From assembly GCA_965645245.1 (NCBI GenBank), contig OZ287082.1, positions 1,426,001-1,490,000 of the forward strand: DNA of 64,000 nucleotides. Direction: 5' to 3'. Made by a program: the position numbers and the translations under genes. Shown in pieces: positions 1-64,000 of the stretch (within the stretch, counting starts at the first letter, position 1; every line of letters starts with the position of its first letter). Source of the DNA: Massalongia carnosa. Lineage: Eukaryota. Below the pieces are notes generated by a model. That model saw only the letters and a program-made list of their open reading frames with translations, did no database searches and had not been told where the DNA came from.

Positions 1-1825
1 TTAGTCGTTGATGTGATACCGTATCGAACGCGCCGGCGACGTCCATGCTTAGCAGTGTGGCTACTTTGTCTTTTCCCTGTCCCCAAATCGTGTGAACCTG
101 TTCAGTTAGCAGTTCCAGTGCTGACTCTGTGGATCTGCCCTTCCTTGCTCCCATCTGTGTATCGGGTAGGAGCCGGTGTTTTTCCGCCAGATAGGTTATT
201 TTCGATCCAATGATGGATTCCATAACTTTACTGAGCGTATTGAGCAGTGCAATTGGTCGATAGGCTTTCGGCGTGGTATAGTCTCCTTTGCCTATTTTTT
301 TCAGCGCTATTGTGTTTGCCATTTTGAAGGCCCGCGGGTGGTACGAGTGTGTGACGCACGCCTGAAACAGAGGTGTTAGTAGTTCGACAAGTATTCCGCT
401 GCATGCTTTGAGTATTCTGTTAGATATGCCGTCTGGGCCCGGTGCCTTATCGGACTTGAGCCGACTCAGGGCCGTCGATACTTCTGACTTGGTGATGATT
501 ATTGGGCAGTGCGGCGATGTAGGATAGAAGGATCCTTCTATGTCGCTTAGGTCGGCCGGTGGTGGTGCGGGAAAGAAGACACCTTTCAGCATTTCGGCTT
601 TTTGGTCAAACGTGTCTGCTACTTGGTCATTGAATTTTAGCATCGGCATTTGGGATACTTCTCTAGATTGATGACTTTTGTCTTTGGCCCATTTCGCTAG
701 CCGCCATAGTCCCTGAGGCGTTTCGGTGGCCTTATTGATTTCTTGACGAAAGTTTGTTCTCTTTGCCTTTTGAATGATTTTCTGTTTTTTATCATTGGAT
801 TTCATATAGTTAGACCAGTCCGTTAGGTCTAACGTGCTGGACCATATGCGGCGTAGTTTCCGTGTGGCTTTGGTGGCAATGCTGCATTCTTCTGTCCAGA
901 ATGGCTTAGCATATTCGCTAGATTTTGCCCATGGAACTGCTTCGTTGATGACATTTTGTAGAAATTTTTGAATCGATTCCGTGTACGCATCAATCTCGGC
1001 AGTGGTACGGGGAGACTCCGGTATAGGGGCGTGTCGTTCGGCCTCCCTTAATTTTTCCAGGTTTAGAAGTTTCCATGCTCTGGGTTTGATTTTCGGTTGC
1101 GGCTCGCTTCCGAGTAGGATGCCGGTTGATATCGGCACGTGATCGGACGATTGATTCAATTCTGGTCTGGACATGCAGTGTTCGAGTCTTTCGACTAGGT
1201 ATTCTGACATGAAAACCAAATATATCGTGCTAGACGTGTTTCTTGCTTCCCATGGTACGGTGCCTTTCGGCAGTGTCAACGAAAGATTATGATCATCGAT
1301 TATTTCCAGTAATTGATCAGCAGCAGCGTGTTGTGTGGGTCTTGAGGGACCATTCCAAAAGGGATGATGCAGGTTGAAATCTCCAAGTAGTATGTGATGC
1401 GCATCGGCGCTAAGCATGCTCCGAGCCGCCGGTAAGGTCGTGGGACTGTCAGTGGATGAATAGGAAGCGAGAGAGGGGTTATACACATTATGGACGTGAA
1501 TTGTTTCCATAACGCCTTCGGTGTAGGTCTTTATTTTCAAAGTGCACATGTCGGCCGAGGTGAATTCCACCTCCCAGCTGTCAGTGTCTATTAGGTCGTT
1601 GACATAAAAGCACACTCTGGTGTCACCTCCTGGGCGGTATAGGAGGTGAAAGCCGCTTTGATGAGAACTAAGCGATGTGGGGGCGGATGGATTGCGCCAC
1701 GGTTCCTGTATTGCAATAATATCATAGTCCTGGGTGTTTGTGTCTGCTAAGAGGGGTATCATAGTACTCACTCTGTCATTTCTGACATTATACTGCAATA
1801 TAGAGAGGGGTTTTGTATCCCTCAT
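1..1825 (-). CDS. LINE (Tad1-like) ORF2, APE endonuclease + start of reverse transcriptase; runs off window edge
   Basis: ATG at 1825 overlaps the ORF1 stop (ATGA). Translation begins MRDTKPLSILQYNVRND...DIIAIQEPW...LLGDFNLHHP...SDH (APE motifs) and is in the same frame as LLSMDVAGAFDTVSH at the edge. Homologous to 16756-20114. Confidence 0.9.
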   Translation of the reverse strand, partial: MRDTKPLSILQYNVRNDRVSTMIPLLADTNTQDYDIIAIQEPWRNPSAPTSLSSHQSGFHLLYRPGGDTRVCFYVNDLIDTDSWEVEFTSADMCTLKIKTYTEGVMETIHVHNVYNPSLASYSSTDSPTTLPAARSMLSADAHHILLGDFNLHHPFWNGPSRPTQHAAADQLLEIIDDHNLSLTLPKGTVPWEARNTSSTIYLVFMSEYLVERLEHCMSRPELNQSSDHVPISTGILLGSEPQPKIKPRAWKLLNLEKLREAERHAPIPESPRTTAEIDAYTESIQKFLQNVINEAVPWAKSSEYAKPFWTEECSIATKATRKLRRIWSSTLDLTDWSNYMKSNDKKQKIIQKAKRTNFRQEINKATETPQGLWRLAKWAKDKSHQSREVSQMPMLKFNDQVADTFDQKAEMLKGVFFPAPPPADLSDIEGSFYPTSPHCPIIITKSEVSTALSRLKSDKAPGPDGISNRILKACSGILVELLTPLFQACVTHSYHPRAFKMANTIALKKIGKGDYTTPKAYRPIALLNTLSKVMESIIGSKITYLAEKHRLLPDTQMGARKGRSTESALELLTEQVHTIWGQGKDKVATLLSMDVAGAFDTVSHQRL

Positions 1826-3309
1826 AGGATTTCCATCGTTTCGGCCGCTGTGTTCGATGTGACCTGAGTTCCTGCCGTTAATGCTACGGAATCTGCACGA
1901 GGCCTACCCAGCACTGGTTTTGCTAAGGCCTTTACCATATTTTCAGGATTCATGATGCCTATATTAGCCCAGGTAGGTGCGTCGTCTCCCTGATGAGGGC
2001 CCGGGGGTGTGCCGGATGAGGGCGTAGCGTTGTGTATTTTTCTTTTCTTGCCGTTTACTATCTTCCACGTTGACGGAATTTCGTCCGTTTGTGTGACTGT
2101 GGGTGTCGACTCTCGTTGAAGTTGAAATTGAAATGAGGGCGGCTGTGATTCGATTGCATAGAGGGGGGCGCGGTTTTGCATTGCTATTTCAGTTTTTCGC
2201 TTTTCAGCTAATCTGACTTTGCATGCTGTGGACCATGCTTCGTGTCCCTTCTCTCCGCATACGGCGCAACGGCGGTATTGCCCCGTTGTCTCCAGATTGC
2301 ATTCTTTGCTTTGATGTCCACCGGCGCAGTGACCACAGGCGGCGGGATTGCGGCATGCTCTACCGATGTGTCCGTATTTTTGGCAGTTGAAGCATTGAGT
2401 CATGGTGCAACCACGTGTGAAGCGCTCGCAGTCCTTTATTTCGTAGCTTTCCATTAGGCCCTCGGTGATGAGCCGGTTAGCCATCTCGGCGGTGGCGACC
2501 TCTATATGAAGCGTCGAGTACGCTTTTTTCTCTCTAATGGCCTTGATTGACCAGGCTACTCTGACGATCTTCAGGTTAGGGTGCAGGCGTGCGTTAGCGG
2601 CCTGAAGGTAGGTGATGGCTGTTGATTGATTGGCCACTTTGATGTTTTCCACCCTGATTCCATTCGCTCTTACGGTGAAGGTGCGGGTGTGCACCGCAGC
2701 TGAGGCGGCCACCATGCGGGTCCAATCGGTCTTCTCCTGCAGGGTCTTCTTTGCTTCCAATGACTCTGCGTGAATCCTGATGTCGCCGTTTAACAAACGC
2801 GACACTCCCCTTATTCCTTCAGCTCCATTTTGTAGTGTTTCTACTAACTCCTTGGTTGGCATTAGCTTCATTTTTTCCTTGTCCGCATCCTCCGTGATGT
2901 GAACGGTGATTTCCCGGGCACGTCGCGCTTCTCTTGGTGTGGGTGCTTTGTCTTTGCGGGCCTGTTGAGGCTTGACGTTTTGGTTCTTTGGGGGTGCGGG
3001 CTCATCTCGGCCTTGCCTTGTGGCAGCAGCGGCATAGCTGCGAGGAGTGGTCTCATTGCGCTCTATGCGTGTCAATGATTGTTGGATTGCCTGTAATGTG
3101 TCACCTATGTTGTTGGGAGTTTCTGCAACTTTGTCATCGACTAGATTTTGCGCTTGCAAAATTTCCGCTGAGTTTCTCAGCAACTGCAACGCCTCCGGGT
3201 CACCAACGGTTCCCACTCGATCAAGATACTCCTTGATCTTTACGTGTAAACATTCCCTCCTTTCGCTGTGCGCTCTCGAGAGCGCGTTTGTTTGTTCGAG
3301 TGTAGTCAT
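1822..3309 (-). CDS. LINE ORF1 gag-like protein with CCHC zinc knuckles
   Basis: 495-aa ORF with CFNCQKYGHIGRAC, CGHCAGGHQSKEC and CAVCGEKGHEAWSTAC knuckles, directly upstream of an APE-RT ORF2. Confidence 0.9.
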   Translation of the reverse strand: MTTLEQTNALSRAHSERRECLHVKIKEYLDRVGTVGDPEALQLLRNSAEILQAQNLVDDKVAETPNNIGDTLQAIQQSLTRIERNETTPRSYAAAATRQGRDEPAPPKNQNVKPQQARKDKAPTPREARRAREITVHITEDADKEKMKLMPTKELVETLQNGAEGIRGVSRLLNGDIRIHAESLEAKKTLQEKTDWTRMVAASAAVHTRTFTVRANGIRVENIKVANQSTAITYLQAANARLHPNLKIVRVAWSIKAIREKKAYSTLHIEVATAEMANRLITEGLMESYEIKDCERFTRGCTMTQCFNCQKYGHIGRACRNPAACGHCAGGHQSKECNLETTGQYRRCAVCGEKGHEAWSTACKVRLAEKRKTEIAMQNRAPLYAIESQPPSFQFQLQRESTPTVTQTDEIPSTWKIVNGKKRKIHNATPSSGTPPGPHQGDDAPTWANIGIMNPENMVKALAKPVLGRPRADSVALTAGTQVTSNTAAETMEIL

Positions 3310-3729
3310 TTTCGCGACAAGTTTATGATCGTAATTGAAACGATGAGACTAAGTCTTTCCTCTATACGCCCAGCACCATATATGATGTGCAGTTGATATC
3401 TATCTATGGTATGATTAATAACAGCTAACGGTCGTAGGTTGCCCTATGTTCGTTTAATTAATCGTTAAAATAATTGAATTACGGAAGCGATTAATTCGTC
3501 GGCAGATATCGTAGTTTTCTTTGATTAATCTTGGATGAATGTTGTTGAACCGTGACAATTTATTGTACAAATCTTTTGGAAAACTTTTATCGATTAAAAT
3601 CAATCAAGTGTAATGATTTTTATGAAGCTTGAACTTAAAAAAAAATTAAGTGTTATAAAATGATTGAATATTTATCAATTATTCATCTAGTTTTTTAAAT
3701 CAATCGTATTTTCTAAAGTAAAGCATTAA

Positions 3730-4756
3730 TGTAATACGGATGGCGCTAGAAGGATACGTGATCGCCTACGGCGGTTGCAGGATTAACTAGCATGAGCCAG
3801 GCCGTAGTACTGAGTCGCACAGCCGTCGAGGTTGACACGACGCCACCTTGCTACACAACTCCGAATTAGTTGTTACTACGTTCTAGACTGCTTACAGATC
3901 AAACACCTGTCGAGGCCGTGGTGGTAGATTGCCATGGAGTAAGGCGAACTCCTGTGGAGAAGCCGTGAACTCTATATGGAATCTACTGGCCTACTCGGTG
4001 CTACTCGATCTCTTGATGGACCAAGAGTTGTAGCAGGAGGCACGGCTAGCTGGACGCAGCTTGAGCTCGGCCTCCCCGGTGTAAACTTCAGCTTCAACCT
4101 TTATTGCTACGTTGGTAGTGATGTCGGCTGAATCAACCTACATGACCTTGTGGTCTAGACCTTGTGTCTAGAGGCAGGTCCGCAGTGTAGATAGAGATTC
4201 AGTCGGAGGTGACCTTCCACCGCTACGTTGGTAGTGGTGACGGCGAAATGAAGCTACATAGCCTCGGCGTCTAGACTTTATGTTTAGAGGCAGGCTAGCA
4301 ATGTAGTGAGGGATCTAGCCGGAGGTAGAAGTCTTCTACCTTGCAAGGGAAGGTCTAGAAGGCTGCTCGAGGCTGACTAGATGATCCAGCGAACGCCGAG
4401 TTCGTAGATAGATCCTGAGGGATGGTTAGATGTAAGGCGATAAGGTCAGAAGTGGGTTGCAAGGCTCCTAAGGTTCCAAGGCTCCCAAGGCTATAGGCTT
4501 GGGGTGAGTAGGATAAATACCAGAACGAATCCTGTAGTATTCGTTAGCAATAAGTCTTTATTCTATGAACAACCTACGTTTGGGTCTCGGACGAGATCTC
4601 TTGGTCTAAGCACTTCCACATCCATTAGTTCTTTGGATCACATATACTATCGGAGACCAGCACGTAGTAGCTATCTTCCACCTCTCACGCTGAGCATTTC
4701 CCCTTTCGAGATCAGTGATGCTCGTGATTAGCTTACTAGTCTCGTAGCCCATTACA
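3730..4756. mobile_element. Solo LTR (~1.03 kb)
   Basis: Ends TGTAAT...ATTACA, flanked by 5-bp direct repeat ATTAA (3725-3729, 4757-4761). Internal ~116-bp imperfect duplication (4107-4328). No coding capacity. Confidence 0.75.
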
Positions 4757-4823
4757 ATTAATCGGTTTATTGATTTAAAAGTAATATAATTTAATTCGAT
4801 TCAGTTAAAACAATCATAAGTGT

Positions 4824-6337
4824 TGTTAAATTATCCTCCAACCCCTTTGCGGGTGTAGCGTAGCCTTGCGAGCCTTGGCGCGCTAGGCAGTATGTAATAG
4901 CCATGTAGACAGATCTCAATACAACACCCCTTCATGCAGTCTTCTCTTCTCCCTACCTGATATACCATTTAACTGGTTATGAGCCCGGGTTAGCATGAGG
5001 CTTCCCCTTGTAGGCATGGATAAAGGGAGATGTGTGCGTGTCCGCGGTCAGAGCGCGTGATTACTCTGAATTCCGGCAGCTTTTTACGGTCTCTTTTGGT
5101 AAGAGAGAATTAGCACTTCGGCAACTGATTACGAGTCTCTTGAGGGTCAAGAGACAAATCAGGTGAAAACGGCAGCTCGATACGTGTCTTTAGCGGAAGA
5201 CAAACAAGCCAAATCGGCGACGCTGAGAGGTCGCCAATCCAAATCTCCACTCGACAATCCAGCGACACAGTTGAACCTAACAACCGCCTTGTCGCTATTC
5301 AAACTCGATACAGTCCTCAAAAGGCTGCCTTTTCGAATTCAATTATCGATTGGTCTTTATGAAGGCCTCCGGATCGATTTCTTTTCTAAACGCCGGCTAC
5401 TGGCTTCTTAGTCACTACTACCGACGTCCCTTCATCAAACAGTCATAACCTCGTGGTTCACTCGTTTATTAACCCACCCACCACCCAATTGATCTCAATT
5501 CCTGACTTCTTTCCTTTTAATTACGACCTTCGCCTACACATTACCTCGATGTTCTTATTCCTCTCGGTTGCCGTTTCGCCGAATTCCGTGGGGGAGATAG
5601 GGGAATGGAAGGAGGTACCCGCAGGGTACCGAGGACAACCGACATGAGGGAGCAGGTATAGTGCCATTATGGAGGAAGGACACCATAAAGGAGATAGGAG
5701 AAGGCATCCGCAGGATGCCGAGGATACAACTCGAATGGGGGAGCAGATGCCCTGCCACCATGAAGGGAATACAACCCGAATGGGGGAGCAGATGTCCTGC
5801 CACCATGAGGGGAGTATAACCCGAATGGGGGAGCAGATGCCCTGCCACCATGAAGGCAGTACAACCCGAACGAGGGAGCAGATGCCTTGCCACCATGAAG
5901 GAAGTACAACCCGAATGGAGGAGCTGTTGTCCTGCCGCCATAAGGGATGGGATGAAAGGTGCAAAGAGAGGACAACTCGCATGAGGGAGCACATCGCTTG
6001 CGATTGCCATCATGGAGGGAAGTGCAGGAAGAAACAACCGACTTCGCTAGCACCTGTTCTGTTGGCACGAGGGGATTTATCCTTTTTTTTCACATGAGAG
6101 AGTTATATTGTCTTTGATCTGTTGCTGTATTTTCATACTGCCTCCACCACGGCTCCACCGATAAGGGAGTTGATCGGTAAGGGGAGTGTTAAATTATCCT
6201 CCAACCCCTTTGGGGGTGTAGCGTAGCCCTGCGAGCCTTGGCGCGCTAGGCAGTATATAATAGCCATGTAGACAGATCTCAATAGAACACACCTTCATGC
6301 AGTCGTCTCTCCTCCCTACCTGATATACCATTTAACT
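4824..6337 (+). mobile_element. Small non-autonomous LTR retroelement (TRIM-like, Copia-type PBS)
   Basis: 151-bp direct repeats at 4824-4974 and 6187-6337; TSD AGTGT (4819-4823, 6338-6342). GGTTATGAGCCC follows the 5' LTR, purine tract AAGGGGAG precedes the 3' LTR. No gag/pol. Confidence 0.85.
5726..6020 (+). repeat. 45-bp minisatellite (~6 degenerate units) inside the small LTR element
   Basis: Unit ~ACAACCCGAATGGGGGAGCAGATGCCCTGCCACCATGAAGGGAAT; translates as TTRMGEQMPCHHEG(N/S) in ORF 5669-6097. Confidence 0.85.
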
Positions 6338-7434
6338 AGTGTCAATAATTTCATGGTAAGAATTTGAATGAAAAATGAATCATCGTTTGAATTGAGACTA
6401 GTTTTACTCGTCAATCATATACTCGTTTACGTTAAATTTTCTGTTTCTTTTCTCCTTGTCGATAGTCTTGTTTATCTAACTAGACAATCAAGTAATACTT
6501 TTGCACTACCTGAACTACCTACTCGACCTCGCACTGTGACAATTACGAATGACTTTCAGTGCTTTAATTAATTAATCTTGGAAACTGTAAATTTTTAGAC
6601 GAACGAAATCATGATTTCGGACCAGTCAAAACTTGTAGGTAATTAATGTCTATTGAGCCTCATTGTGGAGCTCTCCTGTACTATACTTACGCCGCGCAAC
6701 GGGTTGGATTGGTTAGGGAAATCCAACCCAAATGTGGCGAACCCTAGAGTATTGTTCGAACCAAACCCCGGTGGCAAATCGCTGTTTTTGCTCGAAAACC
6801 CAAACCGTTGTGCGGTGTAACTGTAAGTAATTAAATTGAATATTCCCAAGTAGCGGACCAGTTCTTGGTTGGCCAAAAATGCCTCAACTGTTTCATCTAC
6901 TGCCTGTCCTTACACTGCATGTATTACCACGTGCCTGCATATATCAAATTTCCGGTATGTGGTAGTCGATAAGCTAACGTCTTGTGCAAGGTTAGATTGC
7001 AAAAGTGCTCCATATTTATGCAGTCCTCTTACAGCGGCCGAAGAAGATGCACACAAGCCTTTGCAAACCAGCTTCATGCAGTACAGTACTGTCAATCTAA
7101 GCGAATCGATCGAGGCAAACGCTTTCTAAGTGTGACTTTTTGTTAAATAAACAGTTGACGGCATAATGTTGAAATTACTACGGAGGTGACTGCTTATAGC
7201 AGTCATGGCAGCCTGCAGGGCTGAGCTAGAACTAATGGGGCTAAGCGAGTATTCCAACACTTTTCACTTCAAGTCTCTCAATCATTGCCTAAACTTATCG
7301 AGATCTGCCATAATTTGTATACACTATGCTCGGAGTATTGTATAGCTTTGAAGATAACTGACTCAGATTACGCTGCCATTCTCTCAGGCGCAGGAGCTGT
7401 CTCTGACAAGACTGTTGACGAGGCTACATCAGTG

Positions 7435-10400
7435 ATGACAGATAACGATTTGCATATGGCTCCGGGACTGGTATACTCGAACTTGGACATGATAAATATT
7501 CAAACTAATGACCAGAACAAGGCATCTTCTACTGTACTATCAGAAGCTGCAGAGGTGCTAACTACTAAAGTGCTTACCCAAGAACCCGATGCATGCTCCA
7601 TTCCGGAGGTCTCGAAAGAGGCGGACGCTGTCAGCCATATTAACACAAAGGGAAAAGCTGCCAGCACTTCGGACAACGAGAATGTGCAACCTGATCCTCA
7701 TTCTCCAAATTTCAGCTACGAGAAGTGGATCACAAATATGTTTCGAGATCCAACGAAATGCCGTAAGAGAGACAGCGGTGTTGCTTATCAGAACCTCAAC
7801 GTTTACGGGTTTGGCACCATAACTGATTATCAGAGAACTTTCGCAAATTACCCTTTAATGTACTTGAGTCATCTCGGTACATTAATTGGTCGTCAACGAA
7901 AGTCTCGGATAGACATTCTACGAGATTTTGAGGGTATAGTCAATAGCGGCGAAATGTTGTTGGTGCTTGGAAGACCAGGCAGCGGCTGCACAACGTTTTT
8001 GAAAGCATTGGCCGGGCAAACTCACGGGTTTTTCATTGATGAAAAATCGAAGATCAATTATCAAGGTAATCAGAGGACTAATCTTGCCTTTACTGATTAA
8101 TGACTATGTGACTGAATGGATACAGGCATTCCACGCGACGTCATGCAAAAGGAATTTCGTGGAGAATACACTTATCAAGCAGAATCCGACATTCATTTTC
8201 CACATTTGACTACCGCTCAAACACTGAGTGTTGCAGCGGAAGCCAGAGCACCGGCGAATGCTGTTGCTGAATCAAGTCGCAATGAGTATGCAAAGCAGAT
8301 AAGAGACGTTATAGTTGCAGCTTTGGGTTTGTCTCATACATTGGATACGAAGGTTGGGAACGATCTCGTACGGGGCATCAGCGGTGGAGAGCGCAAGAGA
8401 ACCAGCATCGCCGAGGTTCTAGTTGCTGGCAGTTCTCTTCAATGTTGGGACAATAGCACCCGAGGATTGGATAGCGCAAATGCTCTAGAATTTGTGAAAA
8501 CTCTTCGGCTGTCTACCAGAACAACTCGGTCGGTGGCCATTGTCACACTTTATCAAGCTTCTCAAGACATCTATAACACCTTTGACAACGTAGTGCTACT
8601 TTACGAAGGCCGTCAAATCTTCTTCGGCAGCACATCCATAGCAAAGACGTATTTCAGCGACCTCGGCTTCGTCTGTCCAAAACGTGCTGCAACGAGCGAT
8701 TTTTTGACTTCGCTGACGAATCCGGTAGAACGCATTATACGTGACGGATACGAATTCAAGGTCCCTCGTACTCCAGATGAATTTGCGCAGGTTTGGAGGG
8801 ATAGCCCCGAACGAGCAGAGCTTCTTGAGAGGATGAAGCTCTATGAAACACAATTTCCCATGGACCGAGAGCACCTAGAGAATCTGCGAATCATTCAAAA
8901 GAGCTACAAAGCACCGAACCAGCGTTGTCATTCTCCATACGCCATATCTTTCCAAGATCAGATCACTCTTTGTATTACTCGAGGCTTCCAAAGACTGGTA
9001 AATGACTTGCCTCCATCCATCTCATCAGTCGCTGGGAACGCTATTGTCTCAATTATTCTTGGCAGTATGTTCTACAACATGCCTGCAGACACCAGTAGCT
9101 TCTTCGGTCGTGGAGTCTTATTATTCTTCACTGTTTTGACCAACACATTCCTAGGTGCCTTTGAAGGCGTTCAGCTCTGGGACCATAGGCCCATCGTTGA
9201 AAAACATTTTCAATATGCATTCTACCATCCAACTGCGGAAGCAATTGCATCAATGATCTGTGATCTTCCGAACAAATTGCTTTTGACGACCTTCTTCAAT
9301 ATTCCGTTCTACTTTTTGGCGAATATGCGAAGAACTCCCGGTGCTTTCTTCACCTTCTACATTTTCTCATTTGTCAGCCTCCTCACAGGGTCCATGCTCT
9401 TTCGAGTAATTGGAGCCATCTCTCGAGGATTGACCGCATCCATAGCACCTGGAGCTATCTTCATATTATTGCTAATTATATACACTGGATTTGTTTTGCC
9501 AATCCCTTCCATGCATCCTTGGTTTCGATGGTTTGGCTATATTGATCCCATCGGCTACGCTTTCGAGAGTCTGATGGTCAATGAGTTTTCTGGTCGCCAG
9601 TTTCCCTGCAGCGTATTCGTACCACAAGGTCCGGGTTATCTGGATGTCAATCCTCGTGAGAGAATGTGTGCGGCCGTTGGAGCGGATCCCGAATCGATTA
9701 TGGTGAATGGAGATGCCTACCTTGCGACTAGCTTTCAATATTACCCAGAGCACCTCTGGAGAAATCTGGGTATCATCTTTATTCTTATGGGTTTTCTTTG
9801 TGGTCTTTATCTGTATGCCACTGAATATGTTGTGACTTTGCGCTCAAAGGGCGAAGTGCTTATCTTCCGCCGAGGCCATGAGCCTAGGCTAAAATTCAGA
9901 GAGGATGAGGAGTCTTCAAATCTACATAAAAACCCGGTTTCTTATGCAGATACCAGAGAAAAGGGCTCAAAAATCAGTGGAGAGTTGAGCTGCATAGATA
10001 TACATGCGGCAACGTTTCTTTGGGATAGACTTTGCTATAAAGTGAAAGTGAAAGGCGGCTATCGGAATCTGCTCAATGATGTCGAAGGTTGGATCAAGCC
10101 AGGAACTTTGACTGCTTTGATGGGTGCATCTGGGGCAGGTAAAACCACGCTTCTCAATATCCTTGCCAATCGAGTGTCGACTGGTCTAATAGCCGGAGAG
10201 AAACTGGTCGACGTAAAGTACCAAAATGAAGGTTTCGCACGTAAAGTCGGGTATGCTCAACAACAGGATGTACATCTTGCGACTACAACAGTTCGAGAGA
10301 CTCTTACATTCAGTGCTCGTTTGCGACAATCAGAAAAGTATACAGACGCCGAGAAATTGGCTTATGTTGATCATGTGATCGATATTCTTGATATGAAAAA

Positions 10401-12042
10401 GTTTGCTGACGCTGTGATCGGAGTTCCCGGAGAAGGCTTGAATGTCGAACAAAGAAAACGTGTTACTATTGGCGTCGAGCTTGCTGCAAGACCAGAGTTA
10501 TTGTTATTTCTGGATGAGCCTACCTCTGGCCTTGATAGCAATACCGCTTGGGCAATCTGCACCCTGTTGCGCAAGCTGGCCGACAATGGACAGGCCATTT
10601 TGTGTACAATTCATCAACCTTCAGGAATATTGTTTGAAATGTTCGACAAGCTCTCGTTTCTTGCCAATGGAAAGTCAATCTACTTTGGTGAAATCGGCTT
10701 GAACTCTCGCATTCTTACTAGTTACTTTGAAAACCACGGAGCTAGGAAGTGCAGGTTGGAAGAGAACCCTGCAGAGTGGCTTTTGGATGTTTCGGGAAGT
10801 GCGCCAGGGTCTAAAAATCGAATTGACTGGGCAGAAGTGTGGCGCCTCTCCGAAGAGAGGCAAGGTGTCAAAAGTGCTCTTAAAAGTATGAAGAAAAATT
10901 TATCGAAGCCAGTGGCAAAAGCCGAAGAAGCTGCCTCGAGAGAGTTTGCTTCATCTTTTGGCTATCAACTCTACACAGTCACGAAGAGAAACCTTGAAAA
11001 TAATTGGCGAACGCCGTCTTATTTGTACACGAAGCTCGTTCTTACTCTTGGGACAGTTGGTATCTCCATATTCCCTCGTCGGACAGTTCTGACATCCCAT
11101 TCAGGGCCTTATCAATGGCTTCTCATTCTATCATTCTGAAAACAGCCTTCAAGGTGTTCGAAATCAGATTTTTTCTGTATTTCTTCTTTTTACCTTGCAC
11201 AGCAATCTGGTTCAGTTAATTATGCCTCATTTTCTTTACTCTCGGGAGATTTACGAAATATCCGAGCGCCCATCGCGTACTTATTCGTGGAAAGTGTTCG
11301 TCTTGTCCAACATTATCAGTGAAGTTCCGTGGCAAACTTTGCTGGCTGCGCTTTTGTTTGTAAGTTGGTATTATCCTTTGGGAATGTATCAAAACGCCCT
11401 CATGACCGATCAACTCAATGAACGGGGTGGCCTTATGTTCCTCATCATATGGTCTTTCATGCTTTTCTCCTCTACATTCTCTCAAATGCTCTCCACGGTC
11501 ATGCCGGATGCTGCGACCGGGGTCAACATCTCAGCATTGCTCTATTCACTCTCGCTCATCTTCTCCGGGTAAGTCAAGAGTTCGGCAGTTCTGATCGAGT
11601 GTTAATCATTGGTTCTTGTCACAGAGTGCTTGTCAGTCCTGCCGCTCTGCCAAGAGTCTGGATATTCATGTACCGGGTAACGCCATTGACGTATTTTATA
11701 AATGCCCTAGTGTCGACAGGTGTTGCGGGGGTGAATGTTGTGTGCGCTGCAAACGAAATCGTCAGATTCGATCCTCCTAGCGGACAGATTTGCAGCTTAT
11801 ACTTGAAAGAATATATGAGTCACGCGGGAGGAAGTTTACTAAATCCTAGCGCAACCCGACAATGTGAGTTCTGCTTGGCTGCCGATACAGACAGTGTTTT
11901 GGCTGCACTAGGGATTTACTTCGGAGACCGCTGGAGAAACTTTGAAATCTCGCTGATATACAGCGCTGTCAATGTTACCGGTGCATTGTGCTTATATTGG
12001 CTTTTCCGAGTCCCAAAGGGACTAGGTCGCCGGAATATCTAA
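7435..12042 (+). CDS. Full-size ABCG / pleiotropic drug resistance (PDR) transporter, 4 exons
   Basis: NBD1 Walker A GRPGSGCTT, signature ISGGERKRTSIAE, QCWDNSTRGLD. NBD2 GASGAGKTT, LNVEQRKRVTIGVEL, FLDEPTSGLDS. Two TM domains. Introns 8066-8125, 11056-11104 and 11569-11624 (GT..AG) join the ORFs in frame. Start codon approximate. Confidence 0.95.
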
Positions 12043-12839
12043 GCTCGTTAATGTAGCGCTGTTCGCCTCTACTCTGAACCCTTGCTTTCCTGTGCACTCC
12101 CCGACTCCCCCGTTCCTCCAACGAGCATGATGAAAGCTAAGCAACAAAGCGGCATCGTCCTAGCCTGAAGTCCGACTTACCGACCGTATGTGATGACGTT
12201 CAGTGGAATCAAGCTTGGGGAAAAGCATTCTTATAATATCGGATCAATCAAAGGTCCGCAGTCCAACGATTTTAGAGCGAAGGATATTCAAAGGACTTTC
12301 GATGTAGATGGCTTTTTTTCGCACTCATAGCCTGTAGGACGCCGTAGATGTAGGGCTACATGAATGAGAATTCCAAGGAGTAGGAAATACTGATAACGGT
12401 GGTGTTGGTGGCGAGTGATGCTGGATTCAAGATTCTAATAGCTTTCGTAATGAGATATTATTTTGGGGAGGTGTTTAACAATTAGAAAGCCAGAAGCTTT
12501 GCAGAATTGAGGTTGTATCCTCAAGGTAGGCTGTGTCTTGCGGACAGGGCGCCAAATTGAAAAATTAGCTTACTATCGGGAGGAAAGCAACCGCTAAACA
12601 GAGCTTTAGTTAGAGCATCATAGCAGCAGCGCATCACCACTAAAGACCTCTCTCCCTATCCACTGCTCTCTCTGCGTTCGCCGCAAGTAATGCACATCTG
12701 CTCGAGAGGCTGATTTTTTTGCTCAGAGATTCTGATGGTCTGGAGCCAAAGCTGCAGCAGTGGTTATGCCACCTGCACGTCATTAAACAAGCCCCTTCTA
12801 CTAGGAACCTACATTGCCACATGCAGACATTATAAATTA

Positions 12840-14030
12840 CAGTCGAACCCCGCTACAACGATGGTGGCGTTTTACCAAAATAATCTCGTTATAACGGGTT
12901 TTTCGTTATATCGGGGGAGATAGGGTATATCATGGTAAATTTACTACTTTGCCCCCCTAAAAACCCCGAGTTCTCCCCCTTTGTCCCCAGCAACTACCCA
13001 AGTGCTTGGAGTGGCTTCCTTTTTGACTGTTTTGCCGTCTTTCAAACAGCCACCGTTCATGTCTTCGTAATTGACGAAGCATGTCCATATCGCCCTTCAA
13101 CTGCTGTTCTTCATGCAGTCTCAGAATCCTACAAGCCTCCTGTGCTTGACTCACCGTTATAACAGGTATAACATCCACCTCTTCATCCGTTTCAGCGAGC
13201 CTTTCCTGCTCCGCATATCGTGAAACGACATCATTTACAATGTCTTCATTCGTGTCCCCTATAGCCTCCTCGAACGGATTTATAAATTGATGAATGTTCA
13301 TCGGCTCTTCTATTCTACCCATCCATGACCTGCATCTGACGTATGTCATGTGTAATCTCTTCCAAAACAGTCTCGAACTCGATCCATTCCGAGGTTCTTG
13401 ATTGATTGAAGAATGCTGAACCCCAATCAATGACTCCTGATCTTCCCCCAGCAGTTCTGTATGATGAAAGGTTTGACGTCGTTTTCCTATGCTGAAATGC
13501 CCCATCGAATGACAGGAAGAACATTTATGAAGGCAGTCGGATTTTTTCCAGCATCGAAAAAACTTATCATAAACTTGACGAGTTGTTTTAGTACAAAGAC
13601 CTTCCAGTTTTGTATAATACCTTGATCCAGAGGTTGATGTAATGAGGTGGCATTTGCAGGTAGCCATGCAATGCGAATATTCTGCAAAAGACCTGTAGAA
13701 ATGAGTTTTAGAAATGATGTGATGATTAATTATAACACCTTGATTTATTTACCTTCGTCATCCAAAATTTTCACAGCCAATTCGTGAGCAATGAAATTAT
13801 CCATCAACAACAAAATCGATCGTTCATTTATATGACCATTTAACCAACGCAAATATACTCTCATGATGATGTTATTATTCCAGGCCTTGGGATTATACCT
13901 CCAAACAGCAACGATATTCTCCAGTTCATGAATTTTGGCATCCCGAAAACAATTTGGCCTTTTGGCCTTATCAATAAACCAGATGGTAATTCGCGGGCTC
14001 CATCGTGTCAGCTGAACATATATAATTTCT
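12840..14030 (-). mobile_element. Truncated pogo/Tigger-like (CENP-B/DDE_1) DNA transposon remnant
   Basis: TA followed by CAGTCGAACCCCGCTACAACGA terminus at 12840. Minus-strand fragments LLMDNFIAH and WLPANATSLHQPLDQGIIQNWK, with a GT-AG intron at 13693-13752. Frameshifted; second end not found. Confidence 0.75.
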
Positions 14031-14464
14031 ATCTATGTTTGGCAACTCTCCCCTCGCTGCTGCCCTGCTGGCGCTCAGTTTTGCTGAGGGCCCCTCCTAT
14101 AATGGCTTTGTTTTGGCAGCAGTGAGGGGAAAAACTCCAGCTACCTATGCGGCTGACTCAGGGAGTGGGTGGGTGGGCAAAAGACCTTTTGGTGCTGAAC
14201 TCCGAATCAATGGTGATGATGAGGAGAAGAGAGCCAAAAGGCCACCTATTTATGCCCTTTCTCTCCCCTCCTTGTCCAACTATTTGGAGATCATCCTCCT
14301 TCGGCCTTCGGCCTTCGTTGGCTATCCATGGCCTGCCTCCACTCGGTCCCAGCATTACCCTTTCCACTAAAGCACCACCGCATCATTTGAATTACTATCA
14401 CATTTACTATCACATTATTATATTATTATTATCAAATCAAAAAATCATTGCTATCTATATCTAC

Positions 14465-16498
14465 AATGGATTCTGTATCCTTACAAACACGTATTAGTGA
14501 TGCTAAAACATTTCTTGTTGGAAAATCCTGACGAACGAACTGCATGCGCAGCTCAGATATTCAAAATTCGACCTACAACGTTGTACAGCTCTATTACGAC
14601 TGGTAAGAAATCTTCTTTTTCTGATATGAAATCTTCTTCTAACAAGAAATCTTCTTCCAGTGCAAAAAGTGCAGAGGTGGACAAAACAGGATACTTGAGG
14701 AGCATCAAGTAAAAGCGATTCATCACTTTATTCGATCCTTACTTGCACAGGGTATTCATCCATCGCACGAAGTTGTATTCAATGCAATTGTCAGTTTAAA
14801 ACGCGGGCAAAATCCTGAGTCGAGTGGACCCACTCTACGCTGGTTCAGAACATGGTGGAAAAAGAATAACCTACACAAGATCAGACTAAGCCATTAGCAA
14901 TGATACGATTCACCGCTGCACAAGAGAAGGATATACAAGCATGGTTTGTAGATTATAGACAAGCTTTAAAGACGTTACAGATCAAAACAACGAAGAATAT
15001 TGTCAATTTCGATGAGGCAGGCTTTGGTGTTGGGTGTATGAAAGGGCATCAAATTCTGGCGCCCACAGACGTATTAGAAGTTAGATTCTATATTGTTATT
15101 CATTTATTCAGCAAGTTAAATATATATTTTAGTTCTATGCGATAAGTCCTTGAAATCGTAAATCTCTCACGATATTTGAATGCATCAATGCAGCGGGCGA
15201 CTATCCTCCACCACCTTTAATTCTTATACAAAGGACATGAAATCATGATGGACTGGTTTTCAAAAGAGCTGCCAAAGGGAACTCGAATTATACCTTTAGA
15301 AAACGGATTTACCTCTGACAAGATAGCACAGGTATTTCTTCCGCATTATATTGATCATTCAGACTCTGGACCAGAAGCAGACTGGAAAATAATGTTCCTG
15401 GATAATCATGGCAGTCATTGTACTCCTGAGTTCATAGCTCTTGCTAACATAAATCACATTCGTCCTTCACTTATACCGCATCTTACACACTGTATGCAGC
15501 GCTTGATGTTCGAGTATTTCAACCTTATAAACACTGGCATGATATGGCAATTCAAGATGCTCTACTGGAATTCAATGTGGAGTATACATTACAGCGATTT
15601 CTTGCGGATCTTACTAAGATACGTGATAATACTTTCAAGTAATGTACTATTCGAAGTGCTTTTGAGAAATCAGGAATGTGGCCTGTTAACGCTAAAAACT
15701 GCATTTCACTGCTTAAAACTTTCAAGCTGCCTGATGCTTAAGAAAAGCTACACAATAAAGAAAAAGAGCCTACTCTTCCAATCTTGCCTCATATTCAGCC
15801 AACATCCTCAATGGATGTTGAAATAGGACTTCAAACATGGCAGAAGAAAATTCAACAAGGAATGTTGTGGAGTGATCCGGCTCGCTCAGAACAATTTGAG
15901 TCGTTTGTTAATGATACAAAAACCGTTTGTACACAAGCTACGTTTAATGATATTCAATTATCTATATATCAGAAAAGAAGAGAAGATGGCTTAAAACAGA
16001 AATCTACCTCTCGTAAGCGATTACGAATCTTAGGTTCAGGATCAGGGCTTACTAAAGAGAATGCTGAGGAGATGATTGCAGCAAAGGAAAAACAAGCTAA
16101 AGAAACAGAAGCAAAGAAGCAGCATCAGACATGGATGAAGATTTGGCGTATGGAAAGAGACGCCAAATATGCCGAAGGAGTGATTGCGCGAAAGCAAGAA
16201 AGAAATCGTTTACGACAAATTAAAGAGCTTTCAAAACAAGATCATGCTATTTCCTCCGAGCATCTTATTCCTATTCCCGATCTCGAAGCAATTTGGAAGG
16301 CAACAGATGTTACTTGGCAAGAAGAAGAGAGAAAGAAAGCGAAAAAGACTAAATCTCAAGTATATAATGAAGATGAAGATGAAGATGAGGCGGAGACAAC
16401 ATTCATCACAGCTGTTACAGGTGAATCTTCTTTGCAAAGAGATTTTCTGCCGTTTGATGAAGACGATACTGATAGAGGCAACGAGTCTGACAATGATG
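14465..16498 (+). pseudogene. Fot1/pogo DDE transposase pseudogene with an intron
   Basis: ORF pieces 14497, 14900, 15245 and 15784 align with the transposase at 35617-37605. Several stops/frameshifts. Intron 15080-15132. The last codons (..NDVQQQLGYY*) continue after the LINE at ~21887-21912. Confidence 0.8.
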
Positions 16499-16755
16499 AT
16501 GATGATGATAAATTCTTACACCGATATGTCACCGGCCGAAGGCCGGCCCATGCGGGCGTGGTTCTATATGACTATTGTACATAGGAAAACCTTTTAAGGA
16601 ATAAAAACCTAGTAACCAAAATTATCGCCTGCGGGATCCCCATGACCCCTCAGTGTACCTAATAACGTGTATCTGTGAGATCCTTGAAAGAAAACGGAAA
16701 AGAACGAAAGAAAAGGGGAAGAAGTCAAACATTTCAAATGCTGTGTCGACGGGAA

Positions 16756-19700
16756 CTATCCGTACAGCATGGTCGCTGCAATTGAAAACTGTTTTAGTAT
16801 ATCTGCCCGCATTAACCATGCTGTCAGCTTTTTCAATTTTGCGGAATTTTCAATTATCGTGCGATAATTGTTAGTTTTCACTTGATTAAATAATTCATTT
16901 CTTCCGTCTATCAGCTGACAGTGCATGATGACGTGTTTGGCCGTCTGCCTTGGCCATCCACATATGCACGCCGGTGAGTTTACATTGGGTACGCTTCGGT
17001 TGAAAAGAAAGTTGGCTAGCCCGATTTTCTCCGTGCGACTTTGCGTTGCTAGTGAACTCTCCGCTTTTGATAAATTGCTGTGAATTTTTAATCTCTTTTT
17101 GTCAAGCGAAGCTTGTTGAGCCTCGGTGGGGAGTGGAATGCGATTTTGATAAGTCGCCCATGTTGACTTCCATATTTTCATATGATGCTCCATGAGCCGC
17201 GTATGATGTGCCCGTTGGGCCGTTCGCGCTTCTCTCAGCTCCTTGAGATATTCTGGACTGGCCTCGTACCACGGGGGCGCGGAAGGCGGTAATCTGACGG
17301 CGGCCTCTCCATTTAAAATTGCCTTGGCCCATGTGTGTTTCAGTTCTCCGGGTGTTGGCGGCGGAGTTTTTCTTCGACCCGCTCTTTCCCGTAGCTTATT
17401 AGCTATTATCTTGCATGCGGAGTTAGCGAGTGCTTTTTGCCCCGTGATTCGTAGTCGATATCTGGCTTTAGCCTGTAGTTGATCCAAATACACATCTATT
17501 GGGGCTATGTGTGTTTCTGCCTCCAGCACCGGTATCGGGGTAGCCTTGAACGCTCCGGCGACTGTGCGTAGGCATCTGTTCTGAATGACCAATTTGGACG
17601 TTATAGATTTATTTCTATTTACGTCTTTCGGGGTGTGCCAGACGATTGAACCATATGTCATGGCCGGCCGCACCACCGCCGTGTATACTTGCCTGGCCCT
17701 AGCGAACGAAGCTCCCCAGGTAGACGTGGAAATTTTTGTTAAGGCCATGCTCTGCTTGACCATCTTCTCCTGCATTTTCCGTATGTGAGCACCCCACTTA
17801 AGTTTGGTATCTATTTGAAGACCGAGTATTCTTATATCCGCTTTTGGTTTGATTAGGCTGTTTTCTATATTAATAGTAGCCGTCATATCAAATTTCTTTG
17901 GATTTCTAGATAAATGAATAAGCTCGTACTTAGTCGGAGCAAATAAGGATCCGTGCCGTAGAGCCCATCTTTCACATTCTCTGTGAATTCTTTCTAGCGT
18001 TCTGCAATTTTCTTGCGTGCTTTTCCCATATGCTAGTACATTGATGTCATCGACGAATCCGAGTCCGCTCGTTTTCGTGCCGGGCCTGTTACATATGTCT
18101 AGTAAATCCGCATTGTAGAACAAATACAGAATGGGAGAGATGGGTGAACCTTGCGGAATTCCGGTTCTCGCATCAAACTCGTCGGTGGTTCGTCGGTTGA
18201 TCGTAAGAGTGGTCCTTCTGTTTTTCAAAAAGCATTCTATCCAGTTGGTGACTCACTGTGGACTTTTTCTTCTTCGAAGATTGTGGATCAGTCTTTGATG
18301 CGAAACCGTGTCGTACGCGCCGGCCACGTCCATGCTGAGCAGCGTGGCAACTTTATCATTACCTTGACCCCACACTGTGTGAATCTGTTCGGTTAACAGC
18401 TCTAGTGCTGACTCGGTGGACCTTTCCCGTCTGGCTCCCATCTGGGTGCCTGGTAGTAACTCGTGCTTTTCGGCCATGTGAGTGATCTTGCTTGCCATGA
18501 TGGCTTCCATCACCTTGCCTAGCGTATTCAGCAGTGCTATCGGGCGATAGGCCTTCGGCGTTTCGTAATTGTCTTTGCCCGCCTTTTTCAGCGTTATCGT
18601 GTGCGCTGTTCTGAATGCTCGCGGGTGATATCCCAGATTTACGCACGCCTGAAATAGAGGAGTTAACAACTCGGTCAGCGTCTCAGAGCACGCTTTGAGA
18701 ACTCTATTGGGTATGCCATCCGGTCCAGGAGCCGTGTCGGGTTTGAGGCGTAGAATGTTCGTGAGCACCTCTTTCTTCGTTATGACTGTTGGGCACTCCG
18801 AGGCTGCCGGATAGACCGACCCGGGTATGTCCTGTAGATCTGCCGGAGGTGGAGCAGGAAAGAAGATGCCTTTCAGCATTTCAGCCTTCTCTTCGAAGGT
18901 GTTCGCGCTGTGATTGTTGAAAGTCAGTGTTGGCATTTTTGGTGTTTCGCGCGCCTTGTGACTCTTGTCCTTTGCCCATTTCGCCAGCCGCCATATGCCC
19001 TGAGATGATTCAGACGCTTTACTGATCTCGTTTCGGAATGACAATATTTTGGCTTTCTTGATTATCTTTTGCTTTTTGTCATTCGATTTCATATACGTTT
19101 TCCAGTCATTGATATTTCGAGAGGCTGTCCAAATTTTTCGAATTCTGCGTGTTTCTCTCATGGCGTTGTTGCAGTCCTCGTTCCAGAATGGTATTGCATA
19201 AGCACTAGGCCTTGCCCATGGAACGACCGCAGATATTATTTCATGTAAGAACTTTTGTATTTTATCCGTCTGTCGATCAATCTCCTCCACTGTGCGAGGA
19301 AGTGTTATCGGGGGAGCGTTGCATTCTGCTGTTCTCAACTTTTCCATGTTCAGCAGCTTCCAGGCTCTGCGTTTTGTCTGTGTTAGCGTCTCACTTTCCA
19401 AAGAGATGCGGGAGGATATCGGAATGTGATCGGATGACTGATTGAGTTCTGGTCTTGACATGCAGTGAATTAGCCTCTCTGTTAGGAATTCTGACATGAA
19501 AACCAAATCGATGGTGCTGAATGAGTTTCGGGCTTCCCATGTGACGGTTCCATTGGGCAGGGTTAGCGACAGATTGGCTTCATCGACTATATCTAGCAGC
19601 TGATCCGCGGCTGCGTGTTGCGTGGGTCTGGTGGCTCCATTCCAGAAAGGATGATGTAGATTAAAATCCCGAGTAAGATGTGATGAGCGTCGGCGGAGAG

Positions 19701-20114
19701 CTGGCGTTGAGCATCTGGGAGGGTGGAGGGGCTGTCTCTTGAAGAATATGAGGTGGGTGATGGATTATAGACGTTGTGAATGTGTATTTCCTTGTGGCTT
19801 CCGTCATTCTTGCGGGGGTGCAATATCAATGTGCATATGTCAGCGGTTGGAAATTCTACTTTCCAGCTTTCCGGATCTATTTTATCGTTGATGTAGAAGC
19901 ACACTCTCGTGTCACCTCCTGGCCGATAGAGTAGATGAAAGCCGCTTTGATGCGGGCTGAGCGTGGTCGCAGCGTGGGGGTTGCGCCACGGCTCCTGGAT
20001 TGCTATGATGTCGTAGTCCTGTATATTTGAATCCGCTAGCACTGGTATCATAGTACTTACGCGATCATTTCTGACATTGTACTGTAGGATGCTAATTGAT
20101 TTTTTGTCCTTCAT
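16756..20114 (-). pseudogene. LINE ORF2 (APE-RT-C-terminal zinc finger), disrupted
   Basis: QYNVRND/IQEPW endonuclease; APGPDG, YRPIALL, GIPQGSPISP and FVDD RT motifs; CICG..HVIMHC finger. Frameshift near 19670 and in-frame TGA at 18253-18255. Confidence 0.9.
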
Positions 20115-21775
20115 AAAGCTTCATCCATGTCTCTCGAGGGAGTCGTTTTCGATTGGGTAGGGATTTTTACTTCCAAGTGGGCCCCTTGCGGAGCGGTCGC
20201 GGTGGGATTGTGGGTGGGGGGCGGAGCAGTTAGGGTGACTGCTGGTTTGGATGGGAGAGGGATGGGAGGAGATAGGGTAGTAGGGGGGCAGGGGGCACTA
20301 TTGACAGCGTTAGGGGGTCTACCCAGAGTGGGCTTCGCCATCGCCCTTATTCTGTTTGCCGGGTTCATGATCTCGATGTCCTTCCATGTGATTCCGGTCT
20401 CGGCACCTGGTAGGCTCCTCGGCTGATTCGCCTGTGTGGCGGATTGGGTTATTGTGCGCGATATTTTCCTTTTTTTCCCATTAATAAGACTCCATGTGGT
20501 AGGTAAGTCTTCCGTCCGTAAGTCTAGGTCTACCGTTGTAGTCCCTGCCTCTGCTGGGGGGTTGCTGGCTCCGAAATTGAATGCTGGCGCCACCGCCAGC
20601 CCTTCAGCTTCGTATAGATGCGCTTTTCTTTTCCTTGCGTCGTTTACTTTCTTCTTCTCCTTCGTTCGAACCACACACACAGGGGACCACGCTGGGTGAC
20701 CAGGCTTCTCGCACGTGGCACACATGGGGTGGGCTCCGGTCGTCTCGGGATTGCACTCGTGCGTAGGATGTCCGCCGGCACAGCGCCCACAGGCCGTGGG
20801 GTGTTTACACCATTTGCTGATATGCCCATACTTATAGCAATTGAAGCATTGCACTAGTATGTTATTTTTGTGAAATCTTTCACAGTGCTTGATCTCGTAG
20901 TCTACGAGTAGACCTTCGTTGATGAGCCTGTTGGCCATCGGTGCAGTTTCAACTTCCATGTGCAGCGTAGAGTGCACTTTTCCTTCTCTGATGGCCTTGT
21001 TGGACCAAGCGACCTTTACGATCTTCAGTCCCGCATGCAGTCGGGCATTAACGGCATGTAGGTACTCAATGGCTCTCGTCTGATTGGTGACGTCGATGTG
21101 TTGCATCCTGACGCCACGTACCTGTATGGCAAAGGTACGCCTTTAAACCGCTGCCGATGCGGCTACTTCACGCACCCAGCCCGTATTGTCATACAGTGAC
21201 TTCTTAATCGCTGCCGTTTCGGTGTGTATCCTAATGTCTCCACTGTTGAGACGCGATACTCCTATTATTCCTGCATTTCTCTTCTGTAGCGCCTCCACCA
21301 AGTCCTTTGTGGACGTTTGCTTTATTCTTTCTCGGTCCTCGCTCTTCGTCACTCGTATGGTGAGTTCCCTTGCCCTTTTGATCATACTTGGTGTTTGTTC
21401 CTTCGCTTTCTGCGTCTTTACGTTGTTTAGAGTGCTTCGAACCGGCACAGATCCGCCCTCATTGAGGTGTCCCGCCGCGGCGACGGCGGCATAGTTTCTT
21501 GCTGTTGGGATCTCCTTTCTGCTTTCAATTCTCTGTAGAGTGCTTTTGATATCATTTAGAGCAGATACCACGTGTGTGGTGTCGTGCGATTTTTTGTCTA
21601 ATTGATTTTGTGCCTCCAGCACAATTTTCGATTCCTGCAAAATTTGCAACGCTACCGGGTCTCCTACGTTACCCACACGGTCAAGATACTCTTTGATTTT
21701 AATTACCAGAGACTCTTTCGCCTTTCTATGCTCACTTTCGCACTGTGCACTTCTTGGTACGAGATTTTCGTTCAT
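20111..21775 (-). pseudogene. LINE ORF1 gag-like, one premature stop
   Basis: ORFs 21143-21775 and 20111-21106 are in the same frame, separated by TAA at 21143-21145. Three CCHC knuckles; homologous to 1822-3309. Confidence 0.9.
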
Positions 21776-22050
21776 GGTCGCCAGGCTAAGAATCCAATAT
21801 AGTATTGAAATGTGAGGGATAAAACGAGTTCAATTTCAATAGCCTAGTTCTACACCAAAATCTTCAGACCGAGTCTGACAATGATGTACAACAACAATTA
21901 GGATATTACTAGGTTTCAGCTCTTTATTAAAGCGGCAATAGTAATTTAACGACATGATAATAAATAATAATGTGATAGTAAATTTAATAGTAATTTAAAT
22001 GATGCGGTGGTGGTTTAACGTTGCGAGCCTACGAAGTTTGCTTTCCCCGA

Positions 22051-23375
22051 CACGCGGGTGACAAAATAAATTGCAACGTGTAAGCGAATTTACCCCTGAA
22101 TGCCCCATCAAAACACACTCCTTTTTTCAACTTTTTATCTCATTATCAATGTCTCGACCCAAAAAGCCTCATTATGATACTCCCACAAAGGCCAAAGTTC
22201 AAGGAGCTTATCAATTTCTCATCTCACATGCAATTCCATTCGATCCACGGGCCATTTTTCAGGAATTTGGCGTGGCCGAGCGCGCGGGCTATAACATCAT
22301 CAAAAGCGGAGCTTCTTCTCGCACACGTCACAATTCTTCTCTCGTTGAGACTCGGGGTCGAAAGCGAAAGATTAGTGATGATCAGCTGAAGGAGGCAGAT
22401 CACATTCTGCAGGATCAAGATCTACAATTGGAAGGAAAACGCTACACATGGGATGCTTTAGCACAGGAGATTGGGGCCGACGTGATGGGACGTACAATGA
22501 AGAGAACTCTTACAGCTGCCTTGAATTATCACAAATGTCTAGCCTGTGTCAAAGGGTGGCTGGCAGTGGCATCAGAAGAAAGAAGAGAAGAATTGCTACA
22601 GTTATGTTAAATAAATATCCTCGGTCCGAAGACTGGCATCGCGTACGATTCAGCGATGAGATTCATTTTGGCTACGGGCCTGAAGGACAGTTACGAATCA
22701 TTCGTAAGCCCAGAACAAGATATCGTTAGGATTGTATTCAGCATCGTGATGCACCACCTGAGAAAGATCGTAAAAGAAAGCACTGCTAGGCAGCAGTTGG
22801 TTACAATTTCAAGTCGGATATCTACTTCTACGATGTGCCCAGCAATAGCAATGGAAAAATGACTCATCAGGTGTATATTGACGCTATTCTTGATCCCGTT
22901 GTCAAGCCCTGGTTGGAGCGTGGAGATGACTTCGTACTTGAAGAAGATGGAGACTCTGGTCATGGCACGGGCAAGACACGAAACGCGGTCAAAAAGTGGA
23001 AGTTAGATCACGATTTAGAGCACTATTTCAATTGTGCTTCATCTCCTGATCTAGCCTCCATTGAAAATTGCTGGCAGCCCGCAAAGCAGCATGTTCGTAA
23101 ATTTCCTCATTGGGACGATGCAAGTTTGGAGCAGCTGATTAGGGAGGGATGGGCTCGAGTCAGTCAGGAATTTATCAATGAAAGGGTGTTATCCATGCCC
23201 AAAAGATTGAAAGAGGTAAAAGATGCAAAGGGGGCGATGACTGGTTATTGATCTCATGTAATTTAGATGAATTTTATCAGCTATGCAGATGATGGTTTAT
23301 GATGAGATGAAAATTTGAATAGAAAAGGGGGGGTAAATTCGCTTACACGTTGCAATTTATTTTGTCACCCGCGTG
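22051..23375 (+). mobile_element. Tc1-like DNA transposon (DD38E), 46-bp perfect TIRs, atypical 5-bp TSD; transposase disrupted
   Basis: TIR CACGCGGGTGACAAAATAAATTGCAACGTGTAAGCGAATTTACCCC (22051-22096, inverted at 23330-23375), flanked by CCCGA on both sides. Transposase 22149-23251 has [15 protein letters not shown] and [11 protein letters not shown], with one frameshift and stops. Confidence 0.88.
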
Positions 23376-23901
23376 CCCGACTAGAAACGAATGCTTCTTG
23401 GAGGGGAGGATTAAGCGAGCCACTAGCCGACGATTAATTCCATGGAAGCATTCAGAGCCCAGCGAGAGTGTGCGTGTCGTACTCGTACTTGGAGTCGTTT
23501 CGTATTCTAAGGTATTTGTCAGGCCTTTTTCTAACTTTTGCTAAGCCGCAATAAAGATTTAATGCAGCCGGCATGCGTAGACGGGTGGCCTAAGTTGTGC
23601 TCTGCAGGTAGGTGGCACAAACTCTTCTTCCTCCTCTCTTTCCCTCTCTTTTCTCGTCTATTACCTGCAAGCTTCACCGCTTACGTGCAGCAACACAACA
23701 AGGCTCCTACGTTGCGCAATCCTCTGTCGGAGGGAGCAGCATTCCTACATCCCCACGGAAACCCAGTAAAAATTCCCAGTGCCAGCGTTCTCAGTATTAT
23801 TCATCTCCTCCCCCCGTAGACTCGTACGATACCCAACAAAGCAGATTTCGCACCTCATACTTCTTCCTGTCAGGTGGTTTTGCAACTGATCTCTCGCCAT
23901 C

Positions 23902-25225
23902 ATGTCGCCGAATGATAAAGTGGGCCGAATACACAAGCAGGACTTTATCGTATGTACACCGGTGTTCTATCAGATGTTTACTTACTATTGAAGAACTCAA
24001 TTGTTGTTCTATTCGGGATTTGCGTTATCAGCGCTAGTGCTCGCTTTTATATTCGCATTCGTGTGCAAAAGCAACTCTCTCTTGATGATGGTTTCTTGCT
24101 CTTTGGCATTGGCTGTTTCATCTGTGCATTGGCCATACTTTTCACTTACATCGACGACATGTATATGACCGCGGCGTTCCTGTTTCGTCTCAAAGACATG
24201 GAACTTTCACCGGACTTCATACAAAAGTCTTTCGATTACCAAAAAATGGCCGCCGTCAGCCTCATTTTAACGTGGTGTTCAATTGTCTCGGTCAAATTCA
24301 GCTTTCTTTTTCTTTTTAGGCGGCTGATAGACCGCATCCCCGTCATGGTCATGTATTGGTGGTTCGTCACCGTTTTTAACGTTGCGATATCAGGATACGG
24401 AGCCGTAGTGTATATTCTTGCATGCCCATATTTTTACTCCATGAAAGCTAGTATGTTTTGACTCAAGAATACTTGGATTATCCTTCCACCAACCACTAAT
24501 ATCATTCGTAGCGAAATGTTCTCAAGGATCTCACGTACAGTTAACGTTCAATTTTGCCATGTCGCAGATGGTTTTAGATATCGTAGGCGATTTACTAAGT
24601 AAGTATTGTTAGCCCAATATCTGAAGTTTCAAGAACATGTGAAACTAATAACTTAGTTATATATATTCCAATTCGACTGATCTGGAAAATTCAAATTCGA
24701 CTAACTCAGAAAATCGCTTTGGCGTTTTCTCTTTGCCTAACGGTAATTGTTATTGTTGTCACGGTAATTCGAGCCTCCGGATTGCGCTCAGGTGATAAGC
24801 TCGACTCGATCTGGGAGACATACTGGCAGTTTGTTTCGGCAGTTGTAGGACTTATCCTGGCTGCAATCACCGCATTTCGCTCCTTTTTTGTATCTCGCTC
24901 CAAGAAGAAAGGGGCTCAAGCATCACCTATACAGTGTGGGCAATGGTACAACCAAAGCAGGAAATTTGTTAAGCGCCTTTTGAGCACTCGGAAGTGGCGA
25001 TCTCACCCTATCGGAAGATCCAGCGAGCAGAATCCAGGTGACTCGGCGGAACTTCCTCAGATCCCGCATGGGACTTTGACCGGCATTCGAACCTTTATCA
25101 ATGGGCGGGGCAGTACCTGGATTAGTGATTCTCAAATGATGCAAAGCCGTACTATGGACAACCATGGGGACATCTGGCCATTGTCAAGCACTGAGTCAAA
25201 CTCGCGGATGATCAGTGCGGCGTGA
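23902..25225 (+). CDS. PTH11/SAT4-like rhodopsin-domain integral membrane protein, 4 exons
   Basis: Motifs ARFYIR..LSLDDGFL, VKFSFLFLFRRL, DIVGDLLIIYIPIRLIWKIQIRLTQKIAL. Introns 23950-23993, 24451-24511 and 24599-24656 give a continuous multi-TM reading frame. Confidence 0.85.
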
Positions 25226-26214
25226 CAACTTGTCCAAATTGAAATTGTGTATAAAGAACAGGGTTTGTTTTCCAAAAGGGTGCGGATATTGCTACACTTG
25301 CTTTGATAAAACTACGAGTTTGGCGGCATCTCGTTCTACAACTTCGTTCGCGTACTCATTGCATCATCCTCAATGGATAGTCCCCATTTAAGTATGCTAC
25401 ACTTAAGTGAGATTGTTACATCTTTGAACGAAACTGATTGATTGAACACAAGATAACGTAGAACCACGCAAGCACTTAAGCATGTAATTCGAAGATGGTT
25501 ATGCTGTGGAAAGTCACGTTTAAGACTTTCGTCATGTATGAGCTTGATGTAAGAGAAGCTGATAAACGAACTGATTGATACATGCACAAGTACAGTACAC
25601 CACCATCACCTGACAACTATATAACCCTACTTGATTCATATACTGAGGCTTAGCTTTAGGTTTACACGCCCAACTACTCTTCAATTTGACGACGGTTTAG
25701 AATGAATGCATGGTTGAATAACTCTCTACCAAATGCCTAAATGGCCCAAATGCCTTCTAAAGTTCAATACATCCATTCACCATCTGAAGTTCGAACCCTC
25801 ATTGGAAGGTATATACGAGCTTAACATAATACCCCCTCACACTGGTCTGGACCAGCTCTAGACAGCGTAGCGATTGCAAAACTTGATTGTCGAAGTGGCA
25901 GAGGTTCCACTGGGATGTTGCCTAAGAGTCATTGTCCGTTATAGAATTCAAAATGTAAAACACTTTTCACACGGTGCAATTCTCCTATGGCTACCAAAAT
26001 CAAACACATAACTCCCAAAATCCAAAAATAGACCACTTTAAAGCTTCAGCGATCCTTTTGGAGTTGATGTGAAAGAATTCTGGGCGAATCAGACGGAAAA
26101 GTCATGGCAAAAGACCGTGATAACTCAATATCCGCTAGAATCCACTGTTGAATGTACACTGACCTCAAAATGCCAACCGCTGACTGATAGCGATGGAAGG
26201 TGCCTTTGGGAGAG

Positions 26215-26553
26215 TCAGTACCATAATGACAGGATGTGCAAAACGAGGAGCTTAGAATCGAGGTTTCTCGATGGCGTGATCGTCATTGGTGCGCTTGCCT
26301 TTCTCTCTTTGGCCCATAGATCCTCATTTGAGATACCTTCATCATCTTCTTTACCAGTAAAGAAGAAGGAAAATGCGAAGGCTAGAACTAGCGGGAAAGC
26401 TAGGATAATGAGGCCAAGCAATAGCTGCGCTATGGATATAACTATATGGGGAAAATCTCCACTAACGTAACTTGAGAATGGTGTCGATCCCATTAGGAGA
26501 AACGAATGTGAGCTTGCCAATGTGATATTGCCATAACAAACATGATCTCCCAT
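26215..26553 (-). CDS. Possible small membrane protein or gene remnant
   Basis: ATG-initiated 112-aa ORF with one long hydrophobic segment followed by an acidic stretch. No recognisable family. Confidence 0.25.
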   Translation of the reverse strand: MGDHVCYGNITLASSHSFLLMGSTPFSSYVSGDFPHIVISIAQLLLGLIILAFPLVLAFAFSFFFTGKEDDEGISNEDLWAKERKASAPMTITPSRNLDSKLLVLHILSLWY

Positions 26554-28630
26554 CTTTAAATATCATCGATCAGACTCTTTTAAGGCTAATATACACCACC
26601 TGACAAGGAGATGCGTCTCCTCTCCGCATGACTGGCTTTCGACATAACGTGAGGAGAATTCCTCGCCGCGAGGCTGCGTATAAGCACCGAGGACCTAGTA
26701 CTTGTACCTTTTCTCAAATGGGTATGCACGGAGTACTCTCGACATTAAAGCTCTACCTCCGAGACACCAAAGGAATAGCTGAATCTTGAATAACCGAAAC
26801 TACCACTCCGTCAGCAGGCATGCATTCATTCATGACCTTTCAAGTATGTTCAGCAGAAAATGTACCCTTCGCTAGGCTTATCTTTTTTTCTCACGTAAGG
26901 CAATGCAGCCGGGGTGGATCAAGCCAGTCCTGGGTCAGGTGGCACAAGGGGATGATTACTTGAAGTAAGTAAGGAAGAGGTACGTGACACAGTCAACGAC
27001 TGGGAGTTCCCGGTCGTGCCATAATGACATAAGTATCTATTTTTTTCCCTGGCATGTGGGTTGAGTTAAGTGAGATAAATGAAGGAGATGGGGACTTTAG
27101 AAGTAGAAACCTCGGTGTTGAACGAGGCGTAGTATGAAGGCAATGAATGCACAGAAGTACTCATACAGAGTAGGAATGTAAAATGACATTGAACACAGTA
27201 ACGTTACGGTATTTTATAAGAGCTCGTTTCGATACATGTTCATGTCACGTACGGAGTAGAACTTTAAGACATGCATCGACAGGGCATTAGTAAGTCAACC
27301 AGTATTTATCGGTCTACAAGAGCTTCTTATAGCGAATTACCTAGGTGAAATATGTATATACTTATCTAGATCTCATCTACCTTTGCCGTTGACCCCATCT
27401 AAACACTCAATTTCTTGTACGGAGTAAGTACGGAGTATAGCAGCAGGGAAAAGGTGCCTTGCTGCTGAGAGACACGTTTAAAGAAGCGAATACTTCACCT
27501 ACTTGATATACATGTGAGCTATTGGACATCCGTTCGACCCAGACATCAGATGCGTGTCTCCTGGATCATTCTGATAAAAGAATCCCGCGTGGTACCGGTC
27601 TCAAGTTGCTGCTCACTGGAGGCGTAGCTCAACCGATTCTAAACTATCCTTTCCATCAGCTCCGCAATAAGCCACGATCCCCATTATTCATGTGCATTTT
27701 GTTGTTTCGTTGGTCGTTTCAATGAGGAAGCAGTGATAGGGCATAGCAAGCCCAGGAATCCTACTTGCTTGTTTTTTCTTTTCTAGTTCCTAATTTCGTC
27801 GTTTCCCCTGCAATGCACAACAGCCTTACATCTCACTTTCCCCTCCAAACTCTGCATTCCCATCACAATCGGTCTCAGTCAAGTGGCAATATTTCAGCAG
27901 AGCGAGGGCTTGGTATGCGCCTTTTCATGTTTGAATATCAGATGTATCCCGAAGCATGTTTCCATTCCCTCATAAGGACAAACCAGTACCCATTCCTTTT
28001 TGCTTGCATCATGTTGTCATACGGCAAGGCAGATCGAGTTCATAAGCAAGCTTTTCTACTACGTCACCGCAACAGATAGGAACCGTATTCTAAAGGTAGG
28101 CAACCTGTCAGGCGTTGAGGTGGGCGGAGGTCGTTAGTCTTCCTGACAGCCTCCAAAAAGTCAGGAGCCTTATGTTCTTGCCACCCTCAAGTAAAATCTC
28201 ACTAGCATCAGCCTTAATTATTTTTAAGCCGCGCCGGAAATACACAACGGCGCGGCTTTGCATATCCACATAATCGCCGCAGATAATCAAAACTAGACTG
28301 AGGTACAATTTCGGAAGACTCTGTAACAGGAAAGGGGTGAAATAGTCGATATTCGAGGTTTAATGATGGCATTGTACAATTCTAGGGCATGCCAGAGACT
28401 TTTGACCAAGTCAGCCTTGTCGATTGATATCTGGATTTACCCTTGTATGAGGGGTATACGACCGCAATACGCGTATGACTCTACCCTTCGATCGAGGGTG
28501 ATAATATCCTAGCTTCATTGAAAACTCTACGTCTTGAAGCATTTGTTTCCCTCTCCCTGTTGGCCGCATTCCTGAGTAAACAGTACTCGTGCTATCACTT
28601 TCGCCCTTTATCCTCCACCAGAATCGAATC

Positions 28631-29316
28631 ATGCGCTCTCATTTACTCTACCAATACCTAGCTGTTTTGTGCTTAATCGCCCCCTTATCCACCGCCCAGG
28701 ACCTTTCTAACCTCCCTCGTTGCGCTGTACGTGCCCACGTATTAGTTTCCTTCCCTTCCCATCTATATCCTTTTAACAAATCCTGAAATCGAGTTGACGA
28801 CGCAATTCTCACAGCAAACCCCCGCCCTATCAAGTATCAGCTCATCCGGCTGCCAGCTCAGCGACATCGCATGCATATGTAACAACACTGCTTTCATCAA
28901 CTCCCTCGGTCCTGTTATTCGGAAAGAGTGCTCAGCAGATGATATCCAGAGTTTGTTATTTTTTTTAGCTTTCCATTTTCTGCTTCCACCCCCCAAAAAG
29001 ACCATGCGCTGTTGCACGAGTTTTTTAAGCTGATTGCCACCTATGGGTAATAGAGGTTTCGGACTTTACAGCACAACTATGTGGAAGCGTGGGGGTTACG
29101 GTTAGCGGTCTTGCATCTGCGTCTGCATCAGGGATAACTTCACCAACGGGCGAGTCGAGTACTGCAGTTACAAGCGCGCCTGTTGCGAAAACAAGCTTGC
29201 TTACAAGTGGCCATGGGACTTCTACCGCCGTTCCGGTGACATATAGATGGCTTGTGGGGTTGCTGCTAGGGTTTAGCGCCGTTGAGTTTTGCGGGTTTTG
29301 GTTAGGGTGGATCTAA
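28631..29316 (+). CDS. Secreted, probably GPI-anchored CFEM-domain protein, 3 exons
   Basis: Signal peptide MRSHLLYQYLAVLCLIAPLSTAQ; LPRCA..GCQLSDIACIC....F..EC..LC; Ser/Thr-rich stalk; hydrophobic C-terminus. Introns ~28727-28815 and ~28952-29053. Confidence 0.85.
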
Positions 29317-30264
29317 GGCCGAAAGGGGAGGGCGATAATGCGTGGGTGGAAGAAGGGTGCGCTTCGTCAATTTTTGGTGGAAAGAATAGATCACACAACT
29401 AATTTCTTAAGGATCAAAATTTCAGATATAAAACATAGATGTGTGATTAATCATTCGACGAAAATACAGAGTCGTAAATTACGGCGCCAGTCGGAGTACG
29501 GAGTAAAGGTTAATGTAACCGCGACGGAGAGCGGCAAATTTTCTTTTTTCTAGGACAGCAGACTTGCTTTCACGTAACCCTGTTCATGTATATTGTATAT
29601 CACTCCTTTGAATTTTTGGGAATAGAATTAAAACATAGACGAAATTGGGTGTAGGTGAGATAGGCTGTCTCAGTACTAACAGGATGGCAGGAAAGCCGTT
29701 CAGCCTCACGGGCGAACAGCCATTACCACGTCGTTTCGCAACTTTTACTTCATCGGTTCAATCAAGGATGATGAGCTAGGGAGATAGGGACAAATCCATG
29801 CTTTATTTCTTGGGGATTGTCACACCGAAGTAAGACGAAAGATCAATACCCAATGCGAGGGAAACAGCTGGCCAGTGGTCAGAAATATGTACGGCACAGA
29901 AAAAGCGTCATTTGTATGGTGTATGCATGGAACATTGTGCCTCCTGCCTACCGGCAAACGCTAACGATGTTTGAAAGGGCTAATCAAGTAAATTGGTCTG
30001 ATCGAGAACAAGGCGTGGTACGCCTAAATTCGGACTTTCCAGATAGAGATGTACGTGACACTTGTCGATTTCACAGTAACATAACGGCACCGCGTTTATA
30101 TCAACTTATTCCTGCTCTTGGTTCTTCAGCATATGTTTTCTGCTTGCTTCGGTCAGTTTTTTGTATTATGTTTCTCCATCTAGTTGAATTCATAAACTGA
30201 ATGCGCTTCCTTAATCGCTCAAAATTTGGTCACCAATCGCTCTGAATACTCGCTGCCGCCAAAT

Positions 30265-32181
30265 ATGTCGTTTATAGCGACCATGTTAGCCAGTATCAGG
30301 ACTGCCAAATTCTTCCCCTTCCTCTTTGTCTTATTCGGGTCTCACACGGCTCAAGCAGCATTTTTATTTACAATCTTTCTCATACTCCCATGTATTTTGA
30401 TGTACTTTGTAACATGGCTACGCTTTACAACTCAGCGGTCGAGCAAAGAGTCTATTAAAGTGCCACCGACTGTCCCCTACATGGTCCCATTCCTTGGTAG
30501 CGCGTTTAGCTTTGCCCTTGATCCTGCCAAGTGTCTTTCCGCAACTTCGTACGTACAGAATCCTATCTAAGTTTCTGTTCGAGTCTGAAAATGTGGGTTA
30601 ATTTTCCTGTGACTATATAGCCAGACAGTCGGGTCACAAGCTGCATATGGCCTCAAAATCTTGAATAACACACTCTATTTCTTAAATGGGGCGGAAAATG
30701 TTGCATTGATCTGGAAATATAAGACGAGCATAACTACGCCTGGTGTGCAAACTTTCTGCCTCCTCAGCCTGTTCAAAATGTCTCCGAAAGCTGTCAACAT
30801 GTATAATCTAGATACTTCCGGAATTCAGTCAAAGCCTAATCCAGACAGCAAGGTGGCACCACACAACCGAATAGACTACCTTACCCATGCGGGTTTTCAT
30901 AAGCTATTAAGTGGCGACGGACTTTCGAAGTTCTATCGACGTTGGTCAACAGACTTCGTTGGTCGTCTGCCAGCTCTAGGTATTACACACGAGTGGGTTG
31001 TGAATCCAGACATCATGGATTTTTGGATATCGCCGTTGACCGCCTCGTTGAATGAAGCTTTAACCGGACCGATTTTAGAATGCGTGAATCCGAATTTCAC
31101 TCGGGAATTTAACAGGTACATTCCCTTTGTTCACGGCCTTATGAAAGGCCTTCCAAGATGGCTTCTTCCTGAAGCCTTTACCCTCCGAGATCGTCTCATC
31201 GGAAATGTCAAGCAATGGCACGCAATAGCAAGGGCACGGTTTAGGGATTCTGATCTGGATGAAGATGGAGACGCCGACCCCTGGTGGGGTTGCGCAGCTA
31301 TGAGAGAGCGCCAAAAGACCCTGGGAAGAGTAGAAAATTGGGATCATGATGCAATCGCATCATCTGATTTCGGGCTTCTCTGGGGGTAGGTTGACTTGAC
31401 CATTTATCCGCCACATCCTACTCCAAACGCTCCTTGCTAATCATGATTTTCATTAAGGGCAAACATTAATGTCCACACCGCGGCCATCTGGGCCATTGTG
31501 GAGATCTTCAGGGACAAGACTCTTTTATCCAGAGTTCGTGCGGAGCTCGAAGCAGCAGGCTTTACAGGGATTACATCTAGCCAAGAAATCGACAAACTGC
31601 TTTCTCTCCCTCTCTTACAGTCCGTGCACGCAGAAGTGCTCCGTCTTCGTGTTGAGGTACAATCTGTTTTTTACAGCGAACGAGAAGACATTCACATTAA
31701 CGAGTGGCGCTTCCCAAAGAAAAACATCGTTCTCGTCCCTACCGGGGTTGCTCATAGGGATAAAAGCTTCTGGAATACGCGCGACGGGGCCCATCCCGTC
31801 GACAAGTTCTGGGCGGATCGATTTCTCGTCTATCCCAACGACCCTCTCAGTGGGCCCGAGAGAAAGACTGTTGCCGCTCTTGATAGAGCTAAGCAGAAGA
31901 AGACACAGAATGTCAAAGATTCCGGCGTACCGAAGTTCATCAGCTCAGGCTTGGCCGACTCATTCATGCCGTTCGGCGTCGGCGAACGGACATGCCCTGG
32001 TCGTTTCTTTGCCCGACGAGAGATGGTGGGCTTCTGCGCTCAGATAGTCCATGAGCTTGACATAGAAATCCTCTCAACCGAGGAGGAGTTTGAAATGAGT
32101 CCAGAATTTTACGGCCTGGGCACTCAGCGTCCGCTTCGGAGCATCCCCTTTAGAATGAGAAGGAGGACTAGCGAGTACTGA
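30265..32181 (+). CDS. Cytochrome P450 (CYP7/8-like group), 3 exons
   Basis: N-terminal TM and PPTVPYMVPFLG; EVLR (ExxR); FWADRF; heme motif PFGVGERTCPG. Introns 30549-30620 and 31386-31457. Confidence 0.92.
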
Positions 32182-33289
32182 CACGGCGAAGTAATGTTGC
32201 GTGTACGCGAAACGTAATGGAGTACGGACTCCTTTTATTTGAGATGGCTTTTGAGATTACGGCCGCTACTACGAGTAGGAGTATATGTCGGACTACAAGC
32301 ACAAGCACATGCATACACGATCTCTAACTCTATTTCCATCGCTTACCGACGATATTTTAATGACCCATTCGGAGTAGAGGTGCTTCAATCAAGTGCTGGG
32401 AGCTCGATTCTCACTACCACCGGTTCAAATTCAACTTCATGGGAAGTGGTGACTCCAGATGCTGAGTACAAGTACAAGTACATATGTAGTTTTCAATTGT
32501 ACATACTGTATTGTAATGGTCTGCACAGAACATGCGGCTCAGCTGATGAAATCCGAGTAACAATTGTGCCGCAGCATCACTGCAATAGTGTTCCATCTCA
32601 CAAGTGCTCCGTACGGTATAGTACGTCCACTTGGTGGGTGGCACAACATGACAGCAAACGATGCATAGCGGCGGGATCATCGCGCAGTCAAAATCATTTG
32701 CCGTGCTTGTATACGTCGTCTGCTGTACTTGTACATGCACGACACTCTGCTATGCAGTCCGAGCATGCATCAAACGCGGAAGATGCACAAAAGGGTTGCG
32801 CTGATTGCTACCTGCGGCGTGGCTTCAGGAGTGTGCGTGCACAGCCTTGCGATATTCGGTGTTCGCTTTGTATTGGATGATTTGTTTCGATTTCTCTGAT
32901 GAACCAGAGGCCATCTTATTCTTAATTACAGTTGAGTCGGGCGTAGCTGACATCAGCATTGAACGGTATACTGTAACGTATTGTCTGTAATCTTTCTGCT
33001 GAGAAAGAAACCAAACGCCTTTTTCCTTACCAGTTATTGTTATTTTCAGTATTATATACATCCTCTTACATTGGACAATCACCGTTTTCAACTAGGCGAA
33101 GGTTTATCGTGATGGACCTCCCGGATTATCCTCAAAAAGGCTATAAAGAGCAAACATCCTAAAACATGGTCTTCCTACTTTAAAGCTTCGAGATTGACTG
33201 TTTTCGCCTGCCTGACACCTTCAGTACGCCGATGCACTTGTTGGACCTAGCTTATGCTTAATTCAGCCTGAGTAGTTACGCCAGGAATT

Positions 33290-35046
33290 ATGGCCTCCGA
33301 CGGATCCATTTACATGGGGCCAGTTGGCACTGCCACACTTATCGTGCTCGCGACTTTGATCGCGTACTTTTTCACAAAGTTGTATCAGGCTCGCATGTTG
33401 ATAGTCGACCGACAGAAGAGAGGATTGGTGCGAGACAGCCTATCTCGAGCGAAATCAGCCTGCTAACAACCCCCAGCCTGTAGCTCCTGGCCATAGTTTT
33501 GTTTGGGGGCATCTGCTGTATCTCAAGGGCGTCATAGATGCGCTGCCCAAGGGCGCACACTATCAGTACGCGTTTGGTGATGTCGCTCGAAAGCACTTCG
33601 CCAAGGAAGGGGTTTTCTACATTGATCTTTGGCCCCTCAGTGGATTATTTCTTACTGTTATATCGCCGGATGTAGCTATTCAAGCGACGCAGACGGATAC
33701 AACTCTTGCCCTGGAAAGGCCATATCTGCTGCGCCGCTTCTTCAAGCCTATTGCAGGAGGGTTGAATTTGTTTGATCTACCCGAGAAAGAGTGGAAGCCG
33801 TGGCGAGCGGTTTTCAGCAAGGGCTTCGGCTCCGATCACATCATCTCACTTGTTCCGGGCATGGTTAGAGAAGCATCTGTTTATTGCGAAACCTTGCGGG
33901 GTCTTGCCCGGAAAGGAGATATGTTTTATCTGGATCCTACGACTTTACGTTTCACAATGGATCTGATTGGGAGAACAATCTTGTGAGATATATCATTCGT
34001 CATTATTCTGCTACGATGGAACTGACCCTACAATCAGGAACACTTCACTAGGAGCTCAAAACGGCTATAATACGCTAGCCGATTGTATGTTAAGCCAGAT
34101 TCGTTGGCACCAGCCTAATGCTAGCACGAGTCCTTTGGAATACTGCAATCTTGCCCGTTGGTACATGCACTGGTGGAACAGCCGACAAATGAATAGATAT
34201 ATCGGAGAAGAGCTTGATATGCGATACAATGAATACCGAGCCGACCCAGGTAGCAGTCGGACCAAGGCGGTGATCGATCTTGTCTTGCAGGCCTACATCC
34301 CAGTGGACGCTAAAGCAATGCCGGAAAAGCTCGATCCAGAATTCCGAGCGTTTGCAACAAGGCAAATCCGTTTATTTGTGTTCGCCGGTCATGACTCCAC
34401 CAGTAGCACGATTTGTTATATCATTCACCTTTTAGCGACCAATCGAGAGGCCCTGGCCCGCATTCGTGCCGAACACAACGAGGTTTTCGGGAGCGACTTG
34501 TTGGCAGTCACATCCATGCTCGAAAAGGAGCCTCATTTAATCAATAATTTACCATATACCGCTGCTGTTATCAAAGAGGCGCTGAGGCTTTTTACTCCCG
34601 CCGGGTGCAGTCGTGCAGGCAAACCAGGTATCAGCATTATCGATGACCAGGGCAATCAATGTCCAACCGACCACGCCGTGGTCTGGATTGTTCACGTGGA
34701 AATGCATCGCGCAGCGAAATATTGGAAACATCCTGACAAATTTCTCCCCGAACGCTGGCTCGCGGAGCAAGGTGACGAGCTTTACCCCATGAAAGGCGCA
34801 TGGCGGTCTTTCGAACATGGGCCCAGGAATTGCATTGCACAGGGCCTGGTAATGACGGAACTACGGACGGTTCTGGCGTTGATTGTCCGCGAATTCGAAT
34901 TCAAGCCCGCGTATGATGAATGGGACAGGCTGCATCATGGAAAGAAAATTCCGACCTATAGAGGAGAAAGGGCTTATCAGATTGAAGAAGGCGCAGCACA
35001 TCCCGTAAATCGTTATCCATGCCGAGTATTTTTGAGGGAGGAATGA
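33290..35046 (+). CDS. Cytochrome P450 (resembles VerA/AflN-StcS-like monooxygenases), 3 exons
   Basis: TM anchor; FAGHDSTS I-helix; KEALR; FLPERW; heme motif SFEHGPRNCIAQ. Introns ~33429-33477 and ~33983-34037. Subfamily assignment is from motif resemblance only. Confidence 0.9.
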
Positions 35047-35332
35047 AGGAGGATACTTGAACCGGTAGAGGAAAAGGATCGTTGAGATGTGGATATAAGT
35101 GTGATTCGAGCTAAATTAATAAATAGAAAGATGAATGATGCAAGCTGGAAAAATCATGTAAAACGTGTTTGATAAACGTAAACTAAATAATGTTTCATAA
35201 TAGTCATATTTCCGAAACCGTAGTTTTCTTTATAAATTTCTCCCATTTCTTCAAATCCCTCTTGACTCTTTAATCGTCGGCTCGCTTACCTCCGGGATCC
35301 GACTTGAAAAATGTCGACCGCATTTTAATCGG

Positions 35333-35422
35333 GGAAAGCGGTTGCATCCCGGAAAGCGGTTGCATCCCGGAAAGCGGTTGCATCCCGGAAAGCGGTTGCA
35401 TCCCGGAAAGCGGTTGCATCCC
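35333..35422 (+). repeat. Five perfect 18-bp tandem repeats GGAAAGCGGTTGCATCCC in the transposon end
   Basis: Directly visible. Only one partial unit is present in the opposite TIR. Confidence 0.95.
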
Positions 35423-35616
35423 CCCAAATTCAAATTTCTTCATCTTTTTGATCATTGACCAACAACCACATTGATTAAAAATCAGCCGATACCGTACATA
35501 GCTTGAAAATCATCGCCGTCATCATCACCGTCGTCAAAATCATTTCCCTTGACTCCCCTGACCCCCTGACCCTCGTGATTCTCCGCTTACTCCGCATACC
35601 CCGCATACCCCGCATT

Positions 35617-37605
35617 CTAACAATCATTCGCATCTCCTGGTTGAAAAGATGCTTCCGAATCGAATTCTTTCAATGATTCTTCCAAATCGAAAGATACGAA
35701 ATCATCTCGTAGCCATGTTTCTCCTTCTGGAAGATCTGGAAGGATTGAATTATCCCCATGACCAGTGCTATCTACGATAAACGTGACATCTTCCTCATTG
35801 ACATTGGCACGCGGATTCTTTCTAATTTCCTTCTTCGCTTCCTCAGCTATCCATACCTCATTCGTGGCCTTCCATAATGCCTCGGGGTCAGGAATCTTCT
35901 CATACATCTTAATTGGAATGGGACCGAGCATTTTCTGCATTTCTTTCAGCTGTTTAACTCGATCTCTTTCTGCTTATCGAGCAGCCAATCCCTTGACATG
36001 CATTTCGTCTCTTTCTATTCGCCATAGCTTCATGAAGCTATTATTCGCTCGTTTCTCCTCAGCCTCTTGATCCTGTTGTAGTCTGATGGCTATAGCCTGC
36101 TTTGCATCTTCCGCTGTGATTCCCAATCTTCCGGTTTCTGGTCTCAGACGTTTACGAGACATTCGTCTGTTATTTAACTGACTTCTTCTTGATTCTCGAT
36201 GCATTTCCAGCTCCGTGCCATCGATAATTGCATTCGAAACAACTTCATTTGTATTGTCTACAAATGAGTCCCATTCCTCAGCCCGAGCGGGATCACTCCA
36301 TTGCATGGATTTTCTGATTTTCGGTCCCCATTGACTCAAACCATACTCAATGTCAGCTACTTTTGTCGGTTGGATTTGACGAGGTAGGGGTAGAGGTAAT
36401 GAGGGCTCATTATTCAGACTGTTTAATGAATCATTGGGATCATTGGGATTGAAATTTTTCAGCTGACGAATGCATGCCTTTGGATCAATCGGCCACATTC
36501 CCGACTTTTCAAATGCATGCCGAATCGTAGAAGTCTTGAATGTATGATTTCTGATTTTGGTCAAGTCCTGTATAAATTGAGACAGAGAATACTCGACAAA
36601 TGACGACGCAACGACTTCCTCAATAGCTTTGCAATGCCAATGCTTATAAGGCTGAAATACGCCCACATCCAATGTTTGCATGCAATGAGTTAAATGCGGT
36701 ATAAAGGGAAAGGGTCGAATGCGATTCTCATTGGCCAAAAGTGAAAATTCAGGGGTTGTATGACTGCCATGATTATCCATCAGCAATAATTGCCATTCCG
36801 CATCAGGTCCTGCATTTGTATGTTTGATAAGATGCTTCAAATATTCAATTGCTATCTTATCAGATGTAAAACCACTGTTCGAGGGCACGACATACGTGCC
36901 CTCGGGCACACCTTCTAAAAACCATGTGGCCATGATGTCATGACCCTGTACGATGATCATTGGAGGGGGGGGATAGTCGCCGGCAGCATTGATAGTCTCA
37001 ATAACTGTCGCAGATCTGCGATTTTCCGGGCTGACGGCGTAGAATTGTTTGATTTCCTGACCCCTCATGCATCCAACCCGAAAACCAGCTTCATCAAAGT
37101 TCAAAATGTTCCGACTTTTTCGAATTTTCAACTCTTTCAACACCTCTCTATACCTTTCAAACCATTCTATCACATCTGATTCTTGGGCAGCTTCATAACG
37201 AATCATTGCTAGTGGTTTTGTCTTTATTTTATGAAGTTTGTTACATTTCCACCAGCTCCGAAACCATCTTCTTGACGGGCCTACCTCGAGGGGGTTATGG
37301 GCCTTTTTCAGACTTACAATAGCCTTGAAAACCATCTGATGTGTAGGAAGAATTCCATGCATCAATAAGGACTTAATAATGCCAGTAATTGACCTTGCCT
37401 CATGCTCCCTCAGTATCTGATTTTGTCCTCCATTTTTCCTCCCTTCTGGTCGACGAATGGAAGACGTCAAAGTTTTGACGTTGATATTGAAGATTCTAGC
37501 TGCAGTCGTTTTACTTTCTTTGGGATGATTTGTCAGAAATTCCTTCGCCTTTTCCAATCTTTCCATGGGGTTGAGAGTGGAGACAAGGGAGGCGTCGTTA
37601 TCCAT
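35617..37605 (-). pseudogene. Fot1/pogo DDE transposase with one in-frame premature stop
   Basis: NFDEAGF, LMDNHGSH and QTLDVGVF motifs. TAA at 35974-35976 is in frame with the downstream ORF 35617-35940. Confidence 0.85.
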
Positions 37606-39062
37606 GATACGAAAGGGGAGTTTGGTTTGGGGGATTGATTCGAGAGGAAAGAATTTGAATTGATGATCAGTTGGGTCGGAGAAATAATTTTCAAGCTATG
37701 TACGGTATCGGCTGATTTTTAATCAATGTGGTTGTTGGTCAATAATCAAAAAGGTGAAGAAATTTGAATTTGGGGGGATGCAACCGGTCGGATCCCGGAG
37801 GTAAGCGAGCCGACGATTATTTCAATTAGTTTTATTATAAAGTTCTCATTGCCAAAAAAATCTTTAATATTACGGTTTTGATCATATCAATGTAACAAGG
37901 GTGATAATAAGTCATCTAAGTCACTGAGTTCAAAAGGCTACTATGACAGTTCTCCTATGAAGACACTACCGCTTGTTACACCACATATAGGTGCCCCGCG
38001 CCCGGTACGTCACAGTACCTACCTACCTTCGGCGCTCATGTATTGCGCCCGCTGGCTAGCAGTGCTGCGTACCGCTGTAACAATCAATACACCCCCTGGT
38101 TTCCGCGAGCCCACCTACCCCAGAGGCGAACCGAGCGATGTGGGTGGCACGGATAGGGTTCGCCACAAACGGGTTGGGTTTTCAGTACGAAGTACGGAGT
38201 ACTTCGTAGAGAAACCCGACTCGTTGCGCGGCGTATGTAGTGTAACTGCTACTAGCTTGTACGCACCCTGGATGAGTAGTAAATTTGTTGTTTACTAGTA
38301 AAGACTTACACAAGGGGGACTGTCCCTAAGCATCTCGAAACCAGCACACCTGCACACTAGCACACAGGCAAGTGTTGGTGTTATGCTAAATGTTAGCCTA
38401 ACGGAAAAGGTCAGGCAACTGATGACTGCTTAACCGGAGGAGGCTTAGAATAGATTAGCCAGTGGGTGTTCATAAACACCCAGCATCAACACAGTTCACA
38501 GGCACCGGGCACGAGGCACGAGGCTTGACGCACGAAGCGCGAGGCACGATAGATAATAATCGAAATATTCGTATATGCACCAAGTGATTAATTCACCTCA
38601 ACAAGAGTCTCGCCGTCAGCATATCTATGGCGTAGACATATGCTCTCATGATCATTTGATCCGACGATGTATCAGAATCATAGGCTCTATATGATCGTAT
38701 GCACGAGTGGATACCAGAGCCCACGCTTTTTTTAGATTTTGAGGTGTTATACCATTTGCGTAATGGCGTGCCGAACTTTAAACTTTGAAATCGTGGGTGC
38801 AGAATAAATAAAACAAAGGCAATCAATACTCCTAATTATCTTCTATATCATCCTATGTTTCTCCTATTAACCTCCTGTTTGTTGCGTCTAGGCAAGATTA
38901 TACGAGTGTTGAAAGATGTTGATTAAATGAGCAAGTCTGCTCGCCTATATAAGCTTAAAATACGCTAGTCTCAATTGAGACTTCCCATAAAGGGAGCTAC
39001 GACTATAGTCATAATACCATAATACCATAGCTATAACAGATGCCGATAAAAAAGCAAAAATG

Positions 39063-42000
39063 TTAGCGACCTCGCTGACGCCCTCTACCCCTTCTAACGT
39101 TGCCTTCTCTGGGTAGTCCAGCTTCGTATTCGTCGACCAATTCTTTGCAGTCCTTTAAGTCCTCTAGTTTGTACCAACCGTTATGTTCATGACCATAGCC
39201 TTTCCATTTGACAAGGTATTGATTTTTACCCCTTGTTATCCTTTTATTTAGTAGCTTTTCTACCTCGTAGGCCGGATCCTGAACCTCGCCCTCTTCCTCT
39301 ACAGGCGGGGGTTCTGGATTAGATAATCTACCGTATGGGTCTGGACCGGTATGAGGTTCGAGCTGAGCTATGGATATCACTGGATGTATTTTCATTGATG
39401 GAGGTAACTCTAACCGATACGCCAGATTGCCTACCTTCTCCAGGACTTTAAACGGACCTACTCTCTGATAGGAGAGCTTTCTATTGGAAAGACCCGGAAT
39501 AGTGTATCCATGATGAAGTTTAAGAAAGGCCTTGTCTCCTATTGCTATTGGTTTGTGTGACTTGTCGTATCTAATTTTCGACATGGCTGAGGCGAAGGCC
39601 ATGGCGGAATCAGCTTCCTCTCTTTTGATCATACGTAGTCTGCCGAAGTCTTCTGCTGGGAGGTCTGACAGCAGACTGACAGAGTCATTGACCTTGAAAC
39701 CGTAAAGCAATTCATTTGGAGCGAAGCCGGTTGAAACATTAACGGCATTATTCATACTGGTTTGAATGAAGGGTAATATACTGACCCAGTCATTGGTTTC
39801 TCCAGTAGTAAGATGATAGCGTAGGGCAATCTCAATCGTCTGATTAGTGCGCTCCGATTGCCCATCGGTCTGCGGGTGATAGGCGGTGGAGGTAAGCATG
39901 GCTACTTTTAGCTTGGAGAATATTGTTTTCCAGAAGGATGACATGAACTTGGCATCTCTGTCACTGATGATTGCGCGTGGGATTCCCCAATCATGTTGTA
40001 AGAGCGCCACTATGACTATGTTGGCCCATTGGACTGCGTCATAAGTGGTCTTTCCTTGTAGCAATAGCACCTTTTTTGAGAACTTATCAGTGATGGTGAG
40101 AAGACTGTCATACCAGTCTGGAGGCGTCCCTGGTAATGCCACTATGAAATCCATTGCTATGGTGTGGAAGGGCATAGCCGGAGTGACAATGGGATTGAGT
40201 TCTCCATATGGTGCGTGCCTCTTGGTTTGGTTCAACTGACATTCCGGACAATGCGCTATGTACGTTCTCAACCTTTTATTGAGGTGACGTATGTAGATCG
40301 AGTTAACTATCCGATCATAGGTTCTATGAAAGCCACCATGACTGGTCCTGTCATGAGCTTGCCTGAAGATCTCCTCCTCTAGGGAAGCGGGTATACATAA
40401 TCGCTCTCGCCCATCGTCGGCTGATACGTAGTATAATAATCCATTTCTATAGCGAAAGCGAATTCCAATGCGGGAGCCTTCTGGTGGGATGGAATTGTCG
40501 TTCGTCAATTCGGTTGCCTCGCCTTCGTTGATTGAGGACAGGTCGCTCTCCTTTGGTTTTATTAGGTTTAAAATCTTTTCCCAATATTCGTCATCATCGT
40601 ATGCTTTTTTGAGCCTATTTTTGAACTCATCCGCCATTTCTACCAGTGTGACGTGATAGGCTACGGGAGCTAGGTCTGGTAGTAGGGAACTTAGCTCATG
40701 CTGAGCCAAGTTAACCGGGCATCCATACAAGGCTTCCAGTTCGCCTATCTTTTCAGCTGTAGATACGTCTGCTTGAAGGCGTGATAGGGCATCCGGGACG
40801 ATGTTGGTTTTACCAGATTTGTGACGCAGAGTAAGATTGAATCCAGACAAGTACTGTGACGCCCGAACGAGTCTTAAGTTAAGCTTATCAGTGCTCGATG
40901 TAGTCATACTGGTTTGACGGGAGATGGGAATAGCGGCCGAGTGATCAGTGTATATGATGGTAGGTGGGCATTCTGTCGATTCTATCATGTGCCTGATTTT
41001 TCGTACAACCCATACTATGCCGGCAATCTCTAGTTCAGTCGGCCAGTAGTTCTTCTCGGCGGAGTTGAGGCACCTGCTAAGAAACATAATCGGTTCAATG
41101 TCAGCTAGGGCGGGATAAGCACTTGGAATGATGAGAATATCGCCTTTGACATGATAGATTATAGCGGCGAATCCCCAGGATTTCGAGGCATCTAGGTCCA
41201 CATAAAGACGGCGTTTGGGGCTGAAATGAACCAGAAATCTAGGAGACCTGAACGCGTCTTGCAAATCCTTGAAGGCTAGCACTTCCTCTGTGGTCGGGTC
41301 ATAGAAGAATACTCGAATAGAGTGCCGTTTACGGGCAGGACCCTTGGAACTGACCGGGAGCGTACGTGTTAGCGCGGTTTTTCGTTCTTGAAGAGGATTT
41401 GCTCTTTGAGCGTATCGCGGGATAGACGTCCGCAACCACCCGGTGAGTCCAAGGAATATTTCTAAGTCTCGTAGATTGATTGGGAACAACAGAGACGTAA
41501 TAGCGGCTATTTTTTCTTCTGATGTTGACATTCCCAAGGAGTCCACGCGCTGACCGAGTAGTATGACGGATGGATAACCCAGAAATGACTTGGAAGGTGC
41601 TAGACTGACTCGTTTGAGTCGAAACGTGTCAAACAGCTGTCGTAAATGAGCTACGTGCTCTTTCAGAGTGCTGCTGAATATAATGATGTCGTCCATAAAA
41701 GCTCTAGCGAATTTACGGTACGGCCGTAGCAGCCTGTCAGTTTGTCGTTGAACATAGGGTGGAGTTCCTTTATATCCCATTAAGGCTACTCCGAATTCCT
41801 CTTGTCCCCTATGACTAACAACGGTAAGTTTGTGCCGATCCTTGTGTTGAACACTAAACTGGTAGAACCAGCCCACTGCGTCCACCGTACTGATATAAGG
41901 GTAACCGGAGACCGCTGCGATGATATCGCTTTGTAAAGGCAAGGGATAGCTATCTATTTCCGTAATGTCATTTAGTCCTCTGATATCTATGACTACTCTA

Positions 42001-43379
42001 CCCTTTCGTCCACTTGGAGTATCCTTCCACACTACGAAGCATGGATAGCTGAACGTTGTAGGTTGAGTGGTGAACTTAAGTTTTCCCTGTTCCTGAAGCT
42101 TATCAAAAGTTGTGTCGATACATTCTTTATCTCTTTGTCCTACCGGGTACACCTTCGCGGGCGGTTTTGGTACGACACCTGATTTCAGGTTGATGGGCAT
42201 CCATTCTTCCTCCGGAATGTCCACGGTCGTACCCTGATCGATGAACACATCTTGGTATTCGGTGACAAGGTCAGAGAGCGGTTGATTCATACCGATATGG
42301 CCATAAACGGTAACTCCGTTAAATAGCTTCATCTCCATATCGGGAGCTATAACTGAGGTGGGTTTTATCGAAGTGGTGGTATCAACACCGATTGTGCCAC
42401 TAGATGATACGGATGTGGCATAAGCCGTAGCCATTAAGGCCGCTCCCTTTGTGATTAATGATCTTATAGATCTTCCAGTCTTCCATCCTGACGTAGCTAG
42501 ATGGGCTTCCGCTGGTAATGTCATGTAGCATCCATGGTGCGTGTATTCTACCACTGATCCTAGGCGAGCTCTCTTCGGAAGAACCACCGGAGTGCTGGTA
42601 GCGTTATGAATGTTTACCCATGATAGGTCAGTGTCTACTATGTGGGCGAAAACGCCTCCCTCATGCCCCAAGTCATGACTGGCTGCAAGCTGTGGTTCGA
42701 AGAGAAAATCTCTGTCATCTGGTAACTGTCCATTGAAAGTGACTGGTACGCGCATGGTCGTTCCAGGAAGAACAGTGAAGGCATTCTTAGATCGGATCGT
42801 GCGCTTGATGTGTGGAGCAACACGGGCACGACTGTTGATGGGTATCTTGATGCCCTTGCAACTATCGATCGTCATGATCTGCTTCCCTAAGTCTAAGGTC
42901 ATACCTTGAGGCGTCATGACGTCGTTTCCTATGAGTAGATTGACTTTCAGGTCATCTACTATGTGGACCTCGATGATTATTACGCCGGTAGCAGGACCAT
43001 CCTTGGAGATTCCATCAAGATTTACCTGTACAAGAGCTACTTCATCTGTTCTTACCTCGTCTTTACCTACTCCACGAATAGGAACCGGAGATGCCATTCT
43101 AGTGATGACGAGATCCGGAACATGCTTCTGTAGATAAGCACGATCTCCCATAGTAACCGAAGTTCCGGAATCCAAGCATATTTCTGACATCAGAGCGGAG
43201 CTTCCATAGGATACTTGAGCGGTAGCATAGTGATAACCTTGAAAGGCATATCCAACACCCTTGGTTTTATCAGGGCTGATAGTTGACATTATTTTCTGTC
43301 TAAGATCGGTAGAGGAGGGTGATGTTTTTACGACCGCTAAGTTAGGTGAAAGCTTATCCTTGGCGACTGTAGTCATCAT
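39063..43379 (-). CDS. Gypsy Pol (protease, RT, RNase H, integrase, chromodomain)
   Basis: CLDSG protease; AFMDDII RT; DLDAS/TDH RNase H; HGGFH..CPEC, MDF, SDRD and GQSER integrase; GPF; YEVEKLL..YLVKWKGY chromodomain. Confidence 0.95.
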   Translation of the reverse strand: MMTTVAKDKLSPNLAVVKTSPSSTDLRQKIMSTISPDKTKGVGYAFQGYHYATAQVSYGSSALMSEICLDSGTSVTMGDRAYLQKHVPDLVITRMASPVPIRGVGKDEVRTDEVALVQVNLDGISKDGPATGVIIIEVHIVDDLKVNLLIGNDVMTPQGMTLDLGKQIMTIDSCKGIKIPINSRARVAPHIKRTIRSKNAFTVLPGTTMRVPVTFNGQLPDDRDFLFEPQLAASHDLGHEGGVFAHIVDTDLSWVNIHNATSTPVVLPKRARLGSVVEYTHHGCYMTLPAEAHLATSGWKTGRSIRSLITKGAALMATAYATSVSSSGTIGVDTTTSIKPTSVIAPDMEMKLFNGVTVYGHIGMNQPLSDLVTEYQDVFIDQGTTVDIPEEEWMPINLKSGVVPKPPAKVYPVGQRDKECIDTTFDKLQEQGKLKFTTQPTTFSYPCFVVWKDTPSGRKGRVVIDIRGLNDITEIDSYPLPLQSDIIAAVSGYPYISTVDAVGWFYQFSVQHKDRHKLTVVSHRGQEEFGVALMGYKGTPPYVQRQTDRLLRPYRKFARAFMDDIIIFSSTLKEHVAHLRQLFDTFRLKRVSLAPSKSFLGYPSVILLGQRVDSLGMSTSEEKIAAITSLLFPINLRDLEIFLGLTGWLRTSIPRYAQRANPLQERKTALTRTLPVSSKGPARKRHSIRVFFYDPTTEEVLAFKDLQDAFRSPRFLVHFSPKRRLYVDLDASKSWGFAAIIYHVKGDILIIPSAYPALADIEPIMFLSRCLNSAEKNYWPTELEIAGIVWVVRKIRHMIESTECPPTIIYTDHSAAIPISRQTSMTTSSTDKLNLRLVRASQYLSGFNLTLRHKSGKTNIVPDALSRLQADVSTAEKIGELEALYGCPVNLAQHELSSLLPDLAPVAYHVTLVEMADEFKNRLKKAYDDDEYWEKILNLIKPKESDLSSINEGEATELTNDNSIPPEGSRIGIRFRYRNGLLYYVSADDGRERLCIPASLEEEIFRQAHDRTSHGGFHRTYDRIVNSIYIRHLNKRLRTYIAHCPECQLNQTKRHAPYGELNPIVTPAMPFHTIAMDFIVALPGTPPDWYDSLLTITDKFSKKVLLLQGKTTYDAVQWANIVIVALLQHDWGIPRAIISDRDAKFMSSFWKTIFSKLKVAMLTSTAYHPQTDGQSERTNQTIEIALRYHLTTGETNDWVSILPFIQTSMNNAVNVSTGFAPNELLYGFKVNDSVSLLSDLPAEDFGRLRMIKREEADSAMAFASAMSKIRYDKSHKPIAIGDKAFLKLHHGYTIPGLSNRKLSYQRVGPFKVLEKVGNLAYRLELPPSMKIHPVISIAQLEPHTGPDPYGRLSNPEPPPVEEEGEVQDPAYEVEKLLNKRITRGKNQYLVKWKGYGHEHNGWYKLEDLKDCKELVDEYEAGLPREGNVRRGRGRQRGR

Positions 43380-43390
43380 GCTGACTGTAG

Positions 43391-45517
43391 TCAGCGTATC
43401 CTCCGTTTGAGACCAGCAGTCCTTTCGTAGATGGCGAAATAGTTTATTCCTTGATGAGAAGGAGGCCGCACATCTTGTGCAGAGAAAATACTTGGTTCGA
43501 CCGGAACAACAAAATTTGATGTTTCCTCATACTGGTATGGGTACTCTTCTTCCGAAAACTCCTGCTCGTTCCGTTCTTCTGCAAAGTGTGTTCCTAGCTC
43601 TTTCTCGTAGTTCCCGTAATCATCCTCGAGCTCCTCTGAGACCGAAGTCTGATATGCCTTCTGTTGAGGTCTTACGTGGTCAGACCAAGTACCACGATTA
43701 GACCCTGGTTGCTGCTGCGGGTTCGTCATGGGACGAAGAGGTTGTCTAGGACCTCCGGGTGCGTTTGAAGGTACGTCCGCGATCTGAGGACGTTGGAACT
43801 GATTGGAGGGTACAGAAGCTGGGGCTCTTGCGTTTACGTTGGATAGGTTGTTCTGATAGCGAGGATCTTGTCGTGTCTGTTGTGAATATCCGTTGTGTTG
43901 GAAGCCACCATTGGGTATACCCAGATATCTTTTGTCGAAGTATCCCTGTAATTGCTGAGGCATGTAAGTCTGACCAGTTTGCGGAATACGATAAGATTCC
44001 CTATAAGGAAACTGATCCTGATCCTGAAAAAGCGACTTTTTCTGTTGAAAAGGCGCTTGAAAAGGCCGTTGAAATGAACGAGAAAGAGACTGAGAAGGTC
44101 CTCCTCTTGTTTCGAACTTACTAGGTTGAATACGAGTGACCGGATGAGAGCGAGGTGCCTTGGCCCGAGCCCACCAGTCATGCTTACACTCATCCATGTC
44201 CTGAAGAAATTCGCTCAAGGTAGTGCCTTCCTTAGGCCTACGAAGGTCGCTTTGTCGCACCTCATTGTCTATACCGTTATAGATAATGTCCAACTGATTC
44301 TGCACACTGGTCATACCAGCATCCTTCGCAGATCGAAGCATCTTTTGGGCATACTCGCGTGGTTCCCGTCGATTAGCCGCGTCACGAATGGTGTACTTCT
44401 CATGTAAGATGGCATCCATAGCTATGTTGGATGGCTGCTGGAACCTCCGTAAGAGTAACCTCTCCCATTGGCCTATCGATGTGTCTCGGCTGCCTGCTAG
44501 CTTGGTCATCTCCCGCTTATCGTCATCCAACTCACTGTGCCACCACTCCAATGCTTCGTCCTGTAAACACATCCACAGATTATTTCTCACTACGGCAGCA
44601 CCCTTGGTGATGGCCATTTCCTTAGCCCTCTGGACAAAGAGATGAACGTCTCGGAAGTAAGTCTTGGTACCGTCATGTTCTATAGCGTTCCCGGTGCTGA
44701 TAGACTTTTCATCGTAATTGGGATCAAAAAACCCTAACTCGGAAGATACCCAACGTGATTCTCCCCGAGGAGCACCAGCAATGGATCCTCCGTCCTCTGT
44801 GGACACACCAGGGTCAGGTGGGGAAGTTTTGGCAGCGGCAACGGCATATTTGGCTAGGGCATCTTCGACTGCCTTGTTGACCAAGGCTTCGATGTGAGCT
44901 TGGGATACAGTGGCTGCACTAGCGCTGGACCCGGCCATCTCTCTTGGTTCGATGGGTTGAGGAGTAGTGCTAGGGGGACGGTTAGTATTGTCGCGTTCCG
45001 CGAATGGCTGATAGGTTGGATGCTGTCTATGAGGCTTAGTTCTTATTCGATAGTCCTCGAAGACCGCTGTCCGGATGTCTTTTTCAGACCAGTTTGAAGG
45101 GTACGAGATAGTCTGAGAGCGTGTAACTGAACGGGTTCTGGCGCCAGAGCTTTCCGAGATCTCCCGTAAGCCTTCTGGTCGAGGAGAGACTGTAACCAGG
45201 TACTTGACAAAGCTTGCTATGCGAAGAGGTAGTTCTAAGGTCAAGCTGGGATGGTCCGCCAACAGGTCGTGGATCTGAAAGGTCAGAACGAGAAGATCCT
45301 CTTCCACGGGGATGGGGATGGAAGATGGAGCCAGGGTGATGGCTGTTCCAGTCAATGTACTGGTGGACAGGCACAGTAACACGGATGAAAGATAAGGTGA
45401 AAGATGTGCAGGATAGTAAGGTCGGATGTGAATGTCTGCTAAGGCAGACCGAGCTTGGTTGAGTTCCTCAGCAAACAACTGGTGCCGGAGGACTGGCGAT
45501 AGCTGAAGACGTATCAA
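43391..45517 (-). CDS. Gypsy Gag-like ORF (start codon uncertain)
   Basis: Long ORF between 5' LTR and pol; LGFFDP..FRDVHLFV..CLQDEALEWW gag-like segment. Confidence 0.75.
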   Translation of the reverse strand: MIRLQLSPVLRHQLFAEELNQARSALADIHIRPYYPAHLSPYLSSVLLCLSTSTLTGTAITLAPSSIPIPVEEDLLVLTFQIHDLLADHPSLTLELPLRIASFVKYLVTVSPRPEGLREISESSGARTRSVTRSQTISYPSNWSEKDIRTAVFEDYRIRTKPHRQHPTYQPFAERDNTNRPPSTTPQPIEPREMAGSSASAATVSQAHIEALVNKAVEDALAKYAVAAAKTSPPDPGVSTEDGGSIAGAPRGESRWVSSELGFFDPNYDEKSISTGNAIEHDGTKTYFRDVHLFVQRAKEMAITKGAAVVRNNLWMCLQDEALEWWHSELDDDKREMTKLAGSRDTSIGQWERLLLRRFQQPSNIAMDAILHEKYTIRDAANRREPREYAQKMLRSAKDAGMTSVQNQLDIIYNGIDNEVRQSDLRRPKEGTTLSEFLQDMDECKHDWWARAKAPRSHPVTRIQPSKFETRGGPSQSLSRSFQRPFQAPFQQKKSLFQDQDQFPYRESYRIPQTGQTYMPQQLQGYFDKRYLGIPNGGFQHNGYSQQTRQDPRYQNNLSNVNARAPASVPSNQFQRPQIADVPSNAPGGPRQPLRPMTNPQQQPGSNRGTWSDHVRPQQKAYQTSVSEELEDDYGNYEKELGTHFAEERNEQEFSEEEYPYQYEETSNFVVPVEPSIFSAQDVRPPSHQGINYFAIYERTAGLKRRIR

Positions 45518-46815
45518 TTGGTGTCTAGAAGCTATCGTACTGGAATCAAGAAATCAAAACAGTGCTACCATTGTTGCGTCTAGGCAAGATTATACGAGTG
45601 TTGAAAGATGTTGATTAAATGAGCAAGTCTGCTCGCCTATATAAGCTTAAAATACGCTAGTCTCAATTGAGACTTCCCATAAAGGGAGCTACGACTATAG
45701 TCATAATACCATAATACCATAGCTATAACACTGTTGCAGTCCTTCTCATGGTGTTTTTTGGATTTGTATCATCATTGCTAATTAATTAAACATGTTTGAT
45801 TTGATTTGATTATAAGTGATTACTTGAATAAATCATGATTTGTATGATGTTTTTGATTATAATCATGATAGAGGTTATGAAAGAAGGTATAAAAGAGGTA
45901 TACGAAGGTATGTACATAGGAGGTGAACAAGAGTGCTCACTGACTAATTTTCCTTTGCCTCTTTTTAAAGTTCAAAGTTTGGTTGCAAAGTTATCAGGCG
46001 ATTTTTTCGGAGTGCCTAATAATGCTTCGCTTTCAAATCTTCTCACCGCTGTTTTGAAACTTGCCTTTAGCGGAACGAGTCAGAAGTAGCTCATCTTTGC
46101 ATTGAAGATGCCTTAAAACGTGTTTTTTTCTGCCTAGACGTCCGAGGCTAATCTCAATTAGGCCATTGATCATAGATGCAAATCCAAATCATAAGAGAGA
46201 TACTAGGTCCTGCAAACCGGCGTTGTGACAATCTGCAGGGAAATTGTGTTTGCAGGCAAAGCCGAGACGACTGAAACAACTATCTTAAACTTCCTTTATT
46301 AACTAGTGTGCTGAGAGACTATGAATCATCGTCATTGGGTAGTAGTGCATAGTAGTGCAGGTGGCTGTCACTTTCCAGGGTAATATCAACTCATAAGAAG
46401 GTTTTTAATTATACCTTACGGAACGAGATGTTGAGTTAAATAGGTAGGTAATAGTATGTGTGGGAAGGATTGATTATTCTATCTAGGTGGCTATCTACTA
46501 TGTTTATATAGCTAGATAGATGAGAGATGAATAAGATAGAGAGCAGGCACAGCGGCAGGGTAGGTTTGCCTTGAATCTCCCTGCCGTACCACCTCATTAC
46601 CTAGCCGTGTGCGGATCACTTGAGACGTTATTCCCAAGCCGTTATGTTGCCGTCTGGCACGGCACATAGGATGGCTGTCTCATCTAACACGAGATAGGGT
46701 ATAGTAAGTAAAACTCGTGGACCAGTACCAGGGTTCGAATTTATAGACACAGCTAGGAACTAGGAGGCCTTCACGTTCGAGCCAACTGCTTCTCCAAAAG
46801 TCTCATAACGAAGTC

Positions 46816-47646
46816 ATGAAGGGAGAAACTTCCTCGTCGCCTGTTTCGGCTTTCATTCTCTTGGAGGTCTTGCTTTTTCTTCCCTTGATCTTCAACCCAG
46901 TCCGTTGTCGGAACATTATTTCTCTCTCTATCTTACTTGCACTCTTTTATCAAATTATCATGTCCACAACTGGAAGGCAGATTACTGACTGGTCTATTGG
47001 ACTGATTATTACTCCGCATCTGCTCAAGGCACTAGATTTACTTCTGCTCACAGGCGCAGAGCGAAGTTTAAGGCGTAATGAAGCGTTAAATGATGACCCA
47101 GCGGCTTTTGGCCTATTTAAGAAGACTATTTGCACCTTTGAACTGCGAACGTGGCATCAAACTTCGAGTCGGCCAATATCTAGCCTAGGTCTTTGGTTAA
47201 GGTAGAGGTTTCTTGGGCACCACAAGGATCAGGCTGTAGTGCCTACATCCCGTTGTGTGTTGGATTTGCAGCAGGCGGTGCAACTCACGCGATCACCGGC
47301 TTCATGGCCGGTGACCGCAAGGGATGGCACGATTTAAATGGCGCAGGAACTTTCTTTTTCAAGCAGCTTCTGGGGTGATGCTGGAGGATGCAGTATTCAC
47401 TGTTCTTAGACGAACTGGGGCTCTGAAGAATGATTGGAGAATAAGACACATGAATGGTGGAAAAAAACCTACGGTGCAACGAATAGTTACTGGAATTTCA
47501 AATCTTGGTCAGAAGCAGTGGGGTATCTCATAGTATTTTGCTGGCTTAGTTGGACAAAAACCCAATATTTAAAAGGCTTGCGGAGAGAAGGGATATTGGA
47601 AGCCAAACTTCTACCGTTCTCCATCGTAGATTGGGCACTAAGTTAG
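46816..47646 (+). pseudogene. MBOAT/wax-synthase-domain (Tri7-like) O-acyltransferase pseudogene
   Basis: Hydrophobic N-terminus with STTG..DWSIG; RTWHQ; F..GGATH; FFFKQ..LEDAV; VGY..V..WLSWT. Motifs are spread over different frames and the middle third appears deleted. Confidence 0.6.
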
Positions 47647-47968
47647 AAAGAAGAAACAACTCTATGCCAAAAAAGTAATAGAGTAAACATGCGATCACGG
47701 AACGACTGGTTGGTTAGTGGGACGTTGCCGAAACCGTAGTGAATAATGTTAATGTCAGATGGGATGCATGAACACAAACGCTGCACAGGTGAAACAAAGC
47801 GCGCAGAATCAGGCGTCTCTAACTAGCGTCGGTGAAGAGCATTCATCTAGAAGATAAGCCAGTAGCTCTTCTCCACCATCAAGCTTCTAACATTATTATT
47901 TCTTATTTCTCTGTATTATTGTCCCGTCGACTACATTACTTCTCTTTTCCTTTGGAGCCTGAGGAACA

Positions 47969-50900
47969 ATGAACAATATGACTGCTCACGTCTCTTGGGT
48001 CAAGAGCTATATAGCGCTAACGCTGTTGTTGTTGAAGGTGTTTCCTTTGCACTGCACCAACCTGCCATACTGCTGGTCTTCATATTCATATCAGCTTTGC
48101 TGAGCTGGCGGTTATGGAGATTCACGCTTTCACCTCTAATTCACCCGAACGATGTCCGAGAGTTACCTTACTGGATCCCCTGTGAGTAGTTCAACCCCTA
48201 TCGTCATCTTTATCCAATGATCGTTCAATACTTCTTTTCTCCAAATCAGTAGCTGCAAAGCTGATAGAAACAATTCAGACTTAGGTGAGCTCGATAAACC
48301 GTTCAAAAATACAATACAGTCGTTGTGCAATGTATTATAGACTCATGTCCAATATAGGTCATGCCGTTGCTTTCCTAAGGGACTCACATGGCATACTTAC
48401 CTATGGCCGGTAGGCGTAGTTATTCAATCCTTTTGAGTGATAGAGGCTGAATAGCGGAACCCAGACAATACTTCCGCAACACTCGCCAACCGTATACATT
48501 GACTCTTGCTGGGGGGTGTTTCTACATTCTTACATCGCCTGATGATATAACAGCTGCTTGTAACGACACTCAGAATTTGTCCTTCGACCCATTCGTCCGG
48601 GACATGATGATTTCTTTTGGTGTCACTTCGGAGGCCGTTCAAAAAATGTGGCTCAAGCCTGATAGAGGCACCGTTAAAAAGCTAGGGAAAAAATCACTTG
48701 CTCAACTCACTCGGGATTTTTACAAGCAACAGTTACACCCTGGAGAGAACCAGAAGATTCTTGTTGATAAGCTCCAGACCTACATCGATGAGCTGTTGCG
48801 TTGGGAACACATTGTAAACAGACCGACACGCAAGTATATCACTGATTCCAGTGGCATTTCCATTGACATACCGCTCAAAAGTTGGTGCGGAGATGTTTTG
48901 CTAAACGCTACAACAAGATCATTCTTCGGTGAATCTCTCCTTCAGATCAAACCAGATCTTTTCGAGGGATTTTTTGATTTTGATGACGATGGCTGGATGC
49001 TAATGCAACACTATCCAAGCTTCATGGCTAAACGGATGTATCGAGTGAGGAATGCAGCTATCGACGCTTTGACTAAGTATTTCTCCCTACCCAAAGAAAG
49101 TAGACAGGGAGAGGCTTGGTTCGTAAAGACCCTGGAGGCGGAGCAAAGAAAGTTAGCGATTGGTGATAAAGACATCGCTACTTTAATGCTCATGGTTTAC
49201 TGGGCGTGCGTATGACTGTACCCAATTAGCGGGTGGTACAGTCGGGTCTAGGAAGTGACCGAACAGCGCACGTTCCACCCCCATTTTACCCCTCACCCCT
49301 AATGATGAAAATCACCCCAATCAATCAATTTCCAACTTGATGCTTTGAAACCTTCATATTTCGTCAAATACTGTATGCTGAAGAAGATTAAATCATCAGT
49401 ATTTAATAGAACCCCCTTTAGCCTTAATAAGAAAGCGAATACGCTCAGGCATGCTCTCAATGCACCGTCTGAAGTCCTCCTCAGTCAACAGCTCCCATTC
49501 CTCCCGAATAGCCTGCTCCATGGCCTCAATTGTATGGATTTGGTGACGACGGGCACTGACCCGTATTTTGATAATACGCCAGAGATTCTCAATGGGATTC
49601 AAATCGGGTGACTGAGGTGGCCAATCCATGCGTAAAAGCCCGTTTCGTCTCCCCCAATCAATCACCTTTTTCGAAGTATGATAGCTGGCTCCGTCATCCA
49701 TCCAGATCGTCAAACCTCGCCTAGTCAAGCATGCTTCATAAAACGAGAGCCCTAAAGGCCTTAGCACCTCGTCAATGTAGATATCTGAATTCATTCGTCT
49801 CCCCTTATTCAAAACGAGCATAGGGCCTTTTTCACCCAATCGTATGCTAGCCCAGATGCTCACAGTGCTTCGTCCGCTTTTGAATGTAGGCTTCAGATAT
49901 CTAGACTCCATGGCCGTGCCTTTTCGTCTCGTGACGTAGCACGAGCGAGTGTCTAAACCAGTTTCAAACGTAGCTTCATCTGTCCATATAACTCGGCCCC
50001 AATCTCCTACCGTCCAATGCTTATGCTCCTTGCCCCATTTTAGCCTGATTGCTTTGTGACGTGCTGATAGAAACGGCTTTTTTCTAGCCCTGAAACGGAA
50101 ATAGCCACCGAGCTTCAGATATTTTCGTACGGTGACGCGAGAGAGCTTTTGACCCGATTTGGAAGGGGTAGTCATGGCCAGAAAATTATCGTGTGGATTT
50201 TTCTCAACATGGCGAATCAATGCCCGTCTGGCACGGACATTTAGCTTGGTTGGCCGACCAGTACGTTTTTTGGGAACGGAAGAGGCGTCGGCTTGTCTCT
50301 TAGCTCTATGAACTATGGTGACCACGGTGGAACGGGCCAGCCGAACTTGACGGGCTATTTCAGCATAGGAATAGTGGACTTCATGAAGAGCTACAACGAT
50401 AGCAATGGTTTCAGACGAATGTTCACGTCTGGCCGTCTTGGGTTTGGAAGGCATTTCGTTGATCAGATGAAAATTGATGGAGAAAGGGGAGGGTGAAGTA
50501 AGAGGGGAATTTAGATGAGGGGAAATTAAGCGAAGTGTTTGCTGACTTCCTAGACCCGATTTGTACATCTCTTTTCGTGATTTAAGCTGACTTTCACAGT
50601 ATCAACTTAAATACATACAAGCTATGTTTCTGGATGCTTTCCTATCTCCTTTTCAACCCTACACTGATAGCCTCGATCCAGGAAGAAACAAGCCACGCAT
50701 TTAACGCCGCTGGAGAGCTTTCCATGCCCTATCTGACCCACTCAAGTGATCGGCTAAATGCTCTTTTTGAAGAAGTCCACCGCATGACGAATTCTGCTTC
50801 CACCGTTCGAAGCGTAGAATCTAACACCGTCATTGGCGGCTTTGTTCTCCGCCAGGGTAGTAAAGTGCTCATGCCATACCGCCAACTACACTTTGACGAG

Positions 50901-51218
50901 CTTGTTTATGGAGTCGACGCAAACGAATTTGATCCCGAGAGATTTCTCAAACGAAAGAACCTTAGAAATAGTCCCAGTTACAGACCGTTTGGGGGAGGAT
51001 CGACTTACTGCCCTGGACGATTCATCGCAAGGCAAGAAGTGCTTGCATTCATAGCTTACGTATTAAGACGGTTTGAATTGAAACTTGCGAATGCGAAGCC
51101 GGGGGCCTCAGAGCAGAAGTTCCCACGTTTAGAGGCGAAGAAACCTTCCCTTGGGGTCATGGGACCTATACTAGGGGATGATTTAAAGGTTAGAATCAAA
51201 AAGAGGACAAGTACATAG
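47969..51218 (+). pseudogene. Cytochrome P450 (CYP7/8-like), probable N-terminal frameshift, Tc1 element in last intron
   Basis: ELPYWIPYLGHA; WAINLNT; EEVHR; FDPERF; PFGGGSTYCPG. Introns 48182-48278, 48285-48357, 48410-48464 and 49206-50599. ATGs at 47969/47978 are one base out of frame with the TM/PYWIP frame. Confidence 0.8.
49239..50563 (-). mobile_element. Tc1-type (DD34E) transposon with intact transposase ORF (49396 to ~50454)
   Basis: TIR core TCGGGTCTAGGAAGT on both ends; TA on both flanks (49237-38, 50564-65). HTH region, WTDE, MDDGASYH, SPDLNPIENLW. Confidence 0.92.
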
Positions 51219-52096
51219 GACTCAGTTTACTTTCGACAGCGAGAATAAGTGTTATTTGATTATGTGTTTGACGAATTACTTCAAGAATCAGAGTATTTTC
51301 GTAGAAATCCACAATCGATTCGTCGTATACAGATGATCATTTTTAACAACACAATCCGTAAGACTGAATAAAGAATCTAATTTGAAGAACTCGACATAAT
51401 CATCTTCGAGTAATTTTTTTCTCATTCTTCTGCATACTTTAAGGATAAGTGAAACGGGGAGACCTTTTCCCAGCAGGCATTCACTACTGGAAGATGGGAT
51501 CCACAGGGGCTACACAACGTGATAGTCACAATAGAGGTACAAAATAGGTTGGGTCGGGTCAAAGGGTCGACTAAATGCTACCCTTTTGAAGTGCTTGATC
51601 ATTGATCTATATAGAATAGGACAATCCATAACCTAAGCTCTTCTTCCGTACCTTGCCCATACTACCTGGTATTTTCGGTTACCGAAACACTTCGGTCACC
51701 GAATCACTTGGGTAGATGAGACTAGGTAGGCGAGCTAGGGGAGGTAAGGCGAGGCGAGGGAATACTTCGTGTACTACGAAAACACCTCCATAATAAGTTA
51801 AGTCCCCACACAATGCCTAACTGGGTTAGGCGGGAGATTATTGTCTTGGTGGCTGTTTTGGCTGTACGTATCCCACATAGCCACAGAGGCCAGTCTTACG
51901 TTCAACGAACGCATACTAGGCCTACCCTATTACTATAAGATTGCTTAACTTTATTCGTTCTTTTAATGTAAGTTTTTATCCATAATTTCTATTAGTTATA
52001 ATATCGACCTGTACGAAGTCAACCTTGTTTGCATTCGATGTTTTTTTTCTTCATTTTCGTCATTCCTTGATTTGTTATTTGAACCACGAATTAAGA

Positions 52097-52370
52097 TTTT
52101 GAATATCCAATTCCTACAAGCACAATAATTACCTATCAGTAAAATAAATATAGCACCTACGGCTGCCCTAGATAGACAGATCATCTACTGAAACCGTAGA
52201 TGCCGCATTAGGCTTAGTCTTAAGATAAGATAAGATCACCTCGCTCAGAAGGGGGTGACCAGTAATAGGAAAAGATTGCTGCCTAGCAACTCTTTATCCT
52301 TAACATTACGCTCATACATACCTTTATTATTATAAAGGCATATAACTATAGTCATATACCTATTTCAACT
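52097..52370 (+). mobile_element. Copia solo LTR (RIP-mutated), same family as 61277-61550
   Basis: 274-bp reverse-complement match to 61277-61550, with many CpA>TpA / TpG>TpA changes. Confidence 0.88.
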
Positions 52371-52604
52371 CATCAACTTTTCGAATTAGCTTATCTGTAT
52401 GATTAGTGATAACTAAATTAAATTCGACAAGAAACTCGATGCATTGAACTTGACGTATTGCAGGCCTCGTGGAGATCATATCAGGAACGCACACCAGTTC
52501 CCACCCCGGCACAATCAGGTTCACTCTCCAAAAAACATATCAAATTGCACGAAACTATAGCTAAAGCGGAGAGCGCGCTAGCCATTCAGATACGCCTCAG
52601 ATAA

Positions 52605-53041
52605 TGTCATGAAATAAAGTTTGAGTTAAAACCTAATGATACCCAACCGTCAAGCGGCAATCGAGGTAAAAGCCACCTGAAAGCCTATTCAGATTCATCC
52701 TCGGTATAAGTCTGAATAAACCCCTTACTCCACTCCACCAATCTCCTCACTCCACTATACCCTCTTATCGCTAGAACGATCACATCCACGGGCCCACTTA
52801 TCGCTCTACCTTATCGCCGCCACCATCACCAAAATCTCTCATCTAGGATGAAGGTAAAACATGAGAAAGAAGGGGCTGGCTCAGGTATAAAAAGAGGACA
52901 TATCCTGTAGATAGTTGACTCCTCGTCCGACGTCTTGTATAGCAAACTACCTCCTAGCTATAGCCTCATTAATAAAGATATCTTGATCATCCAATCCAAT
53001 TCCTAGGAATTTTAGTTCAATTCCCAACACAGTCCTTGACA
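52605..53041 (+). mobile_element. Gypsy-type solo LTR (437 bp)
   Basis: TGTCA...TGACA ends; TSD GATAA (52600-04, 53042-46); TATAAAA ~52886; AATAAA 52971. Removing it rejoins the LINE coding sequence. Confidence 0.85.
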
Positions 53042-54040
53042 GATAAGATAGGCCTAGCCGCCTTCCTATATAGACACCGAGTTCCAGACGACTCGTCCCC
53101 GAACTGCTCGTGTGGCTGGCTCAAACAGACTGCATAACATGTGATCATGTTTTGCAAACTCAACGACAACAGGAAAACCCTGCTTAATACGATAGGCATA
53201 AACAACTATCGATTAATCACTGAGTCATCTAAAGTAATGAAATTAGTCCCAGAATGGCTAATAGAGACAGGTTTGTTGTCACAATTTTCGCTGACTGCTC
53301 AGCATCTATACTGATAACAGTAGACATGCTTTGTTTTCATTTTTATACTTGTCTTGGGTTAAAAGTTCTTTCATAGAGCACACGGCTGGGACCCGGAGGG
53401 TCCTCGGCCGGATACAGGATTGCATAGTTTTTCTTCTTCAAAAGGTTTTCTATGTACTATATAACTAGATAGACTCGCCTGCATGGGTTGGCCTTCGGTC
53501 GGTACCACATCGGTGTCACGGACAAGGTCCAGATAGGGAGATATACAAGAGTTACTATTTAGAAAGCTAGGTCTAGGGATAGTATACAAGACGTCCGACG
53601 AAGAGCTCCAAACACCTGAGAAACCACATAGGTTTTATAACCATGGCTTCCAACTCCCCTATTCTTGACTTGCCCTCATCTCTGTTCCTGTTCTAATTTC
53701 CTAACCATGATCGCTTTGACCTGTTCCGCCTTTCTCCATGCCGAAGCAATCTCTCTCTGCTGGGCAATCCCAGTCGTAGGCTTGGATAGTGGAGACGTTG
53801 AGATTGGATTCGGGATATAGGAGTTTGGGAGTGCACTGAAGGCAGCGGAAGAACGTCTGAACACATGGGGCGAGGTTTCAGGATAGTTCGGAATAACGGG
53901 CCACGGTTCTATTCAACATGCAGGGCAGGTTTCACGGCAAGAGAGCCTGTTAAATACTAACCCGATCAGGAAACGTGGGAGGGTGCGAGGTAATTCCATG
54001 ACAGTAGGTCCCTCTTCAAGGCGGAGCTCCTGCGATGCTA

Positions 54041-57000
54041 CTATTCCTGGCAGCGGCAACGGGGTAGATTGCAAGGGGTGTGATGTGGTCCGGCAGCTGT
54101 GGGGTAAGCCTGATGATATTCGTTTAGAGCTTGCTGACAGTTGGTTAGGAAATTGAAAGGTTCCCATGTGGGATTATGACCTTCCCAATTAACGAAATAT
54201 TGAAGGAGTGGAGGTTGAAATCGTCGGTCGTATTTGGAGTTCAATATGCTGTTCACATACCATTCTCGCTGTCCGTCTTCTGCTTCGACAGGTTCACGAG
54301 GGGCGGGATGCTGGCCAGGAAGGGGGTCATCTGCTTCATGCTGCAGAAGGTTTGCATGGAAAACTGGGTGGATCTTGACACCAGGAGGAAGCTCCAATTG
54401 TATCACTAGAGGGTTTGAGAAAACTCGACTGACCGCATAGGGTCCGATGTTTCGATCGTCTAACTTGACGGTGGGTCTCGCTGTTTGAAGATTCCTTGTG
54501 TTTAACCATACCATATCACCCACTTTATAGCGGGGGCATGGTCGGCGGTTTGCATTGGCAGTGGATTCATAGATGGCTTGAGCGATTAACATTTCATCAT
54601 GAAGATGAGTTTCTAAGTTTCTCATCCTGTCCGCGAACTTATTAGCTGCGATCAGATTATTTCGACTTTGAGCGGTAATGTCCGTCGGGAGAGGCTCGGA
54701 GGGTTCGAATCCTATACGGGGGTGTTGACCAGAATTTGCTAGAAATGGCGAAGCAAGAGTTGTGGAAGAGTCCGTATTATTAGCCGCGAATTCAGCGCCT
54801 GGTAGCCACTTGGCCCAATCATCCTGCATATGGTTGACATAGGCTCTAAGGTAATGCTCCATGGAGGCGTTGGCTCGTTCTGTCTGGCCATCGGTTTCCG
54901 GGTGGTATCCGGTGGACAACCGTGCGTCGATTTTTAGCCGCTTACACAGCAATTCCCATAGTTCCGATACGAACTGCGAACCTCGATCTGATAATACGAG
55001 AACATCAGGTAGGCCATGATGCTTCCATACATTCTGATAGAAGGCATCTACGGCTTCTTCGACTTCCATGGATGTGACTGGAGCCAGATGGCGCATCTTG
55101 GTTAGGCGATCTATAAAAACTAGAATGTACCGATAGGTGATTCCCATGAAGGTGCTGGCCGAGAGGGGTCCGACATAATCCATAGCAACATCGCGCCAGC
55201 GACGCTCAGGTGGAGGTAAGGGCCTAAGCCACCCCTGATAACGTTCACGGGAGGGTTTGGCTCTTTTGCAAACATGGCAGTTTCTGACGAATCGTTGCAC
55301 CGTTTTGTGCATGCTAGGCCACCAATAAGAGCGACTGATGAGTTCATAACATTTGGCACGGCCTGGGTGTCCACCTGCGACACTATTGTGAGCGAGTTGT
55401 AGGATTCTTAGGCGAAGGCTATCTGATTTGGGTACATATTGTCGATTTCTGAAGTACAAAATCCCATTTCTGTCTTCGCACTCTGCTAGTTGTATGCCGC
55501 TATGATATCTCGATCCGTTTCGAAGCATTTCTAGAACACGGGGTGAAAACTTATCCCTATCCAGGGCTCGGTTCCAAAGGTCCTGAGTGGCCACGTCCAT
55601 TGGGTCATCGTCGGGGTTTAGCTGATCAGTAACTAAATCTAGTTGGGGTTCTTCATGATCCGTCTCTGTGTCATCATCCTCGTCAAGATCTTGTTCTTGA
55701 TCAAGAATAGCAGGAGCGAGCACTATGGGGTCTGGGGAGGTTCCAACCACTGTTGAATTGAAGCTCTCGGCTACTCCGTCGTCTAGGTTATGCGTTTTCA
55801 GTATCGTCTGATGCTGAAATGAGTTCCGCTCATCGGTTTCATCCCCTTCTTCAGGGAGGTCTCCTGACCGTCGAGTTAGGGCATCCGGTTTACCGCCGGC
55901 TTTCCCAGGTCGGTAGACTATCTTATAGTCGAATCGAGATAGAAACTCACTCCATCGGGCCTGGCGCCGACTCAAAAGCTTGGTAGAGGTGAAATATTCC
56001 AGGTTCTTATGGTCTGAAATAACATCGATGGGTTGGGCGGAGCCTTCTAGTTCAGGTCTCCATTCCTCGAAAGCTCGAACTATGGCCATGAGTTCTTTGT
56101 CATAGATCTCATAGTTACACTCGGCAGGGTTATGCTTTTTCGAGAAGTATGCGACGGGACGCAAGATATCTTTTTCATCATATTGCGATAGGATACCCGC
56201 CGATACAAAGTCGGAGGCGTCCGTTTCGACCACGATTTTCTTGTCTGGATCAAAGTGCATAAGAATAAGATCGGAGGTAAATGCTTTTTTCATCGTATTG
56301 AAGGCTTGCTGACAATCGCTAGTCCAGGAGAATTTCGTTCCCTTCTTGGTTAGGTTCGTCAAGGGCGAGGCTATTTTACTGAACCCAAATACGAAACGCC
56401 TGTAGAAATTGGCGAATCCTAGAAAGCTTTGAACATCCCTAACGTTAACGGGCGCAGGCCAATTGATGACGGTATCGATCTTGGCAGGATCCATCTTGAC
56501 TCCCTTAGTAGTGACGATGAGACCCAAATAGGGGACCTCGGTGACTCCGAAGGCGCACTTGGTGATGTCCGCTTGGAGTCCGGCCTCTCTGAGTTTGACA
56601 AGGACTTGTTTTACATGTAGGTCATGTTCGATTTCGTCATCACTATAGATGAGGATGTCATCTAGATACGCGGTGCAGAATCTATCTAGGTATTCCCTCA
56701 GGGTGTCATTGATAAAATGTTGAAACGAGGCAGGTCCGTTGCACAGACCGAAAGGCATGACAAGATATTCGTAGAGACCGAAACGAGTCCGGAAAGCAGT
56801 AAGTTCTTCGTCTCCCTCTTTGATTCTCAGGCGATTGAATGCTGATATAATATCCAACTTGGTAAATATCTTGGCTTTGCACAAACGGTTGAGGGTCTCG
56901 GTGATTAGAGGTATTGGATAACGATTTTTTATGGTGACAGCGTTTAGTCCTCGGTAGTCGACGCAGAATCGAAGTCCTCCGCCGGGCTTCTTAACAAACA

Positions 57001-58372
57001 TAACCGGGGAGGCTGCATGTGAGCGGCTAGATCGAATGAATCCTTTGGTGAGATTCTCATCTAGATAACGACGAAGTTCCTGGATCTCATCACGACTCAT
57101 TCCGTAAAGAGCTTGATTAGGTGGTTGAAAACCTTCTTTTAAGACGATGGCGTGATCATGGGAGCGGTGTTCCGGTAGTTTATCGGACTCCTTTCTGGAA
57201 AAGACATCTAGGTAGTCGTGGTATTGCTTTGGAAGCAGAGGTGCCGGGTCAACGTTCTTTTGCTGCCGAACGTGCTCAAGTTCTTCTTGAGTGACGGAGG
57301 TTTCTAGGGTGAGTTCATTGTGCATTCTGCAAATGGCTAGGTGCATGTCCTTATCACTTAGACAGGCCTTAGTGTTAAAAGGGGGGAAAACTTGGGTTGC
57401 TATTAACTTAATAGATGACCTGGAGCTAGGGCTAGGGGGTTTTAAAGGCGATTCTATACTTAAGAACCGGTCTATTTCTTGGAGGGAGATACTGTATATC
57501 TCGTGGTCCTTCTGTCTTGCGAGGCGGTCGAATGTGCCGGCGCTCACCTCACTGACTCGAAGCTGGGCTGGGTTGGTTGGTGCGGATTCAACCGCGGTTA
57601 GTTTACTGGGCAGGGGGTTTAAGGTATGTAGGCGAGGTGCTAAACGAACGTAGCTCCCGGACCGGTATCGGATCCTAGGGGAGACGCCTTTTTGCATGGC
57701 GGTTAGGATTCGACTGGGACCGTCTTCAGCCTGAAAGTCAAATTTCGATGGTTCTGTTTGACTAGATTGCAGAATGGTTTCTTGATCTTTAGTCTCCCAT
57801 ACCTTCTGACTTTCGGCAGGCATAAGGAACTGTTCTTCCTCGGCGGTGGTTGAATGAACCATTACGGGGCCGGAACAGCAATGTGCTAGGCAAAACGGGG
57901 AGGATAATGACAGGGTATTATTGGCGAAGTTAGTGATAGCGCCATGTCGACGCAGCCATGGGTGTCCTAGGACGATGGGGTAATGTCTTAATCCGGTCAC
58001 ATATAGGAACAGTTTCTCTATGTGTCCATTGAGATCCATGGTTACTTCTGCCACATGGGTGATGTTTCCGGTCAGAGCAGGCTGACCATCGAAACCTAGG
58101 AGTCGGCGAGGGTATTTAAGGGGGTGAAGGGGGAATTGATGAAGGTGCGCGAATTCTTTATCGATGAATGAGTAACCTGATGCACCACAGTCCACGAGAA
58201 TTAAAGCTCTTATCCTTGCTTGCAGACGACGTAATATACATGAGACAACCATATGGCTATCTTTGAAAGTTTCATCGTTTTCAAACAAAGTCAAAGCGGA
58301 CGCTGCAGAAAAACGAGCGTTGGACATTAGGGGGGGTGAAAATGATGCAGAAAGGAGACATGCAGAAATCAA
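54041..58372 (-). CDS. Gypsy Pol (protease, RT, RNase H, integrase, chromodomain)
   Basis: LVDCGAS; YLDDILI; ETDASD; HPG..CHVC, MDY, SDRG, GQTER; WYVNSIL..YFVNWEG chromodomain. Confidence 0.96.
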   Translation of the reverse strand: MISACLLSASFSPPLMSNARFSAASALTLFENDETFKDSHMVVSCILRRLQARIRALILVDCGASGYSFIDKEFAHLHQFPLHPLKYPRRLLGFDGQPALTGNITHVAEVTMDLNGHIEKLFLYVTGLRHYPIVLGHPWLRRHGAITNFANNTLSLSSPFCLAHCCSGPVMVHSTTAEEEQFLMPAESQKVWETKDQETILQSSQTEPSKFDFQAEDGPSRILTAMQKGVSPRIRYRSGSYVRLAPRLHTLNPLPSKLTAVESAPTNPAQLRVSEVSAGTFDRLARQKDHEIYSISLQEIDRFLSIESPLKPPSPSSRSSIKLIATQVFPPFNTKACLSDKDMHLAICRMHNELTLETSVTQEELEHVRQQKNVDPAPLLPKQYHDYLDVFSRKESDKLPEHRSHDHAIVLKEGFQPPNQALYGMSRDEIQELRRYLDENLTKGFIRSSRSHAASPVMFVKKPGGGLRFCVDYRGLNAVTIKNRYPIPLITETLNRLCKAKIFTKLDIISAFNRLRIKEGDEELTAFRTRFGLYEYLVMPFGLCNGPASFQHFINDTLREYLDRFCTAYLDDILIYSDDEIEHDLHVKQVLVKLREAGLQADITKCAFGVTEVPYLGLIVTTKGVKMDPAKIDTVINWPAPVNVRDVQSFLGFANFYRRFVFGFSKIASPLTNLTKKGTKFSWTSDCQQAFNTMKKAFTSDLILMHFDPDKKIVVETDASDFVSAGILSQYDEKDILRPVAYFSKKHNPAECNYEIYDKELMAIVRAFEEWRPELEGSAQPIDVISDHKNLEYFTSTKLLSRRQARWSEFLSRFDYKIVYRPGKAGGKPDALTRRSGDLPEEGDETDERNSFQHQTILKTHNLDDGVAESFNSTVVGTSPDPIVLAPAILDQEQDLDEDDDTETDHEEPQLDLVTDQLNPDDDPMDVATQDLWNRALDRDKFSPRVLEMLRNGSRYHSGIQLAECEDRNGILYFRNRQYVPKSDSLRLRILQLAHNSVAGGHPGRAKCYELISRSYWWPSMHKTVQRFVRNCHVCKRAKPSRERYQGWLRPLPPPERRWRDVAMDYVGPLSASTFMGITYRYILVFIDRLTKMRHLAPVTSMEVEEAVDAFYQNVWKHHGLPDVLVLSDRGSQFVSELWELLCKRLKIDARLSTGYHPETDGQTERANASMEHYLRAYVNHMQDDWAKWLPGAEFAANNTDSSTTLASPFLANSGQHPRIGFEPSEPLPTDITAQSRNNLIAANKFADRMRNLETHLHDEMLIAQAIYESTANANRRPCPRYKVGDMVWLNTRNLQTARPTVKLDDRNIGPYAVSRVFSNPLVIQLELPPGVKIHPVFHANLLQHEADDPLPGQHPAPREPVEAEDGQREWYVNSILNSKYDRRFQPPLLQYFVNWEGHNPTWEPFNFLTNCQQALNEYHQAYPTAAGPHHTPCNLPRCRCQE

Positions 58373-58416
58373 TAAATCAGACTTTTGAAGCCCTCGTATG
58401 CGACTGAATACGGGGC

Positions 58417-59640
58417 TCAGGCTTTTCCCGCTGCATCCTCAGAGGCGTCGGAGTCGTTGTAAAGGACAAGAGACCGAATAGTAGACGGGGCCTTCTTGTT
58501 GGGACAGTCGATTGCGGTCTTCCCAGGGTGCGATTGCTTACAGTAGAAGCATAGTCTCCATTGCTCGCAGATTTCCTTGACTCCGGGGACTTTCAGGCTT
58601 TGGCCTTTCACAGCGGCCATGGCGGAGCTGAGGTCCATCGGATCCCCTGCGGGAAGAGAAGGAACCGCAGCAGGGGTGACGGCTGGAGCGACGACGATCG
58701 TGGAGGAGCGGGGGGCAGGACTCCTGACAACGGCAGTGGTGGTGGCGACGGATGCCCCCTTTTTAGTTGAGGAGTTGCTAATTGAGGCTCCAGAGGCTTG
58801 GCGTGGCGAGATATGCCTGATTTGACGAATTTTTCGATCCGTTTGGGCCCACATTGCAACATGTTCGTCGAAGGTGACGGGCTCCTGATTGGTTCCGGGG
58901 ACTCGATAATGGATGGCCGCTGTTTGGGTGGAATAGTTGATGTTGGCCTTCATCGCATCGATGAGGGAGGCGTCTTCCATTTTAGATCGTTCCTTCTTCT
59001 GAGAGAAAAGGTTGTAATATTCCTCAAAGGTTAGGTTACCCTGTTTCAGGGTGTCTCGCAAATATTTACGGGCATCCTCTTGCTCGAAGGGGTTACCACA
59101 GGCCAGACGAAGTTTCGCTCTCCAGTCCGAAAAAGAGGTTAGGCGGCATAAGCCATCTATCCGGTAGGGAGTCATGAGCAGATGGGCTCGCTTGCTGATG
59201 GTGAGTCTGCTCTCCGCATAAGCTATCTTGGCCTCATCGGAAAAGTATCGGTCATGGTTAATGTGCATTTTTTGAATTAGATTCTGTTCCCAAGCATCGA
59301 GTTTGTCCTCGTCACCGTCATACTCCGGTATGTCAGGAAGTTTCTCGGACCTGGGCGGAAACGCTGGTCGTTTCATTAGCTGTTCTATAATGGCGGCCAG
59401 CTGGGAGCTCGGAACGGAAGGAGAAGGAGTTGATGACGGGGTTGCCAATAATGGGTTGGAAGACGTTTGATTAATGGCTGGAGGAACCGCGTTTCGAATC
59501 TCAGCTAATTGTCGTTCCAGGTCTCGATAGGCGGCGATGAACTCGTCCGGGTTATTGCTGACATGTTCTCGCTCCTTTTGGGCTACCTCAGGTTCCTGAG
59601 GCAGATTTGCGCTTTCTTCTTGAAAAGACATGATTAACAA
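58417..59640 (-). CDS. Gypsy Gag with C-terminal zinc knuckle
   Basis: LKQG, DPMDL and CFYCKQSHPGKTAIDC. Ends at slippery G GGA AAA just before the stop. Confidence 0.9.
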   Translation of the reverse strand: MLIMSFQEESANLPQEPEVAQKEREHVSNNPDEFIAAYRDLERQLAEIRNAVPPAINQTSSNPLLATPSSTPSPSVPSSQLAAIIEQLMKRPAFPPRSEKLPDIPEYDGDEDKLDAWEQNLIQKMHINHDRYFSDEAKIAYAESRLTISKRAHLLMTPYRIDGLCRLTSFSDWRAKLRLACGNPFEQEDARKYLRDTLKQGNLTFEEYYNLFSQKKERSKMEDASLIDAMKANINYSTQTAAIHYRVPGTNQEPVTFDEHVAMWAQTDRKIRQIRHISPRQASGASISNSSTKKGASVATTTAVVRSPAPRSSTIVVAPAVTPAAVPSLPAGDPMDLSSAMAAVKGQSLKVPGVKEICEQWRLCFYCKQSHPGKTAIDCPNKKAPSTIRSLVLYNDSDASEDAAGKA

Positions 59641-60221
59641 TCGTTATAGGGGAAAGAGAAAACAAAGAAACACTTGAATGTAGGTCGGACGTAATGTCAC
59701 GGACAAGGTCCAGATAGGGAGATATACAAGAGTTACTATTTAGAAAGCTAGGTCTAGGGATAGTATACAAGACGTCCGACGAAGAGCTCCAAACACCTGA
59801 GAAACCACATAGGTTTTATAGCCATGGCTTCCAACTCCCCTATTCTTGACTTGCCCTCATCTCTGTTCCTGTTCTAATTTCCTAACCATGATCGCTTTGA
59901 CCTGTTCCGCCTTTCTCCATGCCGAAGCAATCTCTCTCTGCTGGGCAATCCCAGTCGTAGGCTTGGATAGTGGAGACGTTGAGATTGGATTCGGGATATA
60001 GGAGTTTGGGAGTGCACTGAAGGCAGCGGAAGAACGTCTGAACACATGGGGCGAGGTTTCAGGATAGTTCGGAATAACGGGCCACGGTTCTATTCAACAT
60101 GCAGGGCAGGTTTCACGGCAAGAGAGCCTGTTAAATACTAACCCGATCAGGAAACGTGGGAGGGTGCGAGGTAATTCCATGACAATCGGAATAAGAATTA
60201 TTATTATTATTATTATCTTCA

Positions 60222-60720
60222 AACTTGACGTCTAATAAATTTTTTTGTAATCATAAAATATTTCAGACTTTTATAAACAGTAATAATTTAACCGATATTC
60301 CAGTAATTTTTAATTTTAACCTTTATTGTTCAAAAAATTTAATTATAATTAACAGTTTCTTGCCGTAAATCTTTTAATTACATTCTATTAAGCTTAAATT
60401 CTTGAAAAAAAAGTTAATTGAATGTAATTCTTCGAATTTTTTTGGTTGAGACATGATTTCTTCGTTGACGTAATCTAACGAGCCTGTTTTTAAATAACAT
60501 TGTTTCTCTATATCAAAAGAAGTCAGAATTAACGCTTTGATAATTTTATATTTTAATTCTTAAAAAGCATGTTCGAATATGTCGTTTTATTCAAAAAAAA
60601 ATTCTTTCTTTATCAGAGCGTTTAACGAACTTGCGATTTTGAAAAATCACGAATAAATCTCCAATAAAGGTTATAAAATCCTGTAAAGAATCGTACTCCT
60701 CGCAGTGCGGAGGGTTGAAG
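60222..60720 (-). pseudogene. Heavily AT-shifted Gypsy RT/RNase H relic (continues at ~51990-52456)
   Basis: Minus-strand traces GVRFFTGFYNLYWRFIRDFSK and KYFMITKKFIRRQ, which continue as VQCIEFLVEFNL..KVD and LIRGSN..KKHRMQT on the other side of the insertions. Confidence 0.7.
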
Positions 60721-61157
60721 AACTCCAGCGAGTCGGTGGCAAGTCAGGTGATGAGTCAGGTGATTTGTCATGTAGTTGGGTGCTGGCATCTTGGCGTTCC
60801 CGTTATATGAGTCTTATTCTCGCACTTTCCTTCTCGTCTTTGGAGATATCCATAATCGGATCATTCTCCTATCAACATACAGCTATAATAGATACTTTTA
60901 TTCATTCAACTAGTCTATAATTGATTGGTATGTCGATTCATTAATTGATTCAGTTAGGCTCTGTTGATTTGTTAATTTGTTTGTTTGTTTCATCCTTCTA
61001 TCGTTTGCCACCACCCAGTTTATCCCTTTACAGCAGATAAGTGAGAACTTTTCAACTGATTATAATCCGAATTTTGATCAGACTTAACTTTATTTCTTCG
61101 ATGATGATTATCACTCATAAGTATCTGACATCAGTCATATTAATCTCATACTTGTCT

Positions 61158-61276
61158 ATGATGATGATAATGATGATGTATTCACACTCCGATATGACAC
61201 CTGCCGTAGGCCGGCCCATGCGGGCAAAGCTATCTAAGTTATGTTACATGGAAAACCTTTCACAGGTGTAAAAACC
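61158..61276 (-). mobile_element. LINE 3' end (conserved motif + (TCA)n tail), cut by a Copia LTR
   Basis: CCGATATG..GCCG.AGGCCGGCCCATGCGGGC..GGAAAACCTTT..AAAAACCT matches 16521-16610. Confidence 0.75.
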
Positions 61277-64000
61277 TGTTGAAATAGGTGTATGACTATG
61301 GCTATATGGCTATGTAATAATAAAGGTATGTATGACCGTGATGTTAAGGATGAAGAGTTGCTAGGCAGCAATCTTTTCCTATTACTGGTCACCCCCTTCT
61401 AAGCGAGGTGATCTTATCTTATCTTGGGACTAAGCCTAATGCGGCATCTACGGTTTCCGTAGATGATCTGTCCATCTAGGGCAGCCGTAGGTGCTATGTT
61501 CATCGTACTAATAGGTGTTCATTGTGCTGGTAGGAATTGGATATTCAACACCCCCCCTCAAGTCCTACCAGTACTTGTTTCCATCGTGGATTCAACCGTG
61601 GTTGAACCTCTTTACCTCTCATGTCTGTTTGTCCATGTTGAGCTGTCTGATAAAGGAGAAGAACTTGACGTGCGTGAGGGTTTTTGTCAGTCCATCTGCA
61701 ATCATGTCTTCGGTCGGAACATAGGTGAGTTCGATTCTTCCTTCTAGCACCTCGTTTCGTATCAAGTAGTGCTGAATGTCGATATGCTTGGTCCTGGAGT
61801 GTAATACGGGGTTATTGGCCAGTGCTATGGCGCTTTGATTGTCGCCTTTCAATGCAATTGTGCCTTCTCCTCTTAACACGTTTATTGTCGGGGATCCGTC
61901 ATCAGAAGTCGTCAATCCGAGTTCGGTCATCAGTAAACGTAGCCATGTTGCCTCCTTTGCTACTAAGGTGAGTGCCATATACTCTGCTTCGGTTGATGAC
62001 AATGTGACGGTTATTTGTCTTTTGGAACACTAGCTTATTGGTCCATTGTTCAGCATGAACACATAACCCCAGTTGGATTTTCGCTGCTATTTGTCGAAGG
62101 TGATGTCTCTATTCTTGGTACCGCTAAGGTATCTGAGAATGTGTTTGGCCGCTTCCATATGTGTTTTGCCTGGATTCTTTGCATTTCGACTGATTACGGA
62201 CGTTGCGAAAGCTACGTCTGGCCTGGTTTCTATCATTGCGAACGTGATGGATCCGACCATGGTTTGATATTGCTTTATGTCCTTGTCGGAGTCCTGAAAT
62301 TCATTGATGAAGAGACAGCCTTCTCGCATGGGAGTGCTTTATGGTTTTGTTGACTCGATCTCGTTCGACTTTAAGGCCTAGATAGTAGCTGATTGGTCCC
62401 ATGTCTACCATCTTGAAAGCTAGCTTGAGCTGTTTCTTGACTTCGGTGATCATCGGGGAACCCTTGGGCCTATGATGTTCAAATCGTCAACGAAAGAGGT
62501 AACAATGTGTCCTTTTATCCCTTGAGGTGTGACGAAAATGTTATGATCTGCGTGGAGTTTCTCCAATCCTAATTTGCTCAATAGAAAAGCTGACAGTCGT
62601 TCATACCAGGGACGCGGAGACTGTTCAAACCGTATAGGGCTTTGTTCAACCTGCACACCATGCCAGCTGTGTCATATCCTTTCGGCATGTGGACATAGAT
62701 GAGTTGATAATGAGACCGTTCAGAAAAGCTGTCACTATATCCAGTCGCTCGATGTGCAGATAATGATGAGCAGCTAACGCGAATAGCAAGCGAAAAGCCA
62801 TTGTTTGGCCATAGATGCAAAGGTTTGATCGAAATCTACTCAGTATTGTTGGAGATATCCTTGACAACCCATCTGGCTTTAAAGCGAACGGTCTTTTCAT
62901 TTACGTCCCGTTTCAGCTTGAATACTCATTTGCCACTTAAGACTATATGTTCGGGTTCCATGGACTCGGTAGGTAATGTATCCCATCTTTGAATGTGGCG
63001 TCTTCATGAATTCGTAAGTTCTTGACCCTAATGACCTTGTACTCTTTTTCCATAAAGACGCGATAGATGGTGCTTCTGTCATATCCACACAGGATTCCTT
63101 TCTGAGCCCTCGGAGAAAATTTAGCAGCCTTGCTGTTTATTCCTTTTCGCTCTTCTTCGTGAATTAATGCATAGACTGTAGATCCGAGAATTCTCAGGTG
63201 ATCCAGCTTAGGTGACTTCTTCTCGAAGATCTCATACGGGGTTTTACCTGCTAAGGCGTTGGTTGGTCTGACGTTCTTGGTGTGAACCATGGCTAGAACC
63301 ACTTCTGCCTACAAGTAGTCTGGAACGTCTCTGGCAATGACACTGCATCTTGTCATGTCTATGATGGTTCTGCCCATTCGTTCCGCGACTCCGTTTTCAT
63401 CTTGAGAGTATGGAGCAGCTGTTTCAAACGTTATGCCTTGTTCCTAGGACCAAACGTCTGACTTGTGACTGCGAAGCTCCGCGCCGAAGTCAGTGCGAAA
63501 ACTGCTTATGAGTTTAGCCTTTCCGGATTTGTTTTGAGCCATGCTGTAGTATGTCAACAAGTGATCAAACCATTCACTCTTCTTGTGTCCGGTATAGACA
63601 TGAGTGTATCTGCTAGCATCACAGGTGAAAGGAAAGAGGTAAAGTTCTTCAAGAAGTCCTGATGGCTTGATTAGTCCCACTAGGTCAGAGTTTATCTTTT
63701 GAAAGAGCTCTGTGGCCTTCTCTTGCCGTGTTCGGTTATATATCTTTTTGGCTTTTCCCATTTCGCATGCATGGCAAAACCAACCGTGGTTGATATCGTC
63801 ATCGTACGTTATGTCTAGCGTTTTCAGATATTTTCGACACGTTGCTATGTTGAGATGACCAAGCCTTCCATGCCATGTAGTGAGTTTTGATTTGACAGAT
63901 AATGACGTCCAGTCCTTGATAGGTGTCCTCGTCCACTTTGCTCAAATGCATCCTCAAATCTGGAGTGTCAATGGTCGTTGAAATGTTGGTTGATGTATGA
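61277..64000 (-). mobile_element. Degenerate Ty1/Copia retrotransposon (3' LTR 61277-61550; pol fragments), extends beyond window
   Basis: LTR TGTTG..CAACA with PPT GAGGGGGGG. Order integrase (WHGRLGHL, RTDFG) - RT (FVDDL) - RNase H (SSTEAEY, GDNQSA, SRTKHIDI, ADGLTK). Many frameshifts. Confidence 0.92.

Follow-up and report, generated by a model that had tools for sequence, protein, structure and literature searches.

A decayed Tc1/impala-like transposon of Massalongia carnosa flanked by a 5-bp direct repeat instead of TA

Introduction

Canonical Tc1/mariner transposases pick TA dinucleotides as their targets and duplicate them on insertion (PMC2874221; PMC5630946), and the TA duplication is regarded as a signature of all Tc1/mariner elements (PMC5630946; PMC2874221; also in the available parts of PMC7731502 and PMC7325037). 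The families surveyed have all been reported with TA (PMC5630946; PMC2874221; and PMC7731502, whose accessible text gives TA as the general target of Tc1/mariner elements), and a paper on Tc1-Mariner elements of Sclerotinia describes pogo-type elements with TA. Annotation rules as well as programs that search for TEs incorporate this signature. Duplications of 3 bp occur in Tc4/Tc5, in the ciliate TBE/Tec elements and in Zator. Shifts of TSD length inside a superfamily have further precedents: TA-duplicating lineages exist in Harbinger and CMCT, according to the available part of PMC12730594, and titles in the reference list of that paper add hAT5 and hAT6.

TA is the required target of the mimps and of impala, and was found after 150 of 158 mimp ends (PMC3599309, available portion). 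The D-E spacing of impala is given as DD37E in the accessible part of Dupeyron et al. 2020 (PMC7325037), whose supplementary tree, as far as it is available, shows an ascomycete clade around impala with Penicillium, Talaromyces, Aspergillus, Rhynchosporium, Cordyceps and Fusarium. A spacing of 38 residues characterises Intruder (DD38E/IT; Gao et al. 2020, PMC7731502), with elements of 1.5-1.7 kb from arthropods, cnidarians and vertebrates, and no fungi reported in the part of that paper at hand. Transib elements, as described in the available text of Kapitonov & Jurka 2005 (PMC1131882), produce 5-bp duplications at GC-rich targets and carry a CACAATG heptamer plus a nonamer; they are 3-4 kb long, have 38-bp TIRs and encode an enzyme that resembles RAG1 and measures about 700 aa. 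Among cut-and-paste superfamilies, Transib is the single one reported as missing from fungi in the accessible part of PMC5751038.

Here we analyse a Tc1-type element from Massalongia carnosa whose flanks depart from the TA rule, and we weigh the explanations for its 5-bp flanking repeat.

Results

An element with perfect inverted repeats and no adjoining TA

The window, that is, the whole 64-kb stretch of Massalongia carnosa contig OZ287082.1 that was analysed, holds at positions 22051-23375 an element of 1325 bp (Table 1). Its plan, one transposase gene between 46-nt TIRs, fits the Tc1 size range of about 1.3-2.4 kb. A preliminary description of this DNA had claimed perfect 46-bp TIRs, CCCGA flanks devoid of TA and a probability of about 1 in 1000 for a chance match of the flanks, and all three statements were borne out. 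The two arms are 100% complementary and 1233 nt apart, and a 24-nt end probe allowing up to 3 mismatches found two sites in the window, both of them the element's own ends, whereas none of 100 shuffles gave two matches. TA adjoins neither end of the element (22051, 23375). The CCCGA repeat is exactly 5 nt long, the preceding base being C on the left and the TIR-terminal G on the right. For 2,000,000 random intervals of the window, the flanks agreed over 5 nt with a frequency of 0.00106 and showed TA on both sides with a frequency of 0.0033. As judged on this single copy, the element at 22051-23375 lacks the insertion at a duplicated TA that is a hallmark of the Tc1 family. That the feature is real and that the element is a Tc1/impala-like transposon can be taken as virtually certain.

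Table 1. Coordinates of the transposon, its gene and the control elements in the window
Feature	Position	Strand	Details
Left CCCGA, candidate 5-bp TSD	22046..22050	+	direct repeat; element end without adjoining TA
Left TIR	22051..22096	+	46 nt, starts CACGCGGGTG; 100% complementary to right arm
Transposase N-terminal part, DNA-binding region	22149..22610	+	153 codons (22149-22607) plus premature stop from the frameshift
Transposase catalytic DDE_3 part, second frame	22577..23251	+	ends with TGA at 23249-23251
Frameshift site	22594..22595	+	1 base short versus intact P0003; P0003 match changes frame here
First catalytic Asp codon (RFSDE)	22655..22657	+	residue 27 of P0001
In-frame TAG	22727..22729	+	X51 of P0001; sense codon in intact relatives
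In-frame TAG	22787..22789	+	X71 of P0001; sense codon in intact relatives
Second catalytic Asp codon (EEDGDSGH)	22946..22948	+	residue 124 of P0001; aligns with Sleeping Beauty DNDPKH
Catalytic Glu codon (SPDLASIEN)	23063..23065	+	residue 163 of P0001; 38 residues past second Asp
Right TIR	23330..23375	-	46 nt, pairs with left arm
Right CCCGA	23376..23380	+	direct repeat; partner of 22046-22050
7.6-kb TIR element (control)	14370-22015		flanks TA / TA
Pogo-like element (control)	35273-37817		flanks TA / TA
Ty3/gypsy (control)	38880-45730		flanks CTGTT / CTGTT
Second Tc1-like element (control)	49239-50563		flanks TA / TA
Ty3/gypsy (control)	53514-60184		flanks ATCGG / ATCGG

Neighbouring transposons served as controls, their flanks being read by the same procedure. 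All of them behaved as expected of their kind, with TA in the 3 Tc1/pogo-type elements, as had been stated beforehand, and 5 bp in both LTR elements; the sole exception was 22051-23375. The element at 22051-23375 is part of a transposon nest: 30 bp separate it from the right end of the TIR element at 14370-22015, inside which a Tad1-like LINE (16756-21829) is nested. With respect to a gene coding for a fungal rhodopsin domain (23919-25225), it is 540 bp upstream. The host belongs to the Pezizomycotina, and among named species its PDR-type ABC transporter came closest to those of the lichen-forming fungi Pleopsidium flavum (71% identity) and Lobaria immixta (70%).

The transposase gene is decayed

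The transposase, of about 367 aa, is spread over two reading frames and was compared with P0003, an intact 367-aa relative found outside the window. Its N-terminal part was 97% identical to residues 1-149 of P0003, and its catalytic part 95% identical to residues 145-367. The catalytic residues D27, D124 and E163 (P0001 numbering) have 96 and 38 residues in between, and the Tc1-type motifs announced earlier, including SPDLxxIE, are present, the latter as SPDLASIE. In the window copy the gene is dead, with one frameshift and two TAG codons. This breakage is absent from the preliminary description. RIP was considered as a source of the stop codons and rejected on the basis of a TpA/ApT ratio of 0.52 and a (CpA+TpG)/(ApC+GpT) ratio of 1.66. 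Having lost its own enzyme while keeping perfect ends, the window copy would need the transposase of an intact relative in order to move. The 90% cluster of P0003 contains 43 sequences, which suggests a multi-copy and recently active family.

Assignment to the IS630-Tc1-mariner group

The claim that this is a Tc1-type DDE transposon held on several grounds. The catalytic part of the window protein matched Pfam DDE_3 (2.8e-8) and, by sequence, the catalytic domain of Sleeping Beauty, 5cr4 (6e-11). DDE_3 was present in all 28 aligned relatives and HTH_Tnp_Tc3_2 in 16 of them; at the thresholds applied, the latter domain was detected neither in the window N-terminal part nor in P0003. Residues 13-134 were helical in an AlphaFold model of P0003 (pLDDT 78, pTM 0.61), and the 15 best PDB matches in a fold search with this model were to Sleeping Beauty, Mos1 and SETMAR/Metnase; 5cr4 reached a TM-score of 0.73 over its length, and full-length Mos1 complexes matched too. 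The loop after the second Asp is a low-confidence part of the model (residues 271-275). No RAG1 or Transib chain appeared among the 50 ranks listed in the fold search. The element belongs to the IS630-Tc1-mariner group and, within it, most likely to the ascomycete Tc1/impala-like clade.

The ends were also compared with the Transib TIR, consisting of the CACAATG heptamer, a spacer of 23 bp (or 12 bp) and an A-rich nonamer. At the heptamer position the window TIR reads CACGCGG, with 4 of 7 bases matching CACAATG, and at the nonamer positions it reads TAAGCGAAT or ATTGCAACG, with 3 of 9 bases matching.

Breadth of the family and variation of the D-E spacing

A word-indexed protein search retrieved 421 proteins at E<=1e-5 out of 465 candidates. 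Bimuria, Clathrospora, Botrytis, Pseudogymnoascus and Orbilia figure among the named relatives, all of which are fungal. Relatives with 73-95% protein identity were located on contigs of 1.4-3.6 Mb, the contig of the window itself measuring about 2.02 Mb. Clustered at 50% identity, the results of an exhaustive search amounted to 3640 clusters at E<=1e-3, 966 at E<=1e-10 and 232 at E<=1e-30. The family motif was absent from the supplementary files of PMC7325037 that were searched, which represent part of that source.

The D-E spacing was scored with two motif patterns, which matched 86 of 121 proteins and left out 35 fragments or motif variants. The scored proteins had spacings of 37 (n=44), 38 (n=32), 39 (n=2), 40 (n=6) and 41 (n=2) residues. 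In a quick IQ-TREE analysis of 66 family rows, for which the second Tc1-like protein of the window was the outgroup, the spacing label changed at least 19 times over the family rows, and the window element fell with P0003-P0007 in a small DD38E group (SH-aLRT 95) that was itself nested within a mixture of DD37E and DD38E rows. A range of 37-41 and at least 19 changes on the tree indicate that the D-E spacing is a variable loop length and no lineage marker. The DD38E label of the preliminary description was thus right as to the 38 residues that separate the second D from the E in this copy, but it does not define a lineage.

Position of the ends

Counted from the terminal C, the first 16 nt of the element fit the published mimp/impala TIR pattern (PMC5579170) at 11 of 16 positions, and just 0.70% of the 16-mers of the window fit at 11 or more. 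The second Tc1-like element (49239-50563) fits at 12 of 16, a value equalled by 0.14% of window 16-mers. Since the TIR is in register with the mimp/impala pattern, the CA is the canonical end and what lies beyond it is flank. Proteins of the family also occur on short contigs of 1278-1452 bp (for example 1294, 1291, 1332, 1317, 1284 and 1309 bp), lengths that fit a 1.3-kb unit, as soft evidence only.

Search for other copies, empty sites and precedents

No second copy or MITE was found in the 64-kb window with the 24-nt probe (up to 3 mismatches), with scans of 14-30 nt allowing 2-7 mismatches or by self-BLAST. An empty-site query, in which both flanks were joined on a single CCCGA (...GCTTTC-CCCGA-CTAGAAACG...), found no empty-site paralogue in the window either; a diverged LINE paralogue at 3100-4100 offered no empty site, its homology ending about 350 bp before the insertion site. 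Bacterial and archaeal contigs yielded 26 pattern-matching stretches, of which 12 loci, from bacterial MAGs or isolates, were kept; at 22-39% identity, none of these was a family member.

No Tc1-like element with a 5-bp duplication was reported in the literature searched, a scope that leaves Repbase Reports and most subscription journals outside, and the sequence of the TIR occurred there in three unrelated primer lists and nowhere else. Published tables seldom give the TSDs of fungal Tc1 elements.

Discussion

Origin of the 5-bp flanks

The reading that we favour, with somewhat more confidence than doubt, is that this is a recent and now defective copy with a real 5-bp non-TA duplication, made with an altered strand-transfer stagger; it is a reading of one copy. 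Decay of former TA flanks is unlikely given TIRs that are 100% identical, a protein 95-97% identical to an intact relative and the lack of RIP. For a young copy with complete and symmetric ends, no TA and an exact 5-nt repeat, a 5-bp stagger at a non-TA site is the simplest explanation. We consider it probable that CCCGA is the duplication produced at insertion. According to the proposed mechanism, the transposase would bind both ends and excise the element, the two 3'-OH ends would be joined to phosphates on the two strands of the target at a spacing of 5 bp (2 bp, and at TA, in canonical Tc1/mariner transposition), and gap repair after strand transfer would leave CCCGA duplicated. The spacing of the joining sites would be fixed by the geometry of the enzyme dimer. 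With the stagger set by the enzyme assembly, we infer that a 5-bp duplication made by the transposase would be a property of the sub-lineage and not the accident of one event. Generalised in this way from a single copy, the idea that the lineage inherits 5-bp duplication at non-TA sites, which the preliminary description had put as a lineage with altered target choice and cleavage stagger, stands about evenly balanced between true and false. The broader proposal is that TA has been dropped by a sub-lineage, perhaps even by a broad clade, of the Tc1/impala-like transposons of ascomycetes, whose ends would be joined at GC-rich non-TA sites with a 5-bp spacing, making it the first 5-bp member of IS630-Tc1-mariner; this is tentative and falls a little short of that balance. 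One may speculate that the Gly-rich loop GHGTG after the second Asp, 4 residues longer than in Sleeping Beauty, has a role in the altered stagger. The transposase sequence, however, keeps the usual Tc1 motifs and gives no pointer to a new target geometry, which counts against a 5-bp stagger. So do the large size of a family whose described relatives use TA, the single copy, and a D-E spacing that varies from 37 to 41 across the clade.

A different history would be that the family is an ordinary TA-inserting Tc1/impala family and that either an irregular event placed this copy (for instance, host repair capturing the excised element where a chromosome had a staggered break, or an isolated integration of an aberrant kind) or the 5-nt identity arose by coincidence after a local rearrangement. 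In its favour, TA is the rule in every described relative, a single copy has been seen, and the transposon nest, with the end of another TIR element 30 bp away, is a rearrangement-prone setting. We nevertheless judge this history unlikely: not a base is missing from either end, the two are perfectly symmetric, flanks agree by chance over 5 nt at a frequency of 0.00106, and a young copy has no canonical way of losing the TA on its two sides. Moreover, repair-mediated capture usually nibbles the ends, and the known off-target integrations of Tc1/mariner elements still give 2-bp duplications.

The duplication would be uninterpretable if the boundaries had been misread, with CCCGA, or part of it, being an asymmetric element terminus, or the true ends lying elsewhere. 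With one copy, element and flank are inseparable by comparison, and the C that follows the right CCCGA is also the element's first base, so that on one side the repeat is readable as 5 or 6 nt. Yet the inverted repeat ends precisely at 22051 and 23375, the CA end is in register both with impala/mimp TIRs and with the window's second Tc1-like element, no alternative boundary gives TA flanks, and the short contigs carrying family proteins agree, softly, with the size of the unit; a misreading is, in our opinion, improbable. Still more far-fetched is that the element was moved by another enzyme with a 5-bp stagger, either a Transib/RAG-like transposase or a Ty3/gypsy integrase. The CAC...GTG ends and the GC-rich 5-bp repeat do recall Transib (PMC1131882, available text), and Ty3/gypsy elements are abundant here, both LTR elements of the window having 5-bp duplications. 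Nevertheless, the element encodes its own Tc1-type enzyme, its TIR shares only 4 of 7 bases with the Transib heptamer and 3 of 9 with the nonamer, no RAG1 or Transib chain was among the 50 fold-search ranks listed, Transib is reported as absent from fungi in the accessible part of PMC5751038, and integrases require TG...CA, whereas the ends of the element are CAC...GTG.

Implications

Should a 5-bp stagger be confirmed, a natural Tc1-type enzyme that needs no TA would show that the geometry of target capture can be shifted in this fold, and structural studies of what determines the stagger would gain a close counterpart from nature to compare with. The lineage contains an apparently intact, multi-copy transposase that could serve in such work, and might offer a starting point for Tc1-type insertion tools free of TA. 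Classifiers based on TSDs would miss or misfile elements of this kind in fungal genomes. If other copies turn out to be flanked by TA, the finding would amount to no more than an ordinary element that was, in one case, inserted irregularly.

Comparison with known systems

The preliminary description had characterised Transib by CAC termini and 5-bp GC-rich TSDs, which is correct according to the available text of PMC1131882, and had likened the present element to Transib/RAG. The likeness is superficial, being limited to the 5-bp GC-rich repeat and the initial CAC: the nonamer is missing, the protein is a Tc1-type enzyme of 367 aa and not a RAG1-like one of about 700 aa, and Transib is absent from fungi as far as the accessible part of PMC5751038 states. 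The resemblance is coincidental and the window element is unrelated to Transib.

With Sleeping Beauty, Tc1 (DD34E) and Mos1, in contrast, the window element has in common the catalytic fold and motifs as well as cut-and-paste movement at TIRs. It differs from Sleeping Beauty in the loop after the second Asp, which is 4 residues longer, and from all three in that its flanks are not TA. The DD38E spacing is also common to Intruder; this family is reported from animals only, whereas the window element sits inside a fungal DD37E/38E clade, and the common spacing number is most likely a convergence.

The ascomycete hosts of its relatives and the published tree make the ascomycete clade around impala the most likely home of the element. 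Like impala and the mimps of Fusarium oxysporum, it has an ascomycete host, a length of about 1.3 kb, a single transposase in the range of 340-370 aa and short TIRs that start with CA, those of the window element fitting the mimp pattern at 11 of 16 positions (van Dam & Rep 2017, PMC5579170). The TIRs of the window element measure 46 bp versus the 27-37 bp reported for impala and mimps, and its D-E spacing is 38 versus 37 in impala, the commonest value in the clade. The main difference concerns the target: impala and the mimps require and duplicate TA, whereas the window copy has no TA and is flanked by a 5-nt repeat.

Transposons and host genes surrounding the Tc1/impala-like element

The TA flanks and 5-bp duplications of the other mobile elements in the window, which served as controls for the CCCGA-flanked Tc1/impala-like transposon, are collected below together with a host gene.

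Features annotated in the window, with their flanks and main characters
Feature	Position	Strand	Flanks or duplication	Other characters
PDR/CDR-type ABC transporter gene	7225-11139			domains ABC_trans_N, ABC2_membrane, PDR_CDR, ABC_tran
7.6-kb TIR element	14370-22015		TA on both flanks	
Tad1-like LINE	about 16756-21829	minus		nested in the 7.6-kb TIR element
pogo/Fot1-like element	35273-37817		TA	
Ty3/gypsy-type LTR retrotransposon with chromodomain	38880-45730		5-bp duplication CTGTT	LTRs 160 nt, 100% identical
Second Tc1-like element	49239-50563	minus	TA	
Ty3/gypsy-type LTR retrotransposon with chromodomain	53514-60184		5-bp duplication ATCGG	LTRs 490 nt, 99.8% identical

The near-identical LTRs of both Ty3/gypsy elements, together with the lack of RIP signatures, point to a genome with transposons that are active now or were so very recently. 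The one with the longer LTRs may have inserted within another repeat. A 271-nt inverted repeat (91.5%; arms 52099-52369 and 61278-61548) encloses this element, and short related repeats occur in three places (16493-16610, 53427-53516 and 61161-61277).

The 7.6-kb element ends 30 bp to the left of the CCCGA-flanked transposon; its terminal inverted repeats extend over 54 nt with 93% complementarity, and an ORF at 15221-15823 gave a weak match to DDE_1 (pogo-type). The LINE nested inside it comprises an ORF1 without zf-CCHC, Exo_endo_phos_2 and RVT_1. A diverged second copy of the same LINE family as 18290-21701 (about 71% identity), the ORF of which carries a zf-CCHC knuckle, occupies the left edge of the window (1-3348). 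The pogo/Fot1-like element harbours an open DDE_1 frame of 573 codons and perfect TIRs of 33 nt, in addition to a subterminal inverted repeat of 103 nt (97%; 35411-35513 and 37684-37786).

The second Tc1-like element shares only 28% identity with P0003, an intact 367-aa transposase that is a 95% identical relative of the CCCGA-flanked element, and contains a frame of 401 codons, open from stop to stop, with HTH_Tnp_Tc3_2, DDE_3 and HTH_SB domains. It lies between two ORFs: the left-hand one (48451-49215) had no Pfam match and the right-hand one (50586-51218) matched cytochrome P450. The element may be located within an intron or may have split a gene.

Amid the transposons, at least three ORFs showed cytochrome P450 matches (31447-32178, 33967-35043 and 50586-51215). 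The stretches containing them (30613-35046 and 48451-51218) may represent a P450-rich region, perhaps devoted to secondary metabolites. The ABC transporter makes lichen-forming fungi the probable group to which the host belongs: its closest named relatives are found there, with 70-71% identity.
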